From positions 1 to 54,163 of the forward strand of contig CALVPE010000019.1 of assembly GCA_944350485.1 (NCBI GenBank): DNA of 54,163 nt. Direction: 5' to 3'. Source of the DNA: an uncultured Bacilli bacterium. Lineage in GTDB: Bacteria > Bacillota_I > Bacilli_A > RF39 > UBA660. The notes beneath the pieces are model-generated. The model worked only from the letters and a program-made list of their open reading frames with translations. It did not search any database and had not been told where the DNA came from. The position numbers were made by a program, and so were the translations under genes. Positions 1 to 54,163 of this stretch are shown piece after piece (the first letter of the stretch is position 1; the number at the start of each line of letters is the position of its first letter).

Positions 1-722
1 ATTTTCATTGTTCCATCTGGATAAACTGCTGTTATTCGCCATAATTTACCAGAATACCAAACATAGTTAAAGTTTATACAATCTTTATCTCCAGATAAAT
101 AAGTAATATTATCTTCTACAATAGTCGAATTACAAGTTGAGTTTCTAATGGAATTTAAAATAGCAGCTTTAACTGAACCTTTAGTCAGAATATCAAAACT
201 TTCTCCTGTTACTTTTATTTTAGAACTAAATATTTTTCCTGACTCTGTATAATAATAATCAACCCAAAAGATTAATTTACAATCAATAGTTGCTCCAGCT
301 TTAAAATTTTCATAGATATAGAATGTATTATCTTTATCCATATTTCCTAAATTATCAATTGTTAATAAATCATCATTAACATAAAAAGCATATCTAACTG
401 CACCTAAATCAATATTCGTAGTTTCATTTATTTCTAATTGGATTTTAGCATTTATAGAAACATTACTTGTATTTGTAATAGTAAAAGTATAAGGACTATT
501 TAATAACCCTACTTCATCTATTTTAGGAACTTCTCCACTCAAATTAATATTTCCATCTCCTTCTTCAAAATCAATAGAAATTAAACCTGTATCTAATCCA
601 CTAATTCTTTCATCTTGTTTATGATAAATAAAGTAAATAGAAGCAAATGATATACCTAAACACATAATAATTATTAAAACTAAGAATATTATATTTTTTT
701 TATTACTTATTTTTTCTTTCAT
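1..722 (-). CDS. membrane-anchored hypothetical protein (partial, runs off the window start)
   Basis: Absent from the ORF track because it is truncated by the window. The reverse-strand ATG at 722-720 opens MKEKISNKKNIIFLVLIIIMCLGISFASIYFIYHKQDE... and stays open to position 1. It has one N-terminal TM helix followed by beta-rich, extracellular-looking sequence. No family recognised. Confidence 0.55.
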   Translation of the reverse strand, partial: MKEKISNKKNIIFLVLIIIMCLGISFASIYFIYHKQDERISGLDTGLISIDFEEGDGNINLSGEVPKIDEVGLLNSPYTFTITNTSNVSINAKIQLEINETTNIDLGAVRYAFYVNDDLLTIDNLGNMDKDNTFYIYENFKAGATIDCKLIFWVDYYYTESGKIFSSKIKVTGESFDILTKGSVKAAILNSIRNSTCNSTIVEDNITYLSGDKDCINFNYVWYSGKLWRITAVYPDGTMK

Positions 723-794
723 AATATCATCTCTCATTATACTATAATAATAGTAACAAATTTTTCTTATTTTTTCAAGAAGTTTATAATTTTT

Positions 795-2471
795 TTAAAT
801 TTTTTTATATAAATCTTGTTTTAATAAATTTTGATATTTTCCTGTAGCTATAATTTTACTATTATCAACTAAAATAATTTGATCAACAAAATTACTAGTT
901 ATTAAATTTTTATTTTTAGTTATAATAATAATTGTATTATCTTCTTTTAAATTTTTTAATTCTTCTAATATTAAATCACTTAAATCTTTACTTAAAAAAT
1001 CAAATATTTCATCAAATAACATTATCTTTGGTCTTTTTAAAAGAACTCTTATAATTGCTAAAATATATTTAACATCACTATTAATATTTGATCCATCAGT
1101 TAATAAAATAGTATCATAACCATTTTCTAAACTCATAATATAATCATGAATTTTAAATAATTTTGCATAGTAAACAATATTTTCAAAATTGGCATCAAAA
1201 ATACCTAAATTATCTTTAATACTAATATTAAAGAAAGTTGGATTTTTAGTAACTCCACTTATTATTTCATTTATTTTATTTCCATAACTTGCTATATCTT
1301 GATTGTCAATTAAAATACTTCCTTCATGTTGTCTATTATATCTTAATAGTAAATCAAAGACACCACTTTTACCAGATCCTGTTACTCCTGTTATAATATT
1401 AAAAGTATTAGCATTTATTTTAAAACTAACATCATTTAAAGTCGGATCTTTTTTATTACCATATAAAACATGTTTAAATTCAATACTTCCATTAGTTAAA
1501 TTTAAATTAGTATCTTTTTCATAGTTATTATTTGCATATTGAAATAATTTATGAATTCTTATTCTTGCCACTTTAACGTTTATATTACTTTCAAATAGAG
1601 TAATAATTGATAAAAATAAGGCATTTAATTTTACATAATAATTATAAATAATAGTTAAAACACCAAGAGTGGTTTTCCCATCAATAAGAAGTTTTATACC
1701 TATAAATAAAGCTATACACTGGAAAACATCTATTAAACCTAAAGATAATTGTTTTAAATTGTATTTATCAATATTTAACTTATTATTAGCTTTAACATAA
1801 TCATCTAAAGTATTCATAGTTCTTTCTTGAGCAACACTAAAAATATTAAAACCTTTTATTTCCTTAATTGATAATAATAATTCTTGAAATAAACTAATTC
1901 TTTTATCATGTTTATTTTTACGAATTTGATTAGTTCTTGATAATTTATTATTAGAATAAATTAAAATAAATAAAACAACAACTGAGATTAATAAAGTCAA
2001 ATAGCCTATTAAAAGATCAATTTTAAAAAAGTAAAAAATAATATAAATAGCTTCTAGTATTTCGACTATTCTAATTACTAGAGTTGCATAATAATCACTT
2101 AAAGTTTCAAAATCTTCACTCATAATATTACTATACTCTGATAAACTAAAGCGTGATAAACTATAAATTGAGTTATTACAAGTTTTTTTTAATCCTAATT
2201 TAGCATATGTTTTATATAAATTAGAATACAAACTATAATATGTTTTTTGGTTAATCATCTCTAGCAATCGATAGATTAAAGTAAAGATAAAAAACATCAA
2301 TAGCATTTTATAAGCTGCATTAAAATTACCTTTGGAAAGTTCATCAATTAAATAACTATAATAAAGAGGAATTATTAATAAACTTCCTCTTATTAATAAA
2401 CTAGCTATAAATTTGATAATAAAATATTTTTTATTTTTTAATAATACTTCTCTATTTTCTTTTTTTGTCAA
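795..2471 (-). CDS. ABC transporter fused permease/ATP-binding protein with a degenerate NBD
   Basis: TTG start shortly after the upstream stop. The N-terminal ~300 aa is a multi-helix hydrophobic domain. The C-terminal NBD has Walker A GVTGSGKS and Walker B IMLFDE. The LSGGQ signature, Q-loop Gln and H-loop His are not recognisable. Confidence 0.75.
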   Translation of the reverse strand: MTKKENREVLLKNKKYFIIKFIASLLIRGSLLIIPLYYSYLIDELSKGNFNAAYKMLLMFFIFTLIYRLLEMINQKTYYSLYSNLYKTYAKLGLKKTCNNSIYSLSRFSLSEYSNIMSEDFETLSDYYATLVIRIVEILEAIYIIFYFFKIDLLIGYLTLLISVVVLFILIYSNNKLSRTNQIRKNKHDKRISLFQELLLSIKEIKGFNIFSVAQERTMNTLDDYVKANNKLNIDKYNLKQLSLGLIDVFQCIALFIGIKLLIDGKTTLGVLTIIYNYYVKLNALFLSIITLFESNINVKVARIRIHKLFQYANNNYEKDTNLNLTNGSIEFKHVLYGNKKDPTLNDVSFKINANTFNIITGVTGSGKSGVFDLLLRYNRQHEGSILIDNQDIASYGNKINEIISGVTKNPTFFNISIKDNLGIFDANFENIVYYAKLFKIHDYIMSLENGYDTILLTDGSNINSDVKYILAIIRVLLKRPKIMLFDEIFDFLSKDLSDLILEELKNLKEDNTIIIITKNKNLITSNFVDQIILVDNSKIIATGKYQNLLKQDLYKKI

Positions 2472-2479
2472 AATAGCAC

Positions 2480-4231
2480 CTACTGATTAATAGTCCATGT
2501 TTTTAAAACATTACAATTAGCACTTTCAGGTACGGGATTTGGCATATCTACTTTTAAAATAAGAGGAACTTTAAATGCTGCTCCAAAGCATAAGCAATAA
2601 CCTGGTTGTAAAGCTTTTTGTTTTTCAACGATTTCTTCTGTTATATTTGGAACCATTTTACTTATATATTCAATATCTCGCGGATGGGTTGTTTTAAAAA
2701 TTAAGAAATTAGCACATTGGCTCATAACTGTTTCTGATAATTCAACTGGTCTTTGGGAAATTAAAGTCAATAAAATCCCGTATTTACGTCCTTCTTTAGC
2801 AATTCGATCAAAAATATTATAACCTATTAAATCAATATCTTCTCCATTTTTAATATAACGATGAGCTTCTTCAACAATAAGGTTAAAAGGAATAGTAGCC
2901 CTATTTTGTAAACCTTTAGTGTATTCAAAAATAATTCTTGAAAAAATCTTAGTTATAACTTTAGCAATACTATCATCAATATCTTCTAAGTTAATATTTA
3001 AAACTTGAAACTTTTGACCATTTCGAATAACCAAACTTGAGAGAAATTGTTCAACACCTATAAAATCAGGATAATCAAAGAATTTTTTATTTTCACTAAT
3101 TATTAAAGAATGTAATTTTACTTTGACACTGATACTATCTCCATAAGTTTTATCATTATTTAACCAATTTTCACTTATTAAAGTAAAGTTTAAAGCTTTT
3201 TCTAAATCTTCTAGATCATATTTATTAAAAGTTGTTGGCTCATAATTATCTAAATTTGGATCAACAAATGAAGCTATATACTGTGAAATTAAAATTCCTT
3301 CGGTAAAGTTTCCTTGACTATCAACGTTAAAACATTCTCTAAACTTTCTTGTATAACCTGCTCCTTGAACTTCAGCTTCCATATTAAATTCATTAGTCGT
3401 ACAAGTATTAAAAAGATCAAAAATATCATTTCTTTTTGTATTTGGTAATTTATTGGAATAGAAAATTGATAACATAGCTTTAGCTATAATGTGATTTTTA
3501 TATTTATAACTTATTTCGTCAGTTAAAGAAAATATTTTAGCTAATTTAATCATTCTTTCAAGTAAAGTTAATTGACTTACTTTTTCAAGTCTTAAAAGAA
3601 GAGCTAAATCATCAATATTTAGTAACCATACTGGTATTTTTAATTTTTCATAATTATTATGGTAACTTGTAGAAATTACTTTAAAATGATAATTAGGATT
3701 AATTTCGGTAAGATTGTTAAAAGCATTAATATATTCACCATTATTATCAAAAATTATCATTGTTGCTTTATAAGGATAAAAATTAGGAGTTTTAAATAAA
3801 GTTTGTAATAATTTAGTTGTTCCATAACTTTTACCTGAACCAGAATTACCAAGAATTGTTAAATGATTACTAAATAAACTATTAATGCTCATGTAAACTG
3901 GTTTATTATTATAAAAAGGACTATTGCCAATTGTCATATTTCCATATTCAGATAACCCAGTTATTAAAGGCATCTCAGCTTCTTCAAGTAGACGAATAGT
4001 AGCTGTAATACTAGGTTTAGAGATAATTCCACCATAAAAATTACCATCAATTATTTCCCCAATAAATCTTGTTTCAATAATATTATCATGAACATATTCA
4101 ACTTCTGATACAATTTGTTTATTATTATCAACAAAAACTAAATGTTGATTAATCATATTAGTTTTTATACTTCCTTCACGTACTTTAACATGAGCTCCAT
4201 GATCACTTATATAAACAATACTTTCAAACAT
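2480..4231 (-). CDS. HerA/DUF87-type P-loop ATPase
   Basis: Walker A GNSGSGKS and a DEAH-like Walker B LIVEEAHRY. The N-terminal segment looks like a barrel, as in HerA-like ATPases. GGAGG RBS before the ATG. Confidence 0.7.
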   Translation of the reverse strand: MFESIVYISDHGAHVKVREGSIKTNMINQHLVFVDNNKQIVSEVEYVHDNIIETRFIGEIIDGNFYGGIISKPSITATIRLLEEAEMPLITGLSEYGNMTIGNSPFYNNKPVYMSINSLFSNHLTILGNSGSGKSYGTTKLLQTLFKTPNFYPYKATMIIFDNNGEYINAFNNLTEINPNYHFKVISTSYHNNYEKLKIPVWLLNIDDLALLLRLEKVSQLTLLERMIKLAKIFSLTDEISYKYKNHIIAKAMLSIFYSNKLPNTKRNDIFDLFNTCTTNEFNMEAEVQGAGYTRKFRECFNVDSQGNFTEGILISQYIASFVDPNLDNYEPTTFNKYDLEDLEKALNFTLISENWLNNDKTYGDSISVKVKLHSLIISENKKFFDYPDFIGVEQFLSSLVIRNGQKFQVLNINLEDIDDSIAKVITKIFSRIIFEYTKGLQNRATIPFNLIVEEAHRYIKNGEDIDLIGYNIFDRIAKEGRKYGILLTLISQRPVELSETVMSQCANFLIFKTTHPRDIEYISKMVPNITEEIVEKQKALQPGYCLCFGAAFKVPLILKVDMPNPVPESANCNVLKTWTINQ

Positions 4232-4239
4232 ATATCCTC

Positions 4240-4533
4240 CTAAAATAAATTTTCTAATTCTTTTTTTACTTTCTTATTATCTATATTATTTAGTATAGCA
4301 TTTATCTTTTGTTTTTTATAGTCTAATTTTAATTTTTCTTCAAAATCTAATAATTTTTGTTCAATTATTTTTAATTGTTTAAAACAAGCATTTCGACTTA
4401 TTTGATATTTTTCACTTATTTCTGTATAAGATAAGTTATTAAAATAATATTCTTTAAAGTAAATTTGTTGTTTTTCAGTTAATAAAGAACTGTATAAATC
4501 AAATAAATTATTTAAATATATTACTTTTTCCAT
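4240..4533 (-). CDS. ylxM: YlxM/UPF0122-family putative DNA-binding protein
   Basis: 97 aa. The motif LTEKQQIYFKEYYFNNLSYTEISEKYQISRNACFKQLK is the typical YlxM HTH. The start abuts the ftsY stop. Confidence 0.85.
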   Translation of the reverse strand: MEKVIYLNNLFDLYSSLLTEKQQIYFKEYYFNNLSYTEISEKYQISRNACFKQLKIIEQKLLDFEEKLKLDYKKQKINAILNNIDNKKVKKELENLF

Positions 4534-5670
4534 CTACATCATATCCTTAAATAAACCATAAATATATTTTTCAATATCAAAAGATTCTAAATCATTGATT
4601 GTTTCTCCAAGCCCGATATATTTAACAGGAATGTCTAATTCTTCTTTAATAGCCAGAACAATACCACCTTTAGCTGTTCCATCTAATTTCGTTAGGATAA
4701 TACCGGTGACATTAGTTATTTCTTTGAAGTTTTTAGCTTGGCTAATCCCGTTTTGACCAGTTGTTGCATCAATTACTAATAAAGTTTCCTGAGGGGCATT
4801 TGGTATTAAACTACCAATTACTTTATTCATTTTCTCAAGTTCTTTCATTAAATTAATTTTATTTTGCAAACGTCCTGCCGTATCTATTAAAATAACATCT
4901 ATATTTTTTTCTTTAGCGATTTTTACTCCATCATAGATAACACTTGAAGGATCAGAATTTTCTTTTCCTTTAACAAACTCACATCCTACTCGTTTACTCC
5001 ACTCTTCTAGTTGTTCAATAGCTCCAGCTCTGAATGTATCACCTGCTACCATTAAAACACTTTTACCATCTTTTTTTAATTTGTTAGCAATTTTACCAAT
5101 CGTGGTTGTTTTTCCAACTCCGTTTACACCAATGAATAAAATAACAGTTGGACCATCTTGATTAAAATTAATTTTGTTAGTAATAATTGAGTTATCAACA
5201 TAAATAACAAATAATTCATCAACTATTACTTCTTTTAAATATTCTAAATCCGTGATATTTTCAGTTTTTACTCTTTTCCTTAAACGATCCATAAAAGATA
5301 AAACGGTATTAACTCCAATATCTGCCATAATCAAAATATCTTCTAATTCTTCAAAATATTCCTCCGTTATTTTTTTAGTTTTACTATTTAGAGAAATTAA
5401 ACGATTAACAAAGCCATTTCGACTTTTACTAAGACCTTTTTCATAAAGTTTAACTTCTTGCTTATTTTTTTCCTTTTCAAGTTCTAATTTTTCTTTTTCA
5501 TCATTTTTCTCTTTTTCAAAAACTTTAACTGTTTCTAATTCTATTAAATTATTATTTTCATTTGCAAAATCATCTGTATTATTATTTTCAAACTGATTTT
5601 GATTTTTTAAATCATCATTTATTTCTGTTTCTTTTTTAAATAAATTTTTAATATTTTTAAATAAACCCAT
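4534..5670 (-). CDS. ftsY: signal recognition particle receptor FtsY
   Basis: SRP GTPase motifs GVNGVGKTTT, DTAGR and TKLDGTAKGG. N-terminal acidic low-complexity region. Strong RBS GAGGAGG. Confidence 0.95.
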   Translation of the reverse strand: MGLFKNIKNLFKKETEINDDLKNQNQFENNNTDDFANENNNLIELETVKVFEKEKNDEKEKLELEKEKNKQEVKLYEKGLSKSRNGFVNRLISLNSKTKKITEEYFEELEDILIMADIGVNTVLSFMDRLRKRVKTENITDLEYLKEVIVDELFVIYVDNSIITNKINFNQDGPTVILFIGVNGVGKTTTIGKIANKLKKDGKSVLMVAGDTFRAGAIEQLEEWSKRVGCEFVKGKENSDPSSVIYDGVKIAKEKNIDVILIDTAGRLQNKINLMKELEKMNKVIGSLIPNAPQETLLVIDATTGQNGISQAKNFKEITNVTGIILTKLDGTAKGGIVLAIKEELDIPVKYIGLGETINDLESFDIEKYIYGLFKDMM

Positions 5671-6230
5671 GTCTGCCTCCTCATCTTTTACATAAAAAGT
5701 ATAACATTTAGCAAAAAATATGTAAATATAAAAAAAAATAACTTTTATATTTATATTTTAAGTTTTAATTATAAAAAAACTCTATCTTTAATTACTTACT
5801 ATAAACAGTAACTATTAGATAGAGTTATTAAGTGGAAAATAATTAAATTTTCCTTTGTAAGTAAAATCTTTTATTACTTACATTTATATTATGGATTGTT
5901 TTTTATGTTTTATGCCTAAAATTAAACATAGTAAAGAAGATGTTAAGTTATAAATTATTTTTTTCAGATAAAAATTAAGTTTTTCAAATTTCGACTTTTA
6001 TAATAACATTTATTACTAATTAAAAATGTAATTTTTCATTTCAAAAGAAAAGATTTCTATATTTTAAAAAGAATCTTTTTAATTAATAATTTAAAGAGTT
6101 TTAGTTATTAAATTGTCAATTAAAAATTATTTTAAACTTTATTATTTTCTTGTTTTAACAAGGCTCTTTTATTATTCGACAAATTAGGCAACATTTATTT
6201 CCAGAAAAAAATTACTATAATGAGCAATTT

Positions 6231-7094
6231 TTAATCAATATTTATTAATTCATAATCTAAATTTCCGATATTTAATCTATTGGCTTCTAAAACGGTTAAG
6301 ATACCATTACGACTTTCGATTCTTTCAATTAAATCTTGTTTGCCTAAATCATCGGCTTGATAAACTAAATCTAAACAAGCTTTATCAAGAGCAACAGGAT
6401 CAAGAGATGCTAATATACCAATATCTTTGATTACAGGATCGGCTGCAATTTGACAACAATCACAATCAACAGACATATTTTTCATAACATTTATAAAAGC
6501 AATTTTATTTTTGTATAAATCCATAATGGTACTACTAGCTTCGGCCATTGATTTTAAAAAGTCATCATGATTAGAACTCCATATTTTTTGAGCTTCTCCA
6601 GCTCCATGAATAACTGCTTTTCCATAACTAGAAGCAAGACCTATGGAAATATTTTTTAAAGCTCCACCAAAACCTCCCATCGGATGTCCTTTGAAATGTG
6701 ATAAAACTAAGAGGCTATCATAATTTGTTAAATTTTTACCAACATAATTAGTAGTTAAGAAAGATCCATTTTTTACTTTTAAAGGTATTTCTCCTTCTTG
6801 ATCTAATAAATCAACTTGATAATATTTCGTCCACTCATGATCATCTAGTAACTTTAAATGCTTTTCAGTTGTGTTTCTTTCGCCATCATATGCAGTATTG
6901 CATTCAATAACGGTTCCGTTTACAAAATCAACTAATGATTTCATAAAATCAGGTCTTAAATAATTTTGATTTCCCGCTTCTCCGGAATGTATTTTAACCC
7001 CAATATTGCCTTGTAAATTAGGATTTAGTGCTTGATAAATTTTTAATAAACCATTGCTTGTTAGATCACTTGTAAAATAAACTTTTGATTTCAT
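6231..7094 (-). CDS. DUF362-domain protein (putative Fe-S binding)
   Basis: Typical DUF362 N-terminus (KVYFTSDL...GVKIHSGEAGN) and a CDCC cysteine cluster. The start was moved to the ATG preceded by GGAGG (MKSKVYF). Confidence 0.7.
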   Translation of the reverse strand: MKSKVYFTSDLTSNGLLKIYQALNPNLQGNIGVKIHSGEAGNQNYLRPDFMKSLVDFVNGTVIECNTAYDGERNTTEKHLKLLDDHEWTKYYQVDLLDQEGEIPLKVKNGSFLTTNYVGKNLTNYDSLLVLSHFKGHPMGGFGGALKNISIGLASSYGKAVIHGAGEAQKIWSSNHDDFLKSMAEASSTIMDLYKNKIAFINVMKNMSVDCDCCQIAADPVIKDIGILASLDPVALDKACLDLVYQADDLGKQDLIERIESRNGILTVLEANRLNIGNLDYELINID

Positions 7095-7164
7095 TTTTTC
7101 CTCCATCTATTATTATTATAACACTACTTTTAAATTTAATAAAAAAAAAATTATTGTAAATTAC

Positions 7165-8394
7165 TTAATATCTTGTAACACGATTTGAAAACCAAACTCC
7201 TGGAGCTGGAAAGTTGACAATACTTGTTGGATTAATATTATGAGCTTCATATTGGTAATAATAAGAGTAATCTCTTAAATAATGACCTGTTAAAACAGCA
7301 AAGTGTAAATGTTGTCCCGTAGTACAATTGTCATACCACCAAGTATCTGGTCCACCACCCATAGTAGCAATTACAGTGTTCTGATCAACATAATCACCAA
7401 CTTTTACTTGAATATTTTTTACATGAAAATAAGAAGTTGTGTATTTATGCCCACCAACATTATGAATAATATAAATTTTATTACCACCACATAAATATTT
7501 ACCGGTTGCATTTTTATAATCAGGACCACTTTCAAGTCCTACAACAACTCCTGGAGCAGCCGCATAAATTCTAGTATCTCCACCAGCAATATCAATACCA
7601 TTATGGAATCCACAATAATATTGTCCATTATTTCTAGTATAACATCTCCAACCAAAAACACTAGTTATGCGACCATTTAAAACTGGTCTAATAAAATTAC
7701 CAGAATAAGGAACTGTCCCACAAGAATTAATATCTTCATCCAATTCACATTTTAGATCTTTTTCATAATAATTTATAGCTTTTTTTAAGTTGTTTATTTC
7801 TTCTTCAATGGACATAGAAACATCAGCCATAGCATTTAATTCTGAGCCAAGAGAAATTAAACTAACTTTTAGTTCTTCTTGTTTTTTAGCCAAGTTTTGC
7901 ATTTCTATTTTTAACTCACCTTGTTTCTTTTTATTTTTAGTTATAGTATCATTATATTCTTCAATTAACTTATCATTATAAGAAACAAGTTGTTCTGATA
8001 TAGCACTACGATAAATAAAATCTGTAATATCTTTGGCCCCAAATATATATTCAAGATAAGCACTTTCTCCACTAGAAATTTGTAAAAAATGAATTACTTC
8101 CTTAATTTCTAATTCTCTTTGCTTAGCTTTTTCATTTAATTCCTCTATTTCTTTATTTAATCTTTTAATATTATTTTCACTTTCAGTTATCTTACGACTT
8201 GTCTCTTCGATTGACCGATTAACATTATTTAATTCTTGCTCAGTTAATTTTTTTTCATTATCAGCATTAGCTTTTTTTTGTTCTAAAGTGGTTAATTCAT
8301 TTTTCATATCCCGAAGTGTTTTTGCCTTAGCATTTAAAGGGATAATTAACAAAACAAATAAAAATATTAAAAATATCATCATTCTTCTCTTCAT
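7165..8394 (-). CDS. M23-family peptidoglycan metalloendopeptidase with N-terminal coiled coil
   Basis: Signal peptide MKRRMMIFLIFLFVLLIIPLNAKA. Long heptad-rich region. M23 metal motifs HNGIDIAG and HLHFAV. Confidence 0.85.
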   Translation of the reverse strand: MKRRMMIFLIFLFVLLIIPLNAKAKTLRDMKNELTTLEQKKANADNEKKLTEQELNNVNRSIEETSRKITESENNIKRLNKEIEELNEKAKQRELEIKEVIHFLQISSGESAYLEYIFGAKDITDFIYRSAISEQLVSYNDKLIEEYNDTITKNKKKQGELKIEMQNLAKKQEELKVSLISLGSELNAMADVSMSIEEEINNLKKAINYYEKDLKCELDEDINSCGTVPYSGNFIRPVLNGRITSVFGWRCYTRNNGQYYCGFHNGIDIAGGDTRIYAAAPGVVVGLESGPDYKNATGKYLCGGNKIYIIHNVGGHKYTTSYFHVKNIQVKVGDYVDQNTVIATMGGGPDTWWYDNCTTGQHLHFAVLTGHYLRDYSYYYQYEAHNINPTSIVNFPAPGVWFSNRVTRY

Positions 8395-8797
8395 ATCATC
8401 ATATCCTTTATAAAGATTATAACATATTCAACATATTTTTTTCAATCACATTTTATAAATTTATACATACCTGCTTTAAAAACAAATTAATATTTATAGT
8501 CTCATATATTAATAAATAATTAAATTTAGATATAATACATAATATAAATTAATTAAAATTCGTGTATTTATAGCCAATTATATTATGTTTTAATCATAAA
8601 GAATTTTATTTAAAAGTCAAAAATAGCTGTAAATAGTAACAAAAGAAAAAAATAATGCTTTATCTGCAATAAATATTTACTATGTTATTTATTTTACTTA
8701 TTTTTTTAAGTAAAAAAATTTTACTAAACATTAAATATGATTAAATAAGCTATTCAATGATTGTTTTTATTTAATTTCTTTAATTATTCTACAAGAA

Positions 8798-8828
8798 CAA
8801 AAAAACCAAGTATCAAATAATACTTGAT
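8798..8828 (-). terminator. rho-independent terminator after tuf
   Basis: On the minus strand there is a 9-bp stem (aucaaguau / auacuuggu, one G-U pair) with a 6-nt loop, followed by a T-run. It lies directly after the tuf stop. Confidence 0.75.
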
Positions 8829-8836
8829 TTTTTTAA

Positions 8837-10021
8837 TTATTTAACAATTTTAGAAACTGATCCAGCACCAACAGTTCTACCACCTTCACGGATTGAGAAT
8901 TTAGTACCTTGTTCTAGAGCAATTGGGTGAATTAGTTCAACTGTAATTGATACATTATCACCTGGCATTACCATTTCAGTTCCTTGAGGTAATTCAATTA
9001 CACCTGTAACGTCTGTTGTTCTAAAATAGAATTGAGGACGATAGTTAGCAAAGAATGGAGTATGACGTCCACCTTCTTCTTTAGTAAGAATGTAAACTTC
9101 AGCTTCAAATTTTGTATGAGGTGTAACGGTTCCTGGTTTAGCTAATACTTGTCCACGTTCTACATCCTCTCTTGCGATACCACGTAAAAGTACACCAGCA
9201 TTATCTCCAGCTTCAGCAAAGTCTAATTGTTTTCTAAACATTTCAATACCAGTAACAACTGTTTTTTGAGTAGGTTTAATACCAACTATTTCAACTTCGT
9301 CATTTAGTTTTAATTGTCCACGTTCTACACGTCCTGTAACAACAGTTCCACGTCCAGTGATTGTGAAAACATCTTCAATACTCATTAAGAATGGTTTATC
9401 GTTATCACGAACTGGAGTTGGAATCCATTCATCAACAGCAGCCATTAAATCAACGATAGATTGAACATATTTAGGATCTCCTTCAAGAGCTTTAAGAGCT
9501 GATCCACGAATAATTGGAGTATTATCTCCATCAAATCCATATTCATTTAATAAATCACGGATTTCCATTTCAACTAATTCTAACAACTCTTCATCATCAA
9601 CCATATCACACTTGTTCATAAATACTACCATTTTTGGTACACCAACTTGACGAGCAAGTAAAATATGTTCACGAGTTTGAGCCATTGGGCCATCTGTAGC
9701 AGCAATAACTAAAATTGCTCCATCCATTTGAGCAGCACCTGTAATCATGTTTTTTACATAATCAGCATGTCCTGGACAATCAACGTGTGCATAATGACGA
9801 CTAGCTGTTTGATATTCAACGTGTGCAGTATTAATTGTAATACCACGTGCTCTTTCTTCTGGAGCTTTATCGATATTAGCATAATCAACAAATTCTGCTC
9901 CACCTTGTTCTGCTAACACTTTAGTAATAGCAGCGGTTAATGTAGTTTTACCATGGTCAACGTGGCCAATTGTACCAATGTTAACATGTGGTTTACTACG
10001 ATCAAATTTTTCTTTTGCCAT
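8837..10021 (-). CDS. tuf: elongation factor Tu
   Basis: [28 protein letters not shown]..., plus DCPGH and NKCD motifs. The start is trimmed to the ATG after the GGAGG RBS. The track's 20-aa N-terminal extension is spurious. Confidence 0.98.
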
Positions 10022-10214
10022 ATTAAATTTCCTCCTTTTTTGATTACTATTATATTTTATCAAATATTTAATAAAATACAACTACTTTTTTTCATTTTTT
10101 TAATAAAGCTTTATTTATTACTATTTTTAAATAACAAAATTATTTATTATATTGAATTATATTTATAATTACTAATCTTAAACTAGGTGTTATTCAAAAT
10201 AGTATAATTAATTT

Positions 10215-12284
10215 TTAATTACCGCTTTTTTTAATTATTTCAGCAGCAATATTAGTAGGTACTTCTTCATAATGATCAAATTGCATTATGTAGTTTCCTC
10301 TACCTTGAGTATTACTTCTTAAACTTGTTGCATAACCAAACATTTCAGCAAGTGGTACCATAGCACTAAGTTTAATAGCATTACCAACATTTTCTTGTCC
10401 AAGTGGACGACCTCTTCTTGATGTAATGTCGCCCATAACATTACCAAAATATTCATCTGGTACTGTCACATCAACTTTCATAATTGGTTCAAGAAGAATT
10501 GGTTTACATTTATTTTTAGCTTCTTTTAAGGCAAAACTAGCAGCAATTTTAAAAGCCATTTCATTGGAATCGACTTCATGATACGATCCATCAAATAAAG
10601 TTGCTTTAATATCAATCATTGGATATCCAGCAAGAATACCTGTTTGTAAAGCTTCTTGTAAACCTTTATCAACAACTGGAATATATTCTCTTGGTACAAC
10701 ACCACCTACGATTGCATCAACGAATTCATATCCTTTATCAGGATTTGGTTCAAATTTAACCCAAACATGTCCGTATTGTCCACGACCACCAGATTGTTTA
10801 ATATATTTACCTTCACAATCACCCATCTGCTTAATAGTTTCACGATAAGCAACTTGTGGTTTACCAATATTAGCTTCAACCGAAAATTCTCTTTTCATAC
10901 GATCAACTATAATATCTAAGTGAAGTTCACCCATACCAGCAATAACAGTTTGACCTGTTTCTTGGTTAGTATGTACTTTAAAAGTTGGATCCTCCTCAGC
11001 TAATTTTTGTAAAGCAAGTCCCATTTTTTCTTGATCTGCTTTTGATTTAGGTTCAACAGCAAGTTCAATAACTGGTTCTGGAAATTCCATATTTTCCAAA
11101 ATAACTGGTTTCTTTTCATCACATAAAGTATCACCGGTCGTGGTATTTTTTAAACCAACAGCAGCAGCAATATCTCCCGTATAAACATCCGTAATTTCGG
11201 TACGATTATTAGCATGCATTTGTAAAATACGTCCAATTCTTTCTTTAACATCTTTAGTTGAATTTAAAACATAAGAGCCACTTGATAAATGTCCTGAATA
11301 AACACGGAAGAAAGTCAAACGCCCAACAAATGGATCAGTCATAACCTTAAATGCTAAAGCACTAAAAGGTTCATCATCACTTGGATGTCTAACTGTCTTT
11401 TCACCACTTAAAGTTGTTCCTTCAATTGAAGCAATATCAAGAGGTGAAGGTAAATAATCAATAACGGCATCAAGTAATAATTTAATACCTTTATTACCTA
11501 AAGCTGTACCACAAAGAACTGGGAAAAATTTAACATCAAGAGTTCCACGACGAATTGCTTTTTTAATCATTTCAACGGAGATTTCTCCACCATCAAGGTA
11601 AGTCATCATCATTTCATCATCAAATTCAGCAACAGCTTCAATTAATTCTTCACGTTTTTCTTTAGCAATATCAACTAAATCAGCTGGAATTTCAATTTCC
11701 TTAGCATCTTCTTCTGGTTTTCCATCATATTCATAAGCCTTCATGGTAACTAAATCAATTACACCACGAAAATCAGATTCAGCACCAATTGGCCACTCAA
11801 TAGGTTTAGCATTAACACCTAAACGACTGTCAATACTTTTTAAACTATAAACAAAATCTGCCCCCATTTTATCCATTTTATTAGCAAAAATAAGTCTTGG
11901 AACCATGAATTCTGTTGCTTGACGCCAAACAGTTTCTGTTTGTGGTTCAACACCAGCTTGAGCATCGATTAAAGCAACAGCTCCATCTAGTACTCTTAAA
12001 CTACGACTAACTTCAACAGTAAAATCAACATGGCCTGGGGTATCAATAATATTTAAACGATATTTTTTCCAAAAGGCAGTTGTTGCTGCACTAGTGATAG
12101 TAATACCTCTTTCTTGTTCTTGAGCCATCCAGTCCATTTGTGATTGACCATCATGAGTTTCACCAATTTTATGGATTTTTTTTGTATGGAATAAAACACG
12201 TTCTGTACAAGTAGTTTTACCTGCATCAATATGTGCCATAATTCCAAAATTTCTTGTCATCAATAATGAAGTTTCACGAGCCAT
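10215..12284 (-). CDS. fusA: elongation factor G
   Basis: [22 protein letters not shown] and NKMD motifs, with full-length EF-G architecture. The start is set at MARETSL. Confidence 0.98.
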
Positions 12285-12300
12285 AATAACTATATCCTTT

Positions 12301-12768
12301 CTACCAACGATAATGTGCAAAAGCCTTATTAGCTTCAGCCATTCTATGAGTATCTTCTCTCTTTTTTACAGCGCCACCAGTTCCATTAGCAGCATCAATT
12401 ATTTCATTTGCTAGATTTAAAGACATAGAATTTCCTCCTCTAAGTCTAGCATAATTAACTAACCAACGAAGACCTAAAGTTTGACTTCTTTTACCATCAA
12501 CTTCAATTGGCACTTGATAGTTAGATCCCCCAACACGACGTGATTTAACTTCTAATTGAGGTTTAATATTTTCTAATGCTTTTTCAAAAATATTCATTGG
12601 TTCTTCACCTGTTTTTTCTTTTATAATATCAAAAGCATCATATAAAATCTTTTCTGCTTTACCTTTTTTACCATCAAGCATAATACGATTAATTAACTTT
12701 GTAACTACTTTTGAATTATATATTGGATCTGGTAAAACATCTCTTATTTCAGCACGTTTTTTACGCAT
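12301..12768 (-). CDS. rpsG: 30S ribosomal protein S7
   Basis: 155 aa with the conserved S7 sequence ([15 protein letters not shown]...AFAHYRW). Position in the str operon. AGGAGG RBS. Confidence 0.97.
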
Positions 12769-12807
12769 AATATTGTTCCTCCTTTCACTTATTAATTTTA
12801 ATTATTA

Positions 12808-13224
12808 TTATTTTTTCTTTTCACGTTTAGCACCATATTTACTACGTCCTTGTTTTCTGTCTTTAACTCCAGCTGTATCTAAGGTTCCACGAATAATATG
12901 ATATCTAACACCAATTAAATCTGGTACACGACCACCACGTATTAAAACAACACTATGTTCTTGCAAATTATGTCCTTCACCAGGAATATAACAAGTAACT
13001 TCCATACCATTAGATAATCTAACACGAGCATACTTACGTAAAGCTGAGTTTGGTTTCTTTGGAGTCAATGTTCCAACACGAACACAAACACCACGTTTTT
13101 GAGGAGCATTAATTTTTGTTTGTTTCTTTTGAATATTATTAATACCAACCAATAAAACTGGTGATTTTGGTTTTCTAACCTTCTTACTTCTACCTTTTCT
13201 AACTAATTGATTAATTGTAGGCAT
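12808..13224 (-). CDS. rpsL: 30S ribosomal protein S12
   Basis: [12 protein letters not shown]...[10 protein letters not shown]... is the canonical S12 sequence. The start is trimmed to the ATG after the GGAGA RBS. Confidence 0.97.
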
Positions 13225-13319
13225 ATTCTCTCCTTTCTGACACACATATCCAGGTGTATCATTTTGTAATATAAAATTAAAACTTATCTACAATAAGTCT
13301 CAATTTCACGAACATGAAT

Positions 13320-13348
13320 ACTATACAATAGTAAATTTTCTTTGTCAA
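13320..13348 (-). promoter_or_regulatory. sigma-70-type promoter of the str operon
   Basis: On the minus strand: TTGACA (13348-13343), a 17-nt spacer, then TATAGT (13325-13320), about 95 nt upstream of rpsL. Confidence 0.75.
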
Positions 13349-13390
13349 CATTTTTGATACATTTTTGATACATTTTTGATACATTTTGTA
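13349..13390. repeat. 11-bp tandem repeat (catttttgata x3 plus a degenerate fourth unit)
   Basis: Three perfect 11-bp units at 13349-13381 and a partial unit to 13390. They lie immediately upstream of the str promoter -35 box. On the transcribed orientation each unit carries an A5 tract. Confidence 0.9.
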
Positions 13391-13517
13391 AATATTTTTT
13401 ATTATATCTAAGTTAATTTTTTCAATTTAAAGTCATAACAATTTATTTTTAAAAACCTGCTATCGTAAATTTAAGAATAAATAACATTTTTTAATAACTT
13501 TATTTATATAATAAAGT

Positions 13518-13928
13518 ATGAATGTTACAACTGAAAAAGAAATAAATATTGTCAATAATCAACTAATTGCCCTTTTCATTTTTATAATTTCTTTAATAGT
13601 ATCTATTTTATTGACCTATAACGAAAAATTAAGATTAGAAAATAGAGAATTATTATTTAATGAGAAATTAAATATTACTATTTCTTTAATAAATAGAATT
13701 GTTGTTGTTTTACTTGGTATTTATTTTATTTATGATGCTTTTGAAAGAAAAAAATTAAATAACGAAACTGATAAAGGATCTATCCCTAATTCTAATTCAA
13801 ATGATAATTTACAAATATTAGCATCATGTGCAGCTTTTTTATCATCCCTTATATCTCTTTATATTATTTTAATAAACCTTAAAAATGTAAATTTTGATGT
13901 TTCAGGTGTTGAAGAACCAGCTTTATAA
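13518..13928 (+). CDS. hypothetical small membrane protein
   Basis: 136-aa ORF with about 3 hydrophobic helices. No clear RBS and no family recognised. Confidence 0.45.
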   Translation: MNVTTEKEINIVNNQLIALFIFIISLIVSILLTYNEKLRLENRELLFNEKLNITISLINRIVVVLLGIYFIYDAFERKKLNNETDKGSIPNSNSNDNLQILASCAAFLSSLISLYIILINLKNVNFDVSGVEEPAL

Positions 13929-14053
13929 TCTTAAATAATATTTTTTTTAATAAAATTACTTCATTTTTATTTTTTTTAAATAGATATCTTAAAGTGCAAC
14001 TATTTTTAAAAGTTAGCATATTTTAAATTAATTAGTTAAATTAAATTTTTTAA

Positions 14054-14082
14054 TTGACAAATTCTATTCACTTATATATAAT
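14054..14082 (+). promoter_or_regulatory. sigma-70-type promoter upstream of rpsD
   Basis: TTGACA (14054-14059), a 17-nt spacer, then TATAAT (14077-14082). This leaves a ~150-nt leader before rpsD. Confidence 0.7.
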
Positions 14083-14240
14083 ATGGGTACATATTCAATT
14101 GATAACCCAGTTTATTTAAATTTTTAATGTGTTTTTTAGGTTTATTAGTAACTATTGGTTATGTAGTGAAAATATTAAAAGAAACTCCCTAGAAATTTAA
14201 TAAATATCAATGTTTATGAATAATATTGAAGGAGGAAAAT

Positions 14241-14843
14241 ATGTCAAGATACACAGGACCAAGTTATAAAAGAAGTCGTAGCGTTGGATTTTCTACTTTA
14301 GAAAATGGTAAAGATTTAGCAAGACGTCCTTATAAACCTGGTATTCACGGAGCTAAAAGACAAGGAAAACTTTCAAACTATGGTGAGCAATTAAAAGAAA
14401 AACAAAAAGTTAAATTCATGTATGGTTTGAATGAAAGACAATTTCATAAAACTTTTATAGAAGCTTCTAAACTACAAGGTATTCATGGTGAAAACTTCTT
14501 AAAACTTCTTGAATCAAGATTAGATAATATCGTTTATCGTATGGGATTCGCTAATACAAGACGTGGAGCAAGACAACTTGTTAATCATGGTCATATAACT
14601 GTTGATGGTAAAAAAGTTGATATTCCATCATTTCGTGTCAAACCAGGTCAAGTTATTGCATTAAAAGAAAATTCAAAAGATTTAAAATGTGTTAAAGAAG
14701 CTCTTGAAAATGTTACAACAAGAGTTGAATACATTGATTTTGATAAAAATAATAATACAGCTAAATTTGTTAGACTTCCAGAACGTAATGAATTATCTGC
14801 TGATATAGACGAAGCTCTAATTGTTGAATTCTATAATAGATAA
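14241..14843 (+). CDS. rpsD: 30S ribosomal protein S4
   Basis: [13 protein letters not shown]... with a C-terminal S4 RNA-binding domain. GGAGG RBS 6 nt upstream. Confidence 0.96.
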
Positions 14844-14872
14844 AAATAAAAAAGTAACTAAATTATTAAAAA

Positions 14873-15332
14873 TATGAAGTTGTCAATAAAAAATAGACAA
14901 CTAAAAAGTACTATTTAAACCCTAGTTGAGTTTTGTACTCAATTGGGGTTTTATAATTTAAAGCATAACTAGGCCTTAAGTAATTACGATAATATATTAT
15001 CGCATTTATATAATCTTTAATCATCTTGATTAAAATCGATATACATTTCTTTCTTTTTTTATTTTTTAATTCTATTATTCCTTCTTTTCTATATAAAGAA
15101 AACCATTTGAACATTTATCCTCTAGAAATTGCAAATTTTTCTGTACATTTGTCTATTTTTATTTCATTATTGATATGATATAAAACTATTTTTAATTTAT
15201 CTTCTTTTGTCCAAAAATTATTATTATCACCTTTTGATCGTCGACTTGTCATATTATCAACTACTTTATTTTAATTATAACAAAAAAATGTAAACACTTT
15301 TTTTATGTCTACATTTATCTTACAACTTCATA
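14873..15332 (-). mobile_element. IS3-family insertion sequence relic (internally deleted, both inverted repeats retained)
   Basis: Terminal inverted repeats tatgaagttgt (14873-14883) and acaacttcata (15322-15332), with further imperfect matching inward including a shared tagaca block. The interior encodes only transposase fragments. Confidence 0.7.
14911..15252 (-). pseudogene. IS3-family transposase remnant (OrfA HTH with a nonsense codon, fused to an integrase C-terminal tail)
   Basis: The minus strand reads MTSRRSKGDNNNFWTKEDKLKIVLYHINNEIKIDKCTEKFAISRG*MFKWFSLYRKEGIIELKNKKRKK...YYRNYLRPSYALNYKTPIEYKTQLGFK. This is OrfA-like HTH followed directly by the extreme C-terminus of a DDE integrase. 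The catalytic core is missing. Confidence 0.75.
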
Positions 15333-15346
15333 TAAAAATATCTGTT

Positions 15347-18300
15347 TTATTCAACTGATTTTAAGGCTTCAATAAAATCAATCTTTTTTAATTTAAAATG
15401 TGTAAATACTTGAACAATAACACTAAAACCTATAATAGTCAAACAAGTAAGAATATAACTATACCAATTAATAAAATGGAAAAATAAGATATTATCAGTT
15501 TCTGCGACATTCATGACATAACTATGTAAAAATACTCCTAGTAAAAGTCCAAAAGCAATTCCAAAAATAGTTAACATAAAGGTTTCTCTATATACATAAT
15601 TAGAAACTTCTTTATCATAAAATCCTAACACTTTTAAAGTTGATATTTCTCTTACTCGTTCGGTGATATTAATAGTTGTTAAGTTATATAAAACAATAAA
15701 AGCTAAAAGACAAGAAGCAAAAATGATTAAATAAACAATTTTATTTAAACTATCGACCATAATAGTAAAAGTTTTTAAATTATCACTTGTAAAATTAATA
15801 GCACTTACTTTATTATCAGAAATCCAATTAGTAGCTAAATTTTCTTCATTAACATCATCTTTTAAATTAGCTATGATCATATTATAAGAAATATTTTTTT
15901 CCATCATATTTTCATAACTTTCCTTAGTCATATACATGTAGTGCAATGTATAATTTTCAACTATTTCACTTACTTTAACTAAATATAATTCATTTTGATT
16001 ATTACGAATTTTTATTAAATCACCTATTTTTGCATTTAATAACTTAGCCATCTTTTCAGTTATGACAACTCCGTCTTTGGGAAAGATAAATTTTTTATTT
16101 ACTTTACTATTTAAAGTTACATACTGATTATGCTTAGTTTCATTTTCAAAAACCATCAAGTAAACATCATGAGAAATATCTTTAGCATCAAAGGTAAAAG
16201 ATTCTTGATAAATTGGTAAATAATTAATAACTCCACTACTATTTAATTTTTCTTTTAATTCTTTTGATAACTCTTGATAATTATTTTGCATAACGAATAA
16301 AGCATCATAATGTATTATTTCTTCATATTGTAATTTAATAAGTTTATTAATACTATCTTTTAATCCAAAACCTGTTAAAAGAAGTGCAGTTGATCCAGCT
16401 ATCCCTAAAACTGTCATGATAATTCTTTTTTTATAACGAAACATATTCCGAACAGTTACTTTACTAGTAAAAGATAAACGTTTCCAAAAGAAACTAACTT
16501 TTTCAAGCAAAACTTTTTTCCCTTTTCTTGGAAGTTTTGGACGAATTATATTAGCTGGGTTATTTCTTAATTCCTTTTGACAAGACAAAATAGTTATTAA
16601 AAACATCATAGTTAAAAAAGAGAAAACTAAAATTAGAAAAGGAATAATTTTAATACTTACTTCTAATTGAGGTAGTATGTAGTTAGAATGATAAACTTGA
16701 TAAACTACATTAGGAATAATTGTATAACCTGCTAATAATCCAGAAGTAATTCCAATAATAGCTGCAAAAAAAACATAAAATATATAACCACCCATGATTA
16801 AACTACGACTATAACCTAAAGATACTAAAGTTCCTATCTCGCCTCTTTCTTCTTCAACCATTCTAGTTAGGGTATTAAAACACATCAAAGCAACAACTAA
16901 AATAAAGAAAACTGGAAATACTTTGGCAATTGAATCTACTTTCATAGCATCTTCATAGATACTTGTATAACCATTATTACTAGTTCGATCTAACAAATAC
17001 CACTCGGGTTTTTCAATTTCTTTTAAAGAATCTTTCGCATCTTGAATTTTTTCTTCTGCTTCCAAAGTCTTTTCTTCTAAAGTTTTTACACCTTGATTAT
17101 ATTCAGATAAACCAATTTGATAACTTTTTTCAGAATTATCTAGTTTAATTTTAGCTTTTTCTAATTCTTTCTTACCATTAGTGATTTGTAAATAATAATT
17201 ATTTTCTTCTTGAGTAATTGTTTTTTCAGATATTTCTAGGGATTTTTTAGTTTGAATTAAAGTTGAATAAAGAGTTTCTAACTTTTTTAAAGATAATAAA
17301 TTTTCTTGATAAATTGAATAATTTGGATCAGTTGTATCCATATTATTTAACTTTTCTTCTAAAGTATTTATATTATTTTTTGTCTCTTTTAAAAGATTTT
17401 CTAAATTTTCTTCTTGTAATTTATACTCTAGCAAAGTATTTTGATAAGCAAGTTTTCCTTGTTCTAATTTTATTTTGGATTCTTCTAATTTCTTTTTACC
17501 ACTTTCTTCATTTTCTAGCAAGAGTTTTTTAGAAGCATTGTAATCTTGCCATCCAGAATCTAACTCTTGTCTTGCTTTTTTTAAAGTTAAATAAGCTTGA
17601 TTTAAATCTTTAGAAGCTTTATCTTTTTCAACTTGAAATTCTTCTTCTATTTTTTGAATTTCTTTCATAGCTGTTTCTAAAATTTCTTCATATCTTTTTG
17701 TTTCTTGAATAGGTTTTAATTTTAAAATTTCTTTTTCTAAGGCTTCTAAACTTTCTTGATAAGATCTTTCATAAGAATTTTCTTCTTGGGTATTTTTACT
17801 TATTAAATAAACTTCGGTTATAATATCAGATTTAAAATTATCGTAAGGGATATAAATAAATGATTGTAATTTACCATTACCAATTGTTGCTATTCCTTTT
17901 TCCTTACTTAAATAGGAAGATGAATTAACTAAACCAACAACATCATAATCAACAATTTCTAAAATACCATCAATTGATAATTTACTTAAATGAATTTTAT
18001 CTCCTAATTTAAAATAGGTAGCATCTGCTAAACATTCATAATTATTTTTAATTAATCTTCCCTTTACTAAAGTAACTTGATTTAAATCTTTTAAATAAGC
18101 ATGAACACGAATAGCTTCTCCTGATACTAAAGCATCAACACTGTAACTTGGAATAACTTTTGAAACATGTTCAAGCTTTTTTAAAGATGACACATCTTCA
18201 TCAGTTAAGCCTTTCGTACTAGTTATTTTATAATCCATTAAATTAGTCTTATCATAATAATTATCTAAAGTTGTTAAAATATCAGGAGAACTTTCTCTTA

Positions 18301-18406
18301 GCCCAGCAAAAAAACCTACTCCTAAAGCAACTATTAATATAATTGAAATAAATCTTCCTAATGATTTTTTTATTTTTCTTAAACTTAAATAAAACAATAA
18401 TTTCAT
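15347..18406 (-). CDS. MacB/FtsX-type ABC transporter permease with a large extracytoplasmic coiled-coil domain
   Basis: Two FtsX-like 4-TM modules flank long extracellular regions. The ATG overlaps the upstream ATPase stop (TAATG). Confidence 0.85.
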   Translation of the reverse strand: MKLLFYLSLRKIKKSLGRFISIILIVALGVGFFAGLRESSPDILTTLDNYYDKTNLMDYKITSTKGLTDEDVSSLKKLEHVSKVIPSYSVDALVSGEAIRVHAYLKDLNQVTLVKGRLIKNNYECLADATYFKLGDKIHLSKLSIDGILEIVDYDVVGLVNSSSYLSKEKGIATIGNGKLQSFIYIPYDNFKSDIITEVYLISKNTQEENSYERSYQESLEALEKEILKLKPIQETKRYEEILETAMKEIQKIEEEFQVEKDKASKDLNQAYLTLKKARQELDSGWQDYNASKKLLLENEESGKKKLEESKIKLEQGKLAYQNTLLEYKLQEENLENLLKETKNNINTLEEKLNNMDTTDPNYSIYQENLLSLKKLETLYSTLIQTKKSLEISEKTITQEENNYYLQITNGKKELEKAKIKLDNSEKSYQIGLSEYNQGVKTLEEKTLEAEEKIQDAKDSLKEIEKPEWYLLDRTSNNGYTSIYEDAMKVDSIAKVFPVFFILVVALMCFNTLTRMVEEERGEIGTLVSLGYSRSLIMGGYIFYVFFAAIIGITSGLLAGYTIIPNVVYQVYHSNYILPQLEVSIKIIPFLILVFSFLTMMFLITILSCQKELRNNPANIIRPKLPRKGKKVLLEKVSFFWKRLSFTSKVTVRNMFRYKKRIIMTVLGIAGSTALLLTGFGLKDSINKLIKLQYEEIIHYDALFVMQNNYQELSKELKEKLNSSGVINYLPIYQESFTFDAKDISHDVYLMVFENETKHNQYVTLNSKVNKKFIFPKDGVVITEKMAKLLNAKIGDLIKIRNNQNELYLVKVSEIVENYTLHYMYMTKESYENMMEKNISYNMIIANLKDDVNEENLATNWISDNKVSAINFTSDNLKTFTIMVDSLNKIVYLIIFASCLLAFIVLYNLTTINITERVREISTLKVLGFYDKEVSNYVYRETFMLTIFGIAFGLLLGVFLHSYVMNVAETDNILFFHFINWYSYILTCLTIIGFSVIVQVFTHFKLKKIDFIEALKSVE

Positions 18407-19107
18407 TACCAATCAAGCTCCTCAACTCTTTTAGGATTGTTTTGAGTAATTACTTCATTAATAGTTCCATTTTTAATTTTGATAACTTTATCAGCAATTT
18501 CAGATATTAAAGCATTATGAGTAATAATAATTGTCGTCATTCCCATATCTCTAGCTGTTTTTTGTAAAAGTTCTAAGATTTTAACTCCTGTTTTAGAATC
18601 TAAGGCACCAGTTGGTTCATCACAAAGTAAGATTTTTGGATTTTTGGCTATAGCTCTAGCAATTGCTACTCTTTGTTGTTCCCCTCCTGATAATTCTGCA
18701 GGAAAGTTATTTAATCTATCTTTTAATCCAACTTTTTCTAAAATTGTTTTGGGATCAAAAGGATTTTTACAAATTTGAACAGCTAATTCCACATTTTCAA
18801 GAGCAGTTAAATTACCTACTAAATTATAAAATTGAAAAACAAAGCCAATACTATTTCGACGATAACTAATTAAATCTTTTCTTTGATATTTAGTAATATC
18901 TTCATTATCAACTAATATATTACCACCTGTAATAGTATCCATTCCTCCAAGTAAATTTAAAACTGTTGTTTTTCCTGCACCACTTGGCCCTAAAATTACA
19001 ACTAATTCGCCTTTTTCAATTTGAAAAGAAACATCATGACAAGCCTGAATTTCTATTTCACCCATTTTGTAAACCTTTTTAACTTTCTTAAATTCAATAT
19101 ATGACAT
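18406..19107 (-). CDS. ABC transporter ATP-binding protein (MacB/LolD type)
   Basis: GPSGAGKTT, LSGGEQQRVAIARA, LLCDEPTGALD and the H-loop ITHN. The start is set at MSYIEF after the AGGAGG RBS. Confidence 0.93.
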   Translation of the reverse strand: MSYIEFKKVKKVYKMGEIEIQACHDVSFQIEKGELVVILGPSGAGKTTVLNLLGGMDTITGGNILVDNEDITKYQRKDLISYRRNSIGFVFQFYNLVGNLTALENVELAVQICKNPFDPKTILEKVGLKDRLNNFPAELSGGEQQRVAIARAIAKNPKILLCDEPTGALDSKTGVKILELLQKTARDMGMTTIIITHNALISEIADKVIKIKNGTINEVITQNNPKRVEELDW

Positions 19108-19204
19108 ACTTCCTCCTTTCATTTTAATCTCAAAATTTCTAAACAATACTATTTTTAACAGTAAATTTTATATTAGCAAAAGATAATCTAATTTTTTTTA
19201 TAAT

Positions 19205-19861
19205 TTATCTTTTTATCAAAGTAGTAAATTTGCTATTTCCTTGGTAATAACCGTTATTATCAAAATCATCTTCATCATAAGTAAAAACTGTTAACATAAC
19301 ATTTTCTATTTCCAAACTACCTTTTTCAGTTGCCATTAACTTAATACTACTCATAACTGTATTCAAATTATAATCATTCTCTTCAATATGAGAATACCAA
19401 CCACTATTATTAATATCATCATATAACCAAATATATAAATAATCACTAAAAAGATAATTAGTAAAATATTTAGGATTTAAAATAGTTTCTTCAACAAAAC
19501 GATCATCTTTTAAATTAACTTTTAAATAATATCCAATTTTATAATTAGAAAAATTTTTATCAGTAGAATATTTTTTATATAAATCTTTAATAGAACCAAT
19601 TTCTTCTTCATTACTAGATAAAATAATTGAAAATATACCTATATCTTTTAAACTTGGAAAACTACTTATAAATTCTTTTTTTCTTTGATATTTACCATTT
19701 TCCTTTTGATATAAACTAATCTTAATTGGATTATTATCAACATAGTTACTGGCTTTAATAACATTTTCACAACCAAAATCTTGGCTATTTTTAACTAAAT
19801 TATTTTTTTTAGTACAACCAACAACTAAAATAATTAATATTAAAAAAATTAATTTTTTCAT
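19205..19861 (-). CDS. hypothetical lipoprotein
   Basis: MKKLIFLILIILVVGC is a signal peptide with a lipobox Cys. No family recognised. Confidence 0.65.
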   Translation of the reverse strand: MKKLIFLILIILVVGCTKKNNLVKNSQDFGCENVIKASNYVDNNPIKISLYQKENGKYQRKKEFISSFPSLKDIGIFSIILSSNEEEIGSIKDLYKKYSTDKNFSNYKIGYYLKVNLKDDRFVEETILNPKYFTNYLFSDYLYIWLYDDINNSGWYSHIEENDYNLNTVMSSIKLMATEKGSLEIENVMLTVFTYDEDDFDNNGYYQGNSKFTTLIKR

Positions 19862-20380
19862 AACTTTTTAACTTAGTCAAACTTTTTGCTTAAAGTTTAA
19901 AACTATTTTCCTTTCTACTCTTTAATCTATTATAACACTAATATTTATTATTAGTTAACAGTATACTAATTTTTAATTTTTTTTTACTCAAAATTAAGGT
20001 TTTAATATATTTTGTAGAAAAAACCAATATTCTAAATCTTAAAATTTTTTAAGCGATAAAATTAATAATTATTTTAATTTTTGGTAAAACAAAGAGAAAA
20101 ATTTTAATAAAATTAAATTTTATTTTCCTAATCATTATATCCAAACTTGCTACTTCGTGAATAAAGAATCTCTATTCTCCATGGACTTAAATTTTGATAT
20201 TCAATGAAAATTTTGCATTTATTCCAAAAAAATGTTAGTAAAACAAAACTATTTTGTAAAATTATATTATAACTTTCCTTTTCTATAAAAATCTAAAATA
20301 CAAGTTTTAATTATCCAAATAAACTTATTTTAATTTGTAATAACGTTTTTTAGTAAAAACATAATCAACATTTTATCTTT

Positions 20381-20674
20381 TTACATATAATATATTTTAT
20401 CATATATTACTTTTATTAATTTAATTTGTTTTAGTTTATCAATTAAATAACATCCACTAATAAATTCAAAAAATGATAATATAATTGCTACTCCCAACGC
20501 TAATCCAGGAGTCATTACTGTCAAACAAAAATCAGGTGAAACATTTAGATAATTACAATAAGCTACTCCAATGTCAAAATTAATTTTTATCAAAAAAAAT
20601 AATGGCAATATTATTATTGTAATTATAAATATTTTAATAAAACATGCAACACAATTCCAAAACCTCAAATACAT
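20381..20674 (-). CDS. hypothetical small membrane protein
   Basis: The start is set at the ATG after the AGGAGG RBS (MYLRFWN...). It has 2-3 hydrophobic helices. No family recognised. Confidence 0.45.
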   Translation of the reverse strand: MYLRFWNCVACFIKIFIITIIILPLFFLIKINFDIGVAYCNYLNVSPDFCLTVMTPGLALGVAIILSFFEFISGCYLIDKLKQIKLIKVIYDKIYYM

Positions 20675-20824
20675 ATTATATCCTCCTGCTTCTACATTAT
20701 AACACATTTTTAAGTAATATCCTGACACTTTTTAATTTATTTATTTTAAATAATAATTACTCACAATAATAAAGTCTTTTTTTCCTTTTTAAATACTAAC
20801 GTATCTTATATTCTTCCCTTTTAA

Positions 20825-20856
20825 TAAAAAAATTTAACATTTATATATGTTAAATT
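20825..20856 (-). terminator. rho-independent terminator after tRNA-Arg
   Basis: 10-bp stem aatttaacat / atgttaaatt with a 6-nt loop. On the minus strand it is followed by a T-run. Confidence 0.65.
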
Positions 20857-20870
20857 AATAAATTCAAAAC

Positions 20871-20947
20871 TGGCGTCCCCGAGGTGATTCGAACACCCAA
20901 TCTTTCGCTTAGGAGGCGAAGGCATTTTCCTATTATGCTACGAGGAC
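20871..20947 (-). tRNA. tRNA-Arg (anticodon CCU), CCA encoded
   Basis: The minus strand reads GUCCUCGUAGCAUAAUAGGAAAAUGCCUUCGCCUCCUAAGCGAAAGAUUGGGUGUUCGAAUCACCUCGGGGACGCCA. It has a 7-bp acceptor stem, a GGUUCGAAUC-like T-loop and an anticodon loop CUCCUAA. Confidence 0.9.
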
Positions 20948-21092
20948 ATACATCTTAATTTTATTTTATTTTTAAAATTAAGATTATTATTTTAAATATT
21001 AGCATTTTTTTAAGATAAAGATAGTAGAGAAATTTACATTATACTTCATACTGTAAGAACATTTTTCATTTTTACAATTAGTTAAAATGAAT

Positions 21093-21563
21093 TTAAGCTT
21101 TTAAGTATTCAAACAAAAATAATTTAAAACTCCAATTAGCAGTTTCGTTTGCAAGTTCCATTATATCTTCATTACACATATTTTCTAATAAATAATTAGA
21201 AACACTATCAACATCACATAAATGACAAATATAACCATATTCTTCCTCAACAACACAAGCATCACTTAGTCTTTGCATAAACAAATTTAATTTTTTAAAA
21301 GCTTCTTTATACTCTTTTGTTAAATTTAATTTTTTCTTATTAATCTTATATTTTTTAAAATAAGCTGGAATATTAATTACTTCATGAATACTTGTACCAT
21401 GCTCTAATAAATAAAGTAAATCTTCATTACTAACTCTTCTTAATAAATCAGATATTTCTAAAACAACATTTTCACAATCAACATTAGTAGTATCAATTCC
21501 TTTTTCTAAATACTCTGTTAAATCATCTTCTAAATAAATTATTCTTTTTAAATTATCACTCAT
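21093..21563 (-). CDS. hypothetical protein
   Basis: The start is set at MSDNLKR after the AGGTGG RBS. Acidic, Cys-containing, 156 aa. No family recognised. Confidence 0.55.
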   Translation of the reverse strand: MSDNLKRIIYLEDDLTEYLEKGIDTTNVDCENVVLEISDLLRRVSNEDLLYLLEHGTSIHEVINIPAYFKKYKINKKKLNLTKEYKEAFKKLNLFMQRLSDACVVEEEYGYICHLCDVDSVSNYLLENMCNEDIMELANETANWSFKLFLFEYLKA

Positions 21564-21570
21564 AAACCAC

Positions 21571-21912
21571 CTAGTTAAATAAATCAAAAAAATATTTATT
21601 CAATTTATTTTCAAAAATATTTAAATAATTATTAACTTCTTCTAAATATCTTAAATATTCTAAATATAAAGGATCTTCATTTAAAATATCTAAACAATTT
21701 TGAATTTTTAAATCTAATTCTTTTTCCTTTGATTTATCATTGACTATTTCTTTTTGATATTTTTTTATCTTATTAATTAATTCCTTTAATTCTTCATTTT
21801 TTTCTAATAAATTTTTACTTTTTAAATAATTTTTAAAACTAGAACTATTTTTAATAAAATCAACTATTTCAGTTACTTTTTCATTTATTTCTTTATTCAA
21901 TAATCTCACCAT
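21571..21912 (-). CDS. YlbF/YmcA-family protein
   Basis: 113-aa helical protein located directly after miaB, matching the ymcB-ymcA arrangement in Bacillus. The sequence has a YmcA-like pattern (SFKNYLKSKNLLEKNEELKELINKIKKYQKE). Confidence 0.6.
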   Translation of the reverse strand: MVRLLNKEINEKVTEIVDFIKNSSSFKNYLKSKNLLEKNEELKELINKIKKYQKEIVNDKSKEKELDLKIQNCLDILNEDPLYLEYLRYLEEVNNYLNIFENKLNKYFFDLFN

Positions 21913-23299
21913 CTAAACTAAAACTTTTAGCATCTGTTATTTTAACTTTAATAATTTGACCTACTAAATCTTTATTACCTTTAAAATTAACTAATTTATT
22001 AGTTTCAGTATAACCAAACAACATCCCATCTTTAGTACTTTCTCCTTCTGCTAAAACATTTTGAATTGTATTTAAAGTGTTTAAGTTAGCTTCTTTAGAA
22101 TATTTATTAACAAGTTCATTTAAACGATAAAGTCTTTGTTCTTTTTCAGATAAAGTAGTGTTATCTTCTAATTTACTAGCTGGAGTGTTTTCTCTTTTTG
22201 AGTATATAAAGGTGAAAGCACTGTCATATTTACAATAATTAACAATATCTAAAGTATCTTGAAAATCTTCTTCCGTTTCTCCTGGAAAACCAACAATAAT
22301 ATCAGTTGTAATGCTAATATTTGGAATAGTTTTTAATTTATCAAATAATTCTAAATAAGATTCTTTTGTATAACGTCGTCCCATTAATTTTAAAATTCTA
22401 TTACTACCTGACTGAACTGGCAAATGAACATAGTTTAAGATATTAGAATTATTTTTAATAACTTCCACTAATTTATCTGTGAAATCCCAAGGATGACTAG
22501 TTATAAATCTTATTCTTGGTATTTTCATTTTACTAATATCAGTTAATAAATCAGCTAATTCATAATCAGAATATAAATCTTTTCCATAAGCATTAACATT
22601 TTGACCAAGTAAAATTATTTCTTTATAACCATCATTTATTAAAGTTTCAACTTCTTTTAAAATATCTTCTTTTCTTCTACTTCTTTGTTTACCTCTTGTA
22701 TAAGGAACTATACAATAGGTACAAAATTTATCACAACCATAAATAATATTAATATAGGCCTTGTATTTACTATCTCTTTTAACAGGCATATCTTCAACAA
22801 TATCACCTTCAATACTTAAAACATCAATATTAAGTTTTTTATCTTTTAAACTATGGGCTATAAGTTCAGGTAAACTATCTAAGTTATGAGTTCCAAAAAC
22901 AAAGTTTAAAAAGCGATATTTTTTCTTTATTTCCTTAATTACTCCTTCTTCTTGAGCCATACAACCACAAAGAGCTACAATAATATTTGGCTTTTCTTCT
23001 TTTAAATGTTTAATTCTTCCAAGCATTCCAAAAGCTTTATTATGAGCATTTTCTCTAATAGAACAAGTATTTAAAAGAATTAAATCAGCATCTTCTAAAG
23101 AACTCGTTTCTAAAAACTTCATTTCTTTTAAAATTCCTTTTAGATTTTCACTATCATGCTCGTTCATTTGACATCCATAAGTTTTTAAAAAGAATTTTTT
23201 CCCTAAACCTAAATTTAAATAATCGGAATCTATCGTATAATTTCTAATTAAAACTTTTTCTTTACTTCTTTTTCTAGCATCAACATAACTTGGTATTTG
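21893..23299 (-). CDS. miaB: tRNA-i6A37 methylthiotransferase MiaB
   Basis: N-terminal KTYGCQMNEHDSE, a radical SAM CxxxCxxC motif (CDKFCTYC) and a C-terminal TRAM domain. The start choice (MQIPSY) is uncertain by 13 codons. Confidence 0.92.
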   Translation of the reverse strand, partial: QIPSYVDARKRSKEKVLIRNYTIDSDYLNLGLGKKFFLKTYGCQMNEHDSENLKGILKEMKFLETSSLEDADLILLNTCSIRENAHNKAFGMLGRIKHLKEEKPNIIVALCGCMAQEEGVIKEIKKKYRFLNFVFGTHNLDSLPELIAHSLKDKKLNIDVLSIEGDIVEDMPVKRDSKYKAYINIIYGCDKFCTYCIVPYTRGKQRSRRKEDILKEVETLINDGYKEIILLGQNVNAYGKDLYSDYELADLLTDISKMKIPRIRFITSHPWDFTDKLVEVIKNNSNILNYVHLPVQSGSNRILKLMGRRYTKESYLELFDKLKTIPNISITTDIIVGFPGETEEDFQDTLDIVNYCKYDSAFTFIYSKRENTPASKLEDNTTLSEKEQRLYRLNELVNKYSKEANLNTLNTIQNVLAEGESTKDGMLFGYTETNKLVNFKGNKDLVGQIIKVKITDAKSFSLDGEIIE

Positions 23300-23540
23300 C
23301 ATACTATCACCCACTTCTTTGCTTAAATAATATATCATAAAACTTAAAAGTTGACAATAAGCCTGTTTTTTGATTTTTTATAATTCAATTACTATTTAAA
23401 ATAATTAAATAAAATAATATTAAAAAACAATCAATATTAAATTTAATCTTTCTAATAATTGATTGTCTCTTTAATAATACTTATAACTATTAAACATTAG
23501 TAGAATATTATCAAATAATAACTTAATATTTAATCATTTT

Positions 23541-24713
23541 TTATCTTCGCATATTCAATTTATCTTCAATAGAATTTTGATAATATATTCCATGATTTTT
23601 ACCAATATAACCTACATAACCATTATAATTATTTATTTTTCTTGCTAACCTTTCTGAACTTAGCAAACCATTTGCTATTGTATCATTGTACTCGAAAGGT
23701 AATGTAGCCAATCGTTCTTCCGAATAAATATTTGTTATATTAAGAATACCATGTTTAGCTTCTACAATGACATGACCATGTAATTCACCTATATTTTTAT
23801 TTCCTTGAATAATAATAAAGCTAGAACCATCCATTCTTGTGAATTTTCTATATATTTGATTTGATGTATTTATCTGAAGACTATTATTATGTTCATATAT
23901 AATAACAGGATTTCCGTTAACATTTATTTTTACTTGATGATTTTGATCAGGTTGGCATTTTATTATTCTAGGTCTACTAATTACTCCATATGCTTCCTGT
24001 AACTCTTTTAATGTATATGGAACAATATTAAAAATTTTTTCTTCTCTTTCGTTACTTATATCATGATGCTTATTTAAATAAAATGGTTCTTTATCACGAT
24101 TAAAATAATAAAATTCACAACCATTATTACTTTTTTTGTATGTATCCCACGTCAATTCTATTCCCCGGTACTCACCATCTAATTTTGCTATATTCCAACT
24201 ATGATATCCTTCGCGATTTTGATAATAACATTCAATACCTATTCTATCCAAAGCTTCCTTATATATCATAGCAAAACCACTACATACAGCCTTATTATAT
24301 AAAAGGCCACCTATACCCCTAGAATAATCTTTACCATTAACCTCTACTTCACTATATTCCATTCTATCACATAGTTCTTTATATAAAAACATTGCTTTTT
24401 CGGTTTCTGTCCATCTTAAATTAATCTTTTTTTCTATATCTCTATATATTTTTACTATTTTACTTAATTCCATTGCTGAATAATATGTTCTTTCTTGATA
24501 ATATTCATTATTATATTTACTTTTTTTCGGATTAAGTCCACCTTGAACACTAAAAATAATATTAGGATATTGGTTAGCAATTAATCTAAGTTCTTCTTCA
24601 CTTTGAAATTTAGTATTATCAATAACTATTATTACATTTTCATTATGAGTTTTTCTTTTTATTTCTGCTATTATTTGACACGTTACTTTACCATTTACTT
24701 TGACTTTAATCAT
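23541..24713 (-). CDS. transglutaminase-like (Cys-His-Asp core) domain protein
   Basis: The segment AVCSGFAMIYKEALDRIGIECYY...GYHSWNIAKLDGEYRGIELTWD matches the transglutaminase-like cysteine protease core pattern. Confidence 0.65.
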   Translation of the reverse strand: MIKVKVNGKVTCQIIAEIKRKTHNENVIIVIDNTKFQSEEELRLIANQYPNIIFSVQGGLNPKKSKYNNEYYQERTYYSAMELSKIVKIYRDIEKKINLRWTETEKAMFLYKELCDRMEYSEVEVNGKDYSRGIGGLLYNKAVCSGFAMIYKEALDRIGIECYYQNREGYHSWNIAKLDGEYRGIELTWDTYKKSNNGCEFYYFNRDKEPFYLNKHHDISNEREEKIFNIVPYTLKELQEAYGVISRPRIIKCQPDQNHQVKINVNGNPVIIYEHNNSLQINTSNQIYRKFTRMDGSSFIIIQGNKNIGELHGHVIVEAKHGILNITNIYSEERLATLPFEYNDTIANGLLSSERLARKINNYNGYVGYIGKNHGIYYQNSIEDKLNMRR

Positions 24714-25311
24714 TTTTTATCACCTTAATAACTTCGTTTCTATCATCAGTAATTTCTAACTTATTTTTTACAATATATAATAAATCATCATTGTAACTAT
24801 TCTCATCTACTGTAATATTATCTATATTTTTAAAAAAGTTAAAATTAACTTTATTTTCAATTAAAGAAAGCTTAAGGTTATTTATATTTTCTATATAAAA
24901 GTCAATATACATTCTTTTTAATTCTAAATCTTTTAAATTAGAAATATTTATACCAGAAAGACCTATACAATTACTTATATATATGTTTTCTGTCTTAATA
25001 TTATCAAATAAAAAATTTGCTTCATCAATAAAATCACAATTAATAAAACTTATAACTTTCAAATTTTTTAGTTTTAATATTATTTTTACTTCCTTATCGC
25101 TTATCATACAGTCAAATATATCTAATTGCTTAAGATTGGTTAATAAATTAATATCTTCAAAGCTAGTATTATAGATTTCCCCATCATATCCTAACTTCTT
25201 TATCGTGATTATTTCTATCTTATTTAATTCTTCGTGAGTTACCGCTTCTATATTTTTATTCAAAATTATTTCTACTTGATCTATTATACTTTTTGTTTTT
25301 AGCATCACCAT
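24706..25311 (-). CDS. leucine-rich-repeat-like protein
   Basis: Repeated LxxLxLxxCxI/N-type units (LKQLDIFDCMIS, LKNLKVISFINCDF, IYISNCIGLSGINISNLKDLEL). Overlaps the downstream gene by 8 nt. Confidence 0.5.
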   Translation of the reverse strand: MVMLKTKSIIDQVEIILNKNIEAVTHEELNKIEIITIKKLGYDGEIYNTSFEDINLLTNLKQLDIFDCMISDKEVKIILKLKNLKVISFINCDFIDEANFLFDNIKTENIYISNCIGLSGINISNLKDLELKRMYIDFYIENINNLKLSLIENKVNFNFFKNIDNITVDENSYNDDLLYIVKNKLEITDDRNEVIKVIKND

Positions 25312-25379
25312 TTTATCACCAATTTAATTGTAACATATTAAAACAACAATTAAAAGATATAAAATTTTATTATATTAAA

Positions 25380-26189
25380 TTACTTTTTTTTAATTTTTTC
25401 AGGATTCTTTATCTTTAAATTTTCTTTATCTATTTTTTTTAATTCGACAATTAATATTTTTTTTATTTCTAATAATTCTTTCTTTTGACGAAGTATTTCT
25501 TTTTTGTTAGAAGAAGCAAAAATAGTTAAAAAATCATCAATATCTTCTATTAATAACATAATTAACTTTTGAGGATTTGTTAAATAGTCTTTAATATAAT
25601 TTAATTTTTCTTGTTCTGAAAACTTCGAATTTTTATTCTTTTTAATAACAACATTATAATTTTTAATAAAAAAATTAATTTTTTCTTCACCAACAGTAAT
25701 TTCAAAAGGATAATTTTCAAAAATTTTTAAATTTAATTCTCCTATTTCATTGATAATTTCTTGGTCATCTGATTTATTTACTTTACTTTCTAATTTTAGT
25801 GGTTGTTTTTTAGAATCAAAACCAGGAGAAATAGCAATAAAAACGGCATTTAAAAGATTAGGATGTCTTTGATATTTTTTTCGTTCTTTTTCATTTAAGG
25901 GAACTATTAATTGCAATAAATCTAATTGATAAATTAAATCATTTATATTATTTTTATAATTTATTACCTGAATTAAAGTATTAAATATATTAAAAATAGG
26001 TATGTAATCAATTAATTTTTGCTCACTTTTAGAATTTTGTTGTTTATTAAAAGATGGTAAATTAGCAGCTTTTTTTAAATCTATTTTATAGCCAATATTA
26101 GCTAAATCTTGATGAATTTTTAAACTTAATAAATAATTAACTATTTTTGAATAAATAATTGTTATTAAATACATTAGAAAATACTTCAT
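25380..26189 (-). CDS. hypothetical protein with an N-terminal hydrophobic helix
   Basis: 269-aa Lys-rich ORF. Its start lies 1 nt after the Crp/Fnr gene stop. No family recognised. Confidence 0.5.
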   Translation of the reverse strand: MKYFLMYLITIIYSKIVNYLLSLKIHQDLANIGYKIDLKKAANLPSFNKQQNSKSEQKLIDYIPIFNIFNTLIQVINYKNNINDLIYQLDLLQLIVPLNEKERKKYQRHPNLLNAVFIAISPGFDSKKQPLKLESKVNKSDDQEIINEIGELNLKIFENYPFEITVGEEKINFFIKNYNVVIKKNKNSKFSEQEKLNYIKDYLTNPQKLIMLLIEDIDDFLTIFASSNKKEILRQKKELLEIKKILIVELKKIDKENLKIKNPEKIKKK

Positions 26190-26190
26190 C

Positions 26191-26835
26191 TTAATAATTT
26201 TTTATTGTTATTTTTCTTCGATTTGTAACAATAAAACCCTCCTCTTTTAAATTTTTAATTTCTCGCATCATAGCACTCCTATCAATTGATAAATAATCAG
26301 CTAAATCAGTATAAGTAAATGGTAAAATAAAACTCCTTTTAGGATTATTATTAGCTAATAATTCAAAGTAAGATAATAATTTATCTCGAATTGTTCTTTT
26401 AGATAAAATCTCTAATCTTTCATTTAATTCGTAGATTTTTTTTGATAGTAATTGTAAAACATTATTAGTTAAAATACTATGATATAAACAGCCTTTCTTA
26501 CATCTTTTAATTAAATGTTCATATTCAATAAATAAAACTTCACAATCACTAGTAGCTATTACTGAAATATCATTACCAAGTCTTGAAAAAACTTCTCCAA
26601 AAACACTATTTTCTTCTAGTTTTTCAATAATAGAACGGTTACCATTATAATCATATCTTTCCATATTAGCTGTTCCAGATAAGATAATTCCAATCATTTT
26701 GATATTAATAATGTTAGTAACAATGGTCCGATCTTTTTTATAAGTTATTTTTCTAGCTTCAAAACATTTTAGCATTTTGTTAACATCTTCTGATTCAATC
26801 CCTTCAAAAATTGATTTTACTTTCACTTTACACAT
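26191..26835 (-). CDS. Crp/Fnr-family transcriptional regulator
   Basis: A cNMP-binding-like beta-barrel (FGEVFS...) plus a C-terminal HTH (TYTDLADYLSIDRSAMMREIKNLKEEGFI). The start is ambiguous: either the ATG at 26835, or the GTG at 26826 that has better RBS spacing. Confidence 0.85.
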   Translation of the reverse strand: MCKVKVKSIFEGIESEDVNKMLKCFEARKITYKKDRTIVTNIINIKMIGIILSGTANMERYDYNGNRSIIEKLEENSVFGEVFSRLGNDISVIATSDCEVLFIEYEHLIKRCKKGCLYHSILTNNVLQLLSKKIYELNERLEILSKRTIRDKLLSYFELLANNNPKRSFILPFTYTDLADYLSIDRSAMMREIKNLKEEGFIVTNRRKITIKNY

Positions 26836-26890
26836 CTCCTTTACATTGAAATCAAGTCTTTTTATAAGCATTTTTATTATATTTAAAATT

Positions 26891-26906
26891 TGTTGCAATT
26901 GCAACA
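26891..26906. promoter_or_regulatory. perfect 16-bp palindrome TGTTGCAATTGCAACA in the crp/fnr-nrdD divergent region
   Basis: Seen directly in the sequence. Its layout is TGTTG-N6-CAACA, a CRP/FNR-like geometry. It lies about 30 nt upstream of an extended -10 (TGtTATAAT, 26935-26943) preceding nrdD. Confidence 0.5.
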
Positions 26907-26962
26907 CGAAACTTATTTTTTGTTTGTTATAATTTTTTTATAAAGAAAGTAGTAGGTGAAAA

Positions 26963-29089
26963 ATGAAAGTTGTTAAAAGAGATGGGCGAACGGTTGAATA
27001 TGATCCTGAAAAAATAAGAATTGCTATTACAAAGGCCAATAATGATGTTAATGAATGTGATATGGCATCTGATAAAGAAATTAATAAAATTATTAAATAT
27101 ATTGAAAATTTAAAGAAAAAAAGATTATTAGTTGAGGATATTCAAGATATAATTGAAAAGAAGTTAGTTGAACTTAATAAATATGAATTATCTAAAGCTT
27201 ATATGTTATATCGCTATGAAAGAGAATTAATTAGAAAAGCTAATACAACCGATGAATCAATTTTAACTTTAATTAAAAATAGTAATAAAGAACTTATGGA
27301 AGAAAATTCTAATAAAAATGCTGTGGTTGCTTCTACGCAAAGAGATTTAATAGCAGGTGAAGTTTCTAAAGATTTAACAAAAAGAATTTTACTTCCTGAA
27401 AAAATTAGTAAGGCTCATAACGATGGTATTTTACATTTTCATGATGCTGATTATTTTTTACAACCAATTTTTAATTGTTGTTTAATTAATATTAAAGATA
27501 TGTTAGATAACGGTACTGTCATGAACGGAAAAATGATTGAAAGTCCTAAAAGTTTTCAAGTTGCATGTACAGTTTTAACTCAAATAATTGCAGCTGTTGC
27601 TTCTAGTCAATATGGAGGTCAATCTGTTGATATTAAACATCTTGGTAAGTATTTAAAGAAAAGTGAAGATAAATTTAGAAAGAACTTTTTAGAAAAATAT
27701 AAAGGTAAAATTGCTAAAAATGAAATTGAGGAATTAGTTAAAGATCGTTTAAAAGAAGAACTTAAAGCAGGGGTTCAAACAATTCAGTATCAAATAAATA
27801 CATTAATGACAACTAATGGTCAATCCCCTTTTGTTACTATTTTTATGTTTTTAGATAAAGATGATCCTTATATAGATTATACAGCTATGATTATTGAAGA
27901 AATTTTAAATCAAAGGTATGAAGGTATTAAAAATGAAAAAGGTGTTTATGTTACACCAGCTTTTCCAAAATTAATTTATGTTCTTGATGAAAATAATTCT
28001 TTAAATGGTGGAAAATATGATTATTTAACACATCTTGCTGTTAAATGTTCTAGCAAAAGATTATATCCCGATTATATAAGTGCTAAAAAAATGCGTGAAA
28101 ATTATGAGGGAAACGTGTTTAGCCCAATGGGTTGTAGAAGCTTCTTATCACCTTGGAAAGATAAAAATGGTAATTATAAATTTGAAGGAAGATTTAATCA
28201 AGGTGTTGTTTCGATTAACTTACCTCAAATTGCTCTTTTAGCTAATAAAGATGAAGATAAATTCTTTAAACTATTAGATGAAAGATTAGATTTATGTTAT
28301 GAAGCTTTGATGTGCCGTCATCATGCTTTACTTGGTACTTTATCAAACGTTTCTCCTGTTCATTGGCAATATGGAGCCATTGCTCGTTTAAATAAAAATG
28401 AAACCATTGATAAATTATTAAAAGATGGTTATTCAACAATTTCCCTTGGTTATATTGGAATTTATGAAATGACTAAAGCTATGAAAGGCGTTTCTCATAC
28501 TGATCCAATCGGGAAAGAATTTGCTTTAAAAGTTATGAACACTTTAAGAGAAAAATGTGAAACTTGGAAAAAAGAAACTGGTCTTGGATTTGGATTATAT
28601 GGAACTCCAGCTGAAAGTTTATGCTATCGTTTTGCAAGAATTGATAAAGAAAAATTTGGTGATATTAAAGATATAACTGATAAAGGTTATTATACTAATT
28701 CCTATCATGTTGATGTTCGAGAAGAAATAAATGCTTTTGATAAACTTCAATTTGAAAGTGAATTTCAAAAGATTTCATCTGGCGGAGCTATTTCCTATAT
28801 TGAAATACCTAATATGCAAAATAATTTAGAAGCTTTAGAAGAATTAGTTAAATTTATTTATAATAATATTCAATATGCTGAATTTAACACTAAAAGTGAT
28901 TATTGTCATGTATGTGGCTTTGATGGAGAAATCATTATTAACGATGATTTAGAATGGGAATGTCCTAATTGTCATAATAAAGATAAAACTAAAATGAATG
29001 TAACCAGAAGAACTTGTGGTTATTTAGGAGAAAATTTTTGGAACGTTGGTAAAACGAAAGAGATAAAATCTCGTATTTTACATTTATAG
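26963..29089 (+). CDS. nrdD: anaerobic ribonucleoside-triphosphate reductase
   Basis: N-terminal ATP-cone, a class III RNR core, a C-terminal Zn ribbon (CHVCG...CPNC) and the glycyl radical motif RRTCGYLG. Confidence 0.96.
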   Translation: MKVVKRDGRTVEYDPEKIRIAITKANNDVNECDMASDKEINKIIKYIENLKKKRLLVEDIQDIIEKKLVELNKYELSKAYMLYRYERELIRKANTTDESILTLIKNSNKELMEENSNKNAVVASTQRDLIAGEVSKDLTKRILLPEKISKAHNDGILHFHDADYFLQPIFNCCLINIKDMLDNGTVMNGKMIESPKSFQVACTVLTQIIAAVASSQYGGQSVDIKHLGKYLKKSEDKFRKNFLEKYKGKIAKNEIEELVKDRLKEELKAGVQTIQYQINTLMTTNGQSPFVTIFMFLDKDDPYIDYTAMIIEEILNQRYEGIKNEKGVYVTPAFPKLIYVLDENNSLNGGKYDYLTHLAVKCSSKRLYPDYISAKKMRENYEGNVFSPMGCRSFLSPWKDKNGNYKFEGRFNQGVVSINLPQIALLANKDEDKFFKLLDERLDLCYEALMCRHHALLGTLSNVSPVHWQYGAIARLNKNETIDKLLKDGYSTISLGYIGIYEMTKAMKGVSHTDPIGKEFALKVMNTLREKCETWKKETGLGFGLYGTPAESLCYRFARIDKEKFGDIKDITDKGYYTNSYHVDVREEINAFDKLQFESEFQKISSGGAISYIEIPNMQNNLEALEELVKFIYNNIQYAEFNTKSDYCHVCGFDGEIIINDDLEWECPNCHNKDKTKMNVTRRTCGYLGENFWNVGKTKEIKSRILHL

Positions 29090-29096
29090 GTGATTT

Positions 29097-29621
29097 ATGA
29101 AATATGCCAAAATAAAAAAGACTGATATTGCAAATGGTCCTGGGGTACGGGTAAGTATCTTTGTTAGTGGTTGTCACCACCATTGTAAAGGTTGTTTTAA
29201 TGCTGAAGCTTGGGATTTTAACTACGGAAACGATTTTACAGATGATACTATTCAGGAAATAATTGATGCTATGAAATATGATTATATATCTGGCCTAACA
29301 CTTCTCGGAGGAGAACCTTTTGAATTTGTTAATCAACATGGTCTTCTCCCTCTTTTAAAAAAAGTTAAAGAAATTTATCCAAATAAAACTATTTGGGCCT
29401 ATTCAGGCTATTTATATGAAGAATTAAAAAAAATGTCTTATTCTGAAACTAAAGAAATATTAAATTTAATTGATGTTTTAGTAGACGGAAAATTTGATGA
29501 AGATTTAAAAGATCCAAAACTTTATTTTAGAGGATCTAGTAATCAAAGAGTAATTGATATGAATAAAACAAGAAAAAGTAAAAAAATTATTTTACATGAA
29601 AAAAATACAAGAAGAAATTAG
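29097..29621 (+). CDS. nrdG: anaerobic RNR activating protein (radical SAM)
   Basis: The motif GPGVRVSIFVSGCHHHCKGCFN is the NrdG-type CxxxCxxC. The gene lies directly after nrdD. Confidence 0.93.
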   Translation: MKYAKIKKTDIANGPGVRVSIFVSGCHHHCKGCFNAEAWDFNYGNDFTDDTIQEIIDAMKYDYISGLTLLGGEPFEFVNQHGLLPLLKKVKEIYPNKTIWAYSGYLYEELKKMSYSETKEILNLIDVLVDGKFDEDLKDPKLYFRGSSNQRVIDMNKTRKSKKIILHEKNTRRN

Positions 29622-29629
29622 GAGAAAAT

Positions 29630-30070
29630 ATGAATTTAGAAGAATTACAAATTAAAAAATTAAATAAATTAGCAACTATTCCAACTTATGGAACCGAGTA
29701 TTCAGCTGGCGCTGATTTATATGCTGCTATTGAGAAAGATTTAGAAATAAAACCTGGCGAAACAATCATGATTGGAACCGGTCTTGCGATGGCTATTCCC
29801 ACTGGTTATGTTGGTTTAATCTATACTAGAAGTTCCCTCGGAACTAAAAAAGGTTTAGCTCCAGCTAATAAAGTTGGTGTCATTGATAGTGATTACCGAG
29901 GCGAAATCAAAGTTCCTTTGTTCAATCAGTCAAAAGAAATTCAAACTATCAGTAAAAATGAAAGAATTGCTCAAATCATTTTTACCCCTTACTTAAAAGC
30001 TAATTTTCATGAAACTAAAGAACTTGATGAGACAATACGAGGTCAAGGAGGATTTGGTTCAACTAACTAA
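29630..30070 (+). CDS. dut: dUTP diphosphatase
   Basis: dUTPase motifs AGADLYA, GVIDSDYRGE and RGQGGFGST. AGGAG RBS. Confidence 0.93.
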   Translation: MNLEELQIKKLNKLATIPTYGTEYSAGADLYAAIEKDLEIKPGETIMIGTGLAMAIPTGYVGLIYTRSSLGTKKGLAPANKVGVIDSDYRGEIKVPLFNQSKEIQTISKNERIAQIIFTPYLKANFHETKELDETIRGQGGFGSTN

Positions 30071-30081
30071 ATCTTTTTTTC

Positions 30082-30110
30082 TTGCATTTAATTTTAACAT
30101 ATTGTATAAT
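30082..30110 (+). promoter_or_regulatory. sigma-70-type promoter
   Basis: TTGCAT (30082-30087), a 17-nt spacer ending in TG, then TATAAT (30105-30110). Confidence 0.65.
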
Positions 30111-30131
30111 ATGGAACTGCTGGAGGTAATT

Positions 30132-31154
30132 ATGAAAAAAAATATCATTACTCTTGAAACTATGAAAGAAGATTACAAACTATTAAAACATATCTATGAG
30201 TTATATATAAGAAATTATGGTAACAAAAAAAATATCAAAGAACTTGCTGAATTATTTGGAATAACTATCCAAGAATTTATGGAACTAGTAACATTTTATC
30301 TTGAGAAAAATCAAGACTGTGCAAGCATGGCCTTTATATTTGATAAATTAATGCTCTTAGAAAATGAAGAAGATATTATAATTTTTCTAGTTAAAGAAAA
30401 TTTAACTTATGAAAAATTAAGACAAAGTCTCCCTGACTATATAACTATTTATCGACCCGATCTCTTATTTAATGAAAATGAATTTAATAATATTATGAAA
30501 AAATTAAACATTTATAAAATATATAAAGAAAGTTTAAGTTCAAAATATAAAAAAAATTCAAAAAATGCAGAGCCTTTTAATAGGGAGTTAATTCAAAGGT
30601 TTATCAACTCTAAATATACTTTAAAAAAATTTAGTTTTCTTTATAAAGTTCCTTTAGGAATATTTAAAACCGAAATTGCTCATGTTAAAAATCATGATCC
30701 CCTTTTATATCAAAAATATTTAGAAAATTATCAATTAAAAGAAGCCATGAAGAATGAAACAATTGAAAATGATGTTCTAGCTATTTTGAAAAAGATAAAA
30801 GAATTAGGAACTAACTTTAATTCTATTGACTTTTTTAATTTAACAGATTATAGCCCAATTGAAATAATTGAAGCAGCTGATAGAATTTTAAATCAGGAAG
30901 ATGATAAAATTTTCAGAAGATTTATTTCGGTTTATAAAACGATAAAAATATATTCACCATACGAAACTAATCAAATCTTCACAGATAAATTAGTATTTTC
31001 TATAAATGGAAATAGCATTGAAATAACAGAAAATGATAAACATAACATTGTAAATTATTTAAAAGAAAATGATTTTCCTATTTCAACTATTACTTTTAAA
31101 GATGCTTGTTTAAAATATTATAATGGAATATTATTTAATGAATTCGTTAAATAA
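30132..31154 (+). CDS. hypothetical protein
   Basis: The start is set at the ATG after the GGAGG RBS (MKKNIITLE...). The track's longer version overlaps dut and the promoter. No family recognised. Confidence 0.6.
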   Translation: MKKNIITLETMKEDYKLLKHIYELYIRNYGNKKNIKELAELFGITIQEFMELVTFYLEKNQDCASMAFIFDKLMLLENEEDIIIFLVKENLTYEKLRQSLPDYITIYRPDLLFNENEFNNIMKKLNIYKIYKESLSSKYKKNSKNAEPFNRELIQRFINSKYTLKKFSFLYKVPLGIFKTEIAHVKNHDPLLYQKYLENYQLKEAMKNETIENDVLAILKKIKELGTNFNSIDFFNLTDYSPIEIIEAADRILNQEDDKIFRRFISVYKTIKIYSPYETNQIFTDKLVFSINGNSIEITENDKHNIVNYLKENDFPISTITFKDACLKYYNGILFNEFVK

Positions 31155-31189
31155 TATCTTTTTTTTGCATATAATTAAACGAGGTGAAT

Positions 31190-31816
31190 ATGAATAATAA
31201 TTTATATATCGTAAAACCAAATGATAATTTATATAATATTGCACTGAAAAATAATACTACAATCGGAATATTAAAAGCTTTAAATAAATTAAATTCAAAT
31301 ATTTTACAAGTAGGACAAATCTTAAAACTCCCAACTATTCAAGTTGAAGAAGCAAATCCTGGCGATTATTTAATTTATACAGTCAAAAAAGGTGATAATT
31401 TATATAGTATAGCTAATAAATATCATATTAGTTTAGAAAACCTAATTAATTATAATGAACAAGGTAGTACTCTTTTACAAATAGGTCAACAATTATTAAT
31501 ACCTGTTAATAATAAAAACAACAATTATATAAGTTATGTTATTAAACCAGGAGACACTTTATATAATGTTGCTAAACGTTATCAAACAACTGTTGATGAG
31601 ATAAAAAAATTAAATAACTTTGAACAGAATATGTTAAAAATTGGGGAAATTATTTTAATTCCTAGTACTACTAATTATAAAACTTACGTTGTTAGAACCA
31701 ATGATACTTTACAAGGAATAGCTAATCGTTTTAACTTAGACATTAATACTTTAAAAAAAATAAACAATTTAGAAGCCGATGATGTTGTTGTTGGTCAAAT
31801 TTTATTAGTACCATAA
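31190..31816 (+). CDS. LysM-repeat protein (four LysM domains)
   Basis: Four copies of the Y-V-K-GD-LY-IA...-N-L-...-L-VGQ-L-P LysM pattern. No signal peptide or catalytic domain is visible. Confidence 0.85.
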   Translation: MNNNLYIVKPNDNLYNIALKNNTTIGILKALNKLNSNILQVGQILKLPTIQVEEANPGDYLIYTVKKGDNLYSIANKYHISLENLINYNEQGSTLLQIGQQLLIPVNNKNNNYISYVIKPGDTLYNVAKRYQTTVDEIKKLNNFEQNMLKIGEIILIPSTTNYKTYVVRTNDTLQGIANRFNLDINTLKKINNLEADDVVVGQILLVP

Positions 31817-31960
31817 ACTTAAATAATTATTAATTACGTTTTTTTTAATTGAATGGTGATGAGATAAAACTCATCACCATTTAAAATTAAAAGTCTAATA
31901 ATCATTAAGATAATTATATAACTTTGATTAATAAAATGTTACTATCATTCAAAATCTATT

Positions 31961-32566
31961 TTAATCTTTAGTCTTTTTATCAATTAAAACAGCATCAATA
32001 GTTTTATTATTATCTTTAATTATTTCTTTTTCAATTACTATATCTTTTTTGCTAAAAATATAGCCACATATTTCTAAAAAAGCATAAATCATTATAACAA
32101 GACCAATAGCTTTAAAAGCTAAATTTGTTTCTAAAATAGTATATAAACCACCTACTATTAATAATAAAGATATAGTTAATAAAATCCAAAATTTGCTAGT
32201 TTTCTTACTAAGATATAAAGCATTTATTAAACGATTAATACCACTGAATAAAATCCACCCACCTATCACTAATCGAACTAAAGCTTCAATTACTCCAGCT
32301 AAAAAAATAAAAACAAGTCCTATTACAGCTAAAATAATTCCCAAAATCATATCATTTGAAGAAGTATTATTATCTTTTTTTACATCTAAATAATTTTTAA
32401 TGCATTTAAATACACCTACAATAATAATTAAACTGCCTATAACATAAGAAATAAATAAAACAACTACATCTGGTTTAGTAAACATGATAGCTCCTAAAAT
32501 CAAAAATACAATTGAACTTACTAAAGACATTAAACTCGAATAAGCTTTTACTTTTATTTTCATCAT
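31961..32566 (-). CDS. DUF308/HdeD-like integral membrane protein
   Basis: About six hydrophobic helices with the paired-helix pattern typical of HdeD-like proteins. The family call is tentative. Confidence 0.5.
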   Translation of the reverse strand: MMKIKVKAYSSLMSLVSSIVFLILGAIMFTKPDVVVLFISYVIGSLIIIVGVFKCIKNYLDVKKDNNTSSNDMILGIILAVIGLVFIFLAGVIEALVRLVIGGWILFSGINRLINALYLSKKTSKFWILLTISLLLIVGGLYTILETNLAFKAIGLVIMIYAFLEICGYIFSKKDIVIEKEIIKDNNKTIDAVLIDKKTKD

Positions 32567-32685
32567 TACCTCATTTCATCTAAATTATACTATACTTTAA
32601 CAATAATTCCAACTTTTTCTTTTTAATAATTTTTAAATAATCCTAAAAAAAACAAATATATTTTCTTAATATATTTGTCTTCTTT

Positions 32686-33804
32686 TTAATTTTCCTTATA
32701 TTCTGTTAATTTAACTTTTGTCGTTTTTTCTTTACCATCTCTTATATAAGTAAGGGTAATAGTATCACCTGCATTATATTTATATAACTCATATCTTAAA
32801 TAAGCAATATTATCAACTTCTTCATTATTTAATTTTGTAATAACATCTCCTTTTTTAAGATTTGATTTACTAGCTCCACTTTCCCCTGTTACTTCAACAA
32901 CTACAACACCTGATGTGATATTTTTATCAAGCATAATTCCACTTCGATATAAAGCATAAGTATCAGTTGCATTTAACATACTAATACCAAGCATTGGTCT
33001 TACAATTGTTTTATTATTTTCAAGATTTTCGATATGAGTCATTGCATATTCAATTGGAATTGCAAATCCCATATTTTCAACTTCTGTTTGAACTAATTTT
33101 AAAGAAACTATTCCAATTACTTCACCAGTTGCATTTATCAGAGGTCCACCACTATTTCCTGGATTAACAGCAGCATTTGTTTGTAAAACTTTCATAACCC
33201 AATCACTTGTATTTCCTGATAAACTAACTGTTACTAAACGATCTTTTCCTGATAAAATACCGTCCGTTACTGTACCTCGAAATTCATAACCAATAGGAGA
33301 ACCAATTGTAAAAACAGGATCACCAATCTTTGATTTTTCACTGGTTCCAATAACAGCTACATCAAGAACGTCACTTTTAGCTATTCTTACAACTGCCAAA
33401 TCTAAATATTCATCACTTCCTAAAACAGTTCCATCAATCTTTTTATCATCACTTCTAATTAAAACAATCTTAGTAGCTCCAGCTATAACATGATGATTAG
33501 TTAAAACATAACCATACTTATCATCAGTTTTATAAACAAAACCACTTCCAGTTGAAGTTAAAGAATCATTCTTATAATTTTCAATCATCATAACAGCATC
33601 ATAAACCTTTTCAACACTAGCAGATAAAGAACCATCATTAACAATAACTGTTCCACTACAAGCTTTACAACTATTTTGACTATTACCATTAGTATTTTCC
33701 TGATAAACATTTGTATTAATAGCTATATAATACATCACAAGTCCACCTAATACAAAAGCTACAAATAAATAAATAACTAAATTAATTTTATCTTTTTCTC
33801 TCAT
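32686..33804 (-). CDS. htrA: HtrA/DegP-family serine protease with PDZ domain
   Basis: N-terminal TM anchor, the catalytic triad context TNHHV ... D ... GNSGGPL, and a C-terminal PDZ domain. Confidence 0.92.
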   Translation of the reverse strand: MREKDKINLVIYLFVAFVLGGLVMYYIAINTNVYQENTNGNSQNSCKACSGTVIVNDGSLSASVEKVYDAVMMIENYKNDSLTSTGSGFVYKTDDKYGYVLTNHHVIAGATKIVLIRSDDKKIDGTVLGSDEYLDLAVVRIAKSDVLDVAVIGTSEKSKIGDPVFTIGSPIGYEFRGTVTDGILSGKDRLVTVSLSGNTSDWVMKVLQTNAAVNPGNSGGPLINATGEVIGIVSLKLVQTEVENMGFAIPIEYAMTHIENLENNKTIVRPMLGISMLNATDTYALYRSGIMLDKNITSGVVVVEVTGESGASKSNLKKGDVITKLNNEEVDNIAYLRYELYKYNAGDTITLTYIRDGKEKTTKVKLTEYKEN

Positions 33805-33805
33805 C

Positions 33806-34735
33806 TTAATCTAACTCCTTTATTTCTAAATAATTTTTAGGAAATCCCATTCTATCTAAAACTTTATCTATTTTAATACTATGTAAATTCAAATCTAAAT
33901 TTTCTAAATTATGTCTTATCTCTTCAATCATATTTTTAAATTCTTCTTTATTTAACATTTGCTTCATGACAATTATTAAAGCAAATAAATCATTTTTACC
34001 ATATAAATACTCATCATCCATGAATGGAATATTCAACAATTTATGATATTTAGTATCATTTATCTTTCTTTGAGTCTTATTTTCATAAACAATATCTTCA
34101 TGTGCACATAAATTTCGATAATTTGATAAAATCGTTAAATAATTACCAAGAACTTCAATATCTAAATTATAAATTTCAGCTATTCCTATTTGATCTTCTT
34201 TCTTTAAAATAGAATACAACTCTCCAACAATCCCAAACGATAACACTTTTACTAAAACCCATAATGGTATATAACCATAATTATTTAAATAATGGGCGGT
34301 TGCTGAATGTTGTGGGGCATTAATATTAATTTGTCTTTTCATTTTCTTTAAAATATCATTTACTTGTTTAATCTTTTCACGATTAGAAGTAAAATTTTTG
34401 GGAGTCAAATACTCTTTCTCACGATAACCATATTTTAAAGATAATTGATAACTAATAACCGATTTAATATTATTTTCAATAATCAAAATATTTTTAAAAA
34501 TGATATTTCTAAAGGTTCGATCAAATAAAAACAAACTATATAATTCTTCAAAAGTAGTTCCACTTATATATTGTCTGTCAACACTACTTTTCATAAACAA
34601 ATGCCTATATCCATTTAAAAAGAAATAATTTTCCTTAAATAAAATATTTTTAGCATATTCTAGATCATTTATAACTAACCCTTTATTCCTTAAAATCTCA
34701 ATTTGTTCATTTAAGGTTTTAAACTCCTTTTTCAT
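33806..34735 (-). CDS. Abi-like protein (Abi_2 / AbiD-AbiF-like family)
   Basis: About 300 aa. The N-terminus (LNEQIEILRNKGLVI) and the motif NYRNLCAHED are characteristic of the Abi_2 family. GGAGG RBS. Confidence 0.75.
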   Translation of the reverse strand: MKKEFKTLNEQIEILRNKGLVINDLEYAKNILFKENYFFLNGYRHLFMKSSVDRQYISGTTFEELYSLFLFDRTFRNIIFKNILIIENNIKSVISYQLSLKYGYREKEYLTPKNFTSNREKIKQVNDILKKMKRQININAPQHSATAHYLNNYGYIPLWVLVKVLSFGIVGELYSILKKEDQIGIAEIYNLDIEVLGNYLTILSNYRNLCAHEDIVYENKTQRKINDTKYHKLLNIPFMDDEYLYGKNDLFALIIVMKQMLNKEEFKNMIEEIRHNLENLDLNLHSIKIDKVLDRMGFPKNYLEIKELD

Positions 34736-34885
34736 TCTATCGCTCCTACCTCCATAAGTATAGCATAAAAATAGTCAAAAAATATGTTTTTTTGATGAAA
34801 TTTTTATGTTTTTAATTATTTATTTGACATAATTACTTGTAATTTAAATATCTTTAGTTTATTATTTTAAGCAAACGGAGAATAT

Positions 34886-35701
34886 ATGAGTTATAAAGAT
34901 ATAGAATACAGTGAATTCATTAATTGTATATTTAATGAATATTTAAAAAGAAAACAAGAAAATAATTTATTAAATCGTGATATCATGCTTTTTAAAAATA
35001 TAATTACTTTTTATTTTCAAAAAGATCGATCTGATGCTTTTCAAGATATTATTGATAATTTTAAAGAATTATATATTTTAGATGAATCAAGAATTGAACC
35101 AAATGTAACTTATGAAGAAAAATTAGGCTTAGGACTTGTTTATGATTATATTAAAGATTTTGATTTTTTAAAAGATAATTTTAATATTTTTGTTATGTCT
35201 TTAAAAATGCATTCCCTTTTATATTCAAAATGTTTAGGTAGTAATTTTGGAGGTCAATTAAGAACTACTAATGTAATTTTAAAAGATTTAAATATTGATA
35301 TTCCTGATCCAATTACAACCATTAAAATTTTTAATAATTTCTTAAATCCTCAAAAATCTAATCAAGTCTTTGAAAAATATTTTGAACATAATCTATTTGG
35401 GTACTTAGAAGATTGTATTAAACTATGTATAAATTTAATTAAATTACAACCATTTTCAGATGGCAATAAAAGATGTTTTCGAGCTTTATTAAACCTTTTA
35501 TTTAAAAGAGTTAATATTCCTCCTATTTTTATTGATTTAAACGAAAGACAAGAATATAAAACCGCTTTAATAAAAGCTTTAGAAACTAATGATTATGATG
35601 ATATTATCAAATTTTATTATTACAAAATATGTGATGCTATTATCCTTTTAGATTTAGAAAATATAAAATTTAAATCAAGTAAAAAGTTAATAAAAAAATA
35701 G
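34886..35701 (+). CDS. Fic-fold protein with a degenerate active-site motif
   Basis: A flap-like GGQLRTTNVILKD segment. The motif position reads QPFSDGNKRCFR (35447-35482), where canonical Fic has HxFx(D/E)GNGRxxR. Confidence 0.7.
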   Translation: MSYKDIEYSEFINCIFNEYLKRKQENNLLNRDIMLFKNIITFYFQKDRSDAFQDIIDNFKELYILDESRIEPNVTYEEKLGLGLVYDYIKDFDFLKDNFNIFVMSLKMHSLLYSKCLGSNFGGQLRTTNVILKDLNIDIPDPITTIKIFNNFLNPQKSNQVFEKYFEHNLFGYLEDCIKLCINLIKLQPFSDGNKRCFRALLNLLFKRVNIPPIFIDLNERQEYKTALIKALETNDYDDIIKFYYYKICDAIILLDLENIKFKSSKKLIKK

Positions 35702-35745
35702 ATGATTTTATCCAAGTATGTTATAATTATACTAAGGAGTGTTTT

Positions 35746-36282
35746 ATGAATAATTTTAAAGAAAAGAATTTTTTTACTTATCTTTCTTCTAAAAATATTT
35801 CAGCTAATGAAATAACTTACTTAAAAAAATTATATAAAGAATATAAATTGTTTGATAGTTATACTTGTCATAATATTAATAAACAACAATTAGATTTCTT
35901 AGAAGATAAAATTTATACTATTAAAGGAAAGCTATTAAATGACTTTGAAAGAATAAAAACAGAAATACTTAAAATTCATAAAGTCTTCATAACAAGTGAT
36001 AATTTAGCCAAACAAGCTTCAAGTAAATATATTAAAGAAATACTTTCTTTATTAAATAAAGAAGATGTAATTAATCAACCAGAAACTCTTTTTTATATCA
36101 AAAAATTAATTACAATTATTCAAACTATTTTAGATATGAATATTACTTTTTACTATGCCTCTTACTGTGTTTTTATGGAAAGATATCGTAACTTAGAACT
36201 TAATTATGATAATAAATTAGAATATAAATCATTTGATAATACTATAAAAATAAAAAGAATAAAAAGTGAGGAAGAAAGATGA
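35746..36282 (+). CDS. hypothetical protein
   Basis: 178 aa with an AAGGAG RBS. Its stop overlaps the next start (ATGA). No family recognised. Confidence 0.6.
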   Translation: MNNFKEKNFFTYLSSKNISANEITYLKKLYKEYKLFDSYTCHNINKQQLDFLEDKIYTIKGKLLNDFERIKTEILKIHKVFITSDNLAKQASSKYIKEILSLLNKEDVINQPETLFYIKKLITIIQTILDMNITFYYASYCVFMERYRNLELNYDNKLEYKSFDNTIKIKRIKSEEER

Positions 36283-38027
36283 GTATTGAGAATTTAATTA
36301 AAAAAATAACAAATCTTACTCAAGAAATTAATTTACAAATAGAAAATATTCAAACTAAATTAAATCAACTTCAAATAGTAAATATTATTTCTAATAAATT
36401 AAATACAAATTTAACTGATTTAAATCTTGACTTTTTTAAAGAAGGATTATTAAAAATTGAAGAAGAAAAAGAAGTTTTAAAAGATTTAAAAGATTTAAAT
36501 GATATTCAAGAAGTTTATCCTTTTTTAATTGATTCTAGTTTTGAAAATACTGGTAATAAAAAAGAATATTTAGATCTTTTAGAAAACTTAAAAATGAAAA
36601 TAAATCAAAAGTTTTTAGAAAAAAATAATTATTTAAATGAAGAATTAATTAAATTAACTAAACTAAAAGAAAATTATTTAAAACTTAATCATTACTTAAC
36701 TAATTTAAATAATCTAAGTTATCAAGAAATAGAATCTTTATATGATTTAATTGAAATATTAGAAATTAATTTAGAAGATAAATTAGAAATTATTAAAACA
36801 ATTAGTAAAATTAATTTAAAAAATTTTTTAGATAAAAAAGTAATTACTGAAACACCTCTTGAAGTTGAAGTTACTCAAGAGAATATGGATGATTTTATTA
36901 GAGAAACTGAAGAAAATGAAAGACTAATTAAAAGAGAATTACAAAAAGAAGATGATGATCTTTACACTAAAAAAACTAATCAATTGTTAGAATTAATAAA
37001 AGAAACAAAAATAATTCTCGAAGAAAATCAAAATATAATTGAAGAATTTAATAATTTAGATAATAATATTCAAGTTTATATTAGAAATAATGATATTATC
37101 AGTGCTACAGCTACTAATCCTTGGCTTGATTTCAATAGTCTTAAATTATTAGTAACTATCATTAATGAATTATTAGATTTACAAGATTTATTAGAATTTG
37201 ACTATGATAGATCAACTATTGATGATATTATTATTTCTTATAAAGAATATTTAAATAATTACAAAGAAGGTTTAAAAAAATATCAACAATTGAAAGAAAA
37301 GATTACTGAAGAAGAAAAACAAGAAGTAATTGAAGTTATTGATGAAGAAAAAGAAGATTATGATGATGATTTTAACTCTTCTGATATAAAAGACTTTCCT
37401 ACTTTCTTAAGTACTAGTAAAAATATGTTTATTTTTGCTTTAGATAGTAATGGTAATAATTATGTTGAAAATGATTTAAATTCAGGAAAAAATATCGAAA
37501 TATTAGGTAAAAAACAAGGTTTATTAAAAACAATTTCTATATTTTCAAGAAATTATGTTGGTCGCGGTGTTATAAACTCATCAACTAATAGTAGTAAAGA
37601 AAATAAAAATAATCGTGATAAAAAAGTTTATAAAAATTTAAAATCTAAAGATTATGATGAAGAATTTAAACCAAGACGTTTTAGACCATCTTATGGACAA
37701 AGAACTGGTTATTTAATTATTCCAGTTTGTAAAGAAAATTGTCAAAAGATTTTTGATTTATATGGTAATGAAAATATTTTACAAAACGGAAGAATTGTCA
37801 TGTTTATAGGTGTTATCTATACAACTAGTGATGATAAAAGTGATTATGATAAAGTTATTAATAAACATTTATATAATAATCAAGAGTATATAAGAAAAGT
37901 AAAAGAACTATTTATAAATAAAGATACAAGAAAAGAAGAATTAAAAGAAATAATTGATAATGGTATGAGTGATTGTTATAACTTAATTAAAAGTTTAACA
38001 AAACCAAAAGGAAAGGTAGTTGAATAA
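36279..38027 (+). CDS. hypothetical coiled-coil protein with a distinct C-terminal globular domain
   Basis: 582 aa. The N-terminal ~350 aa is heptad-rich and acidic. The C-terminal ~200 aa is mixed alpha/beta (NMFIFALD...RRFRPSYGQRTGYLIIPV...RIVMFIGVIY). No family recognised. Confidence 0.65.
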   Translation: MSIENLIKKITNLTQEINLQIENIQTKLNQLQIVNIISNKLNTNLTDLNLDFFKEGLLKIEEEKEVLKDLKDLNDIQEVYPFLIDSSFENTGNKKEYLDLLENLKMKINQKFLEKNNYLNEELIKLTKLKENYLKLNHYLTNLNNLSYQEIESLYDLIEILEINLEDKLEIIKTISKINLKNFLDKKVITETPLEVEVTQENMDDFIRETEENERLIKRELQKEDDDLYTKKTNQLLELIKETKIILEENQNIIEEFNNLDNNIQVYIRNNDIISATATNPWLDFNSLKLLVTIINELLDLQDLLEFDYDRSTIDDIIISYKEYLNNYKEGLKKYQQLKEKITEEEKQEVIEVIDEEKEDYDDDFNSSDIKDFPTFLSTSKNMFIFALDSNGNNYVENDLNSGKNIEILGKKQGLLKTISIFSRNYVGRGVINSSTNSSKENKNNRDKKVYKNLKSKDYDEEFKPRRFRPSYGQRTGYLIIPVCKENCQKIFDLYGNENILQNGRIVMFIGVIYTTSDDKSDYDKVINKHLYNNQEYIRKVKELFINKDTRKEELKEIIDNGMSDCYNLIKSLTKPKGKVVE

Positions 38028-39781
38028 TGGAATACGATAAGAGAATAAAAGAAATTCTTGAACAAAAAATTCAAGATTTGCAAATAGAAAGTAATAATTT
38101 AACTAAAAAATATTTAAAAGAAAAAGAAGAAACTAATACTAAATTACACCTAATAAATTCTCTTCTTGATAATCCCTCTTTATTAAAAGACTTATCTTTA
38201 GAAAAATTGCAAGAAATTGAACCAAATATTTTAGAAGATCAATTAAAAAATCTTAAATTTTATCAAATAATTTTAAAGCAGAAAAGAAATTTAGCACCAA
38301 GTTATCTTGAGAAATTAAAAAATATCTTAACAAGTATTAAAGCAAAATTTGAAGAAGATATAGAAAAAATAACTGAAATGTTTGAACATCATCATCTTAA
38401 AGAACAAATTATAAAATTAAAAGATTTATTAAAAAAAGTTCAAATTTATGATTTAAAACCAGATGATATAGATTTATTATCTAATATTTTAATTGAAAAA
38501 CAAAGTATTAAAGAAGTTATTCAAATTATCAAATATTTATCATTAAAAACTCTTCAAAAATTAGATCAACCACCTATTAATATCAATAATGATGAAATAT
38601 TAAAAACTAATTTAAATATTAATGATTTAATTAATCTTTTACAAAAATATAAAATAGATTATAATTTACTTTCTGATAATGCTAAACAAGAACTACAAGA
38701 ATATGGAAATTTAGAAAATATTAATGATATTTTAACAACTTTTAATAAATATTTAGAAATAGATAAATACATAAAAAATTATCCTTTACAAATAGCTAGA
38801 ATTTTAATTTATTCAAATAAAGATAAAGTTAAAAGTATTCTAGATACATATATAAAATATGGTATTAATATAAGCGATAAAACAGATCAAATATTTAAAT
38901 CACCATCCAAGTTTATTGAACGAAAAAGAAAATTTTTACCAAGAACAGGTTCAAATTCCAGTTCTAATTTTAAAGAAGAAGAATTTGGTACTAACGAAGA
39001 TTTTATTCAAAATATTGAATTATTTGCAAATCTTGGTTTAGATATTAAAAAAGCTTATGATAAAAGTTATTGTTATTTTGAAAGACCTCATCAACATATC
39101 TTAATTTGTCTTAAAAACTTTGAGTTATATGGAATAGATAAAGAAGTTTATTTGAAAACTTTAAGCTGCTTTAGAACTCATAAACAATTGGATACTTTAG
39201 ATATGTTTATTGAACTCGATGCTTTTGATTATGTTAAAAATAATATGTCAATGTCATGTATTCCTGTCAATTCACCTACTTTTTATAAATTAACACATCT
39301 TAAAAATCAAGGTATCCAACCAAACGATTTATATATAAGAGGAATTAAATTTCCATATACAATAACTTCCGATGCTAAAGTTTTCCAAGGTATAAATCGA
39401 ACAAATGGAAAAGAAGTAACAAAAGCTTATACACCTATTAATCCAATATTTGAAGAATACGATAAAGTTATAAATAAAAGTCTTAATAACACTATCAATA
39501 TTATTTTAAGTGATAATGATTCTTGTGTTAAAAAGCTTGATCAACAATATATTTCTATTGATCAAAATAATATGCCTGATTATCGTTTATATTTAATAAA
39601 TGGTATTAGAATATCAAGAATGAAAGTTTTAAGATATATGAATACCTTAGTTTATAATGGTTTTTCAGAAAATATTGATATGTTAATGTACGCCATTACT
39701 AAAAATAGTATTTTAACTGAAGAAGAATATAATTTACTTAATACTGAAATAAAAAAAATATTCAATGAATTGAGGAGATAA
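38027..39781 (+). CDS. hypothetical coiled-coil / helical-repeat protein
   Basis: 584 aa. Its start overlaps the previous stop (TAATG). The N-terminal region is coiled coil. It is followed by repeated helical modules containing x-G-I/L-N/D (KYGINISD, NLGLDIKK, LYGIDKEV). Confidence 0.65.
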   Translation: MEYDKRIKEILEQKIQDLQIESNNLTKKYLKEKEETNTKLHLINSLLDNPSLLKDLSLEKLQEIEPNILEDQLKNLKFYQIILKQKRNLAPSYLEKLKNILTSIKAKFEEDIEKITEMFEHHHLKEQIIKLKDLLKKVQIYDLKPDDIDLLSNILIEKQSIKEVIQIIKYLSLKTLQKLDQPPININNDEILKTNLNINDLINLLQKYKIDYNLLSDNAKQELQEYGNLENINDILTTFNKYLEIDKYIKNYPLQIARILIYSNKDKVKSILDTYIKYGINISDKTDQIFKSPSKFIERKRKFLPRTGSNSSSNFKEEEFGTNEDFIQNIELFANLGLDIKKAYDKSYCYFERPHQHILICLKNFELYGIDKEVYLKTLSCFRTHKQLDTLDMFIELDAFDYVKNNMSMSCIPVNSPTFYKLTHLKNQGIQPNDLYIRGIKFPYTITSDAKVFQGINRTNGKEVTKAYTPINPIFEEYDKVINKSLNNTINIILSDNDSCVKKLDQQYISIDQNNMPDYRLYLINGIRISRMKVLRYMNTLVYNGFSENIDMLMYAITKNSILTEEEYNLLNTEIKKIFNELRR

Positions 39782-39782
39782 A

Positions 39783-40076
39783 ATGTTAGATTTTTTAAAT
39801 CAAGTTTTAAAAAAAGAAGATATAAATTTAATACAAGAAAATATTTATGCATCAGATGTTTTTAATCTTAATTGTAATCAAGATGAATGTTTAAAAATTA
39901 TTAAATATTTACAAGAGTTAGGTATTAATAATATTACTGAATTAATAGTTAATCGTTTAGAAATTTTTTTAGATACTCTTGAGAAAATTAAAGAATTAAT
40001 ACCTAGTAATATTAATAAAGATTTAATTAAAAACATAAATGATGATTATATTAATATAGATTATCTCTATAACTAA
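39783..40076 (+). CDS. hypothetical small helical protein
   Basis: 97 aa with a GAGGAG RBS. It starts 1 nt after the upstream stop. It contains the same ELGINNITELI-type module seen in the preceding protein. Confidence 0.55.
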   Translation: MLDFLNQVLKKEDINLIQENIYASDVFNLNCNQDECLKIIKYLQELGINNITELIVNRLEIFLDTLEKIKELIPSNINKDLIKNINDDYINIDYLYN

Positions 40077-40086
40077 TATTTAATTT

Positions 40087-40124
40087 AAATAGTTTAAAAA
40101 CTAATTTTTGAACTATTTTTTATT
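40087..40124 (+). terminator. rho-independent terminator after the four-gene operon
   Basis: Long imperfect hairpin aaatagtttaaaaa / tttttgaactattt followed by a T-run. Confidence 0.6.
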
Positions 40125-40213
40125 TAATTTTATAAATTTAAAAATTTATAATTTTTTTCTACAATTATTATTTAGACATGTTATAATTGTTGTTGTTAAT
40201 TAAAGGAGTATAC

Positions 40214-41800
40214 ATGAAGATTAAACAAAATATAATTAATTTAAAAAATAAATTTAAATTTTTAATAAATAAAGAAAACTTTTCTAAAAAGTATTTAAAT
40301 ACTAATTATAAAGCAAAGATAAAAATAATCTATATAACTATCATTTTTATAGTTATTTTCTTTTGCCTACTAGTATTTAATAATTTTAATAAAAAAGGAA
40401 TTAAAAATATTAAAATTCAAAACACTAATTTTCAGGAAATAGAAATTAGTTGGAATTCTTTAGAAAAATCAGAAAATATAGAAATAATTCTATCAGAAGA
40501 AAGATTCAATCATGATACTATTTTAAATGATTTAAATAATAATAAATTAAATTCAAATAATAAAAGAATTACTGCTAAAAATAAAAATAAAGTTACTATT
40601 AATAATCTTTTATCAAATACAGATTACTATGTTTTAGTAACTAGTTATAAAACTTTTAATAAACAAAAAATATATAATAAAGATTATAAAATTATGAAAA
40701 TCCATACTAGTCCTTTAAAAGTTGGCAAAGTATCTAATCTTAATAGTTTAGATATTACTAATGAAAGTATTAAATTAATCTGAAAAAATTGGACTACTAA
40801 CAATAAAAATCATGATAATAGTAATATTAAAATAACTTATAGTTTATATGAAGTTGATCAAAAAAATAATAATTTAAGTTTAATACAAGATAATATTAAA
40901 AAAAATGAAATTGTTATTAATAATTTAAAATCTTTAACCAAATATTGTTATAAAGTAATCGTTAATGTTTTAATTGATGGAAAAATTATTACTAATTTTG
41001 ATGGTGATTTATTAGAAGTTACTACAAAACCACAAGCTATACAAAATATTATAGCTAAAGAAAATAATAATAATTCAATAACTATTTCTTGGAGTGAAGT
41101 CAATGAAAATAAAGATAATGACATAACTTATTCTTTATATGGATCAGATAGTATTAAAGGTAATTTTAATTTAATTGCTGATAATCTTAAAAGTTTAAGT
41201 TATACTGAGATGGGTTTAACAAATGGGAAAACAAGATATTATTATGTTGTTACAAATGCTAATATAAATGGTTTAAAATATAAAAGTAATCGTAGTAATA
41301 TTGTTGAAGCTACTACTAAAAAAAATCTTTTAAATAATTATTCTAATTTTACTATTGATTATTATAATAATATTAATGATACAGATAATTCTAATAATAA
41401 TCCTGTTTTTAATTATCCCAGTAATGATAATTATTATTCTAGTGAAGAACAAAAAGCAAGAACTATTGCTAAAAATATAGCAAATAGTATTACTGGAAGC
41501 AGTGATTTAGAAAAAGTAAGAAAAGCTGCCCAAGTTGTTTATAATTATTATAAACAAGGAACTTATAATACTACCAGTAAGTATCATAACACTCCTTATG
41601 GAGTATTTGTTGATAAAAAATCTTCTTGTGCAGGAACAGCTAGAGCTTTAGGATTAGTTTTAGAGTATCTTGGTTATAATTGGAAACATCAAAATGAAAA
41701 TAAGTGGACACATCAATGGGTTGTTGTTACTATAGATGGGAAAACTGGTTGGGCTGATGGAATGCTTGGTATGACAGAATATGGTAGTTTTCCTTTTTAA
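40214..41800 (+). pseudogene. membrane-anchored 3x FN3 plus transglutaminase-like-core surface protein, interrupted by one in-frame TGA (40781-40783)
   Basis: Track ORFs 40187-40783 and 41210-41800 are in the same frame. The intervening 40784-41209 is open. The combined product has a TM anchor, three FN3-like repeats and a C-terminal SSCAGTARALG...THQWVVV...GWAD core. Confidence 0.75.
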
Positions 41801-41882
41801 AATAAAGGTTGTGAAATCACATTAAAGGTGTTAAAATAAAAACGATTTTAACATTTTTTATTTATTAAGAAAGGAGTTAAAG

Positions 41883-43838
41883 ATGTTTAATTTAGTTTCA
41901 AAATTTAAACCTAGTGGTGATCAACCAGAAGCAATTAATGAACTTGTTAAAGGAATAAAAGAAAATAAAAAACATCAAGTTTTATTAGGTGCAACAGGAA
42001 CTGGTAAAACTTTTACAATTGCTAATGTTATTAAAGAAGTTGATAAACCTACTTTAGTTTTAGCTCATAATAAAACTTTAGCTGGTCAATTATACTCTGA
42101 GTTAAAAGAATTATTTCCAGAAAATAGAGTTGAATACTTTGTAAGTTATTATGATTATTATCAACCAGAAGCATATGTTCCATCAAGTGATACCTATATT
42201 GAAAAAGATGCAAAAATTAATGATGAAATTGATGAACTTCGACACTCAGCAACAAGTGCTCTACTTTCAAGACGGGATGTTATTGTTGTTGCTAGTGTTT
42301 CTTGTATTTATGGTATTGGAGAAGTTGAGGAATATAAAAATAAAACTATTACTTTAAACGTTAATGATAACGTTGAACGTAATAAAATTATGTTAAAACT
42401 AGTTGATATGTTATATGAAAGAAACGAATTAGATTTTAAAAGAGGAACTTTTAGAGTTCGTGGTGATATTTTAGAAATTATTCCTGTTAATGAACATACT
42501 CATGGTATTAGAGTTGAATTTTTTGGTGATGAAATTGATAGGATTAGTGAAATTGATACTTTAACTGGAGAAATTATTACTAACAAAAAAAGTGTTACTA
42601 TTTTTCCAGCTAGCCACTTTGTTACTAATGATGAAAAGCTTTTAAGAGCAATTGCTAATATTAAAGAAGAAGCTTTGGAAAGAGAAAAATATTTTTTAGA
42701 TAATAATAAACCTTTAGAGGCAGAAAGAATTAGAGAAAGAACTAATTATGATATGGAAATGCTAGCTGAAACTGGCTTTTGTCATGGAATTGAAAATTAT
42801 TCAAGACATATTGCTCTTAAGAAAGTTGGTGAAACCCCTACTTGTTTACTTGACTTTTTTCCAAAAGATTATTTAATGGTTATTGATGAAAGTCACGTTA
42901 CAATTCCTCAAATTAGAGGTATGTATAATGGCGATCGTGCTCGAAAAATGAATTTAGTTGATTTTGGTTTCCGTCTTCCTAGTGCTCTTGATAACAGACC
43001 TTTAAAATTTAATGAGTTTGAAGAAAAAGTTAATCAAGTTATCTATGTTTCAGCAACCCCAGGTGATTATGAATTAGAATTAACTAATAATAAGTTTATA
43101 GAACAAATTATTAGACCAACTGGTCTTTTAGATCCAACAATTGAAGTTCGAAACACAAAAGGTCAAATCGAAGATTTAGTTGGAGAAATAAATGAAAGAA
43201 TTTTAAAAAATGAAAGAGTTTTGGTTACAACTTTAACAATTAGAATGGCTGAAGAATTAACTAATTATTTAAAGCAATTAGACATAAAAGTAGCTTATTT
43301 ACATTCAGAAATTAAAACTTTAGAAAGAATGAAAATTATTAGAGATTTAAGACTTGGTACCTATGATGTTTTAGTTGGTATTAACCTTTTAAGAGAAGGT
43401 CTTGATATTCCCGAAGTATCTTTAATTGCTATTTTAGATGCTGATAAAGAAGGCTTTTTAAGAAGTAGCCGCAGTTTAATTCAAACTATTGGAAGATGTG
43501 CTAGAAATGAACATGGTCATGTTATCTTATATGGTGATAAAATAACTGATAGTATGAACTATGCGATTACAGAAACTAAAAGACGTCGCGATATTCAAGA
43601 AGAATACAATAAAATTCATGGTATTACTCCAAAAACTATTGTTAAAGAAATAAGAGATTTAATCTCTAATGTTGATACAACAAATGACACTAAATCCAAA
43701 AAGAAAATGACTAAGAAAGAAAAAATCAATACTATTCAAAAGATTGAAGAAGAAATGAAAATAGCTGCTAAGGAACTTGACTTTGAAAGAGCTATGGAAC
43801 TTCGTGATATTTTATTTGAAATGAAAGGCGAACTATGA
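41883..43838 (+). CDS. uvrB: excinuclease ABC subunit B
   Basis: [10 protein letters not shown], the beta-hairpin [10 protein letters not shown], helicase motifs and a C-terminal UVR domain ([12 protein letters not shown]). Confidence 0.97.
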
Positions 43839-44674
43839 GATTTCAAAAAATATATATAGAAATAACTAATAAATGTAATTTAAATTGTTCTTTTTGTTCT
43901 GTTGATAGTCGTTTAAAAAAAGAATTAACTTTACAAGAATTTGACATAATATTAGACAAAATTAGACAATATACAAAAACTATTTATTTACATGTTAAAG
44001 GAGAACCACTTCTTCATCATAATTTTGAAAAAATTCTTGAATTAACTAAAAAATATAACCTTAATGTTAAAATAACAACCAACGGAACTTTACTTAAACA
44101 AAGACTTTCTATTTTACAAAAATTTGACAATATTAAACAAATTAATATATCTTTGCATTCAGAAAATAATTATCCACATTATTTTGAAAATGTTTTTTAT
44201 GTTTCAAATATTTTAGCTAAAAAAATACCTATCATATATAGAATTTGGCTTTTAAATAATTTGAAGTTAGATACTTTATCCACAATTATTGTGGATAAAA
44301 TTAAATCATATTATCATTTAGATAATAATTTTGATAATCTTATTTTAAATAAGAAGAATATAAAAATAAAAAATAATATTTATTTAGATAAAGATAATGA
44401 ATTTATTTGGCCAACTGATTTAAAAGATAACGATCAAAGTTTTGGTACTTGTCTTGGAAGTAGAAGTCATATAGCAATTCTTGTTAATGGAGATGTTGTT
44501 CCTTGTTGTCTTGATAGTCAAGGACTTTTAAAACTTGGTAATATTTTTGAAAATTCTTTAGATAACATCATTAATTCACCTCAATTTCAAGAGATTAATA
44601 ATGGTTTTAAAAATAATAAATTAGTCTGTAATCTTTGTAAAAACTGTAATTTTCGTCAGCAAAAATTTAATTAA
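43835..44674 (+). CDS. radical SAM / SPASM-like domain protein
   Basis: The N-terminal CNLNCSFC is a CxxxCxxC motif. The C-terminus has a Cys-rich auxiliary-cluster-like region (GTCLG...VVPCCLD...CNLCKNCNF). The ATG overlaps the uvrB TGA stop. Confidence 0.8.
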
Positions 44675-44741
44675 AACTGTAATTTGTATTTCAATTTGAA
44701 ATATGCTATAATATGTAGTAGTGTTTTAAGGGAGTGATATA

Positions 44742-45095
44742 GTGGCTAAATTTTGTGTTAATTGTGGAAAAGAATTAAAAGAAGGTGCAGATATTTGTTT
44801 AAACTGTGGGAAAATAGTTAAAGAAAATATTAATAACAATAATATTAAAAGTGAAACTATTCCTACTGGAAAAAGTAAAGTTGCTGCCGGTATTTTAGGT
44901 ATTTTATTAGGTTGCTTTGGTGTTCATAATTTCTATTTAGGTTATACTGGTAAAGCTGTTGCACAGTTATTAATAACTATTTTATCTTGTTTTATTCTTT
45001 CACCTATTTCAGCTATTTGGGGTTTCATCGAAGGTATCTTAATCTTATGTGGTAGCATCGATAAAGATGCTAATGGCCATAAATTAGTTGATTAA
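44742..45095 (+). CDS. zinc-ribbon plus TM2-domain membrane protein
   Basis: GTG start after the AAGGGAG RBS. It has a CxxC...CxxC ribbon followed by a TM2-like segment GILGILLGCFGVHNFYLGYTGKA. Confidence 0.75.
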   Translation: MAKFCVNCGKELKEGADICLNCGKIVKENINNNNIKSETIPTGKSKVAAGILGILLGCFGVHNFYLGYTGKAVAQLLITILSCFILSPISAIWGFIEGILILCGSIDKDANGHKLVD

Positions 45096-45104
45096 AAAAA
45101 TCTT

Positions 45105-45144
45105 AATAAAAAAATCATACCCAAAATGGATATGATTTTTTTTT
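45105..45144. terminator. bidirectional rho-independent terminator between convergent genes
   Basis: A hairpin (aaatcatacc / ggatatgattt, one mismatch) flanked by an A-run on the left and a T-run on the right. Confidence 0.65.
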
Positions 45145-45934
45145 AACCAAGTAAAACATCTAGCAACATCATAATAGTAAAACCAATTAAACTACACATA
45201 GATATCATTTCTTTATTTTCATTAGTTTGACTTTCAGGTATTAATTCTTCAATTACAACATAAATCATAGCTCCAGCTGCAAAAGCAAGTAAAAAAGGAA
45301 GTATTACTCGTATTTTTAAAACTAATAAAGCTCCAAGAACACCAGCAATTGGTTCTACTATTCCACTTAAACTTCCTAAAATAAAAGCTTTCTTTTTACT
45401 CATACCTTCTCGTAAAAGTGGTACACTAACAGCTGTTCCTTCCGGAAAATTTTGAATACCAATTCCAATTGCTAAAGTCCAAGCTGACATTAAAGTAGCG
45501 CCATCTAAACCATATAAAGTTGAACCAAAAGCTGTCCCAATTGCCAAACCCTCGGGAATATTATGTAAAGTGATTGAAATAATCAACATTAAAGTTCGAT
45601 GCTTAGCTCCAAATTTTTCCAAACCTTGAATTTTTTTAGTAATTTTATCACCAAGAAATAATAGCAAACCACCTGCTAAAAAACCACCTGCTACAACTAA
45701 GAAAACACTCATATTTAAATTATTAGCCATGTCAATCGAAGGAGACAACAAAGACCAAAATGAAGCAGCAATCATAACTCCTGCTGCAATACCAAGCATA
45801 CCATCTAATATATTTTTATTAATTTTTTTAAACATAAAAACTAAACCTGATCCTAAAGCAGTTACTAAAAAAGTAAATAAAGTTGCCAGCAAAGCTTGAA
45901 TAATCGGATTTAATTCCAAAAGAAAATTAGACAT
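45143..45934 (-). CDS. ZIP-family metal (zinc) transporter
   Basis: ZIP motifs HNIPEGLAIG and QNFPEG within an 8-TM layout. The start is set at MSNFLLE after the GGAGG RBS. Confidence 0.88.
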   Translation of the reverse strand: MSNFLLELNPIIQALLATLFTFLVTALGSGLVFMFKKINKNILDGMLGIAAGVMIAASFWSLLSPSIDMANNLNMSVFLVVAGGFLAGGLLLFLGDKITKKIQGLEKFGAKHRTLMLIISITLHNIPEGLAIGTAFGSTLYGLDGATLMSAWTLAIGIGIQNFPEGTAVSVPLLREGMSKKKAFILGSLSGIVEPIAGVLGALLVLKIRVILPFLLAFAAGAMIYVVIEELIPESQTNENKEMISMCSLIGFTIMMLLDVLLG

Positions 45935-45982
45935 ATTTCCTCCAAACAAATTATTTTATGAAATATATCTAATTTTGTATAG

Positions 45983-46915
45983 TTATTTTTTTAAAACTAA
46001 TCCATTAGCATAAGATTTATTTTCAAATAATTTTTCTAAATCAATCTCTTGTTCTAAAAAAATATAATCATATAAACTTTCAATAACCTTAACACCTTTA
46101 CCAATTACTTCTTCATATAAATCAAAAAAACTAGAATTTCGAAATAACTTTTTATTATCTATATTAAACCAGTTATCATGATTATTATTTAAATATAAAT
46201 TATCTCGATCTAATTTAAAATTATATGATAAATAACGAATATCTCGAAAAAATAACCTAGCTAAAGGATTAATAATTTGATAAATTATATATTTAATTTT
46301 ATAAGGATCATATCTTAAATAATGAAAGAAAAACTTCATTTGCTTTAAACTTTTAAAATAATAAATACCTATATTATCTTTTTTAAAAACCTCTTTAAAA
46401 CTTTCATTTAATAAATCTTTTATTTCTCTATTTTCTTTAGCATTAAAACAAAAATTATAACCTTTAAATTTTCGATAATCTATTTTTTCTTTTTCTTTAA
46501 TCAAATAATTATCAAGATAAGTTTCCATTATAAAATGATTATCTTTAAGATTTAAATTTTTTCTAACTAATAAAGATGCTTGATAATTAATAAACGGATG
46601 CATAGTACTATCAGCTAAATAATGAGTAACCAGACCTACTAAATAAGTAAATTTTTCTTTATTTTGAGATTTTTTAACATTTTTAGTTAAATTAATTAGT
46701 AAATCATTTGTTTTTTGATTATGCACTAATCGACCTAATTTAATTATATCTCGACTTTTTTTAGTAATAGGCAAGAAAATATGATAGAAGTATAAAACAT
46801 CTAATCCTTGACTATAAGTTTTATAACTTTCTAAATTGATTTGTTTTTTTATTTTGTTATCTAATTTTTGATAAATATCTTTGGCAAGATATGCATGAGT
46901 AATACTTGATGGCAT
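45983..46915 (-). CDS. zinc-dependent phospholipase C-like family protein
   Basis: The N-terminal SSITHAYLAKD and the HYLADSTMHPF pattern are typical of this family of uncharacterised Firmicute proteins. Confidence 0.6.
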   Translation of the reverse strand: MPSSITHAYLAKDIYQKLDNKIKKQINLESYKTYSQGLDVLYFYHIFLPITKKSRDIIKLGRLVHNQKTNDLLINLTKNVKKSQNKEKFTYLVGLVTHYLADSTMHPFINYQASLLVRKNLNLKDNHFIMETYLDNYLIKEKEKIDYRKFKGYNFCFNAKENREIKDLLNESFKEVFKKDNIGIYYFKSLKQMKFFFHYLRYDPYKIKYIIYQIINPLARLFFRDIRYLSYNFKLDRDNLYLNNNHDNWFNIDNKKLFRNSSFFDLYEEVIGKGVKVIESLYDYIFLEQEIDLEKLFENKSYANGLVLKK

Positions 46916-46921
46916 CTTGAC

Positions 46922-48160
46922 CTACTTTACTAATAGATCAAGAGCTTTTTGCATCTGACTATCATACATATTTTCTGCATCACTAGCTTTATATTCTATT
47001 TCATATTCTGGTTTTATACCATCTTCACCAATAGATTTGCCATTTGGAGTTAACCACTCTTGATAAGTAAATTTAATAGTTGCCCCATTACTTAAATCTT
47101 GTGTTTTTTGTACTTTACTTTTTCCATAAGTTATTGTTCCAACTGTAAAAGCACCATAAACTTCCTTCATAGCACATGTTAAAATCTCACTAGCAGAAGC
47201 TGAACCTCCATTAACTAAAATAGCCACCTTATAATCTCTTTTCTCATTTGTTTTATCATAAATTTTTTCTATTTTACCTTTTGTTTTTAACTGATATATT
47301 AAAGCATCTTTTTCATTAAACATAGATAATATATCCGTTACCACAGATAAATAACCCCCACTATTACCTCTAACATCAATTATTAAAGATTCAAGACCAT
47401 CTTCTTCAAGATTTATAAGCTTTTTTTTAAATTGTTCAAAAGTATTAGCTGCAAATATATCGATTAAGATGTAACCAATATTTTTATCTTGATAAGAAAT
47501 AAGTTTTGATGAAACTGATTGGATATCAATATTAGTTCTAGTTATCTCAAAATTTTTTTCTTCTTCACCCCTTAAAATTGTTAATTTAACTTTTGTTCCC
47601 TCTTTTCCTCGAACAAGATTAGAAACTTCAGCTAAAGATTTCTTTTGAATATCTTCATTATCAACTTTAATTAAAATATCACCAACTCTTAAACCAGCTT
47701 TATAAGCTGGACCATCCTCATTTACTTTCGTAAATTCTAATTTCAAATCTTCATACTGAACAATTTCAGTTCCAATTCCAACATATTCACCACTTATCTT
47801 TTCATTAAAAGCTATTGTTGCTTCTTCATCCATATATGTAGAATAAGGATCGCCTAAATAATTAATCATTCCTTTAACTCCAGCTTCTAACAATTCATTT
47901 TCTGGTATTTCTTGATAATATTCATTTAAAATTTCCGTATAAGTATCAACAAACTCATTTAAATCTTTCTTAATACCAGTATTTAAAGTTCCTTTTCGAT
48001 ACATCAAAACTCCACCTACAAGCATACCAAAAATAGTTGTAATAATCATTAAAGCTACTACTTCCATAAAATTAAATTTATTTTTCTTATCTAAAAAATT
48101 AAAAGTTGTCTTCATTTTTTCTTTTAAATTAAGATATTTATTTTTTAATTTTTCTTTCAT
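46922..48160 (-). CDS. S41-family carboxy-terminal processing peptidase
   Basis: TM anchor, PDZ domain, and the motifs RGNSGGYL and GGSASASEI. The second ATG was chosen for better RBS spacing. Confidence 0.9.
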   Translation of the reverse strand: MKEKLKNKYLNLKEKMKTTFNFLDKKNKFNFMEVVALMIITTIFGMLVGGVLMYRKGTLNTGIKKDLNEFVDTYTEILNEYYQEIPENELLEAGVKGMINYLGDPYSTYMDEEATIAFNEKISGEYVGIGTEIVQYEDLKLEFTKVNEDGPAYKAGLRVGDILIKVDNEDIQKKSLAEVSNLVRGKEGTKVKLTILRGEEEKNFEITRTNIDIQSVSSKLISYQDKNIGYILIDIFAANTFEQFKKKLINLEEDGLESLIIDVRGNSGGYLSVVTDILSMFNEKDALIYQLKTKGKIEKIYDKTNEKRDYKVAILVNGGSASASEILTCAMKEVYGAFTVGTITYGKSKVQKTQDLSNGATIKFTYQEWLTPNGKSIGEDGIKPEYEIEYKASDAENMYDSQMQKALDLLVK

Positions 48161-48251
48161 ATTCATCTCCTAATTAATTATATTAATATAATAGCATATT
48201 TTACTTATTAATTAAATGAATTTTTGATGAAATTTCTATAAGAAAAAAGAA

Positions 48252-49676
48252 CTATTTTTGAATTAATAGTTCTAGTCTTTCATCATATCTTAAAACTTTA
48301 CTATAATAATCCTTACCATTACCATTAAATAAACCATGACGACTATTTGAATAACCTGCTACTATATAATCTGTTGTTTGATTAATTAAATTAGCATCAT
48401 CAGGAATAGCTTTAATAATTGAAGTTAAATTATCATTTTTTTTGCCACCATAAACTTTTTTATTTAACACTTTTCCTTCATAATTAAATGCAACTATCAT
48501 GGCTTCTAACATATCTTTTTGATAATTTAAATCATCTATTTCAATATCACTTGATTTAGTATATCCAACAGCAATTATTTTATTATCAAGTAAAATTAAA
48601 GAATTAAAACGATCATCTTGATTACCTTTTAAAGTCATTTGACTAAGTAATTCACCATTTAAATCATAAACAAAAATACAAGCATCATATTCATAAATGG
48701 CATTTCCATCAGCATCTTTTTTATCAGAAGTATTATAACTTGAAGCAATATAAAGTTTATCATCTTTTAATAACATATTAGAAAAACCAAAAGTATCAGT
48801 GTTAGCATAATTTTTAATCCAAAGTTTAGTTCCATTTAAATCAAATTTAACAAGCATACCATAGTTAGCTGCATCTTTACCACAAGCAATATAACCATCA
48901 TCAACTCTAACTAAATCATTGAAAATTCCCGACTTATTACCACCATGATTATTAGTCCAAACAAAATTACCATCTAAATCATATTTAACAATAATTCCAC
49001 CCCCCATAGGATGATTTCCTATTTCCATATTTTCATAGATACTTTGACCAACAACTACAATACCATCTTCTACTACTAAAACTTTTTTAAACTCCGTATC
49101 ACCTAAAACTTGATAATTCTTACTCCAAACAAAATTACCATCTAAATCATATTTAACAATTAAACCATCTCTTGTATTAAGACTTAATTGCTTCTTTTCA
49201 TAGACATAACTACCAACAGCAATATAACCATCATCTACTTTAACAACATCATAAAAAGTAGAATCATAATCACTTTTAAAAGTACTTTCAAAAACAACAT
49301 TTAATTCTTTATCATATTTTACAAATTTAGCTTTCTCTGCATAAATTTTTTGAACTTCTTTATCTTTCTCATTTTGATATTCATAAATAAACGGTTCATT
49401 ATAACGACTATGTTTAAAATTACTAGAACCAGCTGCTATATAATAACTATCATCAACACTTCGAATACTATTTAAACTATCGGTATAAGTAATCTTATTT
49501 TCTCTTGAAATATGCATAACTAACATAACAATTAATTCAATAGCAACTATAACAAGACAAACTAAACCAATTAATTTAGCTTTTCTTTTTAAAGATAAAT
49601 TATCAATTGTCTCTTTTTTGTTTTGTTTTTTCTTATTTTTTAAATTTTTATCTTTAGATACATTATTTTTACCCAC
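48252..49676 (-). CDS. membrane-anchored beta-propeller-like repeat protein
   Basis: GTG start after AGGTGG. It has a basic N-terminus and a TM helix, followed by repeated units containing VKYDLDGNFVW, VKFDLNGTKLW and VYDLNGELL. Confidence 0.7.
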   Translation of the reverse strand: MGKNNVSKDKNLKNKKKQNKKETIDNLSLKRKAKLIGLVCLVIVAIELIVMLVMHISRENKITYTDSLNSIRSVDDSYYIAAGSSNFKHSRYNEPFIYEYQNEKDKEVQKIYAEKAKFVKYDKELNVVFESTFKSDYDSTFYDVVKVDDGYIAVGSYVYEKKQLSLNTRDGLIVKYDLDGNFVWSKNYQVLGDTEFKKVLVVEDGIVVVGQSIYENMEIGNHPMGGGIIVKYDLDGNFVWTNNHGGNKSGIFNDLVRVDDGYIACGKDAANYGMLVKFDLNGTKLWIKNYANTDTFGFSNMLLKDDKLYIASSYNTSDKKDADGNAIYEYDACIFVYDLNGELLSQMTLKGNQDDRFNSLILLDNKIIAVGYTKSSDIEIDDLNYQKDMLEAMIVAFNYEGKVLNKKVYGGKKNDNLTSIIKAIPDDANLINQTTDYIVAGYSNSRHGLFNGNGKDYYSKVLRYDERLELLIQK

Positions 49677-49720
49677 ATTACCACCTATTTAATAATAACA
49701 TTTTTTTAAAGTAAAAACAA

Positions 49721-50947
49721 TTACTTATGTCTAATAACAAAATATTTTTTCTTACCCTTTCTAATAATAGTAAATTCCTTAAACAAAGCATTTTCTTTTT
49801 TAACAATAAAATCTAAATCATTAACCTTTTCTCCATTTAAAGAAATAGAATTATTACTTATAAATTCTCTAGCTTCTCTTTTGCTTGAAACAATAGAAGC
49901 ATTAACAAGTAAATCAACTAAATTAAGATCTGCTACTAATTCATAACTATCCATATTCTTTGAAGCATCAACAAGCTCTTCATGAGATAATTCTTTAATA
50001 TTTCCTTTAAATAAAGATTCACTAATATGAACAGCTTTTAAATATTCATCATGTCCATGTAAAAAAGTTATTATTTCTTCAGCAAGTTTTTTATGAGCTA
50101 ATCTTAAATGTGGTTCTTTTTGATTAATTTCTTCATATTTTTCTATTTCTTCTTTAGTTAAGAAAGTATAGATTTTTAAATAATCAATTACCATACTATC
50201 TTCAACATTTACTAAAAATTGATATAATTCGTAAGATGATGTTTTCTCCTTATCAAGCCATAAAGCATTTCCTTCACTTTTACCAAATTTAACTCCATGA
50301 CTATCGGTTACTAAAGGCATAGTAAAAGCATAAACGGTATCCCCCGTTGCTTTTTTAATTAAATCAACCCCAGCAGTAATATTTCCCCATTGATCACTTC
50401 CAGCCACTTGTAAATCACAACCTCTTGTTTTATGAAGATGTAAAAAATCAAGAGCTTGTAAAATCATATAAGAAAACTCTGTAAAAGAAATACCAGTTTC
50501 AAGACGTCTTCTAACTGTATCTTTATCAAGCATATAATTAACAGTAAAATACTTACCATAATCTCTTAAAAAATCAACAACATTAATATCTTTATACCAA
50601 TCTAAATTATTAACAACTTCAAAGTCAAAAATTTTTTCAACTTGACTTCTTAACCCTAAATAATTTTTTTCAATTTCTTCACGTGACTTTTTATCTCTTT
50701 CACAAGTAGCTTTTGGATCTCCTATTAAACCAGTTCCTCCACCAACTAATAAAATAGGATTATGACCCGCATCTTTTAATCTTTTGGATATCAAAAAACT
50801 TGATAAATGACCAATATGCATACTATCAGCTGTTGGATCAGTTCCAATATAAAAAGTCATTCCTCCTTTATTTAATTTTTCTTCAAGTTCAGGACTAGTA
50901 ATATCTTTAATAAGTCCTCGCCATTTTAATTCTTCAAAAAGTGTCAT
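49721..50947 (-). CDS. tyrS: tyrosine--tRNA ligase
   Basis: The HIGH motif (MHIGHL), the KMSKS variant KFGKS and a C-terminal S4-like domain. GGAGG RBS. Confidence 0.96.
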   Translation of the reverse strand: MTLFEELKWRGLIKDITSPELEEKLNKGGMTFYIGTDPTADSMHIGHLSSFLISKRLKDAGHNPILLVGGGTGLIGDPKATCERDKKSREEIEKNYLGLRSQVEKIFDFEVVNNLDWYKDINVVDFLRDYGKYFTVNYMLDKDTVRRRLETGISFTEFSYMILQALDFLHLHKTRGCDLQVAGSDQWGNITAGVDLIKKATGDTVYAFTMPLVTDSHGVKFGKSEGNALWLDKEKTSSYELYQFLVNVEDSMVIDYLKIYTFLTKEEIEKYEEINQKEPHLRLAHKKLAEEIITFLHGHDEYLKAVHISESLFKGNIKELSHEELVDASKNMDSYELVADLNLVDLLVNASIVSSKREAREFISNNSISLNGEKVNDLDFIVKKENALFKEFTIIRKGKKKYFVIRHK

Positions 50948-50963
50948 AATTTTCCTCCTTTAA

Positions 50964-51125
50964 ACAAAAAACATTACAATTAAGGACGAACTAACCGTGG
51001 TACCACCTTATTTTGTAATGTTATTTACACTCATTAAGATAACGCTTCAAGCGATTTAACTCCATTTACGTAACTTCCCTATTAAACCTATTAGTTTGCA
51101 CCAACCACTAATTCTCTAAAACAAA
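50964..51125 (-). promoter_or_regulatory. T-box leader (tyrosine-specific) upstream of tyrS
   Basis: On the minus strand there is an AGAGA box near 51118. A UAC triplet lies in the context gggaagUUACGuaaaugg (51072-51070). The T-box core is AAGGUGGUACCACGG (51009-50995). A terminator (aacattacaa...ttgtaatgtt) with a T-run follows. Confidence 0.85.
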
Positions 51126-51229
51126 TTTAATAGTTAAATATAAACTTCTTTGTTAAATATGATTATATGTTATCAAACTTATTAATAAATTACAAGTATT
51201 TTAAATTATTTTTCATTAAAATTATCTTT

Positions 51230-52064
51230 AATAATTTGTTCTACTTCAGAAGTTGATAAGTAGAATATTCACTAATTAAATTTAAAGGTAAATTTTTATG
51301 ATACATATTCATAATCATTTTTTAGTTTCAAGACTTCCTACATCTTTTCATTTAAAATAAGCACTTTTATGAAGAATTTTTCTCCATTATTCGCCAACTT
51401 TCTTTATTCATAATTTCCATCCTATAAGTATCTTTATTTGATAAATAAATTAGCTTTATTTAATAATTATTAAGTAGTTTTTCTTCTTTGATAAAAGATT
51501 TTAACTTATCTTTTTTTTGTAATTGTAAGATACTTACAAACTTTTCACATTACCATAACTTTTTTAAGACATTTATAAGACTTATATTTAGACAATATCA
51601 TCCCAAACCAACCTTATAAATTTAATTATTAAGCATTACATATTTTATTTAATTACACCATCTTTTTATACATCAGTTAGTTTAAATCTATCAATAAACA
51701 AATTAATCTCTTTTTAATCCACTCCTCACTATAACCCTTATTACGATAATAATTAACAGCTCTATTAATAGTAAGTTCAGGATCAAATACTTCATCAATT
51801 CTTTCACTTCCAAGAGATGCTAACCAAAGTTTAAATGGTTCTGCTTTAGGACTTAGAATAGTTTAAATTAAACGTAAAATACCCTTTATATCAAGTGTAT
51901 CGGTTTCTCTTAATTTTCCATCTTGAGATTTCATTTTCAAACGTACGATATTTTCGTACAATTGACTTCCTTCATCAACAAGTTTCTTTTTCAACATCCC
52001 ATATACTTCTAATTTCTTTATCTTCAAAAAGATTTGATATTGTTTTTAATTTATTTTCTTACAT
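51230..52064 (-). pseudogene. decayed DinD/Bro-N-like (DNA-damage-inducible protein D-like) gene
   Basis: Minus-strand fragments read LFEDKEIRSIWDVEKE, then LVDEGSQLYENIVRLKMKSQDGKLRETDTLDIKGILRLI*TILSPKAEPFKLWLASLGSERIDEVFDPELTINRAVNYYRNKGYSEEWIKKRL. These carry a stop at codon 2, an internal deletion with frameshift, and a TAA where family members have Gln. The C-terminal half is heavily degraded. The boundaries are approximate. Confidence 0.6.
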
Positions 52065-52280
52065 ATTTAACTATCTATTTCCTCCTTTCTTTTTGATAAA
52101 TTCACTATAACAAGCTCTATTAAAAAACGCAAATTATGATTTTAAAATCAAAACTATTTCAAATAAGAAAATTACTTAATATAAATTTTTTAAATTAACT
52201 ATCTTTTTTTAAGTAATTTTTCAATTTTAACTAAATTTCTAAAAAAAACATTTTTCTTACTTAACATAATTTTACACATA

Positions 52281-53249
52281 TTATTTAACATAACTAAAAT
52301 AATGTTTATAAAAATTATAATTATTTATATTAATTTTCTTTAAAATAATTTTCTTTTCCTTCTTACTAATTCTTTTAATAATCTTATTATTTTTAACCAA
52401 ATACTTAATACCTAAAAAAGAAAAACCTTCATAACTAACATAAATCTTTGTCTTACTATTAAACTCTAATTCTAATTTTTTAATCTCTATCTTTAACTTA
52501 TTAAAGATAGAAACTAATCTTTCTTTATCACTATCAAAAATAATTCCATCATCCATATATCTTATATAATATTTACAACCAATTTTTTCTTTAATAAAAT
52601 GATCTAAATCATTTAAATAAAAAACAGCCAACATTTGACTACAAATAGAACCAATACTTAAACCATAACCAATTTTATAATAAGGTAAATTAAGTTTATA
52701 TTTATCATTTATTTTTTTTATATTTAAATTAATATAACTTTGATTAGTACATTTAATAATATTTTTAACAATTAAAATTTCTTCTTTATTTAAATATTTA
52801 CTTAATTTATTAAGTAAAATATCATGATTAATATTAAAAAAATATTTTTTTATATCAAACTTTAAAATATAAAATATCTTATTATTCTTTTTAATATCAA
52901 TTAAATATTTATTTATTAAATATCTTCCATATTTAGTACCTTTATTTACCCTACTAGCTACATTACTATTGATTAAATTTTTATCTAATTTACTAAGTAT
53001 AAAATCACTTACTAAATGATTATAAATCTTATCATAAATATTATTACTAAGTATTAAACGATATTTTTTATCTTTAATGAAAAAAATATTATAATTACCT
53101 AATTTATAATCATTATTATTAATCTTCTTAACAATATAATTAATATTACTATAAAGTAATAATTCAAAATAAAATATTTTATTTTTATTTCTTATATTAC
53201 TTCTTATTTTTAAATAAACATTATATACTATTTCAAAATTAACATTCAT
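52281..53249 (-). CDS. diversity-generating retroelement (DGR)-type reverse transcriptase
   Basis: RT motifs ILKFDIKKYFFNINH, GLSIGSICSQMLAVFYLNDLDHFI (the DGR-type I/LGxxxSQ rather than the QGxxxSP of group II introns and retrons), YIRYMDDGIIF and SFLGIKY. About 320 aa. The ATG overlaps the avd TGA stop (ATGA). Confidence 0.85.
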   Translation of the reverse strand: MNVNFEIVYNVYLKIRSNIRNKNKIFYFELLLYSNINYIVKKINNNDYKLGNYNIFFIKDKKYRLILSNNIYDKIYNHLVSDFILSKLDKNLINSNVASRVNKGTKYGRYLINKYLIDIKKNNKIFYILKFDIKKYFFNINHDILLNKLSKYLNKEEILIVKNIIKCTNQSYINLNIKKINDKYKLNLPYYKIGYGLSIGSICSQMLAVFYLNDLDHFIKEKIGCKYYIRYMDDGIIFDSDKERLVSIFNKLKIEIKKLELEFNSKTKIYVSYEGFSFLGIKYLVKNNKIIKRISKKEKKIILKKININNYNFYKHYFSYVK

Positions 53250-53575
53250 TTCATCCAACCTAAAACTAATTTTAAAATAGTTAATAAATCTTTACTAATA
53301 TTATCATATTGCTTATCTAAAACAATATGATATTTTAATAATTTAAAAAAATAAAAATCTAGCATTTTAATTTTTACAATTATTTTCCTTTGATAATTTT
53401 TTCTTTTATTAATTTCTAATAAATTAGTATAATAAATATCTTCTAAAATAGAATACATTGTATTAATAATTTTTGTTTTTAAATCTTTATAAGAATTATT
53501 TAAATTAATAACTAATAATTCATATCTATTTATAAATAATTTATATTCTTTAATTAAAATTAATTTATCAGTCAT
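53246..53575 (-). CDS. avd: Avd-like accessory variability determinant (four-helix-bundle type)
   Basis: 109-aa basic helical protein immediately upstream of, and overlapping, the RT. The segment YELLVINL and the C-terminal LVLGWMK resemble the Avd pattern (YERV...ILGSW). GAGGT RBS. Confidence 0.7.
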   Translation of the reverse strand: MTDKLILIKEYKLFINRYELLVINLNNSYKDLKTKIINTMYSILEDIYYTNLLEINKRKNYQRKIIVKIKMLDFYFFKLLKYHIVLDKQYDNISKDLLTILKLVLGWMK

Positions 53576-53909
53576 AATTACCTCGATAATTATCTATTAG
53601 TTGTTGAATTTCATATTTTTTATTAGCCAACATTAAATAATAATCATATTGATTATTAACAAAATCATGATAAATACCTAAATAAAAATAATTAATATAA
53701 AGTTTATCAAAAATATAGAAAATATAATCAAGATTATTTTTAGGAAGAAATCCTATTTGATTATTTAATTTGATATTAAAAAGATAATAACAAATAATTG
53801 CATCTTTCCCTATAACTTTAAGAAACAAACCATTGTTTATTAAAATTATTTTATTGGAATTAACACTTATATATGTTTGATTAGTGTACCCCTCCCCCCA
53901 GATTGACAT
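53568..53909 (-). CDS. small MutS-domain-I-like accessory protein of the DGR cassette
   Basis: 113 aa. The segment QTYISVNSNKIILINNGLFLKVIGKDAIICYYLFNIKL...GFLPKNNLDYIFYIFDKLYINY aligns by eye with the MutS mismatch-binding domain I pattern (QY..iK....ilffr.GDFYE.F..DA...a..L.i.LT......GvP......y...L...G). It overlaps avd by 8 nt. Confidence 0.5.
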   Translation of the reverse strand: MSIWGEGYTNQTYISVNSNKIILINNGLFLKVIGKDAIICYYLFNIKLNNQIGFLPKNNLDYIFYIFDKLYINYFYLGIYHDFVNNQYDYYLMLANKKYEIQQLIDNYRGNYD

Positions 53910-54006
53910 GTCAATTTATGTAAATATTCCTTATTGTTCAAACATTTTTTAGTGTTTTTTGATTGATTTTCTTGCATAAATTTTACATTTCCTTTCTTAA
54001 ATATAT

Positions 54007-54036
54007 AAAAAAGAAACACATCCCATTTGTGTTTCT
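54007..54036 (-). terminator. rho-independent terminator upstream of the DGR cassette
   Basis: 9-bp stem agaaacaca / tgtgtttct with a 7-nt loop, followed on the minus strand by a T-run. It insulates the cassette from whatever lies beyond the window end. Confidence 0.7.
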
Positions 54037-54163
54037 AAAAAAAACTTAATGCGAGTTTACTAGCCTTCTATCACCTAAAGCGAACAAGACATCTCCATTT
54101 AATATTTTAGTCTACAAAATATAAACAAGGAAACGTGGCTGTTTATAGTCTTTTATAACTAAG

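Follow-up and report, generated by a model that had tools for sequence, protein, structure and literature searches.

Four of five adjacent genes form an operon of their own

Does a run of five co-directional genes in an uncultured Bacilli genome, divergent from an Abi_2-family gene, make up a single uncharacterised defence system on an accessory island? This was the original prediction, and we examined it in the window (the whole 54,163-nucleotide stretch of DNA that was analysed) and at related loci, designated here by L and a number. The list of open reading frames bore out the sizes and coordinates claimed for the five genes: A (271 aa, positions 34886-35701), B (178 aa, 35746-36282), C (582 aa, 36279-38027), D (584 aa, 38027-39781) and E (97 aa, 39783-40076), all on the forward strand. 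The junctions, read from the sequence, were also as described, with B and C joined by ATGA, C and D by TAATG, and D and E lying 1 nt apart. A GGAG-type ribosome-binding site precedes each gene, and this, together with stop and start codons that overlap or adjoin, supports the view of B to E (35746-40076) as a tightly coupled operon. Judging from coordinates, similarly tight junctions are present in all related loci.

The Fic-like gene A is set apart from B by a 44-nt spacer containing an extended -10 box, TGTTATAAT, followed by AAGGAG. We take this segment (35712-35745, forward strand) as the probable promoter and ribosome-binding site of B to E, a promoter inferred from sequence in A/T-rich DNA where consensus matches do not rise above chance. 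The terminator predicted after E is plausible: at approximately 40087-40124 on the forward strand, an A/T-only stem of 14 bp with a predicted RNA folding energy of -9.8 kcal/mol is followed by a T-run, TTTTTTATTT, although a strict scan requiring G+C returned no terminator after E. Searches of Pfam, NCBIfam, PADLOC and PHROGs confirmed that B to E fall in no known family, and no match was found in the PDB. The locus holds two units, not one. Genes B to E stand alone as a translationally coupled operon that encodes uncharacterised proteins, hereafter the cassette.

The Fic-like and Abi_2 genes lie outside the cassette

Gene A is Fic-like, as had been proposed (Pfam Fic, 27.5 bits; cut-off 24), and it also matched the PADLOC candidate defence gene PDC-S04 (E=2e-6), phrog_11900 (E=3e-12) and FICD structures (E=2e-5). 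Alignment of its active-site motif, QPFSDGNKR, with HPFxDGNGR of FICD placed Gln188 at the position of the catalytic His, and the invariant His of HxFx(D/E)GN(G/K)R was not found in gene A; by this alignment the active site is degenerate. Among related loci carrying B to E, the Fic-like gene is present in this genome only: it was found neither in the close relatives L001, L006, L009 and L010 nor in the other loci examined. With its own spacing and its absence from all related loci, gene A cannot be kept in one unit with the other four; it is a lineage-specific insertion unrelated to the cassette.

The divergent upstream gene (33806-34735, reverse strand) is indeed a member of the Abi_2/AbiD family (Pfam E=3.7e-42; PADLOC AbiD E=5.3e-61). 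Its proposed tie to the candidate system was not borne out, since it pairs with htrA, which directly follows it at 76 of the 80 metagenomic loci; none of the 80 had B to E within 8 kb of it. It is 85% identical to its orthologues in relatives, in line with core genes, and overall it showed 85-99% identity and a dN/dS of about 0.03-0.1. The Abi_2 gene thus behaves as a core gene partnered with htrA and not as part of the system. Outside the window's own group of loci, no linkage between Abi_2 and the cassette was seen.

The cassette is chromosomally fixed in uncultured low-GC Bacilli

In uncultured low-GC Bacilli, genes B to E are found together as a unit and occupy at least eight chromosomal contexts; the cassette is restricted to such bacteria from gut and rumen. 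The B-C-D-E order and the gene sizes are kept in the window group (the window, L001, L006, L009 and L010) and in L019, L020, L102 and L103; L017, where C-D-E follow a non-homologous first gene, is counted among the six locus groups sharing order and sizes. At L018, C-D-E come after two unrelated small genes, and D-E are present in all loci examined. In every close relative examined (L001, L006, L009 and L010) the cassette occupies the same site between htrA and uvrB. Its sites lie among housekeeping genes, for example gpr-spoIIP, uvrA/uvrB, tsaE and leuS. It is found directly downstream of gpr-spoIIP-yqxA in L004, L013, L018 and L101, and its DNA-repair neighbours are uvrB (window group), uvrA (L019) and, in L018, an AlkD-like gene that overlaps E. 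Because the position differs between genera, these links to sporulation and repair genes are not constant.

No integrase or transposase was found beside the cassette at the loci examined, no relatives of B to E were found in phage, plasmid and viral-contig collections, and no secretion genes were present in any locus examined. The PADLOC v2 models did not match B to E of the window, and 33 diverse homologues of B, C, D and E gave only two singleton, chance-level matches in PADLOC. A single cluster of D-family proteins comprises 244 members, and the contigs that carry them are up to 1.3 Mb long. Rather than being scattered sporadically through defence islands or mobile elements, the cassette is syntenic among housekeeping neighbours. 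The small accessory island that had been proposed is therefore not what we observe: all close relatives have the cassette in the same place, the mobile-element collections yielded no copy, and it is chromosomally fixed. The original prediction had set core-genome synteny combined with a housekeeping function against a conflict role; the synteny is found in part.

The first gene of the cassette, B, encodes an all-helical, basic protein (pI 9.05). In L001, L006, L009 and L010 its orthologues, at 43-49% identity, stand at the equivalent place in the operon, and profile comparison extended the family to the B proteins of L019 (E=2e-8) and L102 (E=1.6e-10), while non-homologous proteins replace it in L017 and L018. 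We read B, for which Pfam, NCBIfam, PADLOC and PHROGs gave no family, as a small helical accessory protein.

Genes B, C and D diverge much more quickly than the genes around them

Between L001 and L006, flanking genes are 98-99% identical (dN 0.002-0.013, dN/dS 0.02-0.1), compared with 69% identity for B, C and D (dN 0.18-0.21, dN/dS 0.43-0.56). Between L001 and L010, the dN/dS of the cassette reached 0.7-1.1 at a dS similar to that of the flanks. Taken together, dN of B, C and D is 20-60 times that of flanking genes, and dN/dS ranges from 0.4 to 1.1 by pairwise counting, a crude measure at a genomic G+C content of about 23%. An independent measure based on 0-fold and 4-fold sites put C and D at 0.4-1.3 and the flanks at 0.03-0.17, and gpr and spoIIP in the same lineages showed a dN/dS of 0.05-0.35.

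The rate is unevenly distributed along the proteins. Omega reached 0.9-1.7 for the N-terminal helical parts but, in the closest pairs (L001-L006 and L006-L009), stayed at 0.2-0.6 for the C-terminal domains. In the lineage of L004, L013 and L101, the rate of D is only moderately above that of its neighbours. Despite the fast divergence, the reading frames are intact across the 520 clusters of the D family described below. The cassette thus combines a fixed position with an extreme evolutionary rate. Weak sequence constraint in helical or coiled-coil regions could be another source of high dN/dS.

Gene C may carry a RelE/ParE-like domain

It had been claimed that each of the two large proteins contains a long acidic coiled coil. 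A long acidic stretch is found in C only, whose N-terminal region of ~360 aa is acidic, helical and hypervariable (net charge -38 over residues 1-400). D, with a pI of 7.9, is not acidic, and its AlphaFold2 (AF2) model has a multi-helix N-terminal domain in place of a single long coiled coil. The C-terminal domain of C (about residues 380-582) is basic and conserved, and its invariant residues include RxR...RTGY...C.EN...LYGN...Y.

In positional homologues of C, this domain gave matches below curated thresholds: that of L019 to Pfam Gp49 (20.2 bits, E=6e-4; cut-off 23.9), and that of L020 to Pfam ParE_toxin (21.4 bits, E=4e-4; cut-off 23) and, also sub-threshold, to NCBIfam RelE_StbE (E=0.017). 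The window's own C had no RelE/ParE match in family searches, and profile searches of the PDB with the domain gave none. The C protein of L102 forms a bridge to the window's C-terminal domain (E=5.6e-14), and hhalign aligned the window-type and RelE-type groups with 46% probability (E=2e-4), with a shared strand pattern and shared basic residues and an insertion of ~20 aa in the C domain relative to the RelE/ParE pattern. The AF2 model of the domain, built from a 3-sequence alignment, reached a pLDDT of 47 and was unusable for Foldseek. These profile comparisons weakly suggest that the domain belongs to the RelE/ParE superfamily; no domain assignment within the cassette reaches a curated threshold.

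C does not have the form of a stand-alone toxin of ~90-110 aa in a two-gene operon, being 582 aa long, and none of its partners (178, 584 and 97 aa) matched an antitoxin family. Nor does it have a signal peptide, a transmembrane segment or an LXG or WXG100 domain. In one lineage, unrelated helical proteins of 259-289 aa stand in place of C. The prevalent lineage of L004, L013 and L101 keeps D-E without any RelE-like partner, and the putative effector is thus not essential to the core function.

D and E are the invariant core and may contain mTERF-like repeats

D is built in three parts: a variable helical N-terminal domain (residues 1-178), helical repeats with an mTERF-like motif (about 198-436) and a C-terminal module (500-584) of a beta-hairpin and helices with the invariant motif Y..G..S[RK]xKVxR. 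The AF2 model (pLDDT 79) is all-helical at residues 198-436. Foldseek searches with it gave nothing significant, the best hits being the TALE structure 3v6t and the mTERF structures 3n6s and 3n7q at E of about 1-4; the latter two, both of human MTERF1, scored E=2-4 with a probability of 0.2-0.4 and a TM of 0.2-0.4. An exhaustive profile search with D recovered 520 clusters at 50% identity (E<=1e-3), 151 of them at E<=1e-30, with nearly all members 550-650 aa long. Residues invariant across 13 diverse members include the basic motif S[RK]xKVxR. By this search, D is the founding member of a large, unnamed family.

Acidic, helical E has a homologue after D in every locus examined, and D and E are the invariant core of the cassette. 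Alignment of E with the D repeats by hhalign was weak (E=0.005-0.02), with a likeness to one or two repeat units, and one E homologue had a sub-threshold Pfam mTERF match. Indeed, mTERF was the sole Pfam family to recur among homologues of D and E (4 of 22), in all four below threshold: none of the 22 exceeded the gathering score of PF02536 (best E=0.0012).

A proposed fixed conflict module and its alternatives

Because B, C and D evolve so rapidly and C ends in a weakly RelE/ParE-like domain, our leading reading, to which we give a probability of roughly 0.4, is that B to E form a conflict module, of toxin-antitoxin or abortive-infection type, that is fixed in the chromosome. Of the conflict system first proposed, this keeps B to E, without the Fic-like gene, the Abi_2 gene or the island. 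The four proteins probably form one hetero-oligomeric complex. C would be the usual partner, an acidic, hypervariable helical stalk ending in a basic domain like those of the RelE/ParE superfamily, and E a single mTERF-like unit that always accompanies D. The fast-evolving N-terminal domains of C and D would provide a specificity or sensor surface and hold the effector domain inactive; an invader-derived trigger would then release the effector to act on translation or DNA, and the D/E part, predicted to bind nucleic acids, would serve targeting or autoregulation. The formation of a complex, the activity of the RelE-like domain, the nucleic-acid binding and the trigger are what we infer. Partner swapping (C in one lineage; B in L017 and L018) also speaks for a conflict module, and the recurring mTERF signal, the TALE and mTERF structures at the top of the Foldseek results and the basic motif S[RK]xKVxR are consistent with nucleic-acid binding by D and E. 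Against a conflict module stand the sub-threshold domains, the failed model of C, a distribution unlike that of typical defence systems and, in the L004/L013/L101 lineage, the lack of a RelE-like partner and the moderate rate of D.

The main rival is a fast-evolving, lineage-specific housekeeping scaffold, in which C and D would make up a helical or coiled-coil complex and, with B and E, organise nucleic acid (nucleoid, ribosome or RNA) or serve sporulation or DNA repair; the divergence would then come simply from the loose sequence requirements that are typical of helical structural proteins. We consider this a serious though doubtful explanation. It fits a chromosomal, syntenic cassette in many species (520 clusters, one of 244 members) with housekeeping neighbours in all contexts, repeated adjacency to gpr-spoIIP-yqxA and to DNA-repair genes (uvrB, uvrA, AlkD-like), a sigma-A-like promoter predicted before B, no mobile-element genes nearby, absence from phage, plasmid and viral collections, and persistence of D-E without the RelE-like partner. 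It does not readily account for a gene-wide dN/dS of 0.4-1.1, with sequence windows above 1, which is far above housekeeping expectation and above the 0.05-0.35 of gpr and spoIIP, nor for the swapping in of non-homologous partners; no structural role is known for RelE/ParE-like domains, and the genomic position, and with it the sporulation and repair links, varies between genera.

Improbable, in our view, is a locus resembling polymorphic toxins or bacteriocins, in which C would be exported as a helical delivery or receptor-binding stalk with a C-terminal RNase of the BECR/RelE fold, and D and/or E might act as immunity protein or chaperone, in the manner of LXG/T7SS toxins or colicins. Such an arrangement would suit a long helical protein that ends in a toxin-like domain and has partner genes directly after it, the small helical proteins on both sides (B upstream, E downstream) and the rapid diversification at a fixed locus; in T7SSb loci, Lap and WXG-like partners flank LXG toxins. 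However, C carries no signal peptide, transmembrane segment, or LXG or WXG100 domain, and the loci lack secretion genes. At about 600 aa, D far exceeds known immunity proteins in size, and no other component is as widely conserved. The variation also runs opposite to that of polymorphic toxins, the N-terminal stalk of C being hypervariable and its C-terminal domain conserved. The prediction of one five- or six-gene defence system (Fic, B to E and possibly Abi_2) on an accessory island is, finally, very hard to sustain. In its favour, the window has the genes next to one another and co-directional, and Fic and Abi_2 match PDC-S04 and AbiD; as far as co-occurrence shows, it is refuted by the lack of Fic in every related B-E locus, and the missing catalytic His of gene A and the htrA pairing and core-like rate of Abi_2 also argue against it.

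A more speculative proposal, which we regard as rather unlikely, is that D and E are the first bacterial family of mTERF-like, nucleic-acid-binding solenoids and, with the RelE/ParE-type domain that C tethers on its hypervariable stalk and with the small protein B, a new class of chromosomally fixed, vertically inherited immune or sensor complex. The specificity surface of this complex would be engaged in an arms race, its effector would be aimed at translation or DNA, and the cassette would be a defence system beyond the reach of island-based discovery methods.

Comparison with known systems

The neighbouring genes resemble known families in themselves. Gene A shares with Fic/Doc proteins the Fic fold, for which its Pfam score exceeds the gathering cut-off, the GNKR end of a Doc-like motif and the match to PDC-S04, but differs from them in having Gln188 for the catalytic His. 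The strong match to AbiD/Abi_2, HEPN-type abortive-infection proteins, concerns the neighbouring gene only, which here is a conserved core gene coupled to htrA, not a sporadic defence gene.

Within the cassette, LXG/T7SS toxins differ from C by an N-terminal LXG domain, WXG100-type partners and neighbouring T7SS genes; Pfam recognised no LXG or WXG100 domain in the cassette, and the loci examined contain no secretion genes. D and E resemble mTERF and TALE proteins, which bind nucleic acids along a helical-repeat solenoid, in being all-helical, with ~30-35-aa motifs of the type ..N.e.i..il..L...Gi...., in the recurrence of mTERF in Pfam and in the presence of both structures among the top Foldseek matches to D, with every match short of the significance or gathering threshold. 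Unlike mTERF proteins, D has additional N-terminal and C-terminal domains, and to our knowledge mTERF proteins are known from animal and plant organelles, not from bacterial operons.

C resembles the RelE, HigB/Gp49 and ParE toxins in its tight operon with partners and, to judge from the sub-threshold matches and the hhalign alignment, in the strand pattern and basic residues of its domain. Whereas type II toxins are free proteins of ~90 aa, this domain ends a protein of ~580 aa, with the ~20 aa insertion, a conserved helical tail and no recognisable antitoxin, in a four-gene cassette that is chromosomally fixed and syntenic and lacks the RelE-like domain in one lineage. CapRel is a fused toxin-antitoxin that senses phage, and C would resemble it in joining a putative effector to a region that evolves fast, is non-catalytic and may act as a sensor.

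Genes B to E form a compact operon of undescribed families

The five co-directional open reading frames of the original prediction were found on the forward strand at exactly the positions it gave: the Fic-like gene A (34886-35701, 271 aa), then B (35746-36282, 178 aa), C (36279-38027, 582 aa), D (38027-39781, 584 aa) and E (39783-40076, 97 aa). The tight coupling of the last four was also confirmed, with an ATGA junction between B and C, TAATG between C and D and a 1-nt gap between D and E, and a GGAG-type ribosome-binding site lies upstream of every start codon of the operon. The 44-nt spacer between A and B holds an AAGGAG site and an extended -10 box (TGTTATAAT); given this box, B to E are probably transcribed from their own predicted promoter. 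A strict scan 3' of E found no terminator of the kind that had been proposed there, but an A/T-only hairpin (14-bp stem, -9.8 kcal/mol) followed by a T-run is present at ~40087-40124 and is a plausible terminator given the composition of this very A/T-rich genome (G+C of the window ~22%). Around the cassette, DNA repeats and operator-like sites amounted to A/T-rich chance matches only. Rfam models at gathering thresholds detected no RNA families in the whole window (1-54163), whose sole tRNA is a tRNA-Arg(CCT) at 20871-20947 on the reverse strand.

In keeping with the original prediction, proteins B to E had no match in Pfam, NCBIfam, PADLOC or PHROGs. Among 33 homologues of the cassette proteins there was no PADLOC match beyond two chance-level singletons, and we found no description of such a system in the literature; all four cassette proteins fall outside the described families. 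Of the long acidic coiled coil ascribed to both large proteins, the acidity holds for C only, which carries a net charge of -38 over its first 400 residues and has a basic C-terminal domain. D has a pI of 7.9, and its N-terminal part is a predicted helix bundle instead of one long coiled coil.

The Fic-like and Abi_2 genes are neighbours, not components, of the cassette

Gene A scores 27.5 bits against the Pfam Fic family (gathering score 24) and also matches PDC-S04, a single-gene PADLOC candidate, and phrog_11900. Its active-site motif (residues 188-196) reads QPFSDGNKR where HxFx(D/E)GN(G/K)R is expected, and alignment to human and nematode FICD (HPFxDGNGR) places Gln188 at the catalytic-His position; the protein is probably catalytically inactive, or its chemistry is different. 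The Fic gene was present in the window genome only and in no related locus carrying B to E, so the proposal that Fic and the four genes form one unit fails. This absence, together with the replacement of His by Gln188, led us to conclude that A is a Doc-like Fic protein with a degenerate active site, inserted separately in this lineage. Close relatives all have a DUF308 membrane-protein gene between Abi_2 and B; in the window it is found at 31961-32566 (reverse strand), on the opposite side of htrA, and the Fic gene fills the vacated place, the shift being a local rearrangement.

The divergent upstream gene (33806-34735, reverse strand) is a clear Abi_2/AbiD member, as had been noted, but the suggested link to the cassette did not survive a survey of 80 metagenomic loci with an Abi_2 orthologue of 60-85% identity. 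In 76 of these htrA directly follows Abi_2 (the remaining four contigs end early), and B, C, D and E were found within 8 kb of Abi_2 in 0/80 loci, genomes that may carry the cassette elsewhere. The cassette is therefore without linkage to Abi_2, and their adjacency is specific to the genus-level group of the window. Stop and start codons of the Abi_2-htrA pair (32686-34735, reverse strand) are 1 nt apart in the window. Identity of Abi_2 between the window and its relatives (85%) is comparable to that of HtrA (80%) and UvrB (89%), with a dN/dS of 0.03-0.1. Such a conserved pairing and core-like rate, unexpected for a HEPN-type "abortive infection" family, suggest that the gene has a housekeeping role tied to HtrA.

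Two further genes of the window deserve mention. Downstream of the cassette, two ORFs of 198 and 196 aa (40187-41800) are one gene, split by a single in-frame TGA (40781-40783), whose product is membrane-anchored with FN3 repeats and a transglutaminase-like domain; in relatives a RhuM-family gene occupies this place. The TGA falls at a conserved Trp of an FN3 repeat (ESIKLI*KN versus EISWNS and TISWSE). Genetic code 4 was rejected, since uvrB and B stop at TGA and TGG serves as the Trp codon 66 times; being a genuine stop, the codon at 40781 reflects a nonsense mutation that makes the gene a pseudogene, an error in sequencing, or a site of read-through. An uncharacterised protein of 381 aa, encoded between dut and a LysM gene (30009-31154), had no family match, and its true start is probably later given the ~60-nt overlap of the ORF with dut. 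At the same place the related metagenomic locus L001 has two tandem paralogues (2206-4283; 343 and 338 aa, 34-42% identical).

The cassette occupies fixed chromosomal positions

A word-index search returned 51 relatives of D, and gene contexts were read from their contigs and from those of more distant members, counterparts being recognised by B, D and E profiles. In the window and the close relatives sharing its site (L001-L003, L006-L010), the order is htrA-Abi_2-(DUF308) / B-C-D-E / (RhuM) / uvrB-radical SAM. L004, L013 and L101 (the last a 1.05-Mb scaffold) read rpsT / gpr-spoIIP-yqxA-like / 259-289-aa helical protein-D-E / znuA, rnc, rnj. L018 has the same site with proteins of 164, 200 and 512 aa (the last being C), D-E and an overlapping AlkD-like gene, and L017 reads 226 aa-C-D-E-asnB-tsaEBD. 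The full B-C-D-E set is followed by uvrA-lgt-trxB-whiA in L019, stands between an SNF2-type helicase-88-803 and a 396-aa protein in L020, precedes 249-HerA-like ATPase-212 between ffh and gmk/cysS in L102, and lies between a PBP-mraY-ftsW cluster and leuS in L103.

The D-E pair was invariant in the loci examined. C is present in most contexts, and B is swapped for unrelated proteins in L018 and L017. In the prevalent gut lineage of L004, L013 and L101, D-E comes directly after the gpr-spoIIP-yqxA-like genes, lacks the RelE-like domain described below, and has in place of C a helical protein without detectable similarity (L004 9116-9985, L013 8483-9352, L101 9212-9991); those of L004 and L101 were considered as B or C homologues and discarded on that ground.

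The accessory island that had been proposed is not supported: the cassette sits at fixed positions, and no integrase, transposase or phage genes flank it in the loci examined. Likewise, no relatives were found among INPHARED phages (tblastn with A, D and the C-terminal domain of C), PLSDB plasmids (D) or IMG/VR contigs (D profile). According to source records, the carriers are uncultured Bacilli or Erysipelotrichaceae metagenome-assembled genomes from human gut and rumen.

Extra co-directional genes accompany the cassette at three loci and may be lineage-specific additions to the system. In L102 (10291-13307) a HerA-like ATPase (HerA_C, E=4e-173) lies between the 249- and 212-aa proteins, which have no assigned function; in L018 (8353-9081) the AlkD-like DNA_alkylation gene overlaps the 3' end of E; and L020 (1-5533 and 10167-11357) encodes a 1416-aa SNF2/DEAD helicase and the uncharacterised 803- and 396-aa proteins. 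In L006 the cassette-adjacent RhuM-family gene is shortened to 109 aa (12087-12416) and the radical-SAM gene is followed by an inserted RelB/ParE toxin-antitoxin pair (15413-15995), indicating that the htrA-uvrB neighbourhood admits small accessory insertions.

Cassette genes evolve much faster than their flanks

The most informative result of the analysis is evolutionary rate. Between the window and L001, flanking proteins are 80-92% identical (NrdD 92%, UvrB 89%, Abi_2 85%, HtrA 80%), whereas the cassette proteins are at 49% (B), 46% (D), 42% (E) and 37% (C). In the closer L001-L006 comparison, flanks are 98-99% identical (dN 0.002-0.013, dS 0.07-0.14, dN/dS 0.02-0.1), B, C and D are 69% identical (dN 0.18-0.21, dS ~0.4, dN/dS 0.43-0.56) and E is 96% identical (dN 0.021, dS 0.053, dN/dS 0.40). 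Between L001 and L010, dS is 0.33-0.69 for the flanks and 0.54-0.69 for B, C and D, whose dN/dS reaches 0.72, 1.10 and 0.86, absolute values above 1 being unreliable with pairwise counting methods in a ~23% G+C genome. With the same limit above 1, omega by segment is 0.9-1.7 for residues 1-240 of C and 0.65-1.5 for residues 1-195 of D, and 0.2-0.6 for the C-terminal domains in the closest comparisons (L001-L006, L006-L009). Measured more crudely but independently, as the ratio of divergence at non-degenerate to that at four-fold sites, C and D score 0.4-1.3 and the flanks 0.03-0.17. The contrast between cassette and flanking genes, at least ten-fold, is robust. In the gpr-spoIIP lineage D again ranks among the fastest genes, though less markedly (L004-L101 identity 51%, dN/dS 0.5; RNase J 91% identical, gpr and spoIIP 66-68%). 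Across hundreds of clusters the ORFs are intact and keep their lengths and motifs, which neutral decay would not yield, since stop codons arise easily in this DNA.

D and E are predicted helical-repeat proteins

An exhaustive HMMER search of 1.84 billion representative proteins with a profile of D residues 193-584 recovered 520 clusters (50% identity) at E<=1e-3, 351 at E<=1e-10 and 151 at E<=1e-30. The D family is thus large, unannotated and greatly under-reported by the word-index search. Nearly all members are 550-650 aa long with a conserved region at about residues 200-600, the sampled ones were all named "hypothetical protein [Bacilli bacterium]", none of ten longer members contained a Pfam domain, and one cluster holds 244 members, from contigs as long as 1.3 Mb.

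The AlphaFold2 model of D (mean pLDDT 79, 25 sequences) consists of an eight-helix bundle of long helices (residues 1-178), helical repeats (198-290 and 323-436) and a C-terminal module (500-584) of a helix, a three-stranded sheet and three helices. Among 13 diverse members, K207, P293, N329, Y368, G369, D392, E396, Y402 and S408 are invariant, as are Y522, S530, K533, V534 and R536, which form the motif Y..G..S[RK]xKVxR at a hairpin-helix junction. In the 746-aa D homologue of L019 (2543-4783) the C-terminal module is tandemly duplicated with the motif YNF.G..[IV]SRxK, and so appears to be an autonomous domain.

Foldseek searches with the D model found nothing at E<=0.001 in PDB or BFVD; among the best PDB matches, non-significant at E=1-4, were the TALE dHax3 (3v6t) and human mTERF (3n6s, 3n7q). 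PDB sequences searched with C, D and D's conserved part, both as single sequences and as profiles, yielded no meaningful match. mTERF was the only Pfam family matched by more than one of 22 D/E homologues (4/22, best E=0.0012, below threshold), other Pfam matches being singletons, and E aligned weakly with three repeat positions of D (hhalign E=0.005-0.02). We describe D and E as helical-repeat proteins carrying an mTERF-like motif, and do not assign them to the mTERF family itself. That E might be related to the family of the neighbouring 381-aa protein was also considered and rejected (hhalign probability 2%).

The conserved domain of C is putatively RelE/ParE-like

The conserved part of C is its C-terminal 200 residues, with the invariant pattern RxR...RTGY...C.EN...LYGN...Y. 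Sub-threshold matches were obtained for this domain from L019 with Pfam Gp49/HigB-like (E=6e-4, 20.2 vs 23.9 bits) and from L020 with ParE_toxin (E=4e-4, 21.4 vs 23 bits) and NCBIfam RelE_StbE (E=0.017); L020 carries the canonical LRSFKGKDYRIIYRV sequence. The window-type domain matched that of L102 at E=5.6e-14 and the RelE-type group with an hhalign probability of 46% (E=2e-4), an alignment that paired the RxR...R-strand of C with RelE strands and skipped a 21-residue insertion. PDB profile searches with this domain were empty, and its AlphaFold2 model (pLDDT 47, alignment of three sequences) was uninformative in Foldseek. From these profile comparisons we assign the domain family to RelE/ParE with moderate confidence, and infer the same putative assignment for the window's own C. 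Word-index searches with C returned only one or two relatives, low-complexity words swamping the index. The N-terminal domains of C and D are possibly paralogous (hhalign probability 63%, E=7e-5), which is uncertain because the sequence is helical and of low complexity; the one DNA-level repeat between them is low in complexity and does not align in register.

A possible conflict module or clade-specific scaffold

The four-protein cassette is fixed in position, inherited vertically and evolves very fast; it is no mobile island and is functionally tied to neither Fic nor Abi_2. Its invariant D-E core looks like a nucleic-acid-binding solenoid, in the partner C a conserved basic domain resembling a RelE/ParE toxin follows a hypervariable acidic helical stalk, and its accessory components can be replaced. 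The best-fitting explanation, to which we give a probability of about 0.4, is that the cassette is a conflict module resident in the genome, either toxin-antitoxin or abortive infection in type, whose variable helical surfaces would supply specificity and whose RelE/ParE-like domain would act as effector. The main rival, which we hold possible, is a clade-specific housekeeping scaffold tied to nucleic acid, sporulation or repair, with helices under low constraint; the housekeeping neighbourhoods, the recurrence of gpr-spoIIP and uvr neighbours and the survival of D-E in a lineage that lacks the RelE-like domain all speak for it. A secreted polymorphic toxin is improbable, as export signals and secretion genes are absent and variation follows the reverse of the pattern of such toxins. 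The five-gene Fic-Abi system originally envisaged, adjacent as its parts are in the window, is effectively refuted by co-occurrence and is the least credible reading.

The cassette comprises at least one large family (D, 520 clusters) and three partner families, absent from Pfam, NCBIfam, PADLOC, PHROGs and PDB and common in human-gut and rumen Bacilli without cultured representatives. As a scaffold, the cassette would represent a cell-biological complex that defines its clade and evolves unusually fast. Either way, the possible bacterial mTERF-like repeats and the sharp rate contrast with the flanks are concrete, testable clues, and a bacterial family of mTERF-like proteins would itself merit attention. 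Should the cassette be a conflict system, immune-type modules can be chromosomally fixed and inherited vertically, and guilt-by-association searches in defence islands would overlook them. Compared with known systems, such a conflict module would then have an unusual, fixed distribution and an unprecedented architecture, representing a new way of deploying a RelE/ParE-type domain.

Follow-up and report, generated by a model that had tools for sequence, protein, structure and literature searches.

A probable MSL-type DGR at a contig end in a very AT-rich bacterium

What kind of element is encoded by three short, overlapping genes, one of them a reverse transcriptase (RT), at the end of a contig from a very AT-rich bacterium, and where would its template and its target lie? 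The window, that is, the whole stretch of DNA that was analyzed, is the entire contig of 54,163 nt. The host genome is very AT-rich (24% GC) and uses the standard code, and its relatives are named as Erysipelotrichaceae/Bacilli MAGs. We consider it about 88% probable that positions 52281-54163 are the enzymatic half of a chromosomal MSL-type diversity-generating retroelement (DGR), with the template repeat (TR) and target gene just past the contig end, and that the full gene order is target (a DUF6273-family surface-type protein with a variable region, VR, at the 3' end of its gene), TR, structured spacer, MSL, avd and RT. The cassette is a genuine but ordinary addition to the known DGR family with MSL, Avd and RT; its accessory class, MSL/Msl, has already been published and corresponds to the MutS-like accessory ORFs that the initial annotation mentioned for some DGR loci.

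The three genes of the cassette

All features described here lie on the minus strand. MSL (53568-53909) overlaps avd (53246-53575) by 8 nt (ATGACTGA), and the stop codon of avd overlaps the start of the RT gene (52281-53249) in an ATGA; both junctions, which had been described in these terms before, can be read directly from the sequence. A mechanical ORF call places the RT start at a TTG at 53258 (325 aa), while the ATG at 53249 gives 322 aa. Independent gene calls on a second contig, L001, which matches the window at 100% identity for 2,011 nt, give the same three genes, with the RT at 322 aa. GC content is 0.153-0.155 across 52001-54000 versus 0.239 for the whole window, and a single other 1-kb bin is as GC-poor (40001-41000, 0.147). 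Flanking genes are of housekeeping type, tyrS and EF-Tu, in agreement with the tyrS and str operon flanks initially assigned. No rRNA was found in the window. The marked AT-richness of the cassette was thus borne out. However, the phage origin that had been drawn from it was not, since the flanks are housekeeping genes and none of the phage RTs compared is more than 33% identical to the cassette RT.

From its motifs and database matches, the 322-aa protein is classed as a DGR-type RT. It contains SIGSICSQ (the IGSICSQ motif) and the catalytic YMDD, and [I/V/L]GxxxSQ is the signature of DGR RTs, replacing QGxxxSP (PMC7826257). Its best PDB match is 8ub7_A (E=1.8e-15, over residues 27-300), identified by sequence as the Bordetella phage BPP-1 brt, against 6e-6 for group II maturases and only 1e-3 for a retron RT. 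Pfam RVT_1 matches at 6e-20 and PHROG 1423 at 3e-53, and the protein is 68% identical to the RT of two complete DGR loci (L011 and L012). The DGR-type RT of the initial annotation is upheld by these results. A scan of viral contigs with the RT as query gave no relatives, and the sole match in a scan of the genome collection was an Elusimicrobiota RT with 24% identity.

The 109-aa protein, with a pI of 9.6, is by sequence comparison Avd (accessory variability determinant). NCBIfam DivGenRetAVD matches residues 6-109 at 1.6e-5, which is below its curated cut-off, while PHROG 3206, ‘Avd protein of DGR’, matches over the full length at 2e-6. Furthermore, the protein is 48% identical to its counterpart at another locus (L007), which passes Pfam bAvd (44.8 bits against a cut-off of 40). 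A profile of the Avd family gave full-length matches in the PDB with 2rld (1.3e-4) and 4dwl, Bbp7 (0.7). The pI agrees with the 9.5 +/- 0.7 given for Avd in Wu et al. 2018 (PMC5758913). An Avd-like protein at this position had been predicted, and these matches bear it out.

The remaining gene encodes a protein of 113 aa and pI 6.5, ORF113, which sequence comparison and structural modeling place with MSL/Msl as a stand-alone MutS-domain-I-like protein. Its resemblance to MutS domain I was the weakest of the original claims, and it is supported through the family, the structure and profile alignment, without a direct HMM match. Searched alone against the HMM libraries, Pfam MutS_I included, ORF113 gave no match, and a word-indexed search with it returned one fragment only. 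However, 25 members of its 46-member family match MutS_I (best 4e-10); any other family is matched by two of the 46 at most. An AF2 model of ORF113 reached a pLDDT of 84.9; a single-sequence AF2 model (pLDDT 59.5) was discarded. When the accepted model was compared with the PDB by Foldseek, the top 50 of 50 matches were MutS/MSH, the best being 1wbb_B (probability 1.00, rmsd 1.1 A over 55 columns, E=0.05), although the E-values are individually weak (0.05-0.4) and some 55-69 residues superpose. By hhalign against residues 1-120 of E. coli MutS (P=0.0015, covering MutS residues 21-83), G27, F29 and D36 of ORF113 align with G34, F36 and D43, and K31 aligns with E38. The GxFY..F..DA core is nearly invariant across the family, and 45 of 46 members retain the mismatch-intercalating Phe, equivalent to F36. 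Glu38 is essential to mismatch discrimination by MutS; the equivalent column holds Glu in 3 of 46 members and Lys in ORF113. Given the MutS_I matches, the structural matches and the invariant core, homology of ORF113 to MutS is well supported even if its function has diverged.

At 113 aa, and lacking the connector, core, clamp and ATPase domains, ORF113 is no repair MutS. A canonical MutS, the multi-domain mismatch repair ATPase with Phe-X-Glu, was excluded by this size and by the Lys in place of Glu. Matches of ORF113 family profiles to GNAT and kinesin coiled-coil proteins in the PDB were judged compositional. Published MSL proteins are 112-283 aa long, have a pI of 7.2 +/- 1.7 and always occur with avd, according to Wu et al. 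2018 (PMC5758913), and ORF113 agrees with this description in length, in pI and in its avd neighbor, with no HRDC match in the cassette.

Template, spacer and target past the contig end

Neither a search for repeats nor one with an A-masked TR pattern found a TR or a VR in the window; TR and VR both lie outside it. On L001, the TR adjoins the cassette at positions 241-316, that is, 35-110 nt beyond window position 54163, so that the window ends 34 nt short of it. This AAC-rich TR is 76 nt long and has 24 adenines, which sit mostly in AAC/AAT codons; its translation is VSSNVWYVNNNGNANNNNPSNSNGA. The TR is 50% GC and 32% A in a neighborhood of 15-26% GC. The concern that almost everything available to adenine mutagenesis in such a genome would be A or T is therefore unfounded. 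With the TR held as a 50% GC island in an AT-rich genome, adenines are present only where variation is wanted, which answers how a DGR copes with such a genome.

The 3' part of a conserved post-TR spacer RNA occupies 54037-54163, as delimited by alignment of four independent lineages, and the window stops inside it. A block within it, CTAAAAT..TAAATGGAGATGT (54089-54110), is invariant among the four, and the 3' arm of a hairpin, P1, lies at 54157-54163. The same spacer helices recur in independent MFE folds and rest on these four lineages; the TR-spacer RNA is no more stable than shuffled sequence (folding z-score -0.29), and it has no Rfam family. Scanning metagenomes with the conserved spacer motif gave 13 loci, one of which is real (L027); the other 12 matches arise by chance within a coding gene that is unrelated. 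The spacer is followed by an intrinsic-terminator-like hairpin and T-run at 54005-54036 (a 9-bp stem and T-run at L001 478-502), the putative end of the TR-spacer RNA. Terminator-like sites in the region number 2 against 0.2 expected from shuffles, and a hairpin is found at the homologous place in four lineages with compensatory changes, e.g. GAAACAC/GTGTTTC versus GAAATAT/ATATTTC. A leader (53910-54004) separates the terminator from the start of MSL and is presumed from its position to be the promoter region of an MSL-avd-RT operon. It has one promoter-like consensus match (L001 505-534), and its sequence is poorly conserved between lineages.

The target, left open by the initial annotation, can now be placed, together with the TR, immediately upstream of ORF113 beyond the window end. 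The target gene's 3' end, which encodes a 29-aa tail, is L001 1-88, over 260 nt past window position 54163. Of the strain's VR, no more than the final 7-9 nt or so can be seen, at the very start of L001, and a search by the C-terminal tail did not recover the strain's own target. The L001 assembly break coincides exactly with the end of VR/TR homology, as would be expected of a repeat or a heterogeneous VR. This homology ends in a GC-rich block (VR GGTGCGC|GCCC, TR GGTGCGC|TTAG), a candidate for the IMH of the VR, which in DGRs differs from the IMH* of the TR; like this block, a conserved 13-bp hairpin about 95 nt downstream of the VR is a putative target-site element.

Complete relatives supply what the contig ends cut off. 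Loci L011 and L012 have the order target, TR, MSL, Avd, RT, with two VRs in one target gene, and the target is a 631-aa protein with DUF6273. TR/VR mismatches at these loci are adenine-specific, falling on TR adenines in 14/15 and 17/19 cases at L011 and in 15/22 and 8/9 at L012; each of the other three bases occurs as a substitute. At a degraded locus (L002), 13/22 mismatches fall on TR adenines and 9/22 on other bases. Synteny of MSL, Avd and RT is seen in L007-L012, L014, L030-31 and, decayed and with a truncated MSL, L032, while in L013 the contig ends after MSL and Avd. In all, the MSL-Avd-RT cassette recurs in at least five lineages. The DUF6273 target family has at least 2,996 homologs; the target homolog with the closest tail (P0117) has no adjacent cassette.

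Proposed mechanism and alternative readings

In the most likely mode of action, a short RNA made from its own promoter would comprise a 5' hairpin, the 76-nt TR and about 160 nt of conserved spacer, presumably serving in priming, and would end at the intrinsic terminator. The tightly overlapped MSL-avd-RT operon would be translated to give a basic RT-Avd complex, which would reverse-transcribe the TR and misincorporate specifically opposite template adenines. The mutagenized cDNA would then replace the homologous VR or VRs in the immediately upstream target gene and recode a ligand-binding patch of about 26 residues. MSL, being in effect a MutS mismatch-binding domain with the intercalating Phe but without Glu38 and the ATPase/clamp domains, would most likely bind the densely mismatched cDNA:VR heteroduplex and prevent the host's mismatch repair from reinstating the parental sequence. 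In Bacteroides, host MutS reduces DGR mutagenesis 5-10-fold (bioRxiv 10.1101/2024.11.15.621889). No experimental test of MSL function was found in the literature searched.

It is scarcely credible that the RT, rather than being of the DGR type, is the maturase of a group II intron, a retron RT or a defence-associated RT (DRT/Abi) with two unrelated small ORFs as chance neighbors. Generic RT models do match, namely NCBIfam group_II_RT_mat (7.7e-21), Drt3a (5.7e-12) and many PADLOC DRT/UG models (1e-20 or weaker), and the PADLOC and NCBIfam matches include no competing DGR-RT model. However, group_II_RT_mat scores 74.6 bits against a curated cut-off of 300 and Drt3a 45.7 against 200, and the PADLOC matches are to the generic RT domain, without partner genes. 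Rfam searches around the locus, both at the gathering threshold and at E<=1, gave no group II intron RNA and no retron RNA. These sub-cut-off scores, the IGxxxSQ rather than QGxxxSP motif, a BPP-1 bRT match ahead of other solved relatives by about 10 orders of magnitude and the adjoining Avd and AAC-rich TR, with adenine-specific TR/VR pairs in relatives, effectively refute the alternative. For ORF113, a role that is DGR-linked and conserved yet not MutS-like, with only a small alpha/beta fold in common, is possible but unlikely; the protein might, for example, bind the TR-spacer RNA or bridge RT-Avd to DNA. Such a role would fit the missing direct HMM match, a family profile that finds no MutS among PDB sequences, the limited superposition, the rarity of Glu at the position of Glu38 and a long C-terminal helix in the model that has no MutS counterpart. 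Against it are the independent MutS_I matches of more than half of the family, the uniform MutS/MSH identity of the top structural matches and the near-invariant core with its intercalating Phe, and we retain the MutS-domain-I-like reading of MSL.

Whether the element still operates is a separate matter. Because the VR of the window strain itself was not found, activity there is something we only infer, and the cassette could be a DGR by descent that has become inactive in this strain, a relic diversifying no target. Decay is evident among relatives, in the truncated MSL and split RT of L032, internal MSL deletions in P0002 and P0008, the many non-A mismatches of L002, a target homolog without an adjacent cassette (L033) and orphan MSL-like genes without an RT in L003-5. 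We nevertheless regard a relic as improbable here. The three ORFs of the window are intact and overlap in register, both RT motifs are present, MSL stays in frame through a poly-G tract, and the L001 break falls where a repeat or heterogeneous VR would put it; moreover, the TR retains its adenine codons and its GC island, which argues for ongoing selection. The poly-G tract just mentioned reads G6 A G4 on the coding strand (53889-53899, MSL codons 4-7) and sits in DNA whose GC content is otherwise 15%. Homologous tracts in two sister lineages are G7 (L011-13) and G8 (L032), and these shift the reading frame relative to an upstream SD-preceded ATG. The overlaps couple the translation of MSL, avd and RT, and altering the tract by a single base could thereby switch the whole machinery on or off. 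That the tract is in fact a slipped-strand switch making the DGR phase-variable, with MSL serving at the VR heteroduplex as a decoy against the host's mismatch repair, is a speculative idea to which we give little weight.

Comparison with known systems

As an MSL-type DGR, the locus leaves the general picture of DGRs unaltered. It offers a compact, well-delimited example from a very AT-rich gut-type bacterium and a DUF6273 target family apparently with two variable regions per protein. Its minimal 113-aa MSL, from a family with the Phe and without Glu38, is a convenient start for testing a DGR-encoded mismatch repair antagonist.

Compared by components, the locus shares its set with MSL-type DGRs (‘Architecture D’, Wu et al. 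2018, Nucleic Acids Res 46:11, PMC5758913). Both have a TR, a target with a C-terminal VR, predicted for this locus, a small MutS-domain-I-like protein of near-neutral pI, an Avd that is basic and an RT carrying [I/V/L]GxxxSQ, and in the window cassette, as in those published there, MSL occurs with avd and without an HRDC gene. Msl-encoding Bacteroides DGRs (Bfr, Bth and Bun) have the same component set (bioRxiv 10.1101/2024.11.15.621889). Unlike the published MSL-type DGRs, this one resides in a very AT-rich (24% GC) host, and ORF113 is at the small, divergent edge of the MSL family, failing Pfam MutS_I when searched alone. The TR is upstream of MSL here, apparently in a separate terminator-bounded RNA, whereas in a more distant MSL-type relative (L030) it is downstream of the RT.

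With the prototype BPP-1 DGR (mtd-avd-TR-brt), the locus has in common a homologous RT, Avd and an AAC-rich TR; in both, the target gene carries its VR, predicted for this locus, at the 3' end, and a conserved spacer follows the TR. In BPP-1 the priming spacer is located 3' of the TR. The two differ in that the present locus is chromosomal rather than phage-borne, has an additional MSL gene, and carries its TR ahead of the accessory genes instead of between avd and RT. In addition, the TR measures a short 76-78 nt, two VRs per target gene occur in relatives, the target is a DUF6273 protein, not Mtd, and identity of the RT to the phage RTs compared reaches 32% at most. Lastly, MutS domain I itself (Pfam PF01624; E. 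coli MutS residues 1-115) shares with ORF113 its fold and the GxFY..F..DA core, while ORF113 has a long C-terminal helix in place of the remaining domain I.

Genes of the cassette and their flanks

All three genes lie on the minus strand: ORF113 at 53568-53909, the 109-aa Avd ORF at 53246-53575 and the 322-aa RT at 52281-53249 as counted from its ATG (the mechanical ORF starts three codons earlier, at TTG). Read from the sequence, ORF113 and Avd overlap by 8 nt (ATGACTGA) and Avd and RT by an ATGA junction, while the RT contains both SIGSICSQ and YMDD. Independent gene calling on L001 (ENA ERZ24773292), a second contig with 100% identity to the window across 2,011 nt, returned the same three genes. 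The ORF positions, overlaps and RT motifs proposed in the initial annotation are thereby borne out. It was also right as to the core-gene flanks, where tyrS and EF-Tu were identified, and the AT-richness, GC being 15% over the final 2 kb versus 24% for the window as a whole. Low GC alone does not mark a foreign cassette, because a second very AT-rich stretch at 40001-41000 (14.7% GC) is equally low. The suggested phage origin is unsupported, as the best phage match to the RT has only 32% identity and the neighbouring genes are housekeeping ones.

Upstream of tyrS is a full-length T-box leader (50979-51159, minus strand; 72.2 bits and E=5.5e-15 against Rfam, under the gathering score of 93), which is consistent with a Bacillota-type host. 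From the T-box to the RT stop, about 1.1 kb (51160-52280), no ORF exceeds 71 aa, and a 54-aa minus-strand ORF in this stretch (51863-52027) has no Pfam match; it could represent either a decayed gene or the insertion boundary of the element. A 474-aa minus-strand ORF at 48252-49676 likewise has no Pfam match. It carries internal direct repeats of about 47-55 nt, spaced 138-333 nt apart, at 48807-49257, suggesting a repeat-domain protein.

The RT matches Pfam RVT_1 and PHROG 1423 (3e-53). Its best match among solved structures is 8ub7_A (1.8e-15), a chain whose sequence proved to be that of Bordetella phage BPP-1 brt (100% identity), compared with 6e-6 for group II maturases and 1e-3 for a retron RT; matches to the group II and Drt3a models of NCBIfam are far under the cut-offs. 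The RT is thus of the DGR type, as had been claimed. Avd (pI 9.6) was matched weakly but over the full length by two families, NCBIfam DivGenRetAVD (1.6e-5) and PHROG 'Avd protein of DGR' (2e-6), and is 48% identical to the corresponding protein of the related L007 cassette, which clears the Pfam bAvd cut-off. Its family profile aligned over the full length with 2rld (1.3e-4) and with 4dwl, Bbp7 (0.7). The Avd-like identity of this protein was therefore upheld.

ORF113 as a diverged MutS domain I

ORF113 alone matched nothing in Pfam, NCBIfam, PADLOC or PHROGs, and just 9 relatives were found among 1.84 billion representatives. A profile search extended the family to 57 small proteins. Among 46 aligned members, 25 individually matched Pfam MutS_I (best 4e-10), and no other family was matched by more than two. 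An AlphaFold model built with the family alignment (pLDDT 84.9) was compared with the PDB using Foldseek, and all 50 best matches were MutS/MSH proteins (rmsd 1.1 Å over 55 columns, probability 1.00, with E-values of only 0.05-0.4). Alignment to residues 1-120 of E. coli MutS by hhalign (P=0.0015) paired G27-L-F29-L-K31 of ORF113 with G34-D-F36-Y-E38 of MutS; the Phe is conserved in 45 of the 46 members, the Glu in only 3. From these matches, the modelled fold and the Phe/Glu pattern, ORF113 is a stand-alone, diverged MutS domain I, in agreement with the resemblance first noted.

Not every member of this MSL (MutS-like) family is linked to a DGR: the orphan gene P0009 (110 aa; L003 1560-1892, also on contigs L004 and L005) has SpoU/TrmH-type methylase and RimM genes as neighbours and neither Avd nor RT close by. 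On L028 (2173-6411), a phage-like contig that also has a Phage_lysozyme gene in the vicinity, a weak bAvd gene and a fragmentary RT are followed, about 2.4-3.5 kb further downstream, by a gene of the MSL family that matches MutS_I. This locus, with its many short ORFs, may represent a different gene arrangement or a recoded phage genome. Two further family proteins, P0002 and P0008, are missing some of the central region; together with the damaged cassette of contig L032 (604-2045; truncated MSL called at 53 aa, RT broken into pieces of 173 and 117 aa) they appear to be decaying.

Template repeat, target and spacer

Neither TR nor VR is contained in the window, as determined by a repeat search and an A-masked TR pattern across its whole length. 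The window is a complete contig, its 54,163 nt equalling the length of the longest contig that carries ORF113; it stops 34 nt 3' of the TR, within the first spacer hairpin, and L001 reaches 350 nt beyond this end. There, upstream of ORF113, we found the last 88 nt of an ORF (tail …ARPSINLKSTIKITGGNGTKESPFTLGE, then stop), a terminator-like hairpin (L001 103-131), a promoter-like site (174-201), a small hairpin and then a 76-nt AAC-rich block, the TR (241-316; translation VSSNVWYVNNNGNANNNNPSNSNGA). L001 starts with GTGCGCGCC, the first 7 nt of which equal the last 7 nt of the TR; an assembly break at the end of a VR would give this pattern. The TR has 50% GC and 32% A, versus 15% GC and 44% A in the adjoining cassette; its adenines, like those of other DGRs, are thus gathered in AAC/AAT codons, and the earlier concern that the template would be almost entirely A or T does not hold. 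The target had been listed as unknown: its position and the TR are now placed just outside the window, while the strain's own target gene was not recovered by a search of target homologs with the C-terminal tail.

The MSL-Avd-RT cassette recurs in several lineages, on L007-L010 (RT 42% identical to that of the window), L011/L012 (68%), L014, L030/31 and, decayed, L032; on L013 MSL-Avd is seen up to the contig end. L011 (NCBI GCA_963623605.1) and L012 are complete loci, ordered as a 631-aa DUF6273 protein, a 78-nt TR, a spacer of about 260 nt, MSL, Avd and RT. Their target contains two VRs 666 nt apart, and in L011 the TR/VR mismatches fall on TR adenines in 14 of 15 and 17 of 19 cases, with changes from A to C, G and T. 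Many non-adenine mismatches are present in L002. TR position varies among MSL-type elements, since in the more distant L030 the TR follows the RT (7789-7886) and the VRs lie in two upstream genes. Those 98-nt VRs are 100% mutually identical and are within a 300-nt identical block, indicating recent duplication or gene conversion; the paired coordinates are 2581-2880 / 4739-5038 and 3390-3487 / 5548-5645. The target family has at least 2,996 matches, its few named members being from Erysipelotrichaceae or Bacilli MAGs, and its C-termini combine a fixed scaffold with hypervariable positions. One DUF6273 homolog, P0117 (L033 7001-8830), ends in a VR-like C-terminus, but the 3.5 kb downstream of it hold neither a TR nor genes for MSL, Avd or RT; the corresponding DGR has either been lost or works in trans.

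The window's share of the non-coding DNA is 53910-54163. On the 3' side of the TR, four independent lineages have conserved blocks in common, one of them the invariant CTAAAAT..TAAATGGAGATGT. Independent MFE folds recovered three elements at homologous positions: a hairpin directly after the TR, with a third pair of C-G, T-A, A-T or T-G depending on lineage; a stem-loop that follows the invariant block (GTCTT/AAGAC versus GTTCT/AGAAC); and a terminator hairpin showing compensatory changes. The conserved spacer RNA with its two recurrent hairpins and terminator spans window 54005-54163 and L001 205-512. No Rfam family matched it. Structure in this RNA is plausible from sequence comparison, bearing in mind that only four lineages contribute and that folding energy of the TR-spacer RNA is no better than that of shuffled sequence (z = -0.29). 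In BPP-1 the spacer primes cDNA synthesis, and by analogy the conserved spacer here probably forms the functional 3' portion of the DGR RNA. Judging from the predicted terminator and promoter-like sites, the spacer RNA appears to be a transcript separate from the MSL-avd-RT operon.

Expression, mechanism and relation to known DGRs

At its 5' end, the MSL gene carries a poly-G tract, G6AG4 (GGGGGGAGGGG; 53889-53899, minus strand), in otherwise ~15% GC DNA, through which MSL stays in frame with its ATG. Homologous tracts are G7 in L011 (3153-3159), L012 (2291-2297) and L013 (541-547), and G8 in L032 (532-539). In these contigs an SD-preceded ATG lies upstream in a different frame from the MSL body, and the two would be fused by a change of one base. 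The tract could be a slipped-strand switch that makes the translationally coupled cassette phase-variable, or MSL could start at a TTG/GTG directly before it. Four independent contigs of one lineage all have G7, which does not favour frequent switching.

For the element as a whole, standard mutagenic retrohoming is the best-supported reading: cDNA of the TR, mutated at adenines, would replace the VR of an upstream DUF6273-type target. The only experimental anchor for a role of MSL is that host MutS lowers DGR mutagenesis 5-10-fold in Bacteroides, in all-or-nothing fashion (bioRxiv 10.1101/2024.11.15.621889), and that suppression of mismatch repair has been used to help engineered DGRs. Retaining the Phe wedge and unable to signal repair, MSL would shield the heteroduplex, a reasonable hypothesis.

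What is new here is the placement of the TR and target position just outside the window, the adenine-specific TR/VR pairs in complete relatives, and the turning of a MutS-like guess into a tested assignment. The MutS-like accessory ORFs mentioned in the initial annotation correspond to a published class, named Msl in Bacteroides DGRs (bioRxiv 10.1101/2024.11.15.621889). In their account of 'Architecture D', Wu et al. 2018 (PMC5758913) defined MSL genes in 16 DGRs as encoding proteins of 112-283 aa with a pI of 7.2 ± 1.7, avd always being present. With 113 aa, a pI of 6.5, an adjoining avd and MutS_I homology via its family, the window element has the published MSL characteristics and is a kind of DGR already described.
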